DNA of 64,000 nt from Ruditapes philippinarum (taxonomy: Eukaryota): positions 1 to 64,000 of the forward strand of contig NW_026855520.1 in NCBI RefSeq assembly GCF_026571515.1, read 5' to 3'. Positions 1 through 64,000 of the stretch are shown here, in pieces; the first letter of the stretch is position 1, and each line of letters opens with the position of its first letter. The position numbers and the translations under genes are program-made. The notes beneath the pieces were generated by a model. The model was not told the DNA's origin. It worked only from the letters and a program-made list of their open reading frames with translations, and did not search any database.

Positions 1-354
1 ACATTTTTTTTCATGTCAAATTAAAAAAAAAAATGGTTTCTCTCAATACTGAAAGTAGAACACACTCTGGAAATGAAAAAATTGGATGAATTTCACAAAG
101 ACCAATTTCAGAAATTTTGTTTGTTATACACGCGTTACATGGTGCTACAGTGTTTATCAGTATAATAGAAGACTGTTACATGAATTTAAGGCAGGTATGA
201 GGAAATTAACTAACATCATGTTCGTACGAGTCAAAGATATAAAAGCTATTTGACATTGTTGATGTATAAAAAATTATTGTTAATCGATTTATTGGGAGAT
301 CAATATACTATTTTGTTGAATTACTTTAAAACCCTCTGTTTTTACATTCATAAA

Positions 355-1396
355 ACAAGAGGGCCATGATGGCCCTGAAGTCGCTCACCTGTATATAGGC
401 CCCCGGAGCGGGGCAAGTGTAAACCCCAGGGCTTTTATTTGAATAAACTTGGTAGACACCCATTAGCAGATGTTTCATGCTAAACATCTAAGGTCTAGCT
501 TGTTGGGTTTTTTAAAAAAAGATTTTTTAAGTTTTTTCTTTATACATAAAAACAATGACACTCCTTGGGCAGGGCCAGTTTTGACCCCAGGGCTTTTATT
601 TGAACAATCTTTGTAGACACTTACTAGAAGATGTTTCATGCTTAATATCTAAACTCTAGCTGTTCGGGTTATTTCCAAGAAGATTTTTAAGTTTTGCTAT
701 ACACATATAAGGAAAATCAATGTCCCCCGGGGCGGGGCCAATTTTGACCCCAGGGCTCTTAGTTGAACAAACTTGGTAGACATCCATTAGAACATGTTTC
801 ATGCTAAATACCTTAGCTCTAGCTCTTTGGGTTTTTTTAAAAGAAGATTTTTAAGTTTTTACTTTATGCATATAGGAAAAATCAATGACCCCCTGGGGCG
901 GGGCCAATTTTGACCCAAGGGCTTTTATTTGAACAAACTTGGTAGACACCCATTAGAAGATGTTTCATGCTAAATATCTTAGCTCTAGCTCTTTGGGTTC
1001 TTTAAAAGAAGATTTTTAAAGTTTTTACTATATACATATAGGGAAAATCAATGACCCCCTGGGGCGGGCCAATTTTAACCCCAGGGCTTTTATTTGAACA
1101 AACTTGGTAGACACTCACTAGAAGATGTTTCATGCCAAATATCTAAGCTCTAGCTCTTTTGGTTTTTTAGAAGATGATATTTAAAGTTTTTTCTTTTGGT
1201 TGCCTTGGCAACCAGAGTTCTGCATGGAATTAAATTCTTTGAACAATTTTGAAAGGTGACCACAAAAGGATCATTTCTGTAAAGTTTGTTTGCAATTGGT
1301 TTAGGGGGTTGATGTTGTTTGAAAAGTTTGACGCCATTTTTTGAAGGACGCACGACGCACGACGGACGCAGAGTGATGACAAAAGGTGAGCTAAAA
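355..1396. mobile_element. Non-autonomous Helentron-associated (HINE-like) element with about five internal tandem repeats of ~163 bp
   Basis: Terminal palindrome AGGGCCATGATGGCCCT (360-376). Subterminal inverted repeat GCTCACCT (383) / AGGTGAGC (1384). GACG microsatellite near 1346-1368. Core unit (CCCAGGGCTTTTATTTGAACAAACTTGGTAGAC) recurs near 425, 586, 749, 914 and 1080. Confidence 0.8.
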
Positions 1397-2804
1397 ACAT
1401 TACTCCCCATGTTCAAACTGCAGACCAACGTTCTGTTGTTCAAATTTCACAGTATTCGGCACAAAACCAAATGCCTTCAAAAAAATAGAATCAACATCTT
1501 ACTGAAAAAATTCGAGAAATCGAGGTCGATATAAATATTCGCGATAAAAATGTCAGATTCAGGGCGGTAAAAAAAGAAAGGAGCTATATACCGGAAAGAA
1601 CCTACGGAAAAGACAATTTCAAAATAATAATACTTTAATATTATCATAACGCGACACGAATGACCACTTATATCTATCAAAAGATTTTCGGACTTTCACA
1701 ATGTTTAGGTCATCTTGCTATTTATAGCTTTCGAATTCATGTACAGCAGTACTGCTTTCCGGTTTTCATTCATTAATATGACATGCTGCAAATCACCGAA
1801 GGGGAAACCAATATAATAGAAATCGGAAGGAGTTCTGTAATCCGAATTTATTTTTAGCTGTAAATCGAAGGGATTAATTGATAAAATCCGGGCCCATGGA
1901 CAAAATAAGTAAACACAAATAGCAATAAAGACTCGGACATTTGGGAAACTTCCTGCAAACAGATTTGCTCAGTTTCTTCTGTTTCAGGCTTTATAAATTA
2001 AGTAACACTCCTAAATGTTATTTCTCGTTATTTTTTGTCAGTCTAAAATACTCTAAAATGAACTTATTTTATGTAGAAAGGTATGAATGCCGATTATATT
2101 TTTGAGGGCTTTTAAGAGTAACTGCATCCAGTTTAAACATAGACATACAAATGTACATACTATTACAACCAACCGTTAATAAATTGGTTTTCGCAAATAT
2201 CCCGGCTATTTATGTCATATTTCGGCCGCAATTGTAAGAATAAGTAATGGTTAGTTTATCTTCAAATCTGGTTTACTATTTCACAATTAACATTGCCTGT
2301 CTTAAACTATGTTCATTAATATGCCATGTAAAATTAGACACTTAGTTATAGTAGATAATAAACCACAAAGTAATAAATATACTTTTATTCATCAGCAAAA
2401 AAAACTGGTAATAAGCACTGAAAGGAATCGTATTTTTATGAGCAAATAATTGTATGTTAATTATAAGGAAAGTAGAAATGCTTGTCAAACACGCGTTCTC
2501 TTTTCCGCTGTTCTAAAATTGTCAAAATCATTACATTTAAACTCTCTTTATTTTCCTTGAGAAATATTGTCGTCATCTTACAATGTTAAGTATTTACTTC
2601 TGTTTATTCAATATATTTCATTTATATGTATACAATATGTTTTGTTGTATCATGTTTTAGTGAGAATTCACACAGAATCTGTTTGAATATACATGTAGAT
2701 ATTTATGATTCTATGATTCTAACACGGTAAGTTCATACACATATGTGCTCCTATAAGACCTATTTTACATATTTTAATCAATACCTCGCTGACTTAGTTT
2801 TTTA

Positions 2805-3050
2805 CGCGTCGGTGGCCAAATGGCTTTAGACAACTTGCCTATATCCGCTGTGGTTTGCAGTCGCGCTATGGAATTCATTTTTTTCATTTAAGGAAGTTAT
2901 TCAACTAGCTAATGGAATGTCAGTGGTTTTACTTAGGTGTCCGCTCGAACCTGAAATAATGCATAGAGTGACAGACCCTCATCCTAAGATCTTCCACTGC
3001 CAGTAATTCTTCATCATTTTCTGTCATGCCGGTAAGACTTAAACTTCTTA
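2805..3050 (+). mobile_element. Degenerate tRNA-derived SINE (same family as 9037-9348)
   Basis: Collinear similarity to the 9037 copy: AGGAAG..ATTCAACTAGCT..GTCAGTGGTTTTACTTAGGTGTCCGCTCG..GAAATAATGC. Confidence 0.6.
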
Positions 3051-3843
3051 TCAAAAATAACGAAAAAGAAAATAAAGGAAAAAAAGTTATGCATTTGTTC
3101 TGCTTTCAATTCTTACACGACAGTGTCATTTTGATGGGTTTTTATCGCAAAATTTATCACCAGTATTTAGCAGCCAACAAAATATAGTTCAGTTACAGTA
3201 CATATATGTGTAGCCTGGGCGGACTGCTTTTTGGTAAGACATCATCGCTTTTAGAAAATGAATGTTAAACAATAGAATTATAAGACATTATGAAACTTAC
3301 ATTGCTGCAAATGATAAGTATCATTATCATTATATTGAATGTAAGTAAATAGATGGATTTTTTGGCGGGAAAGCATAACAGTGAGACTACCTTAAATATA
3401 CGCAAATTAGGAAATATTACGAATATTTTTCTAACAATTGAATGTGAATATAATTCTAATAACAACCACAACGACAACAACAACAAACTTCCCTTTTGCT
3501 ACCACATAGTTTTTTTCAGTTTATTTTAAAGTATATTCATGTTTCTGGAATAAGATAGAGGAAAATAAGAAAATAAATGAATTTGAATAATAATATTCCT
3601 ATGGGAAATTTATATTTTTTAACAAAGTCCTGCATTTGACAGTTCATGTGCACGATGAATAATTTTCATTTTTGAATTATAAAAAGTATTTGAAAACATT
3701 ATAAAGGGTATTTGAAAACTAAATTCAGGAAATGCGTATGTTTCAGTAATAAAGATTATTTCATCAAATATTTAAAAGAAATATGTTCCTCGAAATTTAC
3801 TTATTTAAAGATAAGTTTTGTCATAAAAAGCTGTTTTTACTAC

Positions 3844-4547
3844 GGCCTCAACAGACGGTAGGATTTTGAAGTACAACACCAATTAAAACTAAGATTTACC
3901 AGCAAATCTTAATGTGTGAAGGCTACTATTTCTTGAATTCGTAAACCTTAAGTCTAGATGTAAGGGATAGGACATGTTCTTCTACAGACCTCCCACAATG
4001 ACAAGTAACAGGTTACCAAATAATCTCCTGATAATGGGTGTAATGAATGAAATTCCAGAACAATAAGGGCTATAAGGTAAACATAGTATTAAAATGGGGT
4101 AAAAATGATGTTGAAAAACTCTTCAGGAGACCCAAAGTTGTGGTATGTTCGAATCCCAAATTATTCCGAAAAAGATTATGTCCCCGTATTGAACTCAATC
4201 AGGGATGTAGTTTGTAGGCGGCCGGATAGCTCAGTCAGTAGAGCCGCAGTACGGTATTCCGAGGGTCCCAGGTTCGATTCTCGGTCAGGCTGCACATTAA
4301 AAAAAATAGAATTAAAAATAATTTTAAGAAATGAAGGTGCTTCAATCATTACTCATGGAGAAATATTTTATTTAGTGAGTAAAGTATGTAAAGGATCAAT
4401 TGGGAGAGAACTTTATTTTAGGGAAACCTCAGATGATTCCTACAATGCAGAATTACAGTCTGGATGCAAGTGTTTTATTGCTTTTAAAATTGTACATATT
4501 ATCTCTAATTAGTGTTGTACAACTAAATCCTACCGTCTGTTGAGGCC
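3844..4547. mobile_element. MITE with ~40-bp terminal inverted repeats
   Basis: GGCCTCAACAGACGGTAGGATTT..GTACAACAC at 3844 and its reverse complement ending at 4547. No coding capacity. TSD not clean. Confidence 0.8.
4218..4294 (+). pseudogene. tRNA(Lys)-like sequence (pseudo-tRNA or repeat-borne tRNA head) inside the MITE
   Basis: GCCGGATAGCTCAGTCAGTAGAGC (A box/D arm) and GGTTCGATTCTC (B box/T arm). Acceptor-like pairing GCGGCC/GGCTGC. The anticodon arm is degenerate. Confidence 0.6.
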
Positions 4548-5193
4548 TTTACTCAATTGTTACGGTTATGCTGTTTAAATGTGATCAATGTTCTCATAAA
4601 AATACATCAATTCAATTACAGTAGATCCCCGCCACACGACCATCCCGTTTTTACGACCGATCTGCTATTACGACCAATTTTACAAAGAGCGGATTCTTTT
4701 CTTCCTAATTGAATAGTCTTTCTATCCGAAATTAAGACCACCCTATTATTACGTAATAACGACCATTTTTTCTCGACCAATTAACAATTTTGCATGTATT
4801 TTGACCCCGTTATTCAGACCATACCTGGATACAGGGCTGGGGATTAAAACTGCGTCCGTATGTAAGCAAGTTAGATTAGCAAGTTAGATTGATTATGATA
4901 CAGTTCTATGGACGAATAATGCTTGTCAAACACAACGTTCTTTGTTTTGCAAATGGAAAATTCGTAACATTTTAACTATTTTCTCTTATCATTTATGGCA
5001 ACTTTTCGCTATGAAGAGTATGGCATATTTCAATATTTGTTTTTACTTAAATCTGAACTTGCAAGACAAAAAGAATTTACACAAAGTTTACAGGGCACTC
5101 AAGGAAATATTTAAATACATTATTCCTTTATCGCAAATTGTTGGCTGAACCAAAACATGTTGGAAAAAAATTTAAAACTTCTATATCGAAGAT

Positions 5194-6362
5194 ATAGAGG
5201 ATATTTGTTTGTTTGTGTGTAAGATGAAATTTTATTTCATCGAGTGGGCTTTAAAAACAGTATTCTCACGAGTGGCGAAGCCACGAGTGAGAATACTGTT
5301 TTTAAAGTTCACGAGATGAAATAAAATTACATCTTGCACAACAAACAGACAAATGTTCTTTTTATTTTATGCTTAAAAACAAGTTAAAACGAAATTTCCA
5401 TAATTTTAACGTTAATATTAAAACTGTTTCCCCCATTGAGAGCCCCATTTATTCGGAATTTCTCATTAAAAAAAAGAAGTCTTGAGCTGAAAAATAAGTC
5501 CGCCAATCAACATTAAATGGCGGTGATATTTATTAATTTTATTAACAAAATATGAATGATCGCTTGTTTTGATAATAAAAACAAACAATTCTTGTAGGAG
5601 AAAAAGTCCAACCATCCATCCATATTTCTGTTACTTAGTGCGAATTTATATTAGACCTGGCTTTGTAAATTGTAAGCGGCAGCCATTTTTTAAAGTTGTG
5701 TATTTCATGGGAGGAAAATAATTGTGTAAGATTCAGAAGGATATAATTTGGATTTGTTAGTCATACACATTTTTAAAAGAAAGAAAACTTATTTGAGGAT
5801 TGTAACAGACAAAAAATAAGTGTTGACAGATGTGAAAACATTCAGAAAAGGAGCTAGGAAAATGGAAAACTTGGAAACCTGCTCAAGAACGCTGGGTTGA
5901 TTTAACTTATTCTTCGAGTTATGGCTGTCAATGCTTTCAATTTTTCATAAAGCATACGGCAGCTATTGCTCGTAGGATACTTTAATATGCCCAAATGTCA
6001 TCAAGAGCAGTTTTGCATGGGGAAGGAATGTATTTTTGAGACTGTCAAAATGAAACAAAAAAACGAAATTTGGTGATTGGAATTTCATGAATTTGAATGA
6101 ATAGAAGTAAGTTTTCTTCTTTTTATTACTTTTGACATTTAAGTTAATTATCAATTTCAGTTTTGCTTTTTCTTTAAACAGCCTGACATTGTCAGAATTG
6201 TCAGCAAAAATAAAATTGAGGTACCACATGGGGAAAATCTTAAAAAAAGTAGTTTCGTCATTGAAAAGAGTGAAATTATATTTTGATAATTTTCACTGTG
6301 AAATTACCAAATATAATTTTCACGGATAAATCAGTAATCCATTGAAAAGCATAAAATAAAAA
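5194..6362 (+). mobile_element. Non-autonomous element with a long terminal hairpin (~80-bp arms, 5197-5360); superfamily uncertain
   Basis: Starts ATAGAGGATATT. Fold-back centred on GTGGC-GAA-GCCAC (~5272-5284). TTTATTTTATGCTT (5361) is the reverse complement of AAGCATAAAATAAA (~6347). Confidence 0.6.
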
Positions 6363-6483
6363 TGTATTTTTTACCCAGATTTAAAAAAAAATCTAATATT
6401 AGTCTAAAAAATTAACTGGTATTCATTAGATTTGCAACTGATATAAAACATATTTTCTGGCATTTTTGGTAATAAATGCCCAT

Positions 6484-7882
6484 TTTATACGCCCGTTTGA
6501 AAAACGGGACGTATTATGGGAACGCCCCTGGCGGGCGGGCGGGCGGTCGGGCGGGCGGCGTCCAATTTTGTCCGGAGCATATCTCCTACATGTATGGAGG
6601 GATTTTAATGAAACTTCATAGAAATGTTCACCACTATGAGGAGCAGTGTCGCGCACATGAACCAGGTCTCTAGGTCACACTTAGAGCTCATTGAAAAATG
6701 CTTGTCCGGAGCAAAACTTCCACATGTATAGAGGGATTTCAATATTACTTGGCACAAATGTTCACCATTGTGAGGCGGAGTGTCGCGCGCAAGATTCAGG
6801 TCCTTGCGGCCAAGGTCAAGGTCACACATAGAGGTCAAAGTTCAGATAAAAATATGAAGATGTGTATATGGACCATTTAGTCATCATTTATTGAGGGATT
6901 GTAACACAAATGGTCATTATCATGACTACGGCTGTGACACATGTACTTTAGGTCAATATATGCAAGGTCAAGGTCACTAAAGATGGTGAAATATCCAGAT
7001 TTTGTCTGGAGCATATCTCCTACATGTATGGAAGAATTTTTATAATACTTTATGGAAATGTTCACCACCATGATATGTATTGCTCCATGCATAATCCAGG
7101 TCTCCATGTCAAAGGTCAAGGTCACACTTAGAGCTCATTGAAAAACGCTTGTCCGGAGCAAAACTTCTACATTCATAGGGGGGATTTAAATATAACATGG
7201 CACAAATGTTCACCATTGTGAGGCTGAGTGTCGCACGCAAAATTCAGATCCCTGCGACCAAAGTCAAAGTTACACATAGAGGTCAAAGTTCAGATAAAAA
7301 TTTGAAGATGTGTATAGGGACCATTTAGTCATTATTTATTGATGGATTGTAGCACAAATGGTAACTATCATGACTACAGGTGTGACACATTTAATTTAGG
7401 TTAATATTTGCAAGGTCAAGGTCACTGGAGATGATTAAATATCCAGATCTTGTCCGGAGCATATTTTCTACATGCATGGAGGAATTTTAATGTTACTTTA
7501 TAGAATTGTTCACCACCATGAGACGTAGTGCCCTGCACATGAACCAAGTCTCTAGGTCAAAGGTGAAGGTCACAGTTAGAGCTCATAGAAAAACGCTTGT
7601 CTGGAGCAAAACTTCTACATGCATAAAGGGATTTCAATATAATTTGGCACAAATGTTCATCATTGTGAGGCTGAGTGCCGTGCATAAAATTCAGGTCCCT
7701 GCGACCAAGGTCAAGGTCACACATCCTGTGCATATCTTCCCTACTGATTTGTTTTAAGGTTCATTTAACAACACAGTGCCAAGAATAAAAACTTGCTTGC
7801 TAGATAACACTTATCCATAATGCCCCCATCTCCATCTAAAGCTTTCGTAAACGGGCGTATTTTGTGACTATGGCACCCTTTT
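6484..7882 (+). mobile_element. HINE-like element with about three higher-order repeats of ~435 bp
   Basis: Subterminal inverted repeat ATACGCCCGTTT (6487) / AAACGGGCGTAT (7849). (GGGC)n microsatellite at 6529-6560. TTGTCCGGAGCATAT-like motif recurs near 6568, 7002 and 7450. AAGGTCAAGGTCAC motifs. Confidence 0.8.
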
Positions 7883-8427
7883 TCAACTTTAAACATGTGT
7901 TATCTTGTTGTTGTTTTTTATAAACAAAGCCACAACAGTAGCAGGTGTCCAGAGAACCATAATGCCAAAATTAGACAATGTTAAAATTAAGATGATGGTA
8001 TATTCATAAAATATGAGCTTTTAATTGGTCATTTATTGACGCCGTTGTTTATAATAAGTATTCATCGGCTATTGTTGTATAGTTTTTTTATTATGCTATG
8101 TTTAAGACAGCGTGTTTTATTCATCTAAGATAAAAAAAATGAATATAAGGAAAACCGTCGCCCATATAGGTCTGAATGATGATGATGGTGGTGGTGGTGG
8201 TATAAAGAAGTAAAGAATGATCGTGATTAGAATTACAAAGCAAATGTTTACTTAGCAACAGCCAACGGTATTGCGAATTGATAATCAAACATTTGATTCT
8301 ATACAGCATTGACTAGTATTAAATGAAAAACAAAAGACCCATTAGATTTATTAATATTGATGAATCAAACAAGATTAGAATGACAGTCACTGTTAAACCA
8401 TAAATTACTAGTATCACCTCGACGCAA

Positions 8428-8437
8428 TATATAAAAG
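8428..8437 (+). promoter_or_regulatory. Candidate TATA box of receptor copy 1
   Basis: TATATAAAAG lies about 30 bp upstream of an Inr-like ACAGT and 38/50 bp upstream of the ATGs at 8466/8478. Confidence 0.4.
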
Positions 8438-8465
8438 GATCTCACTATTTGCGTATGAACAGTGA

Positions 8466-11014
8466 ATGATTCAAATAATGGAGAAATGTGGAATAATTCT
8501 ACTGTTGATGACTATGTCTGCCTTGCATCCAGCGACCTGTTACTTGCATAGTGACATGACTAGACTAATCGAGGATCTTTTCAACGACACAAGATACAGC
8601 AGACTTATCCGCCCAATTTACAACCAGGATAAAGTGATGGAGGTAATGGTTGACGTTCGTGATTTCGCATGATATGATTCACATGCCGTATGTTTTTGCT
8701 TTAACTTAAAGATCCGGCAACTCAATTTTGTATGGTTTGATATCATAAATATAATGCTCAAATGAAGATTTATCAAAATTGTAGGTTCCAAAAAGCATTA
8801 TTTGTCAAGATATTTCCGAATTTACATTTCATGTTAATAAAGAGAGGTAATTACAAAAATTTATTTTCTATAAAGTCTGAGGCAAATTTTTCAAAAAGAA
8901 ATGAATGCATATATCTTAATGATTACATATCATGTGGACACATAATTATTATTTGAAGTACATATTTTACTTATTCTTCGATATTTGAAAATTGTTTAAG
9001 AAGCATAATTATATACATATACTAAATTTCATTTAAGTGTGGCCGAGTGATTAAGGTCGCTGACTTGAGATCACAGGTCCCTCACCGCTGCAGGTTCGAT
9101 CCTCACCCGGGTCGAAATCTTTCATGTGAGGAAGCCATCAAGCTGGCTTAAGGAAGGTCGGTGGTTCTACCCAGGTGCCCGCTCGTGCCCGAAATAATGC
9201 CCGGAGGGGCACCTGGGGTCTTCCTCCACCAATAAAGCTGAAAAAAAATCGACGAAAAAATCTCGGCGGGACGCTCTAGGATGGCCCGACTTGAGTGTAC
9301 GGTCGCCCATATGTGCTTTCCGGCGGCGACCTTAAATAAACGCATTAAAAAAAATAACATGGTAAAACATTAATTACAACATACAAGATCTTTAAACTGC
9401 TTGAATTGATTGGTCTTTGCCACCATAGTCATTCCAGGCTGGTCAACTGTGCAATCTTACCAGGCATTATATTGTGTTGTTGTTTTCTTCTTTTTTTAAT
9501 TTTTCTCTTTTTTGTATTTTGATATTCAAATATTGTAAACTTTGAAGGACTGTCGGTTCAAAGCTCAAAGCCGACCAAGTACAATACGTGAATTGTGAAT
9601 ATTGAGGATAAATATTTAACAGTAAGGCAAACTTTACTCAAATTTCAAATAAACTTATTGCTAAATAAAGTTTATAATATATTTTTATGAATTATTTTGT
9701 GGATTATTTTAATCTAAATAAAGTCTTTTTTATACACAGGTCAACATTACTCCTGGAATTATGACTATTGAAAGTCTGGACTTAACAACGAGTGAACTTC
9801 TTACTATAATGTATATTCAGATATCATGGATCGACGAGTTTTTGATGTGGAATCCCTTTGACTATGGAGGTATCACAAAGTTACCCGTACCTTACGAAAA
9901 ACTTTGGATACCACCTTTATCACAGTCAAACGGAGCAATGAAAGAGAAGTCAGGCCAAATAATAAATCCTGGTTTTGCCCCAGTTTTCGTTTTACCTAAT
10001 GGATACGTGCTCCTCGTCACTACAGGATACTACGTAACTAACTGTGAAATAAACACTAGTTTGTATCCATTTGACTCGCATAAATGCACTTTTTATTTCT
10101 TTTCCGCGTTGAATGATGCCACAGAAATGGAGTTGAATTCTCTTACATCTGATTTTGCTCTCGGGTTACTTCAACAAAATGATGCATGGCGTCACACAAA
10201 GACTGATTTTAAAAAAGACACATTTTCAGCCGAGAATATTGCGTACAACATAGCCAGGCTTCAGTTTACGATAACACTAAAACGAAGACCTATATTTGAG
10301 ATCATAAATGTTTTTCTGCCGATTCTTCTGTTAACAGTTCTAAACCTTGCGGCTTATTTTGTTCCTGTCAATTCAGGCGAGAACGTTGCATACACTTTAG
10401 GCAGGCTTCAGTTTACGATAACACTAAAACGAAGACCTATATTTGAAATCATAAATGTTTTTCTACCCATTCTTCTGTTAACAGTTCTAAACCTTGCGGC
10501 TAATTTTGTTCCTGTCAATTCAGGCGAGCGTCTCTCATTTTCGATTACTTTATATCTTTCATTTGTATTCATAACGTCTGCAATGGTAAATGAAATGCCT
10601 CATGTCGCAAAGAATATAGCGTTTTCCTCTTACATCATGCTTTCTTTAAACGTCCTCAATACCGCAAGTGTACTTTGGAGTGTGTTTATGGTGCGGATGG
10701 CAACTTGGGCAAATCAAACGACACCGGTACCAATTTCTTTGCAGAAAGTGGTGAAGTTGGTCCACAAAATAGGTTCGACCACTTCTACGAAAGTCCATCC
10801 AAAAATAAACACAACCGATGACGATTCTGATGCAATCTCAACGGATAAAGGTCTTGAAAATTCTGATATTTATGATGAAGGAATAGTTGAAAAAGAATCA
10901 ATATTGTGGTCTGATGCAGTGAAAGTCTTTGACAAGATTTACTTTACGGTCACAACTGTTTTAGTCACATGCGTTATTTCAGTCATGATTTGTCTGTGGC
11001 ATCTTTCTGAATGA
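8466..11014 (+). CDS. Cys-loop ligand-gated ion channel subunit (nAChR-like, non-alpha), copy 1. Exons 8466-8642 and 9740-11014, ~483 aa including a 49-aa internal duplication
   Basis: Signal peptide, then RLIEDLF..YSRLIRP N-terminal helix. Phase-0 GT-AG intron (GAG|GTAATG ... ACACAG|GTC). W-x-D and WIPP motifs, Cys-loop CEINTSLYPFDSHKC (C-x13-C), LKRRP-M1, SGER-M2, M3, and M4 (FDKIYF). Confidence 0.93.
9037..9348 (+). mobile_element. tRNA-derived SINE with a V-domain-like body, in the intron of copy 1
   Basis: A box TGGCCGAGTG (9040), B box GGTTCGATCC (9093), body GGTCGGTGGTTCTACCCAGGTGCCC..CTTCCTCCACCAATAAAGCTG, A-rich tail. Confidence 0.85.
10232..10525 (+). repeat. In-frame 147-bp tandem duplication within the copy 1 CDS
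   Basis: Units 10232-10378 and 10379-10525 encode ENIAYNIARLQ...AAYFVPVNSG and ENVAYTLGRLQ...AANFVPVNSG. Confidence 0.95.
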
Positions 11015-14000
11015 AAAGCTGCTGTCCTTATGTTGATTAAATTTTCTATATGACTGACAAAATAAGTGTCATCATAAAAGTATGTAAGATTTTAAAATGC
11101 TGAAGCTGTTATCAAGTGATGTTATCAAAGACTGAAACTGAAAGTCACTTTATCTATTTTTATAATAACATGTATTTTTCTTAAATTTTCTTACGCAAGA
11201 CACTTTAAAACACAGTTATTCTCCCTCAGTTTCATTCATATTTCAAATGTGATAAAATCTTAAATCTTAAATTAGGAAAAACTCTCACTTGAGCCGTAAC
11301 ATGTATGTACTTAACCTTAAATTAGGAGTTTTTAAAGTTATGCTAGGATTTCTAGAAACAATATTTCCTAAATAAGATTATTTTCCAGAATAAACCATCT
11401 TTTTTGTTACTTCCACTATTGTAACCGTTTAATAACCGTTGAATAAAATATAAATTATCACAGAAAGTGTAACTCTATGTCATTCGAAATTGTGTTCATA
11501 AATCAGTGAGAATGATAAAGTTTGTAAAGGTATGGTCAGTCATTTTTCTAGTCCATTACAGTTCCATATCGAGCATAATTTAGTTATCAATTAAACCAAT
11601 GATTGGTGCCCTACATTATTTACCGATATTATAGCGAGTTCTTTGAATAAAAATATATTTTACCTTAGTGTTAACGTGACATTTATATTAGACAGCTCTG
11701 ATTGGTGCATTTTGCAGATGCGCGATGACGTAGAATCCTACCATTGCCGCTATATCAGAAGAACTGCGATGCCTGATCATACAACATAAATTATAACAAA
11801 AGTATAACTCTTTGTCATTTGATTGCTTTGTCAATAAATCAATGAGAATAATAAAGTCTGTAAAAAAAATGGTCAGTCATTTTTCTAGTCCACCACAGTT
11901 CCATATCGAGCATTGAGTTACCAACGTTTTCCTTGGTATCTATCTGAAAATCTTTACCATTATCATATCGCATCATCAAATACCCATGTTGTTTCCTGCC
12001 TCCTGTTCGAGGTTCTACTTCATAAAAAGTGTCTTCCTCTGTTTCAACTCCGAGATGAAACTGGTGTTTTGTAACATTTTATATCCGTTTGTTTGTCGCT
12101 AGAATTACTGGCATTTTTTGTCTCAGTTAACATGGTACTATTTAATGTTCATGAAATGCGACGGATCATAGGAGCCATTGATTCGAAACGCTCTTCCTAA
12201 CTTAATGCTCGACAATTTTTTTTGGGAGCCGTTATGTCTCTACGTTGAGTATGCTGAATTTCATTCTTATCTGTCTTTTAAGTAATCTTTTTTTCCCTCT
12301 AAATCGCTTTTGTTGCTCATTGATTGCTCCTGCATTTTCAGTTCTCTCCTTCATCTCTCCCCCCAGTAGTTTCAATTTGAGCACATACCGGTACTTCACG
12401 ATTTACTTCATGGTCACCATATGCGAGTGCGCATATACATGAACTACATTTCCATTAATTTGTGATCAGCTAGAAACATAAGATGTTTTGATTGAACTGT
12501 TATTACAAATAATAATATTATTTGATCATATTTATATGCGCAATACTATGAAATATTCATTCATTTCGAATAAACTGCCGTTTAGTCGGGTAACTTTGAA
12601 GAAAACCCAGCGGTCAGATCACTGTCGAGTTACACTTGCGGTGAGTTTTAGATTACACATCTTCTGATAACTTGAAATGATCGTAATGACAGCTTTATTT
12701 CCTTTAAGAGTAATCAATTCCCTACTATTTGGTACTAAGATATTGAAAATTGGTGAAAAAATGTTGAAGTTATGGAGTTCATATTAAGATGAGTGCTGAA
12801 AATTGAGCGGCGAGTTGCATACCTTTACTAAATATATATGTATCAATTTTTTATTTTTGGTAGGAAATGAAGTTTATTGAATTAAAAGCATAAACCAAAT
12901 ATTAAAACATATTTCAAATGAAAAATACTGTATTTTACATGGTTTTGAGAGGTATGAGGGCTGTAGAGTGGGTGTGGGGGTGAGGGGGGGGGGTGCGGGG
13001 GTAGTGACCAATCAACGCGCCGAACACCTATGGTAGGAAGGAATGAATGTCGGTTATATTATTAAAGCTTTTAAGAGTAACCGCGTTCAGTTCAAACATA
13101 GATGCATACAAACATACAAATGTAAATACTATTACGTCCAGCCGTTAATAAATTGGTTTTCGCAAATATTCAGGTTATTTATGTTGTATTTTGGCAACAG
13201 TTGTAAGAATCAAATAAGTAATGGTTAGTTTCTGTTCAAATCTGATTTACTATTTCACAATTTACATTTGCCTGTCATAAACTATGTTCATTAATATGCC
13301 ATGTAAAATTAGACACTTAGTTATTGTAGATAATATACCACAAAGTAATAAATATACTTTTATTTATCAGCAAGAAAAACTGGTAATAAGCACTGAAAGG
13401 AATCGTGTTTTTATGAGCAAATAATTGTATGTTAATCATAAGGAAAGTAGAAATGCTTGTCAAACACGCGTTCTCTTTTCCTCTGTTCTGAAAATGTAAC
13501 AATCATTACATTTAAACTCTCTTTATTTTCTTTGAGAAATATTGTCGTCATCTTACAATGTTAAGTATTTACTTCTGCTTATTCAATATATTTCATTTAT
13601 ATGTGAACTAATGGAAAATGATTGGACAAAGCCAAAAGTGGTGTGTAGAATAATTATTCTTGTCTCATTTGTTACATTGTTGGCTGAAGTAATTTATGTG
13701 TTAATCTTCTTTTATAAACTTCTATTTCAAAGATGTTGACAAATTACGAAAATGATAAAGATGTCTTAAAGGATTCCGCAATCTTCCACACAAGTAAGGT
13801 CTACCATACCTAATAGATGTGTGAATATGTATGTGATAGAACCTGAGCATTTCAACTGTCTTTTTTTGACAAATAAAATACATTGTGCAGCCATTGTAGT
13901 AGTTCTTGTATTCATCGGCCTTTAGGCTCGGATATGAAAAAGTATTTCTTTCCATTAACAAAATCAATTGCTTTGAAATATTATTCTTTTTATGGTTAAA

Positions 14001-14222
14001 TATTATCATAAAGATGGATGGTAAATGGACTTGGAAGACAAAGTTTTCTTAAGGACAGCCATCGGCATGCGAATAAATGATAATACACTTGATTTAATAT
14101 AGTATTGAAGATGAAACACAAAAGACCCATTATATTTATCAATATTTCTGAGACTACATTAAAATGATCTCAAAACAATATTGAAAAAGAACTGACCATT
14201 TGCGTATGCATCGTCATTGAAA

Positions 14223-15498
14223 ATGGAGAAATATCAAAGTTGAATAATTGATTTTTTTGTGTTCATGTCTGCCTTGCATACAGCGATCTGCTACTTGCAT
14301 AGTGAAATGACCAGACTTATTGAAGATCTTTTCAACAAAACAAGATATAGCTAGCAGACTTATTCACGCAATTTATAAGCAGGATAAAGTCATGGAGGTA
14401 ATTATTGATAATTTTGGTTAGACTAAGTCATGATTCAAATGCAGTTTGTTTTTGTATTACCCTTAACCAGCTTTAATCGATTGTGATTGGCTTTTGCCAC
14501 TAGTATTCAGTTATACTCAAACCGCCTGTACATCCATGAACTTGGTACCATTGTTCTATATTGTTGTTATCTCATGTTTAATAAGTTCGTCTGTTTCGAA
14601 AAAAAAGTCATACTTTTTTATTACAGAGGCATACACATGAAGTTGTTGTCGTCATGTGCAATGTAGCTTATCATTCAAATATTTTAAAAGTTATCGACAA
14701 CTATAGGATAACTTGCTAACCATGACAGTTGTGCAGTTGTTAGGGACACAATCTGAAAGCAATATTTTTTATGTCTTCCTTTCATTCGTAGAATATTTTT
14801 CAAAACAGATTATAATGGTTGTTGCCCTAAACAGACGAGCTTTAAAACCACATGCCGGGCTCTTTTTGTATGTATTTATTTATTTATTTAGTTGCAGTTA
14901 GTTTATTTTTTGTAATTAAATAATTTTCATTTACTCTTTTATATTTGGAAGCGACTGTCTGCTCAAAAATCAAAGCCGAACAAATACAATACCTTTTGAA
15001 AATTGAACATAGATAATTAACAATAAGGCAAATCCCATATCACACATAATAATTTTCTTGTAGAATAAAGNNNNNNNNNNNNNNNNNNNNNNNNNNNNNN
15101 NNNNNNNNNNNNNNNNNNNNNNNNNNNNNNNNNNNNNNNNNNNNNNNNNNNNNNNNNNNNNNNNNNNNNNNNNNNNNNNNNNNNNNNNNNNNNNNNNNNN
15201 NNNNNNNNNNNNNNNNNNNNNNNNTTTAAATTCCTTTAAAACACAGGTCAACATAACTCCTAAAATAATGACTATTGAAAGTCTGGACTTAACAAAGGGT
15301 GAACTACTTACCATCATGTATATTCAGCTGTCATGGATCGACGAGTTTCTGATGTGGAATCCCTTTGAGTATGTAGGTATCAACAAGGTTACCCGTACCT
15401 TACGAAAACTTTGGATACCACCATTATCACGACCAAACGTAGCAATGAAAGAGAAGTCAGGTCAAATAATAAATCCTGGTTTTGCCCAAGTTTTCGTT
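14223..15498 (+). pseudogene. nAChR-like copy 2, truncated pseudogene (exon 1 14223-14397; exon 2 from 15247, breaking off at ~15498)
   Basis: TGA at codon 7 (14241), a 4-bp insertion in exon 1 and a frameshift near 15383. The exon ends after INPGFA and joins sequence upstream of copy 3. Spans the N gap. Confidence 0.88.
15071..15223. other. Assembly gap (153 N)
   Basis: Run of N. Confidence 1.
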
Positions 15499-15939
15499 AT
15501 ACTTATTAAGTTATACACTTAAGATATACCATAACTTGTTGATGTGTGATAAAATCTTAGCATTTCATCTCTTCTTTTAGGCATTGCAGTGGCTCTTGTA
15601 ATTGATAGGATATCTTGTGCAGTGATGTGAAAAAAAGTACATTTTTTTTTCCACGAAAAAACTTAATTGCCTTAAAAATATTTGTTGCTCAATGGTTAAA
15701 TATTATTATAAAGATAGGTGGTAAATTGACTTGAAAGACAAAGTTTTCTTAAGGACAGCCATCGGCAAGCAAATTCATGATAATACTCTTTATTCCATAT
15801 AGTATTGAATGCGAAACACAAAAGATCCATTAGAATTATCAATATTGCTGAGACTATATTTAAATGATAGCAATTTACTGCCTCAAAACAATATTTAAAA
15901 ATTACTCACCATTTGCGTGTACATCGTAAATGATAGAAA

Positions 15940-18900
15940 ATGGAGACATATCAAAGTTGAATAGTTGCATTTTATATGTTCATGTCTGCCTTGCATCCAG
16001 CGATCTGCTACTTGCATAGAGACATGACTAGACTTATTGAAGATCTTTTCAACGACAAAAGATAAAGCAGAATTATCCGCCCAATTTATAACCAGGATAA
16101 AGTCATGGAGTTATCAGTTGATAATTTTGATTTTATACCTTCTTTTCACCAGGACAAAGTCAAGGAGGTCAAAGTTGATTAATATGGTTTGTCAGACTTC
16201 AAAAACCGTTTGTTTTTGCTTTACCCTTAATCTGATTGGAGCGATTTTGATTGGCATTTGCCATTAGTATTCAGCCACTCAAGCCGGCTGTGAATCGCCG
16301 AACTTGGTTCTATATTGTCATTATAATAATATGATTATATTAGTTTGTCTGTTTCGAGAAAAAAAGCCATACCTTAATGTTGTCAATAAATTTTGTTATC
16401 TAGGTGTAATGTTATCAAGTAATGGAAAATTTTATAATGCTCAAAAAACTTTATCTGGGCAAGCACTACGTGCCCTATTTACTCTTACTCATTATTTGAT
16501 GTTGTATCTTTAGCTGTCTCAGAAAAGTTGAAATTGTTTGATGCAATGATTTTGCCAATTTTAAACTATGGATGTGAAATATGGGGATTCCATAAAGCCC
16601 CTGATATTGAAAAAGTGTACATTTCTTAAACAGATATTGCATGTTAGACAGCAAACCACTAACATTACTGTATATGCTGAACTTGGTAAAGTACCATTAG
16701 ATATAATTAGGAAAGAACGTATTCTTAAATATTGGTGTAAAATTGTGAATTCTCCAAATACAATGGTGCACAAAAGTTTTATAGATAGTAAGCATAACAA
16801 TGTTAAGGATTCTTGGGCAGTATTTGTTAAATCATTACTAGAAAACTTAGGTTTTGCATATTTATGGAATTGTATTTCCATTTCTCAATATCAATTGAAT
16901 GCTGTGATCGAAAGATTGTATAGTCAATATTATCAAGATTTATACTCAATGATTGATACAATGCCAAAACTGAGTACCTATAAAATTATAAAAGATTGCA
17001 TTGGATTTGAAAAATATTTGACGTGTGTCAAAACTGATGTTTATCGTATTGCATTAACTAGATTAAGATGTTCATCCCATAGACTTGCAATTGAAGAAGG
17101 TCGTTTCAGAAATGTTGTAAGAGAAGATAGAAAATGTATATATTGTAAAATGAATGCTATTGAAAATGAATATCATTTTGTTCTTGTGTGCCTGCATTAT
17201 CGAGATATAAGAAATGCATGTCTCCCTAAATATTATTGCCATTGGCCAACGTCTCAGAAATTTAAAACTTTGTTAACTACACAACAGTCGAATGTTTTAA
17301 ATAAGTTAGCAAAATTTATATATTTAGCAAATATAAAACGCACTGCATTTACTGATTAGATTTATATTAGTTCAAATATAATACTGTATTACTTTTTATG
17401 CATGTAAAGCACATAATTTTGTTTGTGTGGCCTGGTAACATGTACCGATCTTGTATTATACATGTTTATACTTATACGACCCAGTTATCGGAATATTTTA
17501 TCGGACAATGTAGTAGTCACTTGCAAATAAATTTATGTGCTATCGAATTGAAATGTATAAATATGAGTGTTTCCTTATACATATATATTATAATTGACAT
17601 TTATCATCATTCTTTGTATATAACATACTCTTCTCATGATATTTGTTGCCGCCTAATATATTCATTTAGGCAAAAAACTGTATATAATGTTTATATGCCT
17701 AATAAAATATTGAATTGAATTGAATTATATGATCACTGCGGCATATAGTTGTTGTCGTCGTGCAAAAACTTTAATGTTCAATGTAGCTCATCATTCAAAT
17801 GTTTCAAAAGTTATAAACATCTTGGATAACATGCTAATCATGAAAAATGTGCAGTTGTTAGACAAGGGACATAATCAAAAAGCTTCATTTTTAGATATCA
17901 TCCTTTCAATCTCAGAATATATGTTAAAATTGATTATTATAGTCGTTGCCCTAAACAAACTAGAGTCAACACCACATGCCGTGCTCTTTTTTGTATTAAT
18001 TGATTGATTGATTTATTTATTTTAAATTATTTCATTTATTTTTTATTCTTGGTATTCACATCCTTTATTCTTTTATTTTTGTAAGTAACTATGTGCTCAA
18101 AAATCAAAGCCGGACAAGAACAATATGTGAATTTTGAAAATCAAGGATTGATAATTAAAAATAAGGCAAATCCCATATCACACATTAATAAACTTTTTGT
18201 TAAATTTTGATTAAAGATAATATCTACATGTATGGCTTTATTATTTAAATCTGAATAAATTCCTTTTATACACAGGTCAACATTACTCCTGGAATTATGA
18301 TTATTGAAAGTCTGGATTTAACAAAGGGTGAACTACTTACCGTCATGTATATTCAGCTGTCCTGAGAGTTTCTGATGTGGGATCCCTTTGAGTATGGAGG
18401 TATCACAAAGTTACCCGTACCTTACGAAAAACTTTGGATACCACCTTTATCACAATCAAACGGAGCAATGAAAGAGAATTCAGGCCAAATAATAAATCCT
18501 GGTTTAGCACCAGTTTTTGTTCTACCTAATGGAATGGTGTTCTTTGTCACTACAGAATACTACGTAACTAAATGTGAAATAGACTCTAGTTTGTATCCAT
18601 TTAACTTGCATAAATGCACTTTATATTTCTTTTCCGCATTTAATGATGTCACAGAAATGGAGTTGAATTCACATAAATCTGATTTTGCCTTAGAGTAACT
18701 TCAACAAAATGATGATTGGCTTCACACAAAGACTGATTTTAAAATAGACACATATTCAGCCGATAACACTAATAACACTAAAACGAAGACATATTTTTGA
18801 AATCATAAATGTTTTTCTGCCGATTCTTCTGTTAACAGTTCTAAACCTTGCAGCTTACATTGTTCCTGTCAATTCAGGAGAGCGTCTCTCATTTTCTATC

Positions 18901-19352
18901 ACTTTATATCTTTCATTTGTATTCATAACTTTGGCGTCGCAAAGAATATAGCGTTTTCCTCCTATATTATGCTTTCTTTAAACGTCCTCAATACATCAAG
19001 TGTACTTTGGAGTGTGTTTATGGTGCGGATGGCAACTTGGGCAAAGTAAACAACACTGGTACCATTTTCCTAGCAGAAAGTGGTAAGGTTTTTTCAAAAT
19101 ATAGGTTCGACCACTACTACAAAAGTCCATCGAAATTTGAACACAACAGATGACGATTCCGATGTAATCTCAATTGATAAAGGTCTTGAAAATTCTGACA
19201 TTCATGAAAATGAAATACCGATAGTTGAAAAAGAATCAATATTGTGGTCTGATGCAGTGAAAGTCTTTGACAAGATTTACTTTACGGTCACAACTGTTTT
19301 AGTCACATTCGTTATTTCAGTCATGATTTGTCTGTGGCATCTTTCTGAATGA
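15940..19352 (+). pseudogene. nAChR-like copy 3, near full-length pseudogene (exon 1 15940-16110; exon 2 18276-19352)
   Basis: TGA at codon 7 (15958), splice donor mutated to TT (16111), LINE in the intron. Deletions near 18365, 18763 and 18932, and stops at 18696 and ~19047. Confidence 0.92.
16373..17727 (+). mobile_element. 5'-truncated non-LTR retrotransposon (LINE; RTE-X-like, clade tentative) in the copy 3 intron
   Basis: RT C-terminal FCYLGVMLSSNG. ORF 16568-17359 has RLRCSSHRLAIEEGR..CIYC..ENEYHFVLVC zinc motif. AATAAA plus a (TTGAA)3 tail. Absent from the matching intron site of copy 4 (~24130). Confidence 0.9.
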
Positions 19353-21720
19353 AATAGTGGTGTCCTTTTGTTGATTAAATTTTATATATGACTGACAAAA
19401 TAAGTTAAATATTCATCATGATAGTAAGTAAGATCTTAAAATACTGACGCTGTTATCAAGTGATATTATCAAAGACTGACACTGAAAGTCACTTTATCTA
19501 TTTTTATAATAACATGTATTTTTTTTAAATTTATTTCGCAAGACACTTTAAAACACACTGTTATTCTCCCTCACTTTCATTCATATTACAAATTTAATAA
19601 AATCCTAAAGTAGGATAATCTCTCACTTGAGCCGTAACATATTATTTAAAGTTTTTAAAGTTATGCTAGGATTTCTAGAAACATAACTTCTTAAATGAGA
19701 TTATTTTCCAGAATAAACCATTTATTTCTTTTATTTCCACTTCGGTAACCGTTTAAAAGCTTGGGTTATAATATTGGGCTATTTGTTGCTTGCAATGGCA
19801 CAAAAATTCTCAATCAAATTATCAAGAACATAAACTAAACATAAATGAACACAAAATAAAAAAAATAGAATTTCAAGAATAAAGATATTTGCACAAACTT
19901 CAACAAAAATACAGTCCGATTGGAAGCATTTTGCAGGTGAGCGATGAAGTAGTTTCTTACCATTGCAACTATATCAGCGCTGTTTTGCTTACAACTACGA
20001 TGCTTGAACTTAATGAATAAAATATAAATTATCACAAGGAAACGTATCTCTATGTTATTCGAATTCCGTGTTCATAAATCAGTGAGAATGATAAAGTTTG
20101 TAAAGATATCGTCAGTCATTTTTCTGTTCCATTACAGTTCCATATCGAGCAAAATTTAGTTATCAATGTGTTCCTTGGAATGAGCAACTCTTTTACAATT
20201 AACGTGGAGCACATCATCAAACTATGCTACTTCATCAAAGTGTATTCCTCTATGTTTCAACTCCCAGATGAAAATGATCCGTTTGTAATAGTTTATATTG
20301 TGATTGTGGCATTTTCTTCATAATAAACATGCTAGTAATAAATAACATACAATTCGACAGCTCATATTTTGCGTCTTATATGATCCGCTAATCCGAAGCT
20401 CTCTCCTTAACTTCATGTTCAACACATATTTTGTAAGCCGTTTAATCATCACCATATATTTCCCAATAGAATTTCAATCATTTCAGTCTGGCTTGTAGGG
20501 TTTTTTTTCCGTCAGAAATGAGATTATTGAGCATTGACTTCGCCTGCATTTTCAGTTAGGTTTCTTTTAACTCCTTCCCCAGTTTTAATGTGAGAAGACG
20601 CTATTCGATTTACTTCGTGGTCACCATATACGAGTAGGCATACACTACATTTCAATTAATCTGTGATCAGGAAGAACAATAATCACTTAAAGTACATAAA
20701 GACTCAGACATTTGGGGGGAACCCCCTGTAAACCAATTTTGCTCAGTTTCTTCTATTTCAGGCTTTATAAATTGATAAACACTTCTACATCTTCGTTGTT
20801 GATACTTTTGTCATCAGTCTATTTCATATAGGTATGTATGAAAGCCGATTATATTTTCGAAGCCTTTTAAATGTAGCCCCGTTTCGTTTAAACATTGATA
20901 AATACACACAAACATACAAATGTACATACCTTACATCCAGCGGTAATTTAATTGGTTTTGACATATCTCTCGGCTATTTATGTCATATTTAGGCCACAAT
21001 TGTAAGAATCGAGCATTACCTGTCCTATAATTTGTTCATTTAATTGCAATGTAAAATCAGATACTTAGTCTGTAGATGATAAACTTTAAAATGATAATTG
21101 TACTTTTATTCATCAGCAAGTAAAACTAGTAATCACCACTCAAATATTTGAAAATAATCGTATTTTCATGAGCAAATAATTGTATGATTGTTAAGCATTA
21201 AGAAAACAGAATTGATTGTCAAACATGCAATCTCTTTTCTGATGTTCTGAAAATGTAATAATTCAATTACATTTAAACTCTTTTTCTTCTAGGAACAATT
21301 ATATCGTCATCTTAGTTACAATATAAAGCATTGTTTTTTTTATTCAATATGTTTCATTCATAAAAATATGTGTACAAGTGAAAAACGATTGGACAAAGCC
21401 AAAAGTGATATTTAGAATAATTATTCCTGTCTCATTTGTTGGCTGAAGTAATTATGTTGGAATCTTCTTCAATAAACTTTTATTTCAAAGATGTTGACAA
21501 ATTTAGAAAATGATATAGATGTCTTTGACGATTCAACAACCTTCCAAACAATTAAGATTGTGAACTTGTGGATGTGTGAATCTGTATGTGATAAAATCTG
21601 AGCATTTCGTCTCTCCTTTTAAGCCATTGCAGTGGTTCTTGTAATTAATAGGATATTCTTGTGCAGGGATGTGAAAAAGTACATTATTTCCATGAAAAAA
21701 CTTAATTGCTCTTAAAATAT

Positions 21721-23440
21721 ATAGTTTAAACAATATTTTATTAATGAGCATTACATTTACATGATAACTGACAAATAATAAATAGTACGGATTGAGTAGG
21801 AAGCTTGAAAAGCTTTTTTTAGAAACTCTTTCCGTAATCACTATCACAAAGAGTATGTAAAATGGTAACAATTATATGCATTTTTGTGTTAAATATACAT
21901 AATATTTTCACTATAAACTTGCTTCTTTACATGTACAAGAAAGTTAGCAATTTGCACTCTGTATTTCCTACTCGAAACGACATTAATTATAAAAAATAGA
22001 CATAAAAATGTGAAGAAAAACCCTATAGCTCTATAGCATGAATACACGTAAGTGATCAATGCACAAATTAGCACGTTTAAACTTATCAAGGATAATAATA
22101 GAACTTTTAAACATATTTAAAAAAGATAAATAAAAATAAAGATATGGAAACGTAAGTTAATTGTTGAAATATTTGGGTAATAGAAGGTAAATAATAATGT
22201 GGAAACGTAAGTTAATTGTTGAAATTGTTGGGTAATAGAAGGTAAATAATAATGTGGAAACGTAAGTTTATTGTTGAAATAGGTAGGAAATAAGAGACAG
22301 ATTTGAGAGAAAGAAAAAGAAAGACAACAAGAAATGGTCACTATAATACTATGGAGTTGATGGAACGAGTTTATAATATACTTTTGAGAAGATATTATGT
22401 ATCTAAATCTCTATTTCATATAAGTCGAAATAATACCTTTCTATTACATTTCAAAACGTTTTGTTTTGTGTAAATATGAGTGTATATGAAGGACTATTGT
22501 TTCATTTAAATCGTCAGCAATTGAATTATCACCATAGAGTAAAACGTTAAGTGTGACCGTTGTTATTTCACTAAAATTGTTAAGGAGAACATTTCGTTCA
22601 TCTTGGTACCTTGGACACGAGAAGAAATAATGAGATGTGTTTTCTAGGTCGCCACATTCACAAAGTGGACTTTCTATTATGTTTTTGAAAACAAAATTTA
22701 ATGTTCTTTGAGAGAACTACAATGTGTTCTTAGTCTTGTGTGTATAATCTGGTATTTTCTCTCACCTACATAATAATGAGAAGGCACACTTTGGACATCT
22801 TCATTAAGTCATGAAAATTGAAATGGATGGTGAATTTCTGTAATTAACGGGAATATTGTTTCAGTCTTAAATTGATGATGGCAAAAATGAATGAGATTAA
22901 GGTTGTGTGTGACAAAATATATTTCTAGTGTGGTCTGCATTTCGTAAATTATAATCTGAAGATTCTCCTACTGTATCGGGAAGTAATGAAGAGAGGAAAT
23001 AAGAAGAAAGATTATTGAACATTTTATAAAGAAGAATTTGTTTGTGTTTGTACATAGCACCTTACTTTATGGGGTTGGATGCAAGTATCTTCATAAAGAT
23101 TAGAGATAGTTTTGTTGTACCGGTTATTATTCTGCAGGCTTCAAGTTGAATTTTTTCAAGTTCAAATTCATCTTGTTGAGTAATGTTGTCTCAAACATCA
23201 TCCGAGTATTCCAGAAGGGGCCGAATGAAAGAGAGATATATAGTTTCTAGTGACTAACGATCAAAAATGAATTTCAAAGATCTCATAATATAAATTCTTT
23301 GCCAAGTTTTTTGGTAATATTTTGTATGCGGGAATGCCAATTTCCATCATTAGAAAATGTTACTCCAAGATGTTTGTGTGAGGTCACTTCATTTATTTTC
23401 ACTCCGTTCATTGTCAAACACTCTGTACATTGTCAAAATG
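21721..23440 (-). mobile_element. 5'-truncated, decayed CR1-type LINE upstream of copy 4, with 7-bp TSD AAAATAT
   Basis: Minus-strand translation gives NEVTSHKHLGVTFSNDGNWH (~23335-23395), SFIRPLLEYSD, HTRLRTHCSSL and SPLCECGDLENTSHYFFSCPRY (~22605-22672). AATAAA at the 3' end (~21737-21742). TSD at 21714-21720 and 23441-23447. Empty site upstream of copy 3. Confidence 0.88.
22146..22281. repeat. 55-bp tandem repeat, ~2.5 units, in the CR1 3' UTR
   Basis: GGAAACGTAAGTT recurs at 22146, 22201 and 22256. Confidence 0.9.
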
Positions 23441-23705
23441 AAAATATTTGGTTCTCTATGGCTAAATATTATCATAAAGATAGATGGTAAATTGACTTGA
23501 AATACAAAGTTTTCTTAAGGACAGCCATCGGCAAGCAAATTAATGATTCTAATCTTGATTCCATATAGTATTGAATTTTAAACACAAAAGATCCATTAGA
23601 ATTATCAATATTGCTGAGACTATATTTAAATGATAGCAATTTACTGCCTCTAAACAATATTTAAAAATTACTCACCATTTGCGTGTACATCGTAAATGAT
23701 AGAAA

Positions 23706-25170
23706 ATGGAGACATATCAAAGTTGAATAGTTGCATTTTATATGTTCATGTCTGCCTTGCATCCAGCGATCTGCTACTTGCATAGAGACATGACTAGACT
23801 TATTGAAGATCTTTTCAACGACAAAAGATACAGCAGAATTATCCACCCAAATTATAACCAGGATAAAGTCATGGAGGTATCAGTTGATAATTTTGATTTT
23901 ATACCTTATTTTAACCAGGACAAAGTCAAGGAGGTCAAAGTTGATTAATATGGTTTGTCATACTTCAAAAACCGTTTGTTTTTGCTTTACCCTTAATCTG
24001 ATTGGAGCGATTAGGATTGGCTTTTGTCATTAGTATTCATTCACTCAAGCCGACTGTGCATCCTCGAACTTGGTTCTATATTGTCACTATATTATGTTAG
24101 TTTGTCTGTTTCGAGAAAAAAGTCATACTTTTATGATCATTGCGGCATATAGTTGTTGTCGTCGTGCAATAACTTTAATGTTCAAAGTAGCTCATCATTC
24201 AAATGTTTCAAAAGTTATCAATATCTTGGATAACATACATGTGCAGTTGTTAAACAAGGGACATAATCAAATAGCTACATATTTTAGATATCATCCTTTC
24301 AATCTTAGAATATATGTTAAAACCAATTATTATAGTCGTTGTCCTAAACAAACTAGAGTCAACACCTCATGCCGTGCTCTTTTTGTATTTATTTATTTAT
24401 TTTAAATTATTTCATTTATTTTTTATTCTTGGTATTCAAATCCTTTATTCCTTCATTTTTCTAAGTAAATATCTGCTCAATAATCAAAGCCAGACAAAAG
24501 CAATATGTTAATTATGAAAATCAAGTATTGATAATTAATAATTAGGCAAATCCCTTATCACACATTAATTAACTTATTGTAGAATAAAGTTAAATTTTGA
24601 TAAAAGATAATATCTACATGAATGGCTTAATTATTTAAACCTGAATAAATTCCTTTTATACACAGGTCAACATTACTCCTGGAATTATGACTATTGAAAG
24701 TCTCGATTAAACAAAGGGTTAACTACTTACCATCATGTATATTCAGCTGTCCTGGATCGACGAGTTTCTGATTTTTGCCTTCGGGGTACTTCAAAATGAT
24801 GCTTGGCGTCACACAAAGACTGATTTTAAAAAAGTCACATATTCAGCCGAGAACATTGCATACACTGTAGGCAGTCTCAGGTTTACAATAACACTAAAAC
24901 GAAGACCTATTTTGAAATCATAAATGTTTTTTCCGCCGATTCTTCTGTTAACAGTTCTAACCTTGCGGCTAACATTTTTCCTGTCAATTCAGGAGAGCGT
25001 CTCTCATCTTCGATCACTTTATATCTTTCATATGTAATCATAACGTTTGCGTCGCAAAGAATATAGCGTTTTCCTCCTACATTATACTTTCTTTAAACGT
25101 CCTCAATACAGCAAGCGTACTCTGGCGTGTGTTTATGGTGCGGATGACAAATTTGGCAAATAAAATCACA
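23706..25170 (+). pseudogene. nAChR-like copy 4, pseudogene (exon 1 23706-23876; exon 2 24666 to ~25170)
   Basis: TGA at codon 7 (23724). A ~306-bp deletion at 24770 removes the Cys-loop. Frameshifts in M1, and truncation after M3. Confidence 0.92.
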
Positions 25171-27595
25171 AAGCAGTAGGGGACACGTCCCTCCTCTGGT
25201 ACCCTCTTGATGCATCTATTTGTCAGGGGATGGCGCCGAAAAAGTGATCATTTTTAATGTAAATCTCAGTAAAAGTAATACCAATGTATCCCTAATAGAT
25301 GGGGTCTAAATTGGGCATTTTTTCTCACTATTTGCATTGAGGCCTCAAAAAGGGGGAGGGGAATCAAATAAAAGAAAGAGACAAACAATTGCGAAATCCA
25401 AAACATTGAGTAAATTTTCAAGTACGCAGGTGAGTACGTGACGCAGGTGAGTACGTGACGTAAGTATAATAAATGAATAAGGATGCCAGATTAGCAAACA
25501 AAATCTGTAGGTTAATAAATATTTAGTGATAGAGTAACATGTTTCATATATGAACAGAAAGCAAATGCTAATTGAGAAATAAACGCATAGTGAATCATAT
25601 TTCATATTGGCAAATACTGTATGTGTACTGTATGGTTGACTCTTTAAATGGATAGATTAAAATACAAACAAAAAACAACAGATGTGATGGACTATTCAGG
25701 ACATACAATGCATTTATATAAAGTAACAAATCATAAAAAGAGTAACCGATACTGCGATGATATCATTTACACTGTTTAAGTGTTTATATCATTCAGTTAA
25801 TACGAATTTATATACATGTATGTTCGATTGCGTTGGAAGCTACGAGCTTATTTAAGCACACTAGAATCCGTTCCTGGAACCAACCAATATGGTTAGCTTT
25901 ATTGTCTGGTTTTACACTGAAAACGGGATAGATTTTATATGGGTGTCCAAATTAAGGGAGCATTTAAGATTAAAAAACTATCCCGTTTTCAGGTCTAAAC
26001 CAGGCAGTACAACGTTTTCTAAGATTGTGGTCTAAACTAGGCAGTAAAAGTTGTATCATTATTTTAAACCAATTATCGGTGCCCTACATTATTTTTTGAT
26101 ATTATTACGAGTTCTTAGGAGAAAAACATCTTTTACCTTGGTGTCAACGGGACATTTATAACAGACAGCCCGTTTGGGTGCATTGGATGCCTGATCCTTC
26201 AATATAAATTATTACTTCATGGCCACCATATACGAGTGCGCATATACATGTACTACATTTTCATTATTTGTGATCAGCAAGAAACAATAATCGTTTAAGG
26301 TACATAAAGACGAAAACTTCGTGCAACCCGATTTTGTTTAGTTTCTTCTGTTTAAGGCTTTATAAATTTAGTAACACTCCTAAATCTTATTTGTCGTGAT
26401 TTTGTCAGTCTAAAATACTTATGATAACTGTGTTACAAAATAAACTTATTTCATGCAGGAAAGAATGAATGTCAGTTATATTTTTGAGGGCTTTTAAGAG
26501 TAACCGCGTTCATTTAAAACAGATGCATACAAACATACATATGTACATAATATTACGTCCAGCCGTTAATAAATTGATTTTCACAAATATCCCGGCTTGT
26601 TTTTGTCATGTTACAGTTGTAAGAATTAAATAAGTAATGGTTAGTTTGTGTTCAAATCTGGTTTACTATTTCACAATTTACATTGCCTGTCATAAACTAT
26701 ATTCATTCTTTTGCCATGTAAAATAAGACATTTAGTCATAGAAGATGATAAACCACAAAGAAATAAATGTACTTTTATTCATCAACAAGTAAAACTGGTA
26801 ATAAGGAATCGTATTTTTATGAGCAAATAATTGTATGTTAAACATTTGGAAAGTAGAAGTGCTTGTCAAACATGAGTTCACTTTTCCGCTGTTCTAAAAT
26901 TGTCAAATTCATAACATTTAAACTCTATTTTCTATGAGAAATAATGTCGTCATCTTACAATGTAAAGTATTTGCCATTTTATTTAATATGTGTACTAAGT
27001 GAAAAATGATTGGACAAAACCAAAAGTGAAATTTAGAATGAATATTCCTGTCTCATTTTTTACATTATTAACTGAAGTAATTTATGTTCGAATCTTTTAT
27101 AAACTTTTATTTCAAAGATGTTGACAATTTTAGAAAAATGATAAAGGTGTCTTTGACGATTCCACAACCTTCCGAACAATTAAAATTTACTAGTAGATGT
27201 TTGAATCTGTATCTGTCTTTTTTAGACAAGTAAAATTTATCGTGCTGCCATTTTAGTAGTTCTTGTATGCCTCGGATTTTCTTGTGCAGCGATGTGAAAA
27301 GTACATTCTTTCCATTGAAAAAAATGCTTTTAGACATTATTTTTCTCTATGGTTAAATATTATCATAAAGTTGGATAGTTAATGGACTGGAAAGACAAAG
27401 TTTTCTTTAGGACAGCCATCGGCATGCGAATTAATGATAATACACTTGATTTCATAAAGTATTGAATATGAAACACAAAAGACTCATTAGATTTATCAAT
27501 ATTGCTGACAGTACTTTAAAACGATGGTGATCTACTGTCTCTAAACAATATCCAAAAGCAACTCGCCATTTGCGTGTGCATCTTGGGTGTTGAAA

Positions 27596-29635
27596 ATGGA
27601 GAGATATCAAAGTGGAATATTTGTATTTTTCATGTTCATGTCTGCTTTGCATCCAGCGACCTGCTACTTGCATAGTGATATGACTAGACTAATCGAGGAT
27701 CTTTTTAACGAAACAAGATACAGCAGACTTATCCGCCCAATCTATAACCAGGATAAAGTTATGGAGGTAATAGTTGATTATTATGGTTTATCCTTATTGT
27801 TTTTTTTCCATTTTTTTAACCTGCTTAAAGCTATTGTGATTGGCCTCTGCCATCAGTATTCAGCCATTCAAGCCGCCTGTGCATCGTCTTTTTTGGTACT
27901 ATATATTGTGGTTATCTCAGGTTTCATTTGTTCGCCTGTTTCGAAGAAAAAGTCACATTTACAGATCACTGCGGCATATAGTTGTTGTCGTTGTGTAAAA
28001 ACTTTAATGTACAACGAAGCTCAACATTCAAATATATCTTAAAGTTATCAATCAACAACTTGGATAACTTGCTAATCATGACAGTTGTGCAGATGTTAGA
28101 CAAGGTACATAATCTGATAGCTATATTTTTTTAGATGTCTTCATTTCCACCTTAGAATACATTTCAAAACTGATTATTATAGTTGTTGCCCTAAACAGAC
28201 GAGCGTTAACACCTTATGCCGTGCTATTGTTTTGTATTAATCTATTTAAAATTATTTCATTTATTTATTTATTTTGGTATTCAAATCTTTTATTCTTTTA
28301 TTTTTTTAAGTAACCGTCTGCTCAAAAATAAGTCGGACAAAAACAATGCGCTTATTCAGAAAATCTAGGATTGATAATTAACTATAAGGCAAATCCCATA
28401 TTACACATAAATAATTTTTGAGAATAAAGTTTAATTACAATAATAGATAAAATATTTACATGAATCGCTTTATTATTTAAATCTAAAGAAATTCCTTTTA
28501 TACACAGGTCAACATCACTCCTGGAATTATGACTATTGAAAGCCTGGACTTAACAAAGGGTGAACTACTTACCATCATGTATATTCAGCTTTCATGGATC
28601 GACGAGTTTTTGATGTGGAATCCCTTTGAGTATGGAGGTATCACAAAGTTATCCGTACCTTACGAAAAACTTTGGATACCACCTTTATCACAATCAAACG
28701 GAGCAATGAAAGAGAAGTCAGGCCAAATAATAAATCCTGGTTTTGCCCCAGTTTTCGTTTTACCTAATGGAATGGTTCTCCTTGTCACTACAGGATACTA
28801 CGTAACTAAATGTGATATTGACACTAGCTTGTATCCATTTGACTCGCATACATGCACTTTTTATTTCTTTTCCGCGTTGAATGATGTCACAGAAATGGAG
28901 TTGAATTCTCACACATCTGATTTTGCCTTCGGGTTACTTCAACAAAATGATGCATGGCGTCACACAAAGACTGATTTTAAGAAAGGCACATATTCAGCCG
29001 AGAACATTGTGTACACCTTAGGCAGTCTTGAGTTTATAATAACACTAAAACGAAGACCCATATTTGAAATCATAAATGTTTTTCTGCCGATTCTTCTGTT
29101 AACAGTTCTAAACCTTGCGGCTAATTTTGTTCCTGTCAATTCTGGCGAGCGTCTCTCATTTTCGATCACTTTATATCTTTCATTTGTATTCATAACGTCT
29201 GCAATGGTAGATGAAATGCCTCATGTCGCAAATAATATAGCGTTTTCCTCCTACATAATGCTATCTTTAAACGTCCTCAATACAGCAAGTGTACTCTGGA
29301 GTGTGTTTATGGTGCGAATGGCAACCTGGGAAAATAAAATGACACCGGTACCAATTTCATTGCAGAAAGTGGTGAGGTTTTGCCAAAATATAGGTTCGAC
29401 CACTACTACAAAAGTCCATCCAAAAATAAACACAACCGATGACGATTCCGATGCAATCTCAACGGCTAAAGGTCTTGAAAATTCTGACATTTATGATGAA
29501 GGAATAGTTGAAAAAGAATCAATATTGTGGTCTGATGCAGTGAAACTATTTGACAAGATTTACTTTACGGCCACGACTATTTTAGTCACGTGCGTTATTT
29601 CAGTTATGGTTTGTCTGTGGCACCTTTCTGAATGA
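27596..29635 (+). CDS. Cys-loop ligand-gated ion channel subunit (nAChR-like, non-alpha), copy 5, intact. Exons 27596-27766 and 28508-29635, 432 aa
   Basis: Signal peptide, phase-0 GT-AG intron, Cys-loop CDIDTSLYPFDSHTC, four TM helices and an SGER ring before M2. No stops or frameshifts. Confidence 0.95.
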
Positions 29636-31394
29636 AATGGTGGTGTCTGTTTGTTCATGACTAGCAAAATTAATTTCATAATTTTCTTAATTCATCATGA
29701 TGGTAAGAAACATTCGAAAAAAATTGCAGTTATAATCAAGAAATGACTTTAAAGTAAGATCTTGTATTAAGGTAAGGCGAATGGAACCGACTGCTATGTT
29801 ACAGAAAATATAATTTATCAAAACAGATTATAGTTCAACCGAGCAAATGTAATTATTTTCAAGGAGCTCAACTGACTTAAAAATGACGAGGAAAGCCATA
29901 CTATTTCAAATGACATTAATCAAGTATAAATAAAAATGTTAAAATATAAAAAAATAACAAGAAATTTGCTAGGACTTAAATTGAATCTTGAATTTTGAGC
30001 GATTCTTAGCTCGACATTTGCAAAATAAAAATGATTCCTGTGGTAAGAATGGTCGAAAATATAGTTTCAGTTCCTTTATTAAAAACAAACCTCAGTGGTG
30101 TCGCTTTTAAGTAAAGTATAATATTATGAAAATAAATACAGAAAGCCTAAAATATGCGTTTATATACTCTTTGTTGAAAGAAAAAGATTAATATTTAAAA
30201 TAAAGTGTATATTAGCAGAAGCATAGAGGATATATAGTGCTGCAAATCAGCCCATTTTACTAGCCTATTTAAAGGGGTAACTGGTCTATGTCAGCCAACA
30301 GCAAGTTTCATATACCAAAATGTTCGTCTGGATCTTGTAGTTTCTGGAATGGATATTCATTTGCCCAACCCGATGCGAAGCTAAGATATCCAAGATGGCG
30401 TCAAAGATGGCCGCCAAATCCCTAAATTTTCTAGTATTATTTACGTTGACTTATTTCTTTTTCAGTTTTGTAAATCAATTGAAAGATTTTCATAAATTTC
30501 TTATTTTTCAGCTTACTTATGCTATAAATTTTGACTTTTATTGATTTTTTTCTAGTTTTTTTCATCGCCTTATTTAAACGAAAGAAGAAAAAAATATGTT
30601 GCAAACTGGGTGTCCTTTTTTGAATATGTGTAACTTATTAGTTATTCTTGTTTAAACTGAATAACATTCATGATTTCGTTTAATACAGCTTTAAATCTAT
30701 ATCTACACATATTTAGAATAAGTTAGAATAAGCGGACTATGCCATAAATGTTTTTTATTTATCTAAATTTATATACAAAGTGGGTGGGGTATTACGAACG
30801 GGAAGTCAACTTTAAATTAAATACTTTTTGTTTTATAATAATAGTAATATAAAAAGGTTAACAATTTTATTTAATTGGTTAGTGATGAGAGACATCTTAT
30901 CTTTCATAGAAAATGCCCTGCATGTGTGTCTAAATGTTGAAATATCTCTTTTATTTGTTTTATGCACACAATAAGGAACTATTTACTGACCTGTATTTGC
31001 TTGCCTTTTGTTAAGGATTTGTTTGCAAGCTTTTTTTTTTCTCCTTAGCCATAAACATTCATTGTTAGTCTTCAAAATGTGATTTTGATTATACTTGTAG
31101 GGTCACTGTTCAAGACCCATAAGCTAAGCATTTATTAGGCAATAATAATAATAATCTATTTATTAACTTACAGAATTTCTCAGACAACATTTATCTCCAC
31201 AACCATCATTAATGTAGGTTACTTCCTCTTACATGTTTTTATTTCAAAGAGTTATACTAATTTATGAATAAGAGAATTTCTTTATAATGCAGGCTGTTGA
31301 TTTTAAATATTCGAGCGTGCTGTCTGACATGCAGCTCTTGTTTTAAGGCATTGGCATAACATATGATAATCTACAATTGAACCATATTTGGAGT

Positions 31395-31845
31395 TTTTTA
31401 TTACATGCTTTTCGGTGGTTTATAGAAATATATCAGTGAAATAAAAACTGGTAATTTCACTGTTTTAAACAGTGAAATTATCGATTTGATAATTTCACTG
31501 TTTTGAATATTTGAGCCCAGTACGTTGTTTCAGTGAAATACAAGCGTTCACATTACTGGAAACCAACTTAATGACGTAACGTCGTAAATGACGTCACGTT
31601 GTATTATTATTTGGCACCCTTTTCATTTAGTACTAAGTTAAAATGTCTTTTTAAACGTTTCTTTGCATATAATAAAAAGAAAATTTGTTTTAGTTTAATG
31701 TAAGATCGAAATATATTTCACCTCGTGAACACCAAAAGTTCATATTTCCAACTCGAGGCTGCGCCACTCGTGTAAATATACCTTTTGGTGCTCACTCGGT
31801 GAAATATATTCTGATCTTACACTGAACTAAACAAATATCCTCTAT
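31395..31845 (-). mobile_element. Long-hairpin non-autonomous element (same architecture as 5194-6362), nested in the Academ-like element
   Basis: Ends AATATCCTCTAT (reverse complement of ATAGAGGATATT). Fold-back 31680-31843. TTTTTATTACATGC / GCATATAATAAAAA inverted pair. Confidence 0.65.
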
Positions 31846-32037
31846 GTCATTATTGATGACGGATATAATATATACATTAAAATATAAAATGTAATTTGCT
31901 AGAACATTTAAAATGGGTAGGTTATTCAGTTTACAGTAAAGACTTTCTGCTAGAACTGTATCTGAATTATAAATAAAATATTATATAAAATATAAATATA
32001 TATATTGAATTGAAAATTTATATTATGAGGTCAGTTT

Positions 32038-32452
32038 CTTTTTAGCTCAACTATTCGAACGATTAAGGACAACTATCCTCGTTCGCCCCAGCGTCGGCGT
32101 CAAAGTTTGCGTACCAAACACAGTCCATTGACATATGGCTTGAAACTTGCGCACATTGTTTACCATCATGCCCTCCACTTTCAACATGGATAAGGTCTAT
32201 CAAGTCATTTTGACAGAATTATGCCCCTTTTCCAATTCTTTGAATTTTACATTACCACCGCTCAGATAATTTCAAAAATTCCATCGACATATTTCGCTTT
32301 GAGATCTTGCACACTTGTTCACCATTCATAATCTCAACCTTTGTACAGAGAAGGTCACTGTATCAAGCTTTTTTACATATTATGTCCATTTTTTTTTACT
32401 ATCAAGCACTGAGAATAGAGTCGAGCACGCTGTCCTACTGACAGCTCCTGTT
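32038..32452 (+). mobile_element. Short HINE-like element
   Basis: TTTTTAGCTCAACTATTC ... GAATAGAGTCGAGC subterminal inverted repeat. GCGTCGGCGTC microsatellite, two degenerate core units and terminal hairpin GCTGTC..GACAGC. Confidence 0.7.
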
Positions 32453-35400
32453 AATGATTTTGAGCATTTGTTTTAAATTTGTTTATTTCATGGGAGGAAT
32501 TAAGAAATGAGCTTTCAATTGGACGAAAATGTAGCTAATCTTTTCCCTGGCGGGTACTTGATAGTAATACTATGTGCTAGGGGCCATAGAGTAACATGCA
32601 CTTTTCAGTACCGTCCATGAACAGGCTCAATCAAACCGAGTCTGCAACAGCAGTATACAGTGGTTTATATTTTATAGGTCTTTCGGGATGGTAAATGTGG
32701 GTCGGTAGTTTTCAATCCGGATGCACGGCAGTAAACCATATTGAATTAACGCAGAGCACAGTTCGAGCTCCACCGAATCGTTCCTTTGACGAGGCGGTCA
32801 AACAGTGTTTTCAGTTTAGTTGCCTCATTTCGCAAGAAACTGAAACTTATTTGTGCAATAGCAGAGTCCAGTGGTACAGTGCGATAATCCGTAGAATACT
32901 ATGTAATCTTATGATCATCACAACGAAGTGACCTGCTCGTGCCGGGAATCAACACGGGTTCTCCGAATTCACAGTCCAAACACTCCTATTCCTATTGAAG
33001 CTAGTACCGATCGACTTGGTCCTCGGATCAATCGATACCAAAACTTTTATAGTCAGGATTGAATACTACTTAGTCGGTACAATGAGACGTGATATATGGT
33101 CCCTCATGAACAGACCCATCCACAAGCTGAGTTTGTAATGATCAATTCTTGCCAGCGTTTTAATTTGCTGCTCAAGTAGATCTCCTAGTTTCCTGATTTT
33201 TACAATCATAATGCCGAATGACATGTTAGTTTACTTTATTTACTTTGATATTGTTACTAGACGGTATTTTATGTTAAGTCTCTCTACTATTCTCACAACG
33301 GACAAGCCTATACGTTGCATTTAAATAGCACTTACCGCTACCTAGACCTTAATACCTTAACATTGAATAATCAAGTGAAATCTAAAATAATATCTAGTGA
33401 ACGTAAAATGAATAAAACAACTCTTAATATTTTTTCAAATTTAAACATTTCTATGCATAAACAATAAATAGTAACTAAAATCTTTGATAATTGTTTTTTT
33501 TTTTTAAAAAAAAAAAAGGTTGTTGTACTTCATGCAACATCATATTGGGTATTTATATTTCTAAGTTAATTAGAGTTGCCTGGTCCTGCTGTCGTGTGGA
33601 GTGATTCTATGAACGCAAATTTATTTATTACTGGAACTTCCTTAAGCAAGGCGATAGAATTACGTAAATTATTTTACAAAGTCTTGGTCGGTCGTATGTT
33701 CAGATTAAGATATAAAATTTAATTGTATTCTAAATTCCTTGAAGGATTGCGTTCAGGCACAGACATTATTGGTCTGTTGTATATAATGTTAGTGGTCTTT
33801 CAGCTTTTTTCTATTTGTCTTTTCCAACTTGGGTAGTTCAGTACTGTATAATCCACCTTTAAGGATAGATTGGTTGCGCTGCTTTTTAAATTATGCTTTG
33901 GCGTCTTATTTGATATGCGGCGCTTTATAGCCAGATCCCCTGTCAAATATTCATTTTTTATTTAGTTACGCTCCATTTTTTTCGTCGTTTAGGGCAATTA
34001 GCCATTTATTACTTGGAGCATACGTCGCTTTTTCATGAATGGCAACTACTGTGTCACATTGAAGGTTCCATGATACGCCGTAGAAACACGTCTTGCAGAT
34101 TTTCTGAATTCAATTTAACCTTTTACACATTTTAAATGTGAAATCTTGCTTAATGCAGGTGCTCAGGGTGCGTTGGACAGTAAACTTGTCCACTTTCCAG
34201 TACGTCTGAATGAACGGCTCAATCAAACAGAGCCTGCATGCATTTCCAATTTGTTGTGTTGGACATGTTGTGTTAGCTGGAATTCTGTTTTCTCTCAATT
34301 ATTCTTTTACGCTAGTATACAGCAGTGCCTGATTTATTTGGAGATGAACAGCTTACTGGGCATGCAGGCTCTGATCCACTTTTCACAAAAAATCCATTTT
34401 ATTTCGTCCGCTCATTGTTTTCCGTTTAGGGACACTAATTCTTGTACTTGGGACCACTACGGCCGCTTTTGTTACGAGATGACACTAACTGTCACATTGA
34501 AGTTCCAATGATACCAATTATAAGCGCAGTCTGCGGTTGTTTCTAAGTCCAAAGTTCACCATAACATGATTAAATGTTGAATTCTGCTTATTCGGTGCTA
34601 GGGCGTGTACTGTAAGTTTGCACTTGACAGTGCGTGTTTCATGAACAGGCTCAAATCAAACCGAGCCTGCCAAGCATTTTTGTTTTTGACATTTTGCTGC
34701 GTTCTTAATTGTTTCAAATGTCGTCTTTCTGTCTTGGTAAGTGATGTTCTTGTTGCTCTGTCTTCCTTTACAGGCATCGAGTACTTTGGTTATAGGTAAA
34801 TTAGGCTGTACCGTTAATGGTACATATTTTACACGATCATTGTATGTATGTATTTTATTTATTTAGTCTAATGTAACCATAACAATTGTTTAGAGAATTT
34901 ACTTGGCGGGGATATGTTTTTATTTACACTGTGTCGTCATATAGGAACATACCGGTAGTGGTAATTGCAAGTTACCTACCATCCACACCCTTTAGCACCG
35001 GCTTGAGCAGAATTCTCAATTTTACATATGGTACACACTTTTAAAAGAAGTGAAGACACGTCCATAGATGTATTCATTACGAAAGTGATCATGGTATCTT
35101 CAATGTAAAATGTTCGTGCTAATCATATTGTCCACAAGAAAATAGAGAACAGTGGGCGAAACTAATAAAATGGATTATAAAACGGGATCAAATATAATCG
35201 TTTAAAAAGCAGGTAGCATATCCAAAGGGTTATTATACACTATTTATCCAGAACGGGTTATTGTATACACTTTTTAAAAAGAAATACTAGAACCACACAA
35301 CTCGAAAAGGTCAAATAGAAGGAATTAAAATAACACAAACACAGTTATAATGTCAAGCTAAATTTTCATATAATCATTATGTTTTTTTTTATCCGACTAC

Positions 35401-36847
35401 TATGCATGTTTCATGCAAACCGAAGGTCAACAGAGTAATAAGATCTATTGTAGATAAAATATCCAACTTTTAAATGACTATTTTGTCAATTTAAGAAATT
35501 TAAAAAAGAATTACATTTCATTTGACATAAAAAGGTGTGTAACATATAAATAAATTAAGCAGAGATTGTTTTGCATACATTGTAACTTTTCAAAATCCTT
35601 AGGTGAACTTTACTAACAAAATCATGTTATTAAATTGGTAACTCACTTTTGAACAGATTTTTTAGATCTGACAGGATATACTGTAATAGTATCACACTTT
35701 GAAAATCACCATATGTTTATTAACTTACGTAAATATTGGCCATTCCTATATATCAGTATAATCGAGAGGGTCAGAGTTTCTTTAGATTTTTTATTCATAG
35801 TGGGTGGGGTACGATTTGAACAATAATTCATTAAATAACTAGAAGCAAATTATCATATTTCCTGGTGTATTATGTTAATTACTTACATGGACTGCACTAA
35901 AGAAGCTATAATTTGACAGAAACACAAAATTTCGGGAAATAATTGATAGAAAAATAAGTACCAGTTACAACCTTACATTGGAAAACTATTTTAATGTACC
36001 GCCCTCCATTTTATATGTCTCTACTGCATAATTACAAAGAAAGATTTCTTAAGATATGATATGAATGCATTAAAGCATTACTCTCATGAGTACATTACAA
36101 TGGTGTGGAAATAACACAAATAATGTAATAAAATATTTCTCTGTTAAAGCTAGACAAGAGTATCATAGCAAAACCCATATGTTTACGCATTATTTTGCTT
36201 AATTACGTATAAAAAAAGCAAAAAGCAATCTGTTTCTCCAATAAAATAAATCTCTTCGTATAAAACGCTTTAAATGATATCTTCCGTGCAAAATTTTTAC
36301 TTGAAATACAAAAGCGGGAAAACAAAATATGAGCACATACTAATATTCTAGAATATTTAGGGATTTGGCGGCCATCTTTGACGACGCCATCTTGGATTTT
36401 TAAGCTACGCATCGGATTTGAACCAAATGAATATTCATTCCTGAAACTACAGATCAAGACGAACAATTTGGTATATAAAACTTGCTGTTGGCTGACATAG
36501 ACCACTTCGGTGTCATTTTACCCTATGAATTTGCAGCACTGATAATTACTACAGCTTAAATGTGAATACCTACAAAAGCCTAGTATTTGTTATCCATATC
36601 TCTTACAGATTAAGACTGAATAATGTAAAATTAACTATTATCAGATTATTGAATTTGTTCCGTAATTTTTGTCTTTTTTCACTATTCTTTTATCTATCAC
36701 GTTTATTGTCCTATTTTAGATGATATCGAAAAATGTTATATAATCGCGAGTGTCTTGTTTTAGCTTACAAACAAATGTCAAAGCGAATGTAAAACAGTGT
36801 TGCCTGAGAGCATTTCATCAAGGTTACTTGTTTTTCATCTTGTCTCT

Positions 36848-37085
36848 GGGGCGTACATGGCTGAGTGGTTAACGTCTCTGACTACAAACCACTTGTCCCT
36901 TACCGCTGTTGGTTCGAATCCCGACAGGAATTACGGAACATCGGTAGTTCTTATCAGGTGCTATTCGTGTTGAAATTGAAATAAGCACGGAAGGCAGCGA
37001 TGTCTTATAACTACATGTCCAGTAGAGAGCTGGAACGCGCCATATGGGGCTTCTAATACTAAGTCGGTGTACGCAACAAACCATA
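36848..37085 (+). mobile_element. tRNA-derived SINE (degenerate)
   Basis: A box TGGCTGAGTGG (~36859), B box GGTTCGAATCCC (36911), body similar to the 9037 copy. Confidence 0.7.
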
Positions 37086-37714
37086 CAAAAATAAATGGTG
37101 AAAAGTCATCATTGTTTTCTATTCCTAAATTATAACATCAACGCATTAAAGATGGAATACAAACTGACGATTTGCATCATCTGTGCTTTTCCGTCAAAAC
37201 TATTGATAATGGCAAACTTTGACTTAATTGGCATAAGCTCCATCTAAAATTGAAAAAATGATGGACTTATTGAGAATGAATAAGAAGTTATTAATGAACT
37301 AAATTAACACATTTTATCTAATTTGTAAACTGAAACATAGTTAACTTGTCCTGACCTGTCAATGTTCAGATTAACATGTTTACATGAAAACTGGGAACAG
37401 GAATCACGATTTTTTTAACAAACGCCAGGTTAAATATCGCGTTAAATATGACCCACACAATTACAGGCTAAATGTCATGAGGAATATAGGTTTCATTTAA
37501 CTTACATTAGTGTGATTTGCTTGGATGTTACAGGCGGATGTATCCGCAAATAACAACAAGCATTGACATTTAAAGCATATCTCAACGTTTTTTTAACAAT
37601 TTGGGACCGATTCATGGTAAAGGATGTGTATTTGGTTTAAGTGCAGTGTAGGAGACGCGAAATGGTCTCCATGCCGAATACAATAGGTTTGATATTTTTG
37701 GCTCTAAAGTCAAA

Positions 37715-37912
37715 CAGATACTATATAAGTCATATATGGCGACTTCCCTGCTTTAGTCATTCAGGAAGACTACAAGTCCCTCGTCGTGCATTATATTAAA
37801 TCACTGACGTTCCTCGAGTTAGCCGGGTGATTTTCTCATCTTATAGAATTCAACGTCCCTGGCGGGATTTGAAGTCATAGTGGTAGAGGCAAATGAATTG
37901 AAGTCGACGATT
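37715..37912 (-). mobile_element. Degenerate SINE of the same family
   Basis: GTCATATATGGCGACTTCC..GCTTTA is the reverse complement of the family 3' part, with a decayed B box near 37863. Confidence 0.5.
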
Positions 37913-39488
37913 ATACTTTTTTTGCCTAAAAGAACCCACCGAGCACATAAGCTTTTATATTTCTTGGGCACAGTCGGGAATAAGGGGGTGAGTTTCTTTT
38001 TGACACGGTGTTTTCAAACATGGGTAGTGATTGTTTAAAGCCAGGAGTCTGCGCATTATCTGCTAATCAATGTGCATTAATGTCCGTCCACTTTCATTAG
38101 GCAAAGTATTCATGATAAATCAGAGTTTACAATTGCTAGTCATGAATCATTAATTATGAACAAACGAACAAATAAACAAACGAATTATCAAATACGCATC
38201 AAACCAGTATTTAATCTTTTGCAACTGGAATATGATAGCGACAAAAATAGCTTACGGCAAAAACTCTTAAACAACACTAAACAACAACAACAAAACATTT
38301 TTATAAAGAGAGCAACGTAACAACCCAGAAACAATAGTGAACTATTTATTGCTATTATGTTACAATATCGTAAACTTAGCAAAACTAAGAAAACTTTCGT
38401 CAATCACTCATACATTTTACGATTGTTGTATGTGTTGATATAAAAAAAGATTGAATCGATATTGATACATTAGCTTGCTTTGTTGATATCTAGATTTGTT
38501 GTATTTTTATTTGATATAACATTATGTTTCTTGGTGTTAAATGTATCCTTCTATTGATATAGGAATAGATTTATTATACGTTTTATCAATCTGATTTTGA
38601 TTTGAATCCATATTTTTCATAAAATGTTTAATTTACCATTGCCTTTGTATTAACATATAACGTACTTGCAAATGTAACAATAAATGTTGAAATACTTATA
38701 CATATGTATTATATATTAATACATTACTCTTTGATATTTCATTTGGATTGGCGGCCTTATAGTACAAATTAATGCCTTCATATTAAAATATGTAATTTTC
38801 AAACAGGGGCAAATTATAAAAAAGTAAAGACTTTTATCAAGTTTAACATGACAGTTCTGATCGATGTTTTATGGTTTGGTTGGGTTTAACGTCACACAAA
38901 TACTGTGAGAAAATATGGAGAGTTTCCAGCTTTAAATGGTTGAGGACTTAAGGTTCCATATCGCGCATTGTGAACTATCGACTAAATTGCCGATGGTTAG
39001 TTATCACCAGAACACGGTTGAAAATACTTAAGGATTATTTCAAAAAATCTATGAAACTGGTATCATCAACTTCATCTGAGTTTAACCAACGTAACTAAGA
39101 GATAATGAGAGTGCTTATCACATTAAACAGCAATTATTTTAAGCACAAACGGGACCCTAAGAAGAACCATCGGCGTTATGTCACCTAGCCGAAAGCTTCC
39201 TTGGAAATAAGAAAGCAACGTTTTTAAAGGGTTAAGGAAACAAGGCAACCACCGAATTGATTCCTTTCCTGTTGGATGGAATTCAGTTTTTCTGTATAAT
39301 TTAATAAAAAGAAACTTCTTTTTTTCTTTCGACCGCGCTTAAAGATATTCTGGAGTAGAAAAAAGATTAAAAGTATTCTGCAACTGAAAATACTAGTAGT
39401 CCTCAACCCAAATAAAATATATGTTAACGGTACACGTTTCAACATATTTCCTATCTCTACGTGTGATCAACGTGTTAGATTCGCCAGC

Positions 39489-40345
39489 TTTTTATCTCCC
39501 GCCGAAAAGGCGGCGGGGGATACACATGTATAGAAATAGTCTCCGTCCGTCCGTTCGTCCTTCCGTCCCACATTTTTGTCCGGAGCATATCTCAAAAAGG
39601 TTTTGAGGTATCAACTTGAAACTTCATAGGTTAACAGATCATATTGAGGAGGAGTGCATTGCATTAGAATGATAATTCTTTCCTTCATATTTTTTCAGTT
39701 ATTGCCCTTTGTTATTTTTCAAACTTAATTTTTTGTCCAGAACATAACTCAAAATGCCTTTGAGATATCAACATGAAACTTAATAGGTGGATAGATCTCT
39801 CTCAGGAGGTGTGCAATGCACAAGAATGATAACTCAACCCTTCATAATTTTTGAGTTATTGCCCTTTGTTATTTTTCATGCTTAATTTTTAATGAGTATA
39901 GCATAACTCAAAAAGTCTTTGAGCTGTCAACATGAAACTTCATAGGTGGATAGATCTTATTGAGGAGGAATGCTGTGCGCAACAATGATAACTCTATCCT
40001 ACTCTTTATAAATTTTGAGTTATTGCCCTTTGTTATTTTTCTGCTTTTTGTACAGAGCTTCTCTCAAAAAGTGTTAGAGGTATCAACTTGAAATTTCATA
40101 GGTGGATAGATCTCATTGAGATGGAGTGCAGCACACAAGAATGATACTCTTTCTGCATTATTTTTCAGTAATTGCCTTTAGTTATTTTCAGCCATCAGTA
40201 TTCACATAGGTTTCAAACTTGTAATCACTTCAGCCATCAGTTTTCATTACCAAATTAAAGACCTCTTACTGCTCTACTACATATACATTCTTCTAATGAG
40301 CAAACAAATTCGGCGGGGTATGGCCATGTTAACATGGCTGTTGTT
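39489..40345 (+). mobile_element. HINE-like element with four tandem repeats of ~157 bp
   Basis: Subterminal inverted repeat CCCGCCGAA / TTCGGCGGG, (TCCG)n microsatellite, units near 39620, 39776, 39935 and 40091, terminal palindrome GCCATGTTAACATGGC. Confidence 0.85.
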
Positions 40346-41142
40346 GAAATTTGCATCAGCGTTTTTCCCACCCGTCATAAAGCCACCATAATTAGCCTGA
40401 TATAAGGAAACAACAAGTTAACTGCTGCAGTCCTGACTGCAAATAAATTTACCTCAGGTCAACACAAAAACAGCTAGCATGAATCCCGAAAATTATTACA
40501 ATAAATGATTCTGGTAAGTCTCACCAGATAAAGGCCTTGAAAACACTGATGATGAAGCGATACGTTTGAAATGATTAACTTTACCATTACAACTGTGTTA
40601 GTTACAAGTGTTGTTTAAGACATTATTTGTACGACTTGTTTATGGCATAATTCTGAATAAAATTGCGCCGTCTATTAAATTTGTTGGTTATACATGTGTA
40701 TATTATATTTGACAAACAAAACTAAACCCGGAAGATTACATTTTCTTTGCTTTTTAGGTCACACCAACAGTCTTAAGGTCATTTTTATACTCTAAATCAC
40801 TTGCCCTCTCAGCGCTATGGGTTCGGGTCCTAAAATAATATTATCTCATGAGATGAATGAATGCCGCTATCCCGCTAGCCTACGTAAAGTCAGTACTGCT
40901 TAAGTGCCCTCTCATGTCTAAAATAAACTTTAATTTAAATAAAAATACAAAACAGGGACATTAGTTAGATATCTTACATTATGCAATTTTTGTTTTATCT
41001 AACATTTTTATTTAGCTACTTTATTTCAGCTTATCAGCAAATGACAATGCGAATCTTAAATATCGTGTGAACAAATAACCACACTTAATGTGTCTTTTCA
41101 TTTTGTCGTAAAGCACTGTTAGCACATTTTTCAATCATCACG

Positions 41143-44100
41143 ATGGAATTACAGAACGTACTTGCTTGTATTTTTGTCTTAACGGTGATTTCGTCTACAA
41201 CCGGCCAACATGTTGTTGATGGAAATACACTGACAGAAATAATGACGGAGTTGAAGAGTTTGAAAGAGGCTCAAAATGTGCTAGATAAGTCTTCAGAGAT
41301 ACGTGATCTGAAATTTCGCGTTTTGGCTTTGGAAAATACTGTGGACGGCCTACTAGATACAGTGAAAATGTTGCAAAACGATAATAAAGAACTTGTATCC
41401 GAGATCCATCAACTACAAAATGAGAAACTACACACTTCAGTGTTGAAGGTACGAGTAATTTATCCTATCAACCAACAAAATTTTGTTAGTTTTGTCCTAT
41501 TACCGACGAACGGTATAAGGTTGCTATGCATGTTTAAGTATGGAATGCGGGGGTCAGGGGTTTTAGTTTAGTACATATTAGTAAGGGAGGGAGAAGGGGT
41601 TTCGAAAAAGTATATATATGTTTTTGGTTTCCTGTACACCTTGATTTCTTGTTTTTCTTTACAGTTTTCAGAAACATATTCAATTCGTCAATTTTTGCCT
41701 TGAAAAAGAACATTATGTCATGTGCTAAATCAATTTGCCCTTTGCTCAGCTAGTTGATGTCACTCTCAAATAAGAAATATATTTCATTAATATATTACAG
41801 ACTGACATAAATCAGCCAAAAACAGATTTGAATGAAGAGATTGACTACAAAGCAGATCTAGAAGTCACGACGGATCTACACGGAAAAGAAAATATGGAGA
41901 TAAAGAATCATATAAGCAGTATGCATGCTACATATAGCCTATAAACAACCTAAAGTTTTATCAGTTACAAAGATTTTCGACAAGCTATATGACCTTATAT
42001 AAACGGCTGTTTATAACCAGAGACGCTAGGCGAGTGTTATATTTAAAACAACCGGTTCTATACGGCGATATAACTTATCAGGAATCTTTATAACGAATTT
42101 ACAATACAGCAAGCTTCTTTTTTATAAAAAAGTGAAATATCTAAGCAGCCGTTTATATAACACTACATGTATATAAACGTCACGATAATCAAATGAAAAA
42201 CGCCATTACAAACGTGCAGTATTATAAATCTTATTATAACCGATAACATATTTATTGACAGAAGCCAGTCCTTCTGTAATGCTAATAATTTCGTTTTTAA
42301 AATTATAATGGAACATTCGGTGCCCTAGTGTGGTGGCACTGTGTTGCTGGATTTGTCGATGGGTACGTTCTTTAATTGTTACTCTGCCTTGACAATCTTT
42401 TTTCTCATACCTGACAAGCAAGCTGCTTTATCTTCGATATGTAAATGTATATTTTATAAATATGAATATGTATATAATAAAGGAAATAAATACTATAATG
42501 TATGGTAATTCAACTCAAATAATGTTTCTTCATGAAAGATTAGGTCAGAAGTTTCAAATCGCTCTTTTGTATTCTTCACAGAAACAATGGGAAAACGTGC
42601 GTTTACCTTCTCGCCAACACTTCCTGCAACATCTCCGCCACAACCAGGTATGAATTTATCGACATACAGTACGTTGCATATGTATTTTGAATTGCCCAAA
42701 CACTGAAACAAATACAACTAGAAATGTGTCGTCACGCTACGGATGCCCCCGCATGCAGCCAAAATTTCAAATGTTATAATATTTCGTTCCAAATTTGTTT
42801 TCACATTTAAAGTTCAAAGCCCTTAAAACTATTCAATGTTAACACAGATCATTTTATACAAAGTTCAAGGCACTGAAACTATTTAGTGTTAACCTTTAGT
42901 AAATTGCATATAGCATATGTGTAGCCAAAATAATGAATACATGCATTTCCACAAAAGTATGAGTGCTGAAATTTTTCCAATATTCAAGAGAGATAACTTT
43001 GTCCAAAATCATTCAACCACAGCCAAATTCAAACTTGAACAGCTTATTCCTAAGATGTATCTATAAAATGTATCTATATGTCAAATATGAGTTGACTGTG
43101 TATAACCATTGGGGAGATAATGAACAGAAACTAAAAATTTCTGATTTTTTTTTCAAAGTACAAGAGGGATAACTCTGTCAGCTATCATCAAAACCATGAC
43201 CAAATTTGAACTTGACCTGTGCATTCCTTTGACATATCCATATGTCAAATTTGAGTTGAATGTGTAATACCCTTGAGGTGATAATGAAGGGAAACTGAAA
43301 ATTTCTAATTATTTTCAAAGTGAAAGGGGCATAACTCAAGTTCGAATTTGGTCATGGTTTGATGATTTTTGGCAGAGAAATGCCACTTTTACCTTGGAAA
43401 AAAAGAAAGAAATTTTCAGTTTCCGTGCATTATCTCCCCAACAGTTGTACATATTCAACTCAAATTTAACATATGGATATGTAATAAGAATACACTGGTC
43501 ATGCTCGAATTTGGTCATGGTTTGATGATAGCATACAGAGTTATCCCTCATGAACTTTGAAAAAAATCAGAAATTTTTAGTTTCCGTTCATTATCTCCCA
43601 AATGGCTGTACACATTCAACTCAAATTTGACATATACATACATCTAAGGAATCAGCAGTTCAAGATGGTTCGATGATTTTGGATTAAGTAATCATCGTAC
43701 CATCGCGCTTTCACCATCATACCATCGTGTTTCATCATCGTACCATCGCGTTTTCATCATCGTACCATCGCGTTTTCACCATCGTGTCATCGCGTTTTCA
43801 CCATCGTCCCATTGCGTTTTCACCATCGTTCCATCGTACCATCGCCTTTCGGTCAGTATAATCAGTACACATACAGAAAGATGTCAGATTCTGTTAAGGT
43901 AGATATTAAAAAACAAGTTTAGAATACTTGATATTTAATTTTAGTTATAAATAATAAAACTTGTTATCTTTACAAAAAATTATGATGTGATACTGTATAT
44001 AGATCAACGACTATTTAATATATGGTTATATGCTATATATATGTTTGCATTTTTTCTCTTGCTTTATTTTATATATCGACTTAAAACTTTACATGTACAG

Positions 44101-46178
44101 TCCACAAGGATGACAACTTCGTTTTAATTTTTGAGTGATTGCCTTTTGTTAATTTCATGTTCCAAACACTAAGATCTAAAAGATACACAAATAGAAAGGG
44201 TGTGCGGTTCAATAATAAGAAGGCATACATTGTTGATTAAAATATAGCATTGCGCATGACCACCGGAAGACGATGGCACGTTGGTGAAAATGCGATGGTC
44301 CGATGGTGAAAACGCGATGGCACGATCGTGAAAACGCGATGGTACGATGGTGAAAACGCTATTGCACGATGGTGAAACATCGCGCTTTCACTATCGTACT
44401 ATCGCGCCATCGTGTTTTCACCAACGTACCATCGCGTTTTCATCATCGTACCATCGTGTTTTCACCAACGTACCATCGCGTTTTCACCACCGTACTATCT
44501 CGCTTTCACCATCGTACCATCGTATCACAATGGTACGATGGTGAAATCGCGATGGCGCGATAGTACGATAGTGAAAGCGCGATGTTACATCGCGTTTTCA
44601 CCATCGTACCATTGTGATTTCACCATCGTACCATCGCGTTTCCACCATCGTACCATCGCACCATCGTGTTTTCATCATCGTGCCATCGCGTTTTCACCAT
44701 CGTTCCATCGCGTTTTCACCATCGTGCCATCGCGCTTTCACCACCGTACTATCTCGCTTTCACCATCGTACCATCGCGCTTTCACCATCATCTTTTTTTC
44801 ATTTTTTCATCCGTCCGTCTGTCTATATGTCTGTCATTTCGTCCATTCAAAGAAATCTTGATCCGATGAGAACTTAAAACTTACAAAAACTATGTTCATG
44901 ATGCTTGATACATGTATGTGGACAGAGGGACTTAAAAAGCACAAAAGATAAGTTGATGATACTTAATATATAGATCGGGGACCAAGAAATCTAGGTCCTG
45001 CTATAACACAAAAAGTTCAAAGGGGAGGCTGAAGATACTTAGTATGTAGATAGAGGACCATATGGAGATTATGTATGGCATATAAATGTTTTTAATGTGG
45101 TTGCTATGGTTATAGAAATTACTAAAATAAACAACAACAATGAAATTTGATACATTACAAACATCCTGTAATTACTCATAACATTAAATTTAAAGTATGT
45201 TGTAATTAATGATGTAACAACATTTAAGTGAAAGTTTATAAACGTGTACAATTATTCTTCTAAAACAATTTCCAAACCTCCAAGAATATGTTAAATATGT
45301 ACTGCAAATGTTTATTCGCATAATAAATAATCTGTAAAATATATGCATTAAAAATTTGGTTACGTCTTTATCGAAAATAAATTTCTAATTACCTCTCTTT
45401 ATTTACATGAAATGTACATTCGGTAATATCTTTACAAATAATGCTTTTTGGACCTTACAATATTGCTATATCTTCATTTGAGCATCATATTAATGATACA
45501 AAACCTTAAAAAATTTGAGTTACAGGATCTTTAACATTTGTTCCCATGATGTAAAAGTAATGTCAATTTCCTAATTTTTGCATAATTTCTTCCTAGTTAT
45601 GTGTCAGAAATAAATTCTTTAAAAGTGAATTTACATGAGTTAATTGAGGTAGAGAATATGACAGCATAGGTAGAGGGCTACTAAAATGTCTGTGACAATC
45701 TCTTGTTGTCTTGATTGCTAGAAAATTACATCTTACGTTAAAAACATTTTCTAACATTACAGGTAACCCTGTGAATATTGCTTTTTCGGCCGCTTTATCA
45801 CAAAGTGAAGTTGACCTTAGACAAGGCGATACGATTATTTTCGACAAAGTGTTTGCAAACATAGGAAGTGCTTACAATTCCAACACCGGTGTAATCACTG
45901 CTCCCACCAAAGGCGCATACTTGGTGTCACTAGCCATGTCAATCGAGAATGGACAGAAATTTTATTTAGTACTGACGAAAGAAGGCGTGCATTTATTCGA
46001 TATTTATGCTGACAGTACTACTAATAACGAATTCACGTCTACAACCAAAGAATGGATTATCGATTTAAACCAAGGGGATAGTGTCTGGGTTCGCAGTGGA
46101 ACAAATGGCCAGCTTCATGGAAATTTACATTCAATGATTACTGGTTTTCTATTGTTTGAGACCAACTATATAAATTAA
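41143..46178 (+). CDS. Secreted C1q-domain-containing protein (signal peptide, coiled coil, linker, gC1q), 301 aa. Exons 41143-41448, 41801-41918, 42582-42647, 45763-46178
   Basis: GT-AG junctions with phases 0/1/1 join into one open frame of 906 nt. Heptad-rich exon 1. C1q motifs IAFSA, IIFDKVFANIGSAYNSNTGVITAP..GAY, LNQGDSVWV and GFLL. AATAAA at 46195. Confidence 0.9.
41925..42250. mobile_element. Degenerate long-hairpin element in C1q intron 2
   Basis: Imperfect fold-back ~41960-42095 (AAAGATTTTCGACAAGCTATAT / ATATAACTTATCAGGAATCTTT). Confidence 0.45.
42716..43692. mobile_element. Two fragments of the 52589-53998 HINE family fused in opposite orientation at 43335/43336
   Basis: 42716-43335 is the reverse complement of that element's 3' end. 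43336-43692 is the same core unit in forward orientation. Confidence 0.8.
43693..44790. repeat. 22-bp minisatellite (CACCATCGTACCATCGCGTTTT) arrays in alternating orientation around an AT-rich spacer
   Basis: Forward 43693-43848, spacer, reverse 44270-44378, forward to ~44525, reverse ~44530-44585, forward to 44790. Confidence 0.9.
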
Positions 46179-49100
46179 AACATTCAGATGTTGTAATAAA
46201 CTCTTCCATTTTATTTGTTTAATAAGAATTCAGATTGATGTGCCCTTACCTAATCCAATTTAAAACAAAGTTGCTTAAATGTGCCTTGCATACTCGTATT
46301 GTATCGAATCACCCATTTAAACATTCAGTTTGAATATCTTATAAATCTATTAAAGCCAAAGTCAAAGCTGAAACTAATTTGTTTAATCATTACCACGCTT
46401 ACGCTTAATATCCAAAATGAATAGTCCATTTTTCAAATTGGACATTACCATTCATCATTTTCAAAATAAGTGCTAATTTAACTGAATAGCGAACAGTGGC
46501 ACAGATTGTTCGTCAGATCATTGTCTGCACTTTTCTCACGGCTAGAACCAAATGCCTCTTACAGGCCAATTGTTCATTAGGATAATAAATTCTATGAAAA
46601 TAATCGGATTTTAATTCTGTATATAAAAACAAAAGTGCATTCGAAGCATTATATAGTACATGTATGTTAGAAAGAATGAGCACAATAACATTGATTCCTT
46701 TAAGGAAGCAACTTAAAACTGCTTCGTCTAAAAATCCTGAAACAAAGTGATCCCACGGAAGCATTTATCACAACAAAATTATATAAAAATTGCAGACTCG
46801 GTTTGATTGCGTCTGTACATGATGGATAATGAATAAGTGCAACATCCCTCACGCCCCCTAGCACCAGCTTGAGCGGTACTCAATTCTCAACACTTAATAG
46901 TGCTGGCATCAATGATCCCGAAGGAACAGAAAAATATAACAACACTGAGGTGAAGTACGGCTGCACACAGCACTTGACACCTGCTGTTGTGAAGTATAAA
47001 AATCTGGAATCGAAGTGATCCCTCGGAAGCATTAATCGCAACAAAATTATATGAAAATTGCAGACTCTGTTTGATTGAGTCTAAACACAAATTCTGATCA
47101 TAGACCTACAAAGAAACATTAAATATTCAGTCTTTCATTTTAAGTTATCTGAAAGAAATAATATGCAAGCATTTGCAAGTGTATGTAATGCACCAGCTAA
47201 TTGTGATTATAGTCCTCCAACCAACGGGAATTACGGAGGCTTTTGACTTTTGAATGACCATACACTTGAAGTTTGATGCAAAATTGGTAACTCTGGAAGT
47301 GATACAAAATTTTAGACGTATAAAAAAATGTATCATTAATGAAAATGAGGGTATGCGCATCAGACTTAAGTGTCAAATATCATATCCATATTTCAACGAG
47401 CCGAAGACATAAAAAAAAGTTTATTTCTGTAGGAAGAGTAAACATATATTTTATAATATTGTATTAATGGATATTTAGAACATGTGTGACAATTTTGGGT
47501 ACTAATTAACAGTAAAATATAACTAATAGCATTTAAGGCCTTTAATATATACACCGGTAGTAATAATTAAAAGCTGACATGTCGCTGCAAGCTAAATATA
47601 GATCGTCGGTGCTCAATCCTAATTCAATGATAGGAGAAACACTTATTTACAAGATTTACACATTCACGATCCAAATTATATTTTATGTTGCTAAATTCAG
47701 CATCTCGCATTAAATGCTATCAGGCGTATATTATACAATATGATATTTAAAAACTGCCAATCTCAAAAACAACCTATTTTGAAAATTATTTTCGTGAGCT
47801 ATACTGTATTCACTTGATTTATTAGTTTGAAAATAAAGAGTCTTATTAATATTCGATATCTTCTATCCGCCTATAGAATGCGCAACAAATATAACTTATA
47901 ACTTTTTTTATTTATGGGTCAAATTTAACGATTTTCTGCATGTGTAATTATTTTAACATTATCAATTATCAGATCAAGAAAAAAAACCTGAAAAATATTA
48001 AAAAATGAAAAAATGAAAATATATGAGTCATATTCATAGATATGACTTTCGTAGAAAATAAAACTAATACTTATAAATTAAAAAGAGAAAGACCCTGGTC
48101 AAAATTAACTGAAATTAACTGTTTTTTGGCATTAATTATTATTTTTTAACTATAACACATCATAGCAAGAAAAACAAACAAAAAAACATAAAATAAGTTT
48201 GAAAACAGCAAGATCTTGTTATATACAGGTTTGACCGACTAAATTTTTCACAAAATAATGTCCCGAAGGATGAAAATCCCCTTTTAACTGAAATTTTCAA
48301 CTGATGGCATAATTAATACTTTTCTAAACATGAAAAATTATCCTAGATACTTATGAATCACTTCATTTTCTTAAAAACCAATTCTGCAGTTTAGTGTTAG
48401 TTTTATTAAATAAATTTCATACTTGTAAACATCACATTTTCATTTAATAACCTGATGTTATATTGAATCTTACGGGGTTCCCTGCTCTTTTTTGCAGCCA
48501 ATCGATCTGTAATCTGACCGTCAGACTGTTTTTAGAAACTACTTTTAGTTGCTTTTGACCTATTCGAAAACGATTCTCATGGCCTATGTATGCACCCCGT
48601 AAGTAAACTTCCGTTTGACAGCAAAACAGGATTTTCATGGTTATTTTAACGTTTTTCTGAATAAATGTTGTGAATTGTTAGATTCAAACTGGTTAAAAAT
48701 ATATCATACCCAAGGTAGGAAATGTTTCATTTAATGTTTGATCGAGTAAAATATCAACAACTGGTGCCTAGTCATGTTTGTAAAGGTGTAGAGTAGTCGG
48801 ATACAACATTTTGGATGAGGAAATTTTTTGTTCTTAGAGATAATACGATGCTGTCCGGTAATCTTGCGCACCTAAACACTTATCGGCTAATTTACTACAA
48901 TTCAAATAAATACAAAATAATCAAAATTATTTTCCTATTTGCAAAAATCATAAAGACATATAATGACACCCAAATATTTTTTTTGGAAAATACTCAATTA
49001 ACTGCAGAATTGCAAACAAGTTGTAAACACTTACCACCATGTTTAATCCAACATTTCAATTGTCCCCGGTGATCTTGCGCATTTAATGAATGACGTATTG

Positions 49101-51100
49101 GTACTTGTTTTTAAAGTTTATGGGTCCCCAGTAGTACTTCAATTATAAATTTTTGTGATTTCCAAATTAATGAAAAGTTAATTTTAAACTGTTTTAAAAA
49201 AAAAACTGTAACACAAACTTATTTTACATCAAGGGTTTGTTTATTTTACTGTCACACTTAATCACACCCTGGGACACCTGAAAAACATCACTACAAGTCC
49301 AAATCGTTCAATTTCTGTACCATAAATTTCAAAGAATGCCTTGACTACACACCCAGTACAAACCCCCAGTTAACAAATTAAATCTTTGTGTTGACACCTT
49401 TTAGTAATTTTACGCTTCCTAGAAAAAAAATTGAAAACCGGGAGGGCTTCCATTTTACAAAATGCGTGGAATCGGCAGGAGATTAAAAATGAATACATCT
49501 TTATTTGCAAAGGGGAAAAAAAAATTTACACCGTTTAAGCGGTTGCAATCTTGTTTAAAATCTGTATGTGATATTTTTTTAAATACTTACTGGACGTGAA
49601 ATTTTGAACTGATTGAATTTAAACTAGAATTATAATGGGAAAATAGTCGGGGGGCTGTTATGAATAAAAAATTAGGATGACGAAAATAATGAAAAAAATG
49701 TTTGACAGATATTTTTTAACTTTCTTACCTTGTTATAACTCAAAGTAAGTCCAAGTCCAAATTTTGGTGAAAAATTCTAGCGACAGCATAAACAAACAAC
49801 CAAACGAAAGGAAATTTCTCAAGGCGCAAGTAATCACCGCCGCGCAAGACCCCCAACATGATGTAAATACTACACTAATTGATTTAGTTGAAAAATTTAC
49901 ATTTTTATGTTATATGAAAAAGGGCAAAGCTCAAAAAAGCGAGCTCGATTTTCTTTTACCGTAAGATAGTTTAAAATAATCGTTAATTTTTATTTTACAT
50001 TTTCCGTTTTAAAATTGTCATTCGGTATTTTATACGCTGCTTCCGTTTATTCTGGTTCCCCCTTTCTATTATGGTTCCTATATAAGTGCGCAGGACACCA
50101 GTCTACGCTTCCGTTTTCAATCAGAGTACATGGGCTTTTATCGTTATCTTGTAATTCGAAAAGTTGCGATGTGTCCAATTCGGTACTTCGGACGAAAGTT
50201 TTCAAAACCATCACTTAGCAGGTACTCGCGTTACAGTAAAGCTCGCTTTGCTAGCAGGCCCTTCGGGCCAGCTCGTCGAGCTCGCTATAAAGACTAATTC
50301 TATAATGAATTACCTAATCACATTCATTAATTATTTATTAGTCCAACTAATAAGACTTGTCAGAGACAACGAGATAATTTTTGGACAGGCAGTCTTTTTC
50401 CAACGGTATGAAAAAGTTTGTAAAATGGGTCAATCCATTCATGCTGAATAAATTAGGCTACTTGTTAATGGAAAGATAGTGTTTGGGAAATTAGCTTTGT
50501 TATTTAGGCAGTGGCTAGCCATATGGGCCCATAATCATAATCCATTAAAGATTTTGATTATATATTATAATATATATTATACAGGGTGTTCACTAGCCAT
50601 GAAATCCTTAGGGTCATTTTGACTAAGTTTGACCGACTACAAGGCAAAATCCCCATGATTTTAACAAAATTTGACCCTCCAGTTAAAATCCTGAGGGTCA
50701 AATCTGGCCTTTTGGAAATTTGAAGGGTCAGAGAGTCATTTCAAGACTCAAACGGATACCCCATACATGTATATATATACTTTTATTTTTAATTAGAAAA
50801 AAAGTTTCTGGTGTAATGAAGTGGTGACCCAATAGAGTTATGACCTGTCATGTAACTGCACATGTTGCTATAATTAGATAAACATCAGCAAAGCCAATAT
50901 ATCTTGCATTAATCTTTGGCATTAACAATATTATCAATACACATAACATAAATTTCTTTTGTGATAATTTAATGTCTCACAGTCTGCAAGATTTTTTTAA
51001 AAAATAATTCTTAAGAATCTGTGTATTTAAATAATGGTATTTATACTCGTTTAATATTTTTCTGTCTTTTTGTTTAAGCAGGTTTCTCTCAGGTTTGATA

Positions 51101-54100
51101 ATGACCAGTCAGAGAGATGCTTTCAGTTACCGGAGTGTTTCTCCGACAATGTCACCGACACTTTCTCCACATGCATCTCCCCCATCATCACCATACTTCT
51201 CCAAGACAGAGGACCCTGCGAGGCAGGAACTGAGATTATCGGCAAATGCAAAACGACAGAAATATTTGAGGCGGTTGTTAAAATTTAAACAGATGGATTT
51301 TGAATATGCATTCTGGCAAATGATATATCTGTTTGTAGCGCCACAAAAAGTGTAAGATAAAGTTTTTGTAAATTGTATTTACAATAGTTTTATAGGTTAG
51401 CGATGAAGATAAATAGTGTTCCTATTGACTTGTTAAAAGTTATACATACCTCAAATTTTGAAATAAGGAGGCAAGCATACAATTATTATTATATACATGT
51501 ATAAAGGTTTTTTCAAATTAGGGGCTCAAGGAAAATTACTTACACTGTATCTATAATAGTTTAAAACAGCATACCTCCAGAAGATATTTTATATATTTGA
51601 AAATCTTGCTGTATGTGTTTAATTATTTAGAAAAAAAAAATACTATGATTCCAAATGGACCAAATAATAAAGTATTGTTTGATTTATAATGTGTAACATG
51701 AATATATTTATGTTTGTCTATTATTTTACTTTTATTAACACTGTCTGATAGACATCTGTATCACTATTGATCCATTTTAATACATATACCAGCTTTATTT
51801 ATAACATAAATATTTGTTTCTACATGTTACCCTATTTTTGCTGCTAAACGCCATAAAGTTTTACGCGTGTTCCGTTATGACGTCGCTTCCTTATGTTTTG
51901 CACTGATGAAGGCATATAGCCGAAATGTATGCAATAAATAATTACTGAATGTTTGTGTTTGTTTATTTCAATTATTTAAAAGAAACTTTTCTGCCTTTTT
52001 CAGATACAGAAATTTTCAGTATAGGAAAAGTAAGTAAGAAACATTATTCAGTGTCCTGGTTTCTTTGAAGTATTCTGAATCAGTTTTCACAAAAGACTTA
52101 ATTTAAGTAATCTTTTCTGAAAATTCATGTAAATACATGACTGTGTATATGCATAAAGTAATTATCCACCCATTCATACAATTTACAAATGCCAACATTA
52201 CATGCTAATGATGTATAGGTTTGTAAATTGAACAGATTCAATATCTGTATTGCATTGTTTTGTTTTGTTTCAAGCACTAACTGTAACATTTTATCTCTTT
52301 CACCTTCAGCTATGGAAATTTGAGTTATTCACTTAATAATAAGTGCTCTGTATATCTTATTTCAGACACAAAAGACCAGTGGGCAAGAGATGACCCTGCT
52401 TTCCTAGTCTTGCTGAGTTTTTGGTTGATAAGTATGTAATGTTTGCTTGGTTTAAAATCCTTTCTCAAATCTATAATTGTTGATTTAGCCTTATTACATG
52501 TACATTTCAGTTTTCTCTGAAAATCATGCATTAATTGGTTTCTTTTTCAAGTAGATTATTTAAATTTAATATAGGTAAAGTTTAAAGATTTTTATGCCCC
52601 CGCCATGTAATGGCCGGGGCATAAAGTGTTACCCTGTTCCGTCCTTCCGTCCTTCCGTCATTCCGTCATTCTGTCATTCCGTCATCATCAGTTTCCGTTC
52701 ATTATCTTAGTAACGGTTGCACACATTCAACTCAAATTTGACATATGGATATGTCGTGAGAAAATACAAGTCAAGTTCGAATTTGGTCATGGTTTTGATG
52801 ATTTTTGCAGAGTTATGCCCCTTTACTTTAAAATAATATGAAATTTTCAGTTTCCGTTCATTATCTCCCAATGGTACAACACATTCAACTCAAACTTTGA
52901 CATATGGATTATGTCATGAGAAAAATACAGGTCAAAGTTCGAATTTGGTCATGGGTTCGATGATTTTTGGCAGATGTTATGCCCCTTTTACTTTGAAAAT
53001 AATATGAAATTTTCAGTTTCCGTTCATTATCTCCCCAACAGTACAACACATTCAACTCAAATTTGACATATGGATATGTCGTGAGAAAATACAGGTCAAG
53101 TTCGAAATTTGGTCATGGTTCAATGATTTTTGGCAGAGTTATGCCCCTTTCACTTTGGAAATGATATGAAATTTTCAGTTTCCGGTCATTATCTCCCCAA
53201 TGGTACAACACTTTTAACTCAAACTTGACATATGGATACGTTAAGGGAATGCGCAGGTCAAGTTCAAAGTTGGTTATGGTTCAATGATTTTTGGCAGAGT
53301 TATGCCCCTTTCACTTTGAAAATAATATGAAATTTTCAGTTTCTGTTTATTATCTCCCAATGGTACAACACATTCAACTCAAATTTGAGATATGGATATA
53401 TTTTTGGAATGCCCAGGCCAAGTTGGAATTTGGTCATGGTTCAATGATTTTTGGCAGAGTAATGCCCCTTTCACTTTGAAAATAATATGAAATTTACAGT
53501 TTCTGTTCATTATCTACCCAACTACTCAAATTTGACATATGGATATGTCAAAGGAATGGGCAGGTCAAGTTTGAATTTGGTCATGGTTCGATGACTTTTG
53601 GCAGAGTTATGTCCCTTTCACTTTGAAAATAATATAGATACATCTTAGGAATAAGCAGTTTAAGTTTGAATTTGGTCGTGGTTCAATGATTTTGGACAAA
53701 CTTATCTTTCTTGAATGTTGTAAAAATTTTGAACTTTCAGTTTCAGCACTGAAATGTATGTAGCCATTATTTTGGCTACAAATATGAAATATGCTATTTT
53801 CAAAAGGTTTAGACTGAATAATTTCAGTGCCTTGAACATTGTATGAAAATGGTTTGTGTTAACATTGAAAAGTTTTAAGGGCTTTGAACTTAAAATGAAA
53901 AAAATTATTTGTGCAAACAAATTTGGAACTAAATATTATAACATCTGAAATTTTGGCTGCATGCGGGGGCATCCGTGGCATGATGACACATTTCTAGTAT
54001 CAATATTGTATGCCTTAGTCATGTCTTGCTGGTTTAGAGAGAACAAATATAGTAACAAACTGTGATCTTAGTAATATGAAGTAACATATATATTCTCTTT

Positions 54101-57100
54101 ACCACAGTGACTAAATATTTGCGAAATTCGCTGTCAAAATATATATATATATTGTGCGAAAGTTTGTTCCCGCAAAAACCACATCCTTATTAAAAACGTG
54201 AAACATCCTATAAAAATTGAGATATATTATATCTGTGAAAGTTTTTAGGAATACAGTCACTAGATTTTTCTTTGTTTAATTTCCAGTTTCCATCAATTGG
54301 ATTTGCTGTGGTGCTAGGTCTACATTTTCTAGGATTTCTCAAGTTTATACTCTGGGTGGTATTTGTAGACTGTATAGGCGTGGGACTACTAATTGCCACA
54401 TTGTTCTGGTAAGAATGCCTACAAAGCATGTATATAAAACACATTCTGAAGTAAAAAGTAAAGTCTTTTCAGAGATCGAAAATTCCACTTGTCCGCTCTT
54501 AATTACAAGTATTATTTAAGAGTACTTGATGCAGGACAAGTAGAAAAATGTTGCCAGCACAATGGAAATGGAAGCTACTTGTCCTGCAGGACTAGTGACT
54601 CTGAAAATAATTGTCTACGCCTGCTTTTTTATTGCTCGGGCTTCCAAGCTTTTGTTTAAATATCAAGTATCTTTGAAGATGAATTTTTGTATGTGAGTTA
54701 CCTATCCAGCTAGGTTCCAATAGATTAATGGTGATATCCAGATATTGATTGGCTTATGTCTAAAAACTTGATAATTTTGTTGCTGCATTATGCCCATATC
54801 CTTTCCCAACATATTTTGTAAATGATATAACATAAAAATTGCTGTTTGTTTGGTTTTAAATTGCACCAACCAGGGCTTTTTTTCACAAGTTGGGGAAGCA
54901 GCCCAGCCCTTAATTTTGGGGAAAAATTACATGGTATATTTGCAAAAGGGGAAGAAAAAACTTGATGTAAATTCAATTTCTGGGGAAAATTGCATGATTT
55001 TAAAGAAATTTTCTTTGGGGAAGCAGCCCTATACCGGCCCCTGTTATAGAAAGAAAAAAGGCCCTGTCAACACTGTATCAGCGATATGGTGATTTTTGTC
55101 CAGCTTTATACTGGTGGAGAAAGACTTTAGGTGCCCCTCCTTGTATATCTGGCATGAGTGAGCATCTGAGTAGAACCACCAACATTCTGTAAGCTTGCTA
55201 GATAGCAAAACTCACATGAAATTATCCAAATTTTAACCTAGAACAGCAGTAAGGGGAAGTGGCTTGAAGTCAAAGACGTTAAACACTCAGCCGTAGATGC
55301 TCCATTTAGTTTTGTTGTTTTTATATATCATTTTTATTTTAGGATAAGGTTTATGACATTTTTGATGATCTTTATTGATAGTCAGATCAGTTTTAATAAT
55401 TATAATGATTTGTTTTTGATAGGTTTATTACAAACAGATATATGGTAATATCGCCGCCCAGAGGTCAAGAGATCCCGAAAGGTCAGGACGTAGAGTGGGG
55501 TTACGCTTTTGACGTTCATCTCAACGCCTTCTTCCCTCTTCTTATGATTCTTCATCTTTTTCAGCTGGCTTTTCTACACTGTAAGTCATTTTGTTTACCC
55601 TTGTCCTGAAGAATGGACTTGTCCTGCTTCCTTTTTTGCAGCAGACCATTATTAATTTAGGGATGTCAAGTTAAAAATTTGTCAGCCAGAGGTATTATGT
55701 ATAGAGCATGATTTGGCTGCACAAACAACTGTAGTATGGTTCTATGATTATGCCATGGCTGTTTATTTTTGCATAAATCATTTCTTAAGTTGAAGCAACT
55801 CCACAAAGGTCCAAAAGCGGGGGAAAAAACATTAAATTTGAATTTCTTAAATTGATCAGCTGGAGCACTTAACATAAGATATTCAAAAGATAATAAAATT
55901 GTGAGTTTAAATGCGATTTTGAGTTAAATAGTTTTGGGCTTATTTATCACATTTTATACAATAATTCTGGAAGCACGAAGTGAGCAAATGATATAAAATT
56001 TTACACACAAGTTGTAAGTCAAGATCTTTCTTTCATGATACATACAGCTTGAACAAAAATGCAAAAGATGTTTATTTTACAATTAAAAAGAGACCGTATA
56101 GCATTTATCAGCATTTTAAAATATCAAATTTGAGCTTAATAAACATTAAAGAAATAGTATTATAATCATGTAGATTCAATACTAAATTTATTGAACTTGT
56201 TGAATAAAACAATATTATGCTCGCCAGAGGCTCGTGTAGTATAATTTTATTCAACTCGTTCAATAAATTTAGTATTAAACCTACACTCATTCAGTATCAT
56301 CTATGTAACTTAAGTTTTAATCTTTCCAAAGGTCTGTCTTTTAACTAAAAGTACAGTACAATAACAATATTAAGGGAATCGCTGAATTTATATTGTTATA
56401 TCCAGGAGGCAACCAATTTTGAAACAAAAGTCGGGACCGTGGAAACAGCATTGTTATAAGCAATATTGTTACAAGTGGAATTTACTGTATGTAGTAAAAC
56501 TGTAAAATTTTGTTTTTTCTTGCATTGAAAGACTTTTTACTATACTTTATGATGTAATTTATTTAATGTTTCAATTTTTGTTACAGCTGTGATAAACCAA
56601 GACTGGTTTGTTGGTCGATTCTTTGGTAATACACTGTGGTTGGTGGCAATTTGTTACTATATATACATCACATTTCTTGGTTACAGTGGTAAGTTCATAA
56701 TGATAATATAAATCTACTTGCAATTATTCAAGCTTTACATAAGCATAATTGTATTCTAGATGTAAGACTGTTATAAAATTAAAATTGACTCAAGATTATT
56801 TGGTTACATATTAAGTAGTGTATAAAGCCACGACTGTCAATGAGATAGATCGGCTTACAGTTCTGACTAATACAATTGCCACTATCATGTCCTCTGGTAC
56901 AGAGCCCAGACTGACCAACAATTTACTTATAGCCCTGAAATATAAATTTGGTTATATCATCTTATGGCATTGATGTATATTTGCATAAATTAAGTCCACT
57001 CTTACTATGAGAAAAATTTGCATACTAACAAATATAAATATTGACTTATAGCACTGTGTGAGGAAGCCATCCAGTTAGCTTAAGAAACGTCAGTGGTTCT

Positions 57101-57866
57101 ACTCAGGTGCCCATTCACGCCTAATAAAGAATGCACGAAAGGACACCTGAGGTGTTCCTCCAGTAAAGCTGGAACGTCGCGATATGACCTATACTGTGTA
57201 GGTGTGACATAAAACCTAATAAAACAAACAACAAAAAATAGCACTGTGACTTATATACCATTAATATAATAGTCCTGACTCCTATAAGCTAATAAGTAGC
57301 CAATAATGACATTTATAGTTGCTACTTGCAATGACATAAATTGGCATAAAACCCCCAACTGTAATCTGGAACAATAACCATACTCTTTGAAATAAAATGC
57401 TAGTATGTATTGATGTTTATGTCGTTTGATGAAATGGAGACATTATATTTTTGTCTTATCTGCCAATAAAGGCCACAACGTCTTTATTTCATAAGGTACA
57501 GTTTTCAACATTTCTAACCACAAAAATTTCCTCTGAAATATGACCTTGACCCCAAATTTACATTGACTAATGTCACTTTCATAATTTAGGGATTTTGCTG
57601 TAACTTCAATAATTTATTTAAAAAATGAGAGAGAAGCAATGATGTTTTACGAATTCGACTTACTTTTTATTTGAAATTATTTTAAAATGTACCGTATGTA
57701 CATGTATTTTTTTCATTTTTCAATTTCAGCGTTACCATTTTTAAAGAACACTCGAGCCTTGCTATTTCCTGTCACAGGTGTGATAATTGTTTATGTACTC
57801 TCATTGATTTTAAACTGGAACTTCAGTTGGCATATGTGTACTTTCTACAGATTCCGTGTGTTCTAG
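51101..57866 (+). CDS. UNC50: Protein unc-50 homolog (Golgi multi-pass membrane protein), ~286 aa. Coding exons 51101-51351, 52004-52029, 52366-52431, 54287-54408, 55423-55580, 56587-56688, 57730-57866, with an apparent +1 base at ~54290
   Basis: Signature motifs YLRRLLKFKQMDFEYAFWQM, YRNFQYRK-x-TKDQWARDDPAFLVLL, DVEWGYAFDVHLNAFFP and YYIYITFLGYSALPFLKNT. All introns GT-AG. Confidence 0.95.
51898..51934 (+). ncRNA. Minimal type I hammerhead ribozyme motif (Penelope-like element remnant) in the intron after the first UNC50 coding exon
   Basis: TTGCA-CTGATGA-A-GGC-ATATA-GCC-GAAA-T-GTA-TGCAA: both core boxes, stem I TTGCA/TGCAA and stem II GGC/GCC, followed directly by AATAAA. Confidence 0.7.
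52589..53998 (+). mobile_element. HINE-like element with about six tandem repeats of ~161 bp, in an UNC50 intron
   Basis: Subterminal inverted repeat ATGCCCCCGC (52594) / GCGGGGGCAT (53963). (TCCGTCAT/CCTT)n microsatellite. CAGTTTCCGTTCATTATCT-like motif near 52689, 52848, 53014, 53177, 53337 and 53497. Ends CTAGT. Confidence 0.88.
54845..55303 (-). mobile_element. tRNA-derived SINE interrupted by a 196-bp MITE (54871-55066)
   Basis: SINE body in reverse complement at 55067-55303 with its tail at 54845-54870. MITE TIRs CAGGGCTTTTTT / AAAAAAGGCCCTG. Confidence 0.7.
56150..56305 (-). mobile_element. Hairpin end of a long-hairpin element
   Basis: AATACTAAATTTATTGAAC..GTTGAATAAAA / TTTTATTCAAC..GTTCAATAAATTTAGTATT fold-back, ending TATCATCTAT. 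Confidence 0.55.
57056..57235 (+). mobile_element. 5'-truncated SINE (same family)
   Basis: TGTGAGGAAGCCATCCAG..GTGGTTCTACTCAGGTGCCC..TAAAGCTGGAA..AAACAAAC tail. Confidence 0.75.
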
Positions 57867-58799
57867 CAGTGTGTAATGTTTATGCACAAATCCAGCATAG
57901 ACAGTTCGAGATTGTGAAAAGTGTATATAAAGTGTACAGAACTTGCATTGTAAAATAAAAACTAAAATAATGGGAACCACAGAGTGTGTAATAGATGGTA
58001 TTTTATACAGGTTATGTATCTATATTTAAAGTGTACATGTAATAGTATTGATGGAATATTTAGCTGGACCCATGCTACGGATAGCTTAATTTTTTTAAAG
58101 ACAATTTTTATCTCTAACTAGAGATAGTTTCCTGAACAGAAATTCAAGATTTTCTTGTATTTCTTTTTTTCATGTATATAGATTAAGTTACGTTAAGAAA
58201 ACAGTTTGGTCTCTGGTAACAGAATAAAGAAAATATTTTTCAGCATGCTTTTTTTTAAAGAAAAAGTTGAGCCATTATGATTGCTGCAACACCATTGTTG
58301 TCATGATGCATAACTTTAATGTAGCCAATTATTCAAATATTTTAAAAGGCTTTAATTTGAAACTTGAAATTTTTGCTTATCATGAGTTGATGAAGTTGCA
58401 AGATATAAAACTGTATTCTAAAATAAGTTTTATAATTTGGAGTTATGCCCCTTTTTAAAAAAAAAAATGTTTGATCAAAATTGTTTTTTGATAGTCGTTC
58501 CCCTTAATACACAAGAGTTAACAACTGTTACAATGGTTCATGCTAAATCCAGTCTTTAAAGTACATATATTTTACAATAAAGAAAAATGGCAGTATTCCA
58601 GAGATGAGTGTGAAAATAAGATATACCTTCCCTACCTTTGATTTATTTTTGAAACAGAGTATTTTTAATGAAAACATGACTTAGCTAGATTAAAGAAGAT
58701 GATAAACTTAAAAAGATTTAAAAGAAATTATTTTTCTTCACTAATTGAAATGATTTGTATTTAGTTTAAGATACTGTGATAGTATTCAAACTGTCTTAA

Positions 58800-59144
58800 A
58801 GCAGCATGCCTCCAAATTCATGCAAATTTTCATGAAAATTTTGAAAATATATTTAAAAGTAAAGCATTGTGAAGTGAACAAAGAAAGTGATTTTCACATT
58901 GAAAACAGCACTTACAAACCACGAAAATTACCAAAAAAGGTAAAAATATGCAAAAAATACCCCTTACTGCTTTAGTCATGCAGTAGAATTATGGTTATAA
59001 ATACTGCAAAATCAGTTATTAATCACAAAAGACATGTCAATTATCTCATAAATTTTAAATCATTTTACTTTCCTTAAAATCTTAGAACATTTTTCTCAAG
59101 TTTGATTCTCTTTAAATATTTTGGCACGTCTGAAACATGCAGCT
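58800..59144. mobile_element. TTAA-flanked MITE (Kolobok-like AG..CT ends)
   Basis: TTAA|AGCAGCATG ... CATGCAGCT|TTAA. Confidence 0.6.
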
Positions 59145-60089
59145 TTAAAAGAAGGTCCTAGCTGATGCTCCACTGCTTTTTTCCCAAGATCATGTATAGG
59201 TGCAAAAAGAAGGACTGTCTTTTATGAGATTGATTTACCTTATTTTTGAATGTATAAGTAAAATTGCATTTATTGTTTAACCTAGTAACTTTAACTGAAC
59301 CTGTGACAAAATTTCCAACATGAAGAGAGAAAACTCTTTTTTTCTAGAATAGTGCAAGATGTGTTTTTATTTATTATGGAAGCTGTATGTTAGTGCTATG
59401 CATAATTATACATATTACTTTGTAATATTCTGTAAATATTATATTTGTATAAAAGGGGGTCAATCTAGCACGGGGAGGGGATTTTAGACGGCTGATCTGT
59501 TAAACTTCATTTAATATCACCTAAGTTGAACTTCATGGTCATGTGTAATAAAGCATTGCTAAGGATAGTGACTTATTTTCATGTACTTTATTTTTCGATA
59601 AGTCTCGCTTTTAAACATGATGTATTTAATATAACTTTCTTTAATGATTTATTTTTTTAAGTGTATGTCAATCCAACTCATGAAAGTTTATTTGTCAATT
59701 CTTGTAAAGTATTTATATAATTACTTACAGAGGAAATCTTATTTACATCAGTCCTTAGCCTGCAGGAACTGGAAAAGATGTTAACAGTATAGAGCCAGGC
59801 CAGCCTGCACATCCATGCAGTCTGACCAAGCTCTGTACTGTTGACTGACTTTTAGTTTTCATCTTGATATGCCCAAGATTAATAATGGACAGTTCCTAAA
59901 ATGTAAGCTGGACAAGTCCATTTAAGAAATTTAGTATGTTAAGATTGGGATTGGTTAAGTTATACTGTATACATTGACTTCTCATTGTATGAAGACATTC
60001 ACACATATATCGTAGGTAAATTTACATTTCCCTGGGATAGATTTATTTATGCATTTGACCTATTTATACATTGTATGTGTACTACCTTA

Positions 60090-61177
60090 TTTTGAGCTTA
60101 CCAGAGCACATCATGCTCTAGATTTGCTATTGTGATCACTCGCTGTCCCTTGTTTGTCTTAAAGGCCTATTATGCCTCAGAAATGAAATCATTTTTATTT
60201 GTCAAAAGAAGAAAAAATGTATCTTGTTTAAGTTTCTAAAAAATACTCATTTACCACATAAATGATCTTTTACTTCTTTTGCTGTATTAACAATGGGTAT
60301 AATTATAGTGAATTAGTATTTTGTATGGAAGTCAAACTACTACTTTGTTTACATTTTGATACCTTTACAACATATATGTATTACTGCACATTCAGCGCAA
60401 CTTTCGCCAGTTGAAAAACATTGAATATGCTCTGAATCCATTATTAAAACATTATTAAACACATGTTTGACATTTTTAAAGAATATATAAAAAGGATTTC
60501 TGAGGCATAATGTGCCTTTAAGTGTGCTAACATTTGGATTCTTAGGTGGCTACAGAAACAGAAGGCAACTGTACTTTCCTTTTTGATGACATTCATTTCA
60601 TAAGTTCCTACGTGGCTATGTTTTCTCATCCACTCTTTGGCTAAAAAACATAGAAGGAGAGCAATTTGTACAGTAATGGGTTAAGTCCTTCTAAATTTAA
60701 TTATTTCACAGAAATTATACTAGTGTGACCACCTACTAAATATATTTTGATTATTTTGATTCGAGAAAAAACATGGCTACCTTATAGGGTAGATTTTTTC
60801 CCTATATATAGATATGGCTATATGTAGATATGGGAAAACTAAAAAGAAAACTGAGTATCCAAGAACAGTTAATTATAAATCCAAGGAAATAAACACATTT
60901 TGAGCTTCCAGCATGAATAATTCAGAAGAAAAATAACACAAAAACAAAACATTTTATTTTGATGAAATTAAAATTTTTATTTGTACATTAATCAATGTAC
61001 TCCTGGAAAATATAACACCTTCTGAAGTATTTTCTACAGAATATACAGTTTGTTAAATCTGTTGGTCAGATTTTGATATAATTAATTTTTGGTTGGTGTA
61101 AATTTCCTAACATATTTACATATAAAGAGAAAACTTCATAGTCTGGTGAGCAATATAGGGCTATGATGGCACTCTTG
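60090..61177. mobile_element. Decayed HINE-like element, opposite in orientation to 355-1396, hosting a MITE
   Basis: TTTTGAGCTTACC start and GGTGAGCAATATAGGGCTATGATGGCACTCTTGT end, which mirrors 355-390. Confidence 0.6.
60163..60517. mobile_element. TTAA-flanked MITE (Kolobok-like)
   Basis: TTAA|AGGCCTATTATGCCTCAGAAAT ... ATTTCTGAGGCATAATGTGCCT|TTAA (20/22 match). Confidence 0.85.
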
Positions 61178-62099
61178 TAGTTTTTCCTATGATCAGTGTG
61201 TTGTTATATTGTATTTTATTTGCTTTGCACAGTTATGTCTGTTTCACAGTATATATTCCTGTATGGCTTTGCAAAACAGTATGGACCATTGTTTTATTTC
61301 TGTTGACCTTGTTTATGATCAATGTAAGAAAACAAAATCTAACTTGTGCTGTATTTTGTAAAACAAAGTTTTGTTTTCTGTATTTCGTAAAACAAAGTTT
61401 TGTTTTCTGTCATTATTTGTGTGTGAAATCAACATTAGATCAGTTTCTGGACAATAATGTTATATTTTACACATACACAGTACAGGATTAGTGTTGTGTT
61501 GAAAATTGTTATATTATGTTCTTTTTATGGTTATAATATTATCAAGGATTGGAATGACTTTATGTACATGTATGTTATATATTTATGATAGAATTATGTT
61601 GAATCTGAATTAAAATATGTCATATAACTGCTAATAGATTGTTGTTTATGAATTTCCACTTATTTAAACCCTCATCCTCGACACTGGCAAAACTATATTG
61701 GTGTGCATGTACCTTGGTCAGATATGAAGACTGGCCCTGACAAAGGAAACTACATTTTTTATTTACTTTTGTTTTCTCCAGCAGATGAAGTGTTAACAGT
61801 GAAAATTAGAGTTGTTGTTTAACAATCACCCTATGACCAAAATTCCAAAGCATAAATTAACAGCATTGCTGAAAATTACACGCACTATAATATGAACAAC
61901 CTAACATCTTCATATAAGTCATAGAAACGACTTTCAATTTTCAAGAAAAAGATAAATGACTTAAGACTAGAAAGACCTCCAATTTTACTACAGGACTAAT
62001 GATGCATCTAGCTTTAAATATAAACTTTTTTGTTTGTTGCCCTGCTGAGTGCATTACTAATGGTTCTATGTGGCTAGGTACTGTAGGGGACTGAGTTTA

Positions 62100-62605
62100 T
62101 TGGTATCTTAACTAAGATCTATCCACCTATGGAATTTCAAGTTGATATCTCCAAGACCTTTCAAGTTAAGCTCTGGAAAAATAACAAAGGGAAGTAAAGA
62201 TTATATAATGGGTAAAGTTGTCACTCTTGTGGAATACAATTCTGAATGGGATCTATCCACCTACGAAGTTTGAAATTGATATTACATATACTTAAAAGTT
62301 ATGCTCCTGACTATATATTTTTCATGGAAGCTGAAAAATAACAAAGCACAATAACTAAAAACTAAAAAAAATATGATAGATTTTATCATATCATCATTTC
62401 TGAGTATTGCATTCAATGACATCTCTCCAATTCTTCAAGCCACGCTCGAGACAAATACTAAGCATGAAAAACAACCAATGGCAATAACTATAAAAAATAT
62501 GAAAAGTAGAGTTATCATTCTTGTTTTGCTGCACTCCTGAATAAGATCTGTCCGTCAATTAAGTTTCAAGTTGCTACCACAAAAGCGTTTCTGAGATATG
62601 ATCCT
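62100..62605 (-). repeat. Decayed tandem units related to the 39489-40345 HINE family
   Basis: GATCTATCCACCTA..TTTCAAGTTGATA-like motif near 62115, 62250 and 62545 is the reverse complement of the 39.6-kb core unit. Confidence 0.65.
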
Positions 62606-64000
62606 TGCAGTTATTCAAGCTATTAGCTAATTTATAACGAGAAACATAATTGGCATGTTCAGTAACAGGTCCAGCCAATGGCTGGATGTTAAGGATTTTT
62701 GGAAAATATATAAATTAACAGTTTAACATGATTTTTCATATCACTATTTTATGAAGTCTACTTAATTATATCATAACTACTTACAAAAATCAATCCTAAC
62801 TGAAATTAAAAAATGGGAAAAAGGCAATTACGATGGTTCATACCCACAAAATTTTCGCAAAACTAAACGGAACGTTATATGACGGCGTTTAACATATAAT
62901 TGTTGCGCATGCGTCATGGAAGCTGGATAATCGGAATAATTTGGTTGTTACCGTTGGAGCGTTTGATCTGTCAAACTGTGTTGATAACATTTTAGTACAA
63001 TTGTTTTGCTCAAAGGCAAGATGCAGAAGCGTTTGTTTGTATAATGGAAAATATAAACACAGGTCAAGATCTTGTTGATTTCAGTAGAGGTATTAGCATT
63101 TTTCTTTTCGCATTTTTATTATTCAGAATAATAATTTAGAAATGTTCTATGGACATGACTGTTGAATTCAGTGTTGGTTTGGTTGGTATTGTATAATTTT
63201 GGGCAATTATATTGACTTATAAAAATTTGGATTATTTATATATATACTATATATATAACAGTATTGAATGTCACCGTTATATAGTTATAGAAATACTGAA
63301 TTACAGAGATAAATAAAAAACAGATCTTTATCTGTTCTCTTTCAGTCTTTGGGGTGGCTTTAAAATTTTAGGAATAACACAAATTGCTACTTGTTTACAC
63401 CTGTACTTGACTCGGTATTCATTAATTTCCTTAAGTCTTTTGGCAAGTTAGTTATGCAGGAACACAACCTGGGATTTTTTGTCACAATGTAGTTGATTTT
63501 TATATTACATGTACCAGATTGCGGACATAGGTTATAGGTTTTTATAGTGAGTCAATGAAACATAAGTCACATATATTTCTTAACTTCAAAGATAAACAAA
63601 AAATATAAGCTATATCTACATCCAGAAACATAGCTAATAGATGATGTCACACAATGAATTATAATACTAGACAAAAGAGACTTAAGTCAGATAAATAGTC
63701 TATAAGGAAAGAATGCTATGTACTGTATGTGACAGTTACTTTTAAATTATAGGAAAAATAGTTCATTGAAGTTCTAGAAGACAGAATGTTTGCGATCAAT
63801 GCCATGTTACAGAGAAATGTGGCATTAAAGGGGCAACATTCGCTGCCGCGGCAGCGAGTATTTGTGGGTGTGACTAATCAGTGGTGTAAAACTGTCTGTT
63901 ATAAACCATGAGCTAAAAATAGAATGCAGTGTTAACCTACAGAGAGAATATAAACAAAACAGCTGATTTTACACAGGAGAGGTTTAATGGATGTTTTATA

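Follow-up and report, generated by a model that had tools for sequence, protein, structure and literature searches.

As assembled, the first of five tandem nicotinic-receptor-like copies in a stretch of the Ruditapes philippinarum genome carries, in its second exon, 49 codons doubled in frame, the first membrane helix included. To our knowledge, four transmembrane (TM) helices and a fixed distance between the extracellular domain (ECD) and M1 are near-universal in the Cys-loop family. The question raised by the locus is whether the doubling is a real allele or a mis-join of the assembly and, if it is real, what it would do to the subunit. We analysed a window of 64,000 nucleotides (the whole stretch of DNA considered; contig NW_026855520.1, positions 1 to 64,000), to which all coordinates below refer, the genes and repeat units described here lying on the forward strand.

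The gene with the repeat, copy 1, has one intron with both splice sites intact. Exon 1 (8478–8642; 55 codons and a GT donor) encodes the signal peptide and N-terminal helix, and exon 2 (9740–11014) encodes the ligand-binding domain (PF02931), the duplicated beta10-M1 segment, M2 to M4 (PF02932) and the stop, its frame remaining open from 9740 to the normal stop at 11014, as the initial annotation had claimed. The spliced product has 479 residues and a hydrophobic N-terminus (signal peptide), and is identical to P0001, which is NCBI XP_060588119.1, labelled ‘acetylcholine receptor subunit alpha-like’ and the sole member of its protein cluster. The ligand-binding domain scores 94.2 bits (PF02931, cut-off 26; E 9.7e-27) and the TM domain lies under the cut-off for PF02932 (E 3.1e-5). 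A Foldseek search with the predicted model gives the muscle nicotinic receptor as best match (9dmh_C; E 7e-31, TMt 0.82). The Cys loop (C157 and C171, with 13 residues between) is invariant in an alignment of 8 sequences, and so are G317, E318 and R319. Cation-selective Cys-loop channels have a Glu at position -1' before M2, within G-E-K/R, and copy 1 has this cation-type Glu in the SGER that precedes M2; the copy of the linker motif at the repeat junction reads SGEN. Acetylcholine is bound in an aromatic box made by a loop A Tyr, a loop B Trp and a loop C Tyr pair. By eye, P0001 appears to have FFSA without a Trp in loop B and no Tyr in loop A, and it contains no CC, the vicinal cysteines of loop C. 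Judged by its sequence, the product is not an alpha subunit despite its label, and the subfamily of XP_060588119.1, which lacks vicinal cysteines, may bind a ligand other than acetylcholine. The intron holds a tRNA-like repeat (9036–9355), by eye likely a SINE, with related pieces at 55091–55221 and 57057–57174; ARAGORN calls no tRNA.

The five copies lie within 8.5–29.6 kb and copies 2, 3 and 4 are broken. Copy 2 (14223–15505) has a stop at codon 7, frameshifts, an exon 2 that ends after about 90 codons, and a run of N inside it. Copy 3 (15940–19352) has stops in exon 1, a net 29-nt deletion starting from the loop C motif and a 22-nt deletion. Copy 4 (23706–25170) has a stop at codon 7, deletions of 306 nt and 22 nt, three 1-nt indels, which sit in short base runs and may be consensus errors, and a missing 3' end. 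Copy 5 (27596–29635; exons 27596–27766 and 28508–29635) is an intact four-TM paralogue of 432 residues. The three broken copies likely descend from one dead copy, since all stop at codon 7 of exon 1 (14223, 15940 and 23706). In copies 3 and 4 alike, the end of exon 1 is tandemly duplicated over 57 bp, in diverged form (16093–16170 and 23859–23936), and 22 nt are deleted behind M2; because both carry them these two events predate the copy 3/copy 4 split; the shared duplication also indicates that short duplications arise biologically in the array. Bivalve nAChR-like genes are described as intron-poor tandem arrays with decayed members, subject to birth and death (PMC6896357), and copy 1 belongs to this expansion.

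Several other elements were seen in the window. In the intron of copy 3, a 264-residue open stretch (16565–17359) resembles by eye the C-terminal portion of an ORF from a non-LTR retroelement, with no Pfam match. An exon with a C1q domain (PF00386; 45696–46178) lies downstream of an open reading frame whose start resembles a signal peptide and which includes a coiled-coil-like stretch (41089–41571), the two possibly forming one C1q-domain gene. Long imperfect palindromes composed of 160-bp satellite and 22-bp minisatellite units, possibly foldback elements, are found at 42972–43643 and 44259–44789, and the 160-bp satellite family recurs at 39573–40188 and 52688–53635.

The repeat in copy 1 was called by TRF at 10225–10528 (period 147, 92% matches) and consists of two head-to-tail units of 147 bp each. 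Unit 1 (10232–10378) matches the common copy-1 allele and holds the end of loop C, beta10, the pre-M1 KRR, the first M1 (about 10292–10360) and the M1-M2 linker; unit 2 (10379–10525) holds the second beta10-M1, with M1 at about 10439–10507. The initial annotation had called this an exact 147-bp tandem duplication, which is right in its coordinates and its tandem nature and wrong in the word exact: there are 11 mismatches between the units in 147 bases, affecting 10 codons and 5 amino acids. The breakpoints do lie, as it had proposed, in the motif TTCAG(C/G)CGAG, a 9-of-10 microhomology shared by the repeat boundaries and found at loop C (SAE; 10225–10234), at the junction (SGE-type; 10372–10381, the exchange having probably taken place within 10378–10381) and in the normal M1-M2 linker (SGE; 10519–10528). 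This microhomology is not chance, because only 84 of 223,648 junctions (3.8e-4), simulated on the copy-1 gene with one unit removed and for repeat lengths of 60–300, match as well; keeping the reading frame through the duplication is a 1-in-3 matter. No N occurs at or near the junction, the sole N run of the window being that in copy 2 (15071–15224), and no GT-AG pair 147 bases long, which could splice one unit out, starts in 10200–10400. The net 29-nt deletion of copy 3 (18755–18780) has this loop C motif as its starting point and a 9-nt tandem in its scar, and is a second, independent rearrangement at the break motif of the repeat; the motif at loop C is likely to be rearrangement-prone. A resemblance of copy 3 to unit 1 in loop C, seen in an alignment, was dropped, as the raw sequence has this deletion there.

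The differences between the units are unevenly placed. Seven of the 11, all matching copy 4, fall within 18 nt just after the junction (scan P 0.0014). A 23-nt tract opening unit 2 (10382–10404) has 2 differences from copy 4, 4 from copy 5 and 7 from unit 1. In the remaining 121 nt, unit 2 departs from unit 1 at 4 positions and from copies 3, 4 and 5 at 13, 10 and 8. Loop C varies in all copies, with 4–6 differences within the same 23 nt. The affinities first assigned to the units are not borne out: the YTLG of unit 2, thought to be like copy 5, lies in a tract nearer to copy 4, the rest of the unit being nearest to unit 1, and the AAY of unit 1, thought to be like copy 3, depends on a single base (10355), at a codon that is TAT in unit 1 and TAC in copy 3, with other changes beside it in copy 3. 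A normal form of the copy-1 protein, P0002 from a JGI contig, has AAN; it is the product of the same gene without the repeat. The simplest reading of these sequences is that the common copy-1 haplotype would have been fused, with the two misaligned, to a copy-1 haplotype that is more diverged and whose loop C has a short tract like copy 4.

We compared four of 24 listed sequencing runs (X1, X2, X5 and X24) with the window over 9400–11500. None is likely to come from the source animal, since the best of 20 runs shares 0.69 of the window words and each of the four shows fixed differences from the window. The junction at 10378/10379 is bridged in none of the four, nor is the distinctive start of unit 2 covered, and the donor of unit 2 is not seen in any of them. 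One X2 contig lacks exactly 147 bases and extends for 130 bases on the shorter side of the skip, and depth in this run is zero at 10323–10464; at 10323–10393 depth is 0.28 in X1 and 0 in X24. At 10394–10464 the depth in two runs equals what a single contig each would give, 4.41 against 4.39 from one starting at 10442 in X1, and 1.85 against 1.84 from one starting at 10457 in X5 (a start inferred from the distance-to-end value). To the left, the X2 contig has 0 differences over 10188–10321 and X5 has 1 over 10065–10334, and position 10468 has the unit-1 base in 9 of 9 X24 reads. Absence of the junction is read here from depth bins, with 23 of 151 records listed, and contigs can drop rare variants. 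What the comparison establishes is that the repeat is uncommon; it does not establish that the repeat is false. The exact junction is found 0 times in metagenome contigs, a result that says little as the same collection also has no relatives of P0002 (0 of 105 candidate stretches), and none of 1031 candidate shorter proteins holds the repeat region.

Though X24 is recorded as paired RNA-Seq, it was rejected as evidence of expression, its reads covering the two strands, the intron and sequence beyond the stop. In this run 63% of aligned reads continue into unlike sequence (with about 4% of the run examined), and the loose ends fall at GATC, of the window or of the run's allele, at five of the six sites shown, the sixth having GATCGATC. 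The pattern suggests a Hi-C library, and we counted X24 as DNA of another animal. Six putative RNA runs with 0.11–0.25 of the words were also set aside, paralogues alone reaching 0.24.

Taking all readings of a real allele together, we consider the duplication probably genuine. A real event is favoured because of the microhomology, the lack of a gap, the break of copy 3 at the same motif, the 57-bp duplication in copies 3 and 4 and the clustering of unit differences just after the junction. Within this, the reading we lean towards is a rare allele, produced through the microhomology and damaging to the subunit. The M1-M2 linker of one copy-1 haplotype would have recombined with the misaligned loop C of another, diverged haplotype, the exchange running across the 10-base microhomology by unequal crossover or by a replication template switch. 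The donor would be a haplotype resembling copy 1 apart from a short loop C tract resembling copy 4, and the product a damaged allele on its way to pseudogene status, probably giving a subunit that misfolds or does not gate.

The main alternative, which we regard as a serious but less likely possibility, is that the assembler, working on a heterozygous animal, put its two copy-1 haplotypes together with the wrong offset through the same 10 bases and that the annotation read through the result. Heterozygosity in R. philippinarum has been estimated at 3.7–4% (PMC9803972), and at this level 11 differences in 147 bases have a probability of 0.02–0.035, which is low, yet possible in a variable loop. 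False tandem duplications track heterozygosity and cause false exon gains (PMC9516828), a known link that lends the mis-join weight, as do the absence of the junction from all four runs of other animals, the one-member cluster of XP_060588119.1 and the three 1-nt indels of copy 4, should these be consensus errors. The flanks to the left and right also resemble different haplotypes. Set against contig pieces from other animals, the window shows 2 differences in 920 bases on the left side of the junction and 17 in 972 on the right (Fisher P 7e-4). The pieces overlap, five at 9974–10334 and six at 10442–10799, and were hand-picked among the 23 records listed; pieces further out were omitted, among them two right-hand ones with 0 differences. 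A haplotype mis-join predicts this asymmetry and the absence elsewhere just as a real allele does, and mis-joined haplotypes would also give unlike units, so unlike units are no evidence against an assembly echo, as had been supposed. Against a mis-join, a gap usually stands between the copies of a false duplication (PMC9516828), and there is neither gap nor N between or near these units, an arbitrary mis-join would rarely hit a 9-of-10 match, the same motif broke in copy 3, and the start of unit 2, missing from all four runs, is hence not a common allele.

If the rare damaged allele is real, its effect can be considered from the protein. By hydropathy the assembled copy 1 has five hydrophobic segments, departing from the normal four-TM layout that P0002 and copy 5, which have no repeat, retain. 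Both copies of M1 have a hydropathy of 2.21. The first would likely stop translocation, placing the second beta10 (4 K/R) in the cytosol. The second M1 might then insert in reverse, pushing the K/R-rich M3-M4 loop (9 K/R) towards the lumen, in conflict with the positive-inside rule, or else the linker beside the selectivity filter and the -1' Glu would carry a hydrophobic insert of 49 residues. The M3-M4 loop holds two native sequons, N380 and N412, which would be exposed to glycosylation only with M2–M4 flipped. Either outcome would likely lead to retention in the ER or to a silent channel. In alpha7, one residue added in the pre-M1 linker silences the channel (PMC11601209). Damage is likely given the equal hydropathies of the two M1 copies, the charge counts, the fact that three of the five copies are already broken, and the birth and death of such arrays (PMC6896357).

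We give little credence to the opposite outcome, in which the allele is real and functional, one beta10-M1 cassette keeping its normal position and the second either pushed out at loop C or the M1-M2 linker or forming a fifth helix, with altered gating, altered selectivity or a dominant-negative action. Besides the open frame and intact splice sites, this reading can draw on the work with alpha7, which describes a length-invariant segment of 37 residues flanked by an indel-tolerant loop C and M1-M2 linker (PMC11601209); the spacing of beta10, pre-M1 and M1 is kept in each unit, and since both breakpoints fall in these two tolerant loops, either unit could serve intact. An AlphaFold model built with 119 sequences (mean pLDDT 84.3) accordingly shows an intact fold of four TM helices with unit 1 (residues 224–269) looped out at pLDDT below 50; a run with 8 sequences (mean pLDDT 39.4) was unusable. 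Such a model follows the gap in the alignment and ignores the membrane, and so shows a geometric possibility only. The five-TM subunit of the initial annotation is thus borne out as five predicted hydrophobic segments and not as a five-helix bundle. Moreover, an insert of 49 residues with a full TM helix far exceeds the indels discussed in PMC11601209, the repeat is absent in all other animals examined with no sign of spread, and just one other short-period repeat of the beta10-M1 block occurs among 159 homologues. That copy 1 yields an expressed natural subunit with a doubled invariant cassette, whether by a fifth helix or a membrane-tethered loop C, and working or dominant-negative, is in our view very unlikely.

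Highly improbable, finally, is the version first proposed, in which two whole paralogues, copy-3-like on the left and copy-5-like on the right, were fused, because both flanks are copy 1 and affinity does not switch at the junction (10.1% upstream and 8.1% downstream against copy 3; 6.3% and 7.0% against copy 5). P0002 fits both flanks, differing from copy 1 at 3 of 157 residues upstream, 2 of 49 against unit 1 and 6 of 162 downstream, where copy 5 differs at 15, 8 and 16. In its favour are base 10355, common to unit 1 and copy 3, and the YTLG tract, common to unit 2 and copies 4 and 5. An unassembled sixth paralogue very near to copy 1 is conceivable, though a fixed one would be expected in the four runs, where it is absent. 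Of the earlier proposal of a microhomology-mediated crossover between different paralogues, the microhomology and a copy-4-like tract survive, the latter making unit 2 a mosaic, and an exchange driven by homology is plausible; the chimera of two paralogues does not survive.

What the locus means depends on which reading holds. A rare damaged allele would be an ordinary small step of gene birth and death in the bivalve nAChR-like expansion, while a mis-join would be a caution that XP_060588119.1 carries 49 false residues. Channel biologists would have reason to care only if the product were expressed and able to fold, as it would then be a natural test of how Cys-loop topology is set.

To place the repeat among known proteins we screened 159 homologues, comprising the best 150 of 6415 matches and those of an earlier homologue search. 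The beta10-M1 block is present in all 159 and occurs at least twice in 27. Two blocks fewer than 150 residues apart are seen in just two proteins, that of copy 1 and a Haliotis model; in the other 25 the spacing is 194–557 residues, as in fused tandem genes. The closest relatives considered, P0002 (97% identical over aligned columns) and Mercenaria mercenaria XP_045205964.2 (P0005; 62%), are four-TM proteins that differ from copy 1 in having no 49-residue repeat. A literature search, at title level and mostly open-access, returned no tested five-TM or M1-duplicated Cys-loop subunit and no paper on the copy-1 gene. The view that no such architecture is known in the family holds for tested receptors as far as this search reached. 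Among predicted models there are the Haliotis protein with its tripled M1-M2 block and the extra-TM molluscan models tabulated as LBD-TM-NTM, LBD-NTM-NTM and LBD-NTM-TM (Table 1 of Jiao et al. 2019, PMC6896357).

The bivalve arrays of that study (PMC6896357) are the nearest known system, resembling copy 1 in having one intron, a tandem array, broken neighbours, Cys-loop and TM domains and no vicinal cysteines. They differ in that the entries of its table are automatic domain calls on predicted proteins of other species, and the table has no 49-residue repeat of beta10-M1. A second comparison is offered by the pre-M1 insertion mutants of alpha7 (Godellas et al. 2024, PMC11601209), which likewise change length at the joint of the ECD and TM domains; there, one or two residues were engineered inside the linker, whereas in copy 1 the whole invariant cassette is doubled and the breaks fall in the flanking loops. 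Two single gene models also contain internal repeats, Haliotis asinina XP_067664122.1 (P0132), with three copies of a 75-residue M1-M2 block, and Mactra antiquata KAL4235547.1 (P0011), with four copies of a 194-residue unit of ligand domain and M1. Both have other repeat units, are one-member clusters and, judged from the proteins, are likely chained exons or tandem genes; they are not independent support for a five-TM design. A similar case of a rearranged nicotinic subunit is CHRFAM7A, a partial duplication of CHRNA7 with a dominant-negative action. As proposed for copy 1, it arose from a local duplication and could poison pentamers, but it loses part of the extracellular domain, keeps four TM helices and is common and expressed.

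Follow-up and report, generated by a model that had tools for sequence, protein, structure and literature searches.

Bivalve genomes contain hundreds of nicotinic-like channels that lack an acetylcholine (ACh) site, and what roles these channels play is the wider question to which the locus described here belongs. A cluster of Cys-loop channel genes occupies positions 8466 to 29635 of the window, that is, of the whole 64,000-nt stretch of Ruditapes philippinarum DNA that was analysed. We asked whether these genes make up an unusual orphan family comparable to the cephalopod chemotactile receptors (CRs), as proposed in a preliminary description of this DNA, or are ordinary members of a larger group of bivalve genes.

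Comparison within the window by tblastn and blastn revealed five Cys-loop channel paralogues on one strand, each consisting of two exons. One phase-0 intron is common to all five copies, and its junctions are homologous (ATGGAG/GTAAT at the donor and ACACAG/GTCAAC at the acceptor). The signal peptide and the alpha1 helix come from exon 1, and all the remaining protein from exon 2. The searches and the gene models thus confirmed the preliminary description in reporting five same-strand paralogues with one phase-0 intron and the mature protein mostly in one exon, and they agree with tandem amplification, the duplicated element being the two-exon unit. The description had also spoken of intact proteins; this held for copy 5, the sole fully intact copy, which predicts a protein of 432 aa (57 + 375), but not for copy 1, which is open with an internal duplication, nor for copies 2 to 4, which are pseudogenes or fragments (Table 1). 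The R. philippinarum RefSeq protein XP_060588119.1 is the product of copy 1, with an exon join identical to that modelled here, whereas no RefSeq protein corresponding to copy 5 was present among the protein-search matches. Exon 2 or the copy 1 RefSeq protein was used for searches and folding, and the joined 432-aa CDS for codon counting. An alternative in-frame ATG for exon 1 of copy 1 is located at 8466.

Table 1. Features of the Cys-loop channel gene array (positions in the window)
Feature	Position	Strand	Description
Copy 1 exon 1	8478..8642	+	Signal peptide, alpha1 helix; matches XP_060588119.1 N-terminus
Copy 1 exon 2	9740..11014	+	Open frame with 147-nt in-frame duplication; PF02931 E 4.9e-26
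Copy 1 147-nt tandem duplication	10225..10528	+	TRF: 2.1 copies, units 92% alike
Copy 2 exon 1 (putative copy)	14223..14397	+	Pseudogene: TGA codon 7, 4-nt insertion
Assembly gap	15071..15224	.	Within copy 2 intron, 22 nt upstream of acceptor
Copy 2 exon 2 fragment (putative copy)	15247..15505	+	First 259 nt only, two 1-nt indels
Copy 3 exon 1	15940..16110	+	Pseudogene: TGA codon 7, TAA codon 42, donor GT>TT
Non-LTR retrotransposon tail, 5'-truncated	16364..17730	+	Inserted in copy 3 intron; ORF 16568-17359
Copy 3 exon 2	18276..19352	+	Pseudogene: three stops, -29 and -16 nt frameshifts
Copy 4 exon 1	23706..23876	+	Pseudogene: TGA codon 7; 98.2% identity with exon 1 of copy 3
Copy 4 exon 2 remnant	24666..25170	+	About 300-nt deletion, several frameshifts, 3' truncated
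Copy 5 exon 1	27596..27766	+	57 codons: signal peptide, alpha1 helix
Copy 5 intron	27767..28507	+	GT..AG, phase 0, immediately 5' of beta1
Copy 5 exon 2	28508..29635	+	375 codons + stop: beta1-beta10, Cys-loop, M1-M4

The early TGA is common to copies 2 to 4, which in addition carry other stops, frameshifts, deletions or truncation. Since the assembly gap sits in the intron of a pseudogene, no reading frame crosses it. The flanks of the gap are collinear with copy 5 (15070 corresponds to 28429 and 15228 to 28489), about 59 nt of intron being unaccounted for, and judging from this collinearity the exon 1 and the exon 2 fragment on its two sides may be parts of one copy. The upstream region of copy 3 directly adjoins the 3' end of this fragment. 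For the LINE tail in the copy 3 intron, a first look at the genome gave more than 13,000 candidates with open frames of up to 1141 aa, the best copy being 99% identical.

The in-frame duplication in copy 1 corresponds to 49 aa and spans loop C/beta10 and M1. It was absent from both sequences with which it was compared, namely the intact paralogue on C6085 and P0003, a duplication-free form that is 96.5% identical to copy 1. The M1 duplication may be polymorphic or assembly-specific; in this assembly it should disturb the membrane topology. The predicted complex of two copy 1 extracellular domains (P0002 residues 22-238) gave a score of 0.00 in a run without controls, a result that bears on self-assembly in neither direction.

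The predicted proteins have the expected architecture of Cys-loop channels. The ligand-binding domain Neur_chan_LBD (PF02931) was matched at E 4.3e-25, and PF02932 at E 9e-5, the latter yielding 23.3 bits, which is below the gathering cut-off of 28.1. The AlphaFold2 model of the exon 2 product (pLDDT 88.9) comprises a beta-sandwich and M1-M4, and four transmembrane helices were predicted after the ligand-binding domain (residues 177-200, 207-229, 239-265 and 334-367). The best Foldseek matches were nAChR and 5-HT3A chains with TM scores of 0.74-0.81. The Cys-loop C-x13-C is present in the open copies (CDIDTSLYPFDSHTC), and neither of its Cys varies across 83 relatives. The motif SGER is located ahead of M2, where SGERLSFSITLYLSFVFITSAMVDEMP aligns to SGERVSFKITLLLGYSVFLIIVSDTLP of 5-HT3A. 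Cation selectivity in this superfamily goes with Glu at -1', no Pro at -2' and an acidic ring at 20'; the predicted clam pore would be of this type, with Glu -1', Arg 0', Leu 9', Asp 20' and no Pro at -2'. Position 13' is occupied by Phe in place of the usual Val, so the conduction properties are uncertain.

To place the residues of the ACh-binding cage, we aligned the clam protein to mouse 5-HT3A and to a limpet alpha-like subunit bearing the vicinal Cys pair (CC). The position of the loop-B Trp is occupied by Ala (FFSALND), that of the loop-A Tyr by Ser (WIPPLSQSN) and that of the loop-D Trp, on the complementary face, by Tyr; no vicinal Cys-Cys was found in loop C, which reads YSAENIVYTLGS. 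By these alignments, neither face of the subunit retains the residues for binding the ACh quaternary ammonium, and all the residues reported earlier (C-x13-C, SGER and loops A to D) were read correctly. We concluded that the open copies encode subunits of Cys-loop channels in which the pore is of the cation type and the canonical aromatic cage for ACh is missing; as judged from the aligned residues, these proteins lack both the loop-C Cys pair and the cage of alpha-type ACh-binding subunits.

A genome search showed that such proteins are by no means rare in this clam. Matches to paralogous ORFs numbered at least 113, and at least 150 of 727 candidate ligand-binding-domain matches were scored; these relatives are mostly single-ORF genes arranged as tandem clusters on many contigs. 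The loop-C Cys pair is kept in only 3 of the 122 nearest relatives and the loop-B Trp in 52 of them. With so many matches, and with most of the nearest relatives also cage-less, the idea of an unusual orphan family could not be maintained. The named members sampled among the top relatives were all bivalve (Mactra, Pinctada, Sinanodonta and Ruditapes). In the tree, the family forms a clade (SH-aLRT 98) that stands apart from the clade containing CC-bearing alpha-like sequences; among named members it is restricted to Ruditapes, Mercenaria and Mactra, in keeping with the lineage specificity suggested before. Mercenaria has an intact relative at 62% identity, and an intact relative exists in Mactra too. 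The identical intron was found in clusters C402, C5552, C15684, C15361, C2094 and C5222, which belong to neighbouring clades at 30-40% identity. The intron was thus inherited from a wider clade, and seeding by retroposition, which had been considered possible, does not apply to the array itself.

An expansion of this kind has been described by Jiao et al. (2019, BMC Genomics 20:937; PMC6896357), who reported that each bivalve has 99-217 nAChR genes, most of which contain no intron or only 1-2, and that these form tandem arrays and are diverse in their ligand-binding domains; the intron-poor, tandem, retroposition pattern was thus already published. The present genes have no more than 2 introns, lie in a tandem array and have bivalve paralogues as nearest relatives. 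They also share with that expansion the lineage-specific duplication, the pseudogene by-products, the divergent ligand-binding residues and the low expression of many members. They differ in that the published set includes neither Ruditapes nor the venerid/mactrid subfamily seen here, and in that the single intron of the array is common to a wider clade and not private. The chemosensory idea has likewise been raised already, in a 2026 preprint (PMC13174522). We concluded that the array is an ordinary example of the known bivalve expansion, with both its genomic pattern and the chemosensory hypothesis on record.

The array is probably a birth-and-death tandem cluster, representing a young subfamily specific to heterodont clams within the published expansion of intron-poor nicotinic-receptor-like genes. 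A two-exon unit was duplicated in tandem to give the five copies; copy 5 has stayed intact, copy 1 is open but carries its beta10-M1 duplication in this assembly, and copies 2 to 4 have decayed, two of these three probably having arisen recently from a copy that was dead already. The intact protein would form part of a pentameric cation channel and, at its own interfaces, could not bind ACh canonically; it would either be gated by another ligand or act as a non-binding partner beside other paralogues. The array alone leaves existing knowledge unchanged. It is a clean, datable example, with one intact gene, one M1-duplicated gene, three dead copies and orthologues in other clams, and the de-orphanising of such channels could be tried out on it at small scale.

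Codon comparisons gave omega values of 0.26-0.27 for copy 5 versus copy 1 or versus C6085, at dS of about 0.18. Constraint was strongest over M1-M3 (pN/pS 0.05-0.11 between open copies), and the channel core is much more constrained than the ligand-binding domain; in loop C, pN/pS was about 0.5 and not above 1. This purifying selection argues for a working channel subunit. Transcription was surveyed in three RNA libraries, which are coded runs without tissue labels. A few exon 2 reads were observed in one of the three; they are cross-mapping and their variants fit copy 1, not copy 5, and no splice joint for copy 5 was seen in the three libraries.

The affinity of the family to the CRs CRT1 and CRB1, to 5-HT3A and to vertebrate nAChRs was judged by bit-score ranking. 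When solved structures were scored with the family profile, the muscle-type nAChR beta chain came first (131 bits), 5-HT3A reached 122 bits, and octopus CRT1 (99 bits) ranked under nAChR beta, delta, gamma and alpha7 and under 5-HT3A. More than 150 bivalve clusters outscored CRT1, the 150th still reaching 142 bits, and none of the 16 matches from the profile search of the protein collection was a cephalopod sequence. Going by these scores, specific affinity to cephalopod CRs is absent and the predicted proteins would fall outside the CR clade. CRT1 and CRB1 (PDB 8EIS, 8EIZ) and the clam genes are alike in being nAChR-derived, intron-poor, clustered and cage-less and in having a cationic pore motif, but they come from different taxa, and CRs are further characterised by expression in sensory epithelium and by gating through poorly soluble environmental ligands. 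Alpo4 of Alvinella pompejana (PDB 8BX5), an orphan annelid receptor that responds to neither ACh nor 5-HT (PMC10338036), is another lophotrochozoan nAChR-like protein without the loop-C Cys pair; unlike the clam protein, which matches it at only about 83 bits, it retains the loop-B Trp together with the rest of the aromatic cage. The best solved relatives remain vertebrate 5-HT3A and muscle nAChR beta1 (107-131 bits). The clam SGER motif and M2 pattern closely resemble those of 5-HT3A, and muscle beta1, like the clam protein, has no agonist-binding cage; identity is about 20%, and orthology is not implied. 5-HT3A was the best single-sequence PDB match, and identity as a 5-HT3 receptor was considered and rejected, as the margin is small, the profile favours nAChR beta, and 5-HT3A keeps the loop-B and loop-D Trp that the clam protein is missing. 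The sister two-exon clade has beta, alpha6 and alpha3 chains as its best solved matches.

What the intact gene does may be read in several ways. The vertebrate muscle beta1 subunit is a precedent for a structural subunit contributing no agonist site, and the clam protein might similarly co-assemble with alpha-like paralogues into ACh-gated heteromers. The loss of cage residues on both faces, a short loop C without Cys-Cys as in non-alpha subunits, the solved matches of the family and of its sister clade and the far greater constraint on the channel core all agree with this. The beta chain is only marginally ahead of 5-HT3A, which does not amount to a grouping, and more than 100 nearest relatives are mostly cage-less, so that few of them could serve as alpha partners; we regard such a structural role as possible but doubtful. 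Reception of external ligands other than ACh, environmental or perhaps immune, in functional analogy to the cephalopod receptors, is unlikely. The features shared with CRs and the purifying selection, which shows that the gene is maintained, are in line with it, and divergent molluscan nAChR clades, including a CR-like clade with bivalve members, have been put forward as possible ionotropic chemosensors (PMC13174522), with Alpo4 discussed along similar lines (PMC10338036). But those features are widespread across the bivalve expansion and so do not single out this array, CRT1 scores below the 150th bivalve cluster, expression is barely detectable, loop C gives no sign of pN/pS above 1, and most copies are dead. 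We concluded that a chemosensory role of the array is unsupported.

It is improbable, in a more specific form, that the intact gene, together with its venerid and mactrid orthologues, encodes cation channels, homomeric or mixed with paralogues, that are expressed in peripheral tissues (siphon, mantle edge or gill, for instance) and open in response to a non-cholinergic ligand, external or metabolic; if so, bivalves would independently possess a counterpart of the cephalopod chemotactile receptors. Equally improbable is that the whole cluster is a functionless remnant heading for loss, with copies 1 and 5 the last to decay. Three of the five copies are pseudogenes, copy 1 carries its topology-breaking duplication in this assembly, the RNA signal is very low, and no or low expression has been reported for as many as 31% of the intron-poor nAChR genes of bivalves (PMC6896357). 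Against this stand the low omega between the open copies, particularly over M1-M3, the intact relatives in Mercenaria and Mactra, the duplication-free form of copy 1 and the intact C6085 paralogue.

A tblastn search of the window with the long ORF and the short ORF upstream of it showed five copies of a Cys-loop channel gene on one strand between 8.4 and 29.7 kb, and blastn within the window using the copy 5 unit as query recovered the identical five copies. The intron of copy 5 lies directly N-terminal to strand beta1 (between ...DKVME and VNITPG...), and its two exons together encode 432 aa, which is the protein of the preliminary description. In a protein search, the exon 2 ORF of copy 1 was included in XP_060588119.1 of the Manila clam, Ruditapes philippinarum ('acetylcholine receptor subunit alpha-like'), whose gene resides on a contig of 160,954 nt, and no RefSeq protein was found for copy 5. 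The exon join of the copy 1 model is at the point homologous to that of copy 5, and the junction sequences are homologous in all five copies. The array of five same-strand copies, each with a single phase-0 intron, is therefore confirmed. Copy 5 alone is wholly intact; copy 1 carries a duplication and copies 2 to 4 are decayed. The features are listed in the table.

Table. Positions of the array features and of other elements (in the window unless a contig is named)
Feature	Position	Strand	Remark
Satellite-like tandem repeat	400-1196		165-bp units (331-bp higher order), 4.7 copies, 85% match
Copy 1 exon 1	8478-8642	+	further in-frame ATG at 8466
Copy 1 exon 2	9740-11014	+	open frame
Copy 1 tandem duplication (TRF)	10225-10528		147 nt, in frame, 2.1 units, 92% alike
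115-aa ORF (rejected)	14970-15317	-	reads gap as X; artefact of Ns, no gene
Assembly gap	15071-15224		in copy 2 (pseudogene) intron, 22 nt 5' of acceptor
Non-LTR retrotransposon tail	16364-17730		5'-truncated, in copy 3 intron; ORF 16568-17359
Tandem repeat	22134-22282		55-bp unit, 2.7 copies, within insertion upstream of copy 4
Copy 5 exon 1	27596-27766	+	57 codons: signal peptide and alpha1 helix
Copy 5 intron	27767-28507	+	GT..AG, phase 0
Copy 5 exon 2	28508-29635	+	375 codons
SINE-like dispersed repeat	30234-30508		about 275 bp; reverse partial copy near 36290-36507
Intact two-exon paralogue (L001)	C6085:173828-175899		collinear with copy 1 region

A TGA at codon 7 is common to copies 2, 3 and 4. 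In copy 2, exon 1 bears a 4-nt insertion and exon 2 is cut down to its first 259 nt. Exon 1 of copy 3 contains a further stop, the donor reads TT in place of GT, the intron holds a 1.4-kb insertion, and exon 2 shows three stops together with two deletions that shift the frame. Copy 4 has a deletion of about 300 nt, several frameshifts and a 3' truncation. Since exon 1 of copy 3 and that of copy 4 are 98.2% identical, an already dead copy was duplicated. The flanks of the assembly gap were aligned by blastn to copy 5 with order and orientation kept (15070 to 28429 and 15228 to 28489); about 59 nt are unaccounted for, and the gap interrupts no reading frame.

The frame of copy 1 is open despite its duplication, which repeats loop C/beta10 and M1. 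Because its units differ by 8%, the duplication is not a trivial assembly stutter. It may be polymorphic or peculiar to this assembly, since it is lacking both in the paralogue on contig C6085, which has about 90% protein identity to copy 1, and in P0003, a protein of metagenomic origin with 96.5% identity to copy 1. Nucleotide identity between the C6085 region and the copy 1 region is 89-93% across several kb; the former is a highly divergent haplotig or else a segmental duplicate.

The exon 2 protein matched Pfam Neur_chan_LBD with an E value of 4e-25 and Neur_chan_memb more weakly (23.3 bits, cut-off 28.1). An AlphaFold2 model built from 83 relatives (mean pLDDT 88.9) comprises the beta-sandwich, M1-M3, a short post-M3 helix and MA-M4, and its closest structures are nAChR and 5-HT3A chains (TM 0.74-0.81). 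The pre-M2/M2 region aligns residue for residue with mouse 5-HT3A. By the established selectivity rules, the pore pattern (Glu -1', Arg 0', Ser 2', Thr 6', Leu 9', Phe 13' and Asp 20', with no Pro at -2') would be that of a cation channel; the Phe at 13' is unusual. As read from two alignments, with mouse 5-HT3A and with a limpet alpha-like subunit bearing the Cys pair, the Trp of loop B, the Tyr of loop A and the Trp of loop D in the ACh aromatic cage are replaced by Ala, Ser and Tyr, respectively; the Cys-loop spacing is C-x13-C, and loop C is short and without the Cys pair. The residues given in the preliminary description were thus correct. Two Tyr with the spacing of those in alpha7 are kept in loop C. 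Most likely, the product of the intact gene is one subunit of a pentameric, cation-selective channel unable to bind ACh canonically.

By the Nei-Gojobori method, dN/dS was 0.26-0.27 for copy 5 against copy 1 or the C6085 paralogue (dS about 0.18) and 0.39 for copy 1 against the latter. Between the open copies pN/pS was 0.05-0.11 in M1-M3, 0.27-0.50 in the extracellular domain, about 0.5 in loop C/beta10 and 0.5-0.7 in the intracellular loop. Strong constraint has maintained the channel core; in loop C it is relaxed, yet no excess of replacements is seen there, on small counts. When three RNA libraries and one contig set were mapped on 27000-30600, exon 2 reads came from one of the three libraries, patchily and at a depth of up to about 9, their fixed differences agreed with copy 1 at most sites, and no splice joint above the reporting threshold was found. 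These reads weakly indicate that the family is transcribed but do not establish it for copy 5. The sole strong depth in this interval, at 30146-30508, belongs to the SINE-like dispersed repeat, for which at least 579 candidates with 94-97% identity were found.

The array, described beforehand as one of orphan channels, is not special. The exon 2 protein has at least 113 matches in the clam genome, and a ligand-binding domain model gave 727 candidate matches, of which 150 were scored; nearly all genome matches span the full length within a single open frame and lie in tandem clusters across many contigs. When the family profile was searched exhaustively with HMMER, 439 clusters (50% identity) fell below E 1e-30, and every named cluster sampled was bivalve (Mactra, Pinctada, Sinanodonta and Ruditapes). 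The loop C Cys-Cys is present in only 3 of the 122 nearest single-domain relatives, the loop-B Trp in 52, the loop-D Trp in 7 and the loop-A Tyr in 2. This array, ordinary and partly decayed, belongs to a gene expansion already known in bivalves. Several bivalve database proteins of 800-1200 aa (P0013, P0016, P0018 and P0037) match the profile in 2-5 separate stretches and are probably adjacent tandem genes fused by automatic annotation.

The two-exon structure is also present in the nearest paralogue clusters, C402, C5552, C15684, C15361, C2094 and C5222 (30-40% identity); in each of them a polypyrimidine-AG acceptor falls at the homologous codon and an exon 1 can be recognised upstream of it. 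In more distant paralogues one ORF encodes the whole protein including the signal peptide. The intron therefore came down from a wider clade, and it was a unit of two exons that was duplicated as the array grew. This agrees with the tandem amplification suggested earlier but not with seeding of the array itself by retroposition, which, if it happened, was much deeper. In a quick maximum likelihood tree of 88 sequences without outgroup, whose deep branches are unreliable, the window protein groups with the proteins P0003 and P0004, one protein each of Mercenaria and Mactra, and three unnamed sequences (SH-aLRT 98), and the alpha-like sequences bearing Cys-Cys form a separate well-supported clade with the intronless clam paralogues. 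The best matches of the sister two-exon clade are nAChR beta, alpha6 and alpha3, and that of an intronless clade is alpha7 (144 bits).

Among solved receptors, the single-sequence query scored 107 bits with 5-HT3A, 92 with octopus CRT1 (a cephalopod chemotactile receptor) and 84 with alpha7, and the family profile scored 131 with muscle beta, 122 with 5-HT3A, 117 with DES-2, 114 with delta, 105 with alpha7 and 99 with CRT1. The 150th bivalve cluster scored 142 bits with this profile; therefore all solved receptors, the chemotactile receptors included, are more distant than many bivalve genes, and by bit-score ranking the profile does not favour the chemotactile receptors over other solved chains.

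Each of five bivalves has 99-217 nAChR genes, most of them intronless or with 1-2 introns and 55-65% in tandem arrays; the principal ACh-binding residues are kept in few, and many of the intron-poor genes are silent, and some genes show gill expression or respond to stress and infection (Jiao et al. 2019, PMC6896357). A clam genome paper counts Neur_chan_LBD among the families that have expanded in R. philippinarum as well as in M. mercenaria (PMC11592408). A 2026 preprint distinguished 15 clades among 3,586 molluscan sequences of the nAChR superfamily; some of these clades have substituted binding residues and a chemotactile receptor-like one takes in bivalves, and the preprint proposed that such clades might act as ionotropic chemosensors (PMC13174522); Alpo4, an orphan annelid receptor, has been discussed likewise (PMC10338036). 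In the light of these reports the chemosensory idea of the preliminary description appears reasonable, but it is already in print. The product of the intact gene may have a ligand of its own, be a structural subunit or serve a sensory role.

As to the other repeats, the satellite also occurs at the end of contig C6085 (93.6% over 1.6 kb). The retrotransposon is very abundant, with more than 13,000 first-look genome candidates and open frames of up to 1141 aa. Its best copy is 99% identical and lies inside a 1141-aa open frame on contig C10434, which together with the abundance suggests that the element was recently active.

Follow-up and report, generated by a model that had tools for sequence, protein, structure and literature searches.

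A fast-changing loop C hairpin in a tandem array of nicotinic-receptor-like genes of the clam Ruditapes philippinarum

In a stretch of 64,000 nucleotides from Ruditapes philippinarum (the window), neighbouring copies of a gene for an ion channel subunit differ strongly at a short extracellular hairpin, loop C, and hardly at all in the pore region that follows. A sequence-only reading of this DNA had attributed the pattern to diversifying selection on ligand or toxin contacts. The question is whether the hairpin is driven to change, or is held less tightly than the channel. The locus consists of two-exon genes for non-alpha nicotinic acetylcholine receptor (nAChR)-like subunits, arranged in tandem. 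Comparison of the window with itself revealed five head-to-tail copies of one two-exon gene, and a sixth, copy 0, lies on an adjoining contig, which makes six copies in a row. The single intron of the array gene has GT/AG ends, within the zero to two introns of the intron-poor tandem genes of bivalves. The array is part of the already known bivalve nAChR expansion and is not new in kind. Its features are as follows, with codons numbered in exon 2 of copy 5 (codon 1 at 28511).

27596..27766, + strand: copy 5 exon 1 of 57 codons, with helix 1 and a start resembling a signal peptide; followed by a GT donor
28508..29635, + strand: copy 5 exon 2, Cys-loop extracellular domain, M1-M4 and stop, frame open
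28985..29038, + strand: hairpin window of copy 5 (codons 159-176), from the end of beta9 through the loop C tip (163-168) into the first half of beta10
29039..29326, + strand: copy 5 end of beta10 and M1-M3, codons 177-272, dN/dS about 0.05
29327..29389, + strand: copy 5 post-M3 stretch and MX helix, codons 273-293, an intracellular second fast block
8478..8642, + strand: copy 1 exon 1, 55 codons
9740..11014, + strand: copy 1 exon 2, open frame with an internal in-frame duplication, XP_060588119.1 (479 aa)
10217..10270, + strand: copy 1 hairpin window, first repeat, DTFSAENIAYNIARLQFT
10235..10528, + strand: tandem duplication in copy 1, 147 nt, in-frame, with loop C tip, beta10 and M1 doubled
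14224..15505 (start approximate), + strand: copy 2, broken, with stops in exon 1, a frameshift, and exon 2 ending after about 85 codons
15930..19352 (start approximate), + strand: copy 3, pseudogene with stops in both exons
23700..25166 (start approximate), + strand: copy 4, pseudogene with a stop in exon 1 and frameshifts, cut off after M3
24834..24887, + strand: copy 4 hairpin window, VTYSAENIAYTVGSLRFT
G000:C6085:174767-175899, adjoining contig: copy 0, intact, 91% identical

Only two of the six copies (0 and 5) are clean and full-length, copy 5 being alone in this within the window, and three of the six (copies 2-4) are broken. The intron of copy 2 contains an N stretch at 15071-15224. Copy 3 has deletions of 29 nt through loop C/beta10 and of 22 nt after M2; copy 4 has lost about 100 codons of the extracellular domain and has the 22-nt deletion in common with copy 3. 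An insertion of about 1.3 kb in the intron of copy 3 (16380-17725) holds a 264-codon open frame (16565-17359) that matches no Pfam family and that we take to resemble the 3' end of a LINE reverse transcriptase. Where the end of the adjoining contig overlaps the start of the window, the two differ by 2-3%; the non-coding DNA (intron and flanks) of copies 0 and 1, by contrast, is 8-12% divergent. Copy 0 is therefore most likely the upstream neighbour in the array, and its identity as an allele of copy 1 was rejected on the same comparison.

The encoded protein is predicted to be a subunit of a Cys-loop pentameric ligand-gated ion channel. Exon 2 of copy 5 matched the Pfam family PF02931 (Neur_chan_LBD, E=2e-26) above its cut-off and PF02932 (Neur_chan_memb, E=1e-4) below its cut-off. 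Among solved structures, the closest by sequence are 5-HT3A (E=1e-29), the octopus receptors CRT1 (3e-25) and CRB1 (1e-19), and nAChR subunits. A structure model from 71 sequences (pLDDT 83.6), which replaced an earlier 10-sequence model of pLDDT 57, places beta9 at codons 149-162, a six-residue tip at 163-168 and beta10 at 169-181, followed by predicted helices M1 (183-206), M2 (213-235), M3 (245-271), MX (282-295) and M4 (340-373). The model superposes on nAChR chains with TM-scores of 0.74-0.81 for the top 20 listed, and of 0.80 on nAChR alpha; identity to vertebrate relatives in this fold search is 17-20%. The Cys-x13-Cys loop is formed by C101-C115 and is kept across the 71-row alignment. 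The Cys-loop fold, together with the GER motif before M2, suggests a cation-channel subunit.

The principal face of this subunit is unlikely to bind acetylcholine. The canonical pocket is described, in the available text of PMC11050823, as five aromatics and the vicinal cysteines. The tips of the array copies read AENIVY, AENVAY or AENIAY and lack the vicinal cysteines of nAChR alpha subunits; the RefSeq name of copy 1 is nonetheless 'alpha-like'. Of the principal-face aromatics, TyrA is replaced by Ser and TrpB by Ala122 in the alignment with 5-HT3A, where loop B FFSALN faces FTSWLH, and loop A (WIPPLSQSN) has no Tyr. The complementary-face aromatic of loop D is retained as Tyr24. With the vicinal cysteines, TrpB and TyrA lost, the subunit would have no essential acetylcholine contact in its own loop C. 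A match to alpha7 pairs codon 173 with residue 197 of the alpha7 chain. By ungapped extension the variable codon 170 would fall on the TyrC2 position, and a shift of two residues would place the invariant Tyr168 there instead.

The hairpin of copy 5 (28985-29038, + strand) translates to GTYSAENIVYTLGSLEFI. A recount bore out the figures of the sequence-only reading: copies 5 and 1 differ at 9/18 residues in the hairpin and at 2/96 in M1-M3 (D/N and N/K), and the changes that it had placed in loop E (codon 88) and loop F (134 and 140) are present. Elsewhere in the extracellular part of exon 2 these two copies differ at 13/158 residues. The two further hairpin variants that had been listed, VTYSAENIAYTVGSLRFT in copy 4 and ENVAYTLGRLQFT in the second repeat of copy 1, do have these sequences, but copy 4 is dead and the second repeat is that of copy 0, so that there are three live hairpin versions at most. 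The best 18-codon window of the copy 5/1 pair had P=0.002 after shuffling. With the same correction for scanning, the hairpin excess was not significant for copies 5/0 (5/18, P=0.62) or copies 0/1 (6/18, P=0.23), for which Fisher tests of the hairpin vs the remainder of the domain, uncorrected, gave P=0.018 and P=0.004, respectively; copies 5 and 0 differ at 1/96 residues in M1-M3. Pairwise comparison of copies 0, 1, 4 and 5 over codons 165-176 gave 7-11 differences in 36 nt (19-31%) for each of the six pairs, and over the next 37 codons the same four variants differ at 2-7 of about 110 nt (2-6%).

The post-M3 stretch is as variable as loop C, with 8/21 differences for copies 5/1, 9/21 for copies 0/1 and 4/21 for the third pair. 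According to the model, six of the nine hairpin changes would lie in beta10, two in beta9 and one in the six-residue tip. Residues S162, A163, N165, Y168, L173 and F175 are unchanged among the four variants, the A-E-N and Tyr of the tip being constant, and the hairpin changes are no more radical than those elsewhere (mean BLOSUM62 0.44-1.17 vs 0.24-0.46). One of the two transmembrane (TM) changes, D234N, occupies the M2 20' position in the conventional prime numbering. This D/N difference (29210-29212) separates copies 0 and 5 from copy 1, and is also found in the record P0003; it could alter conductance or calcium permeability.

Codon models (GY94, F3x4) were fitted to the three open-frame copies (0, 1 and 5) with our own Python code, which was not compared with codeml and gave false positives in 3/25 null simulations; copy 1 was represented by its first repeat to codon 176 and by its second thereafter. 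Loop C, a window picked after the fact, had a dN/dS of 1.85 against 0.32 for the rest of the protein (P=4e-5). This value was not significantly different from 1 (P=0.11), and became 1.22 (P=0.76) with a local synonymous rate, which the fits raised 1.5-2.5 times at loop C (not significant by itself, P=0.50 for three copies). Codons 165-176 alone gave 2.31 (P=0.056), and 0.90 with their own synonymous rate. When copy 4 was added, loop C stood at 1.48-1.56 on three trees (P 0.17-0.22) and at 0.75-0.90 with a local synonymous rate, and counting estimates for the three open-frame pairs were 2.21, 0.76 and 0.63 (Fisher P 0.35-0.86). Site models gave no significant result (M1a/M2a P=0.34, M7/M8 P=0.34, M8a/M8 P=0.15), and none of the eight sites with a posterior above 0.5 (88, 102, 114, 126, 288, 291, 331 and 364) falls in the hairpin window. 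The MX block had a dN/dS of 1.59 (P=7e-5 vs the rest), or 1.05 with its own synonymous rate. M1-M3, at 0.05, is under strong purifying selection, as seen in every pair. A simulated window mean was recovered in 14/25 cases for a dN/dS of 2, in 22/25 for 3 and in 25/25 for 5; strong selection across the hairpin window is therefore unlikely, which leaves room for weak or few-site selection.

Comparison with non-coding DNA gave a similar picture. Loop C pN was 0.14 vs 0.275 in the intron for copies 5/0, and 0.23 vs 0.245 for copies 5/1, the intron figures for copy 5 coming from about 270 alignable bases and being perhaps somewhat inflated; upstream DNA of the copy 5 pairs diverged by 0.24-0.26. 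For copies 0/1 the loop C pN of 0.148 lies above the 0.080 of the intron (P=0.11). The hairpin is thus likely to differ at no more than about the speed of neutral DNA. From the earlier proposal of diversifying selection there remain a fast hairpin, a TM region under purifying selection and an excess specific to this subfamily; a dN/dS above 1 was not obtained in any significant test, and with local synonymous rates the estimate moves to 0.75-1.2, partly into the range of 1 or below that the proposal itself had named as evidence against it.

The sequences of the array copies point to mosaics produced by gene conversion between them. The 28 informative sites among copies 5, 0, 1 and 3 are divided over the three quartet trees (15, 7 and 6) and are clustered into 11 runs (P=0.003, a generous value, some sites lying in one codon). 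Exon pS between copy 5 and copies 0/1 is 0.14, half that of non-coding DNA (0.24-0.28; P=7e-5 and 0.001), whereas for copies 0/1 the exon value of 0.085 matches the 0.080 of the intron. The gap is found in the copy 5 pairs but not in 0/1, and therefore argues for homogenisation rather than for a general synonymous constraint. In M1-M2 (codons 177-246) pS is 0.04 and 0.09, against 0.25-0.28 in the intron, so that homogenisation of the TM region by conversion, which had also been named as speaking against selection, partly holds. In M3 (codons 247-272) pS reaches 0.32-0.38 with zero amino-acid changes; full synonymous divergence without replacement means that purifying selection holds M3, and conversion may have flattened M1-M2. 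Conversion alone as the cause of an invariant TM region was accordingly ruled out for M3 and is possible for M1-M2. Codons 16-27 form an old tract similar to that at loop C, with low dN/dS. Because synonymous heterogeneity along the exon was not significant (P 0.08-0.82), the borders of conversion tracts are descriptive and drawn after the fact.

Copy 1 contains codons 165-213 twice. The two repeat units differ at 7/36 and 4/111 nt, and over codons 165-176 the second unit is identical to copy 0 (0/36 nt different). At the junction (10381/10382) the M1-M2 linker is followed by a loop C of the copy 0 type, and an 11-nt stretch at this point matches loop C sequence at 10/11 positions. An unequal, mis-registered exchange between paralogues at the 11-nt near-match may have generated the duplication. 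Its product would gain a fifth membrane helix, by which the subunit would probably be spoiled. The RefSeq protein XP_060588119.1 takes in the duplication and so carries M1 twice. P0003, an independent JGI record, has the hairpin and tail of copy 1 without the duplication.

We performed a search of the genome for further members of the family, in which 110 of 468 candidates were scored and at least 112 matches were obtained, that is, over 100 paralogues. The controls comprised 106 loci (copies 1-4 and one match on contig C13981 being left out), 103 of them with a frame of at least 250 residues, and 30 disjoint pairs at 84-99.9% identity, some perhaps alleles, from which the copy 5/0 pair was excluded. 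These pairs had a dN/dS of 0.32 (0.19-0.55) in loop C, 0.27 (0.22-0.35) in the rest of the domain, 0.16 in M1-M3 and 0.40 in MX, with residue differences of 32/466 in loop C vs 312/4615 in the rest of the domain. None of the 30 pairs had a significant excess in loop C (P<0.05). The control pairs likewise lack the vicinal cysteines and show no excess, and loss of the alpha motifs alone therefore does not explain the fast loop C. M1a/M2a was significant in 0/9 clades of 4-6 genes (lowest P=0.12), and family-wide selection on loop C was rejected at the available power by the pairs and clades together. One clade alone (L112, L120, L121 and L123; P=0.12) hinted at a high class, with a dN/dS of 8.2 in less than 1% of sites, and these sites are codons 28 and 86, on the side of loops D and E and not in loop C. 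A bigger array (L007-L028, contigs C5552, C402, C15361 and C15684 of G000) holds 31-40% identical subunits in both orientations. It is the closest outgroup, with a dN/dS of 0.20-0.26 and no selected sites, and probably lies on several haplotype contigs.

Between species the hairpin again stands out. Against five homologues at 48-72% identity it ranks within the top 8-27 of 153 extracellular windows by divergence, at about 1.5-2.3 times the average of the domain, and for the two closest homologues MX equals or exceeds it. Differences from P0004 number 7/18 in the hairpin vs 32/152 in the rest of the domain, and those from a Mercenaria protein 11/18 vs 41/152. This subfamily-specific excess across species is the best evidence for something particular at this locus, and is compatible both with a long-standing loose constraint and with repeated tuning. 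No relative was found on the metagenome contigs by protein search or by a 20-nt pattern.

We favour, with moderate confidence, relaxed constraint combined with gene conversion as the best reading of the fast loop C. The loop C hairpin and the post-M3 stretch would be weakly constrained and drift at close to the neutral rate, purifying selection would keep the channel helices, and patchy conversion between copies would likely deepen the contrast between loop C and the TM region. Conversion may have halved the exon synonymous divergence of copy 5 from copies 0/1, with blocks such as beta10 staying at an older, intron-like level. The array, its broken copies, the regional rates and the mosaic ancestry are direct observations. 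Several points count against this reading: the excess is confined to this subfamily and persists between species, the loop C pN of copies 0/1 lies above their intron level, codons 165-176 alone reach 2.31, synonymous heterogeneity along the exon is not significant, a hairpin mean near 1 that includes invariant sites masks sites above 1 as easily as it reflects neutrality, and the open-frame copies number three. It is somewhat unlikely that selection instead keeps distinct loop C/beta10 versions and purges the conversions that erase them, with tuning to different non-acetylcholine ligands. Such selection would fit the six pairs that differ by 19-31% at 36 nt beside a block at 2-6%, in an array where conversion is active and the local synonymous rate is raised 1.5-2.5 times (P=0.50), as well as an excess that is subfamily-specific and persists between species. 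Codon 170 also falls on TyrC2 by ungapped extension, if the alpha7 numbering is as we take it to be, and the divergence peak is the signature described for the red/green opsins in the available text of PMC3924837. Yet the intracellular MX block peaks alike, codons 16-27 are an old tract with low dN/dS, the tip is invariant, the changes are mostly mild and no dN/dS test is significant; half of the copies, and with them one of the four variants, are pseudogenes, and 0/9 other clades are significant. A further-reaching picture, which we consider quite unlikely, is that of a subfamily of nAChR-derived chemoreceptors of venerid clams, evolved independently of the octopus chemotactile receptors (CRs), in which selection against conversion would keep a small set of loop C/beta10 cassettes that are reshuffled between tandem copies, the copy 1 duplication being a mis-registered swap.

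Evasion of toxins, in which predator or algal toxins that bind nicotinic receptors drive the change of loop C, is highly improbable. Cyclic-imine algal toxins build up in bivalves and loop C sets subtype selectivity, as stated in the available text of PMC11050823, but the toxin site described there consists of five aromatics capped by the vicinal-cysteine loop, and the clam subunit has Ser at TyrA, Ala at TrpB and no cysteine in loop C. Evasion would moreover be expected in essential alpha subunits, not in a half-dead array, and dN/dS is not significantly above 1. An artefact of comparing decaying or mis-assembled copies is improbable as well. Copies 2-4 are broken, copy 1 is oddly duplicated and is involved in the strongest contrast (9/18), but P0003 has the copy 1 hairpin without the duplication, and the repeat units differ, unlike those of a duplicated read. 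The intact copies 0 and 5 still show 5/18 vs 1/96, every pair shows purifying selection on the TM region, and the orthologues have the same profile.

Jiao et al. 2019 reported 99-217 nAChR genes in five bivalves, intron-poor, in tandem and many without principal binding sites (PMC6896357, available text). The genes described here resemble theirs in being bivalve genes with one intron, in tandem, with the alpha cysteines and principal residues lost and with silent or broken copies; the fast hairpin, the mosaic ancestry and the internal duplication are not part of that account in the text available. The words 'selection', 'gene conversion', 'toxin', 'chemosens' and 'Ruditapes' are absent from the main text of PMC6896357, which contains no analysis of selection or conversion. 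Like CRT1 and CRB1 of octopus and squid (PDB 8EIS and 8EIZ), the clam subunits are nAChR-derived, of the same fold and without a canonical acetylcholine site, and the match to CRT1 (3e-25) is no better than that to 5-HT3A (E=1e-29). Site models gave many positively selected pocket sites in the octopus CRs (PMC11526382, section 4.2, available text), whereas the clam array, with three to four copies, gave no significant selected site. With vertebrate 5-HT3A and nAChR the clam subunit shares the Cys-loop, a beta9-beta10 hairpin of near-equal length, the GER motif, L9' and the MX helix; unlike them, it lacks TrpB, TyrA and the vicinal cysteines, and has a short M3-M4 loop and one intron. The array is reminiscent of exon 5 of the red/green opsins in its local divergence peak within partly homogenised tandem duplicates. 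In the opsins, according to the available text of PMC3924837, homogenisation affects the introns and the functional sites have been identified, whereas in the clam non-coding DNA is more divergent and there is a second, intracellular peak.

This is one more array in a known expansion, and its profile, in which the pore is conserved and the outer hairpin variable, is what would be expected. Among 31 close comparisons within the genome, a fast loop C was seen in this subfamily only. Three natural hairpin variants on a near-constant channel are suited to direct swaps, and bear on the function of the hundred-odd subunits. We found no literature on positive selection or chemosensing in bivalve nAChRs or on this clam array, in a search that left subscription journals mostly outside its coverage. 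If selection were demonstrated, this would be, within the literature searched, the first indication in a bivalve of ligand tuning like that of the CRs.

Four raw RNA runs were compared with copy 5. Two runs of one study gave 176 and 152 reads, and the other two gave intron-repeat reads only. The reads cover both exons thinly, and most carry copy 0/1 letters (the library is unstranded); at position 28630, 25/25 reads have the copy 1 letter. Neither a splice joint nor the duplication joint was found among the listed reads. These data hint at weak transcription of a copy 1-type gene. Acetylcholine receptors are listed as expressed in the clam foot, in the available text of PMC11592408, where the array genes are not named.

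Downstream of the array the window contains C1q-domain genes on opposite strands (41089-46178), with a coiled-coil-like exon at 41089-41571 (+ strand) and a C1q domain exon at 45696-46178 (- strand; PF00386, E=8e-22). The first exon of an UNC-50 family gene (PF05216) lies at 51035-51355, about 21 kb from the array. UNC-50 is a Golgi factor for nAChR trafficking in C. elegans, and its position near the array is probably due to chance. Arrays of a repeat of about 140-165 nt occupy 400-1196, 6561-7724, 39573-40188, 42972-43668 and 52688-53635, and are common to the adjoining contigs.
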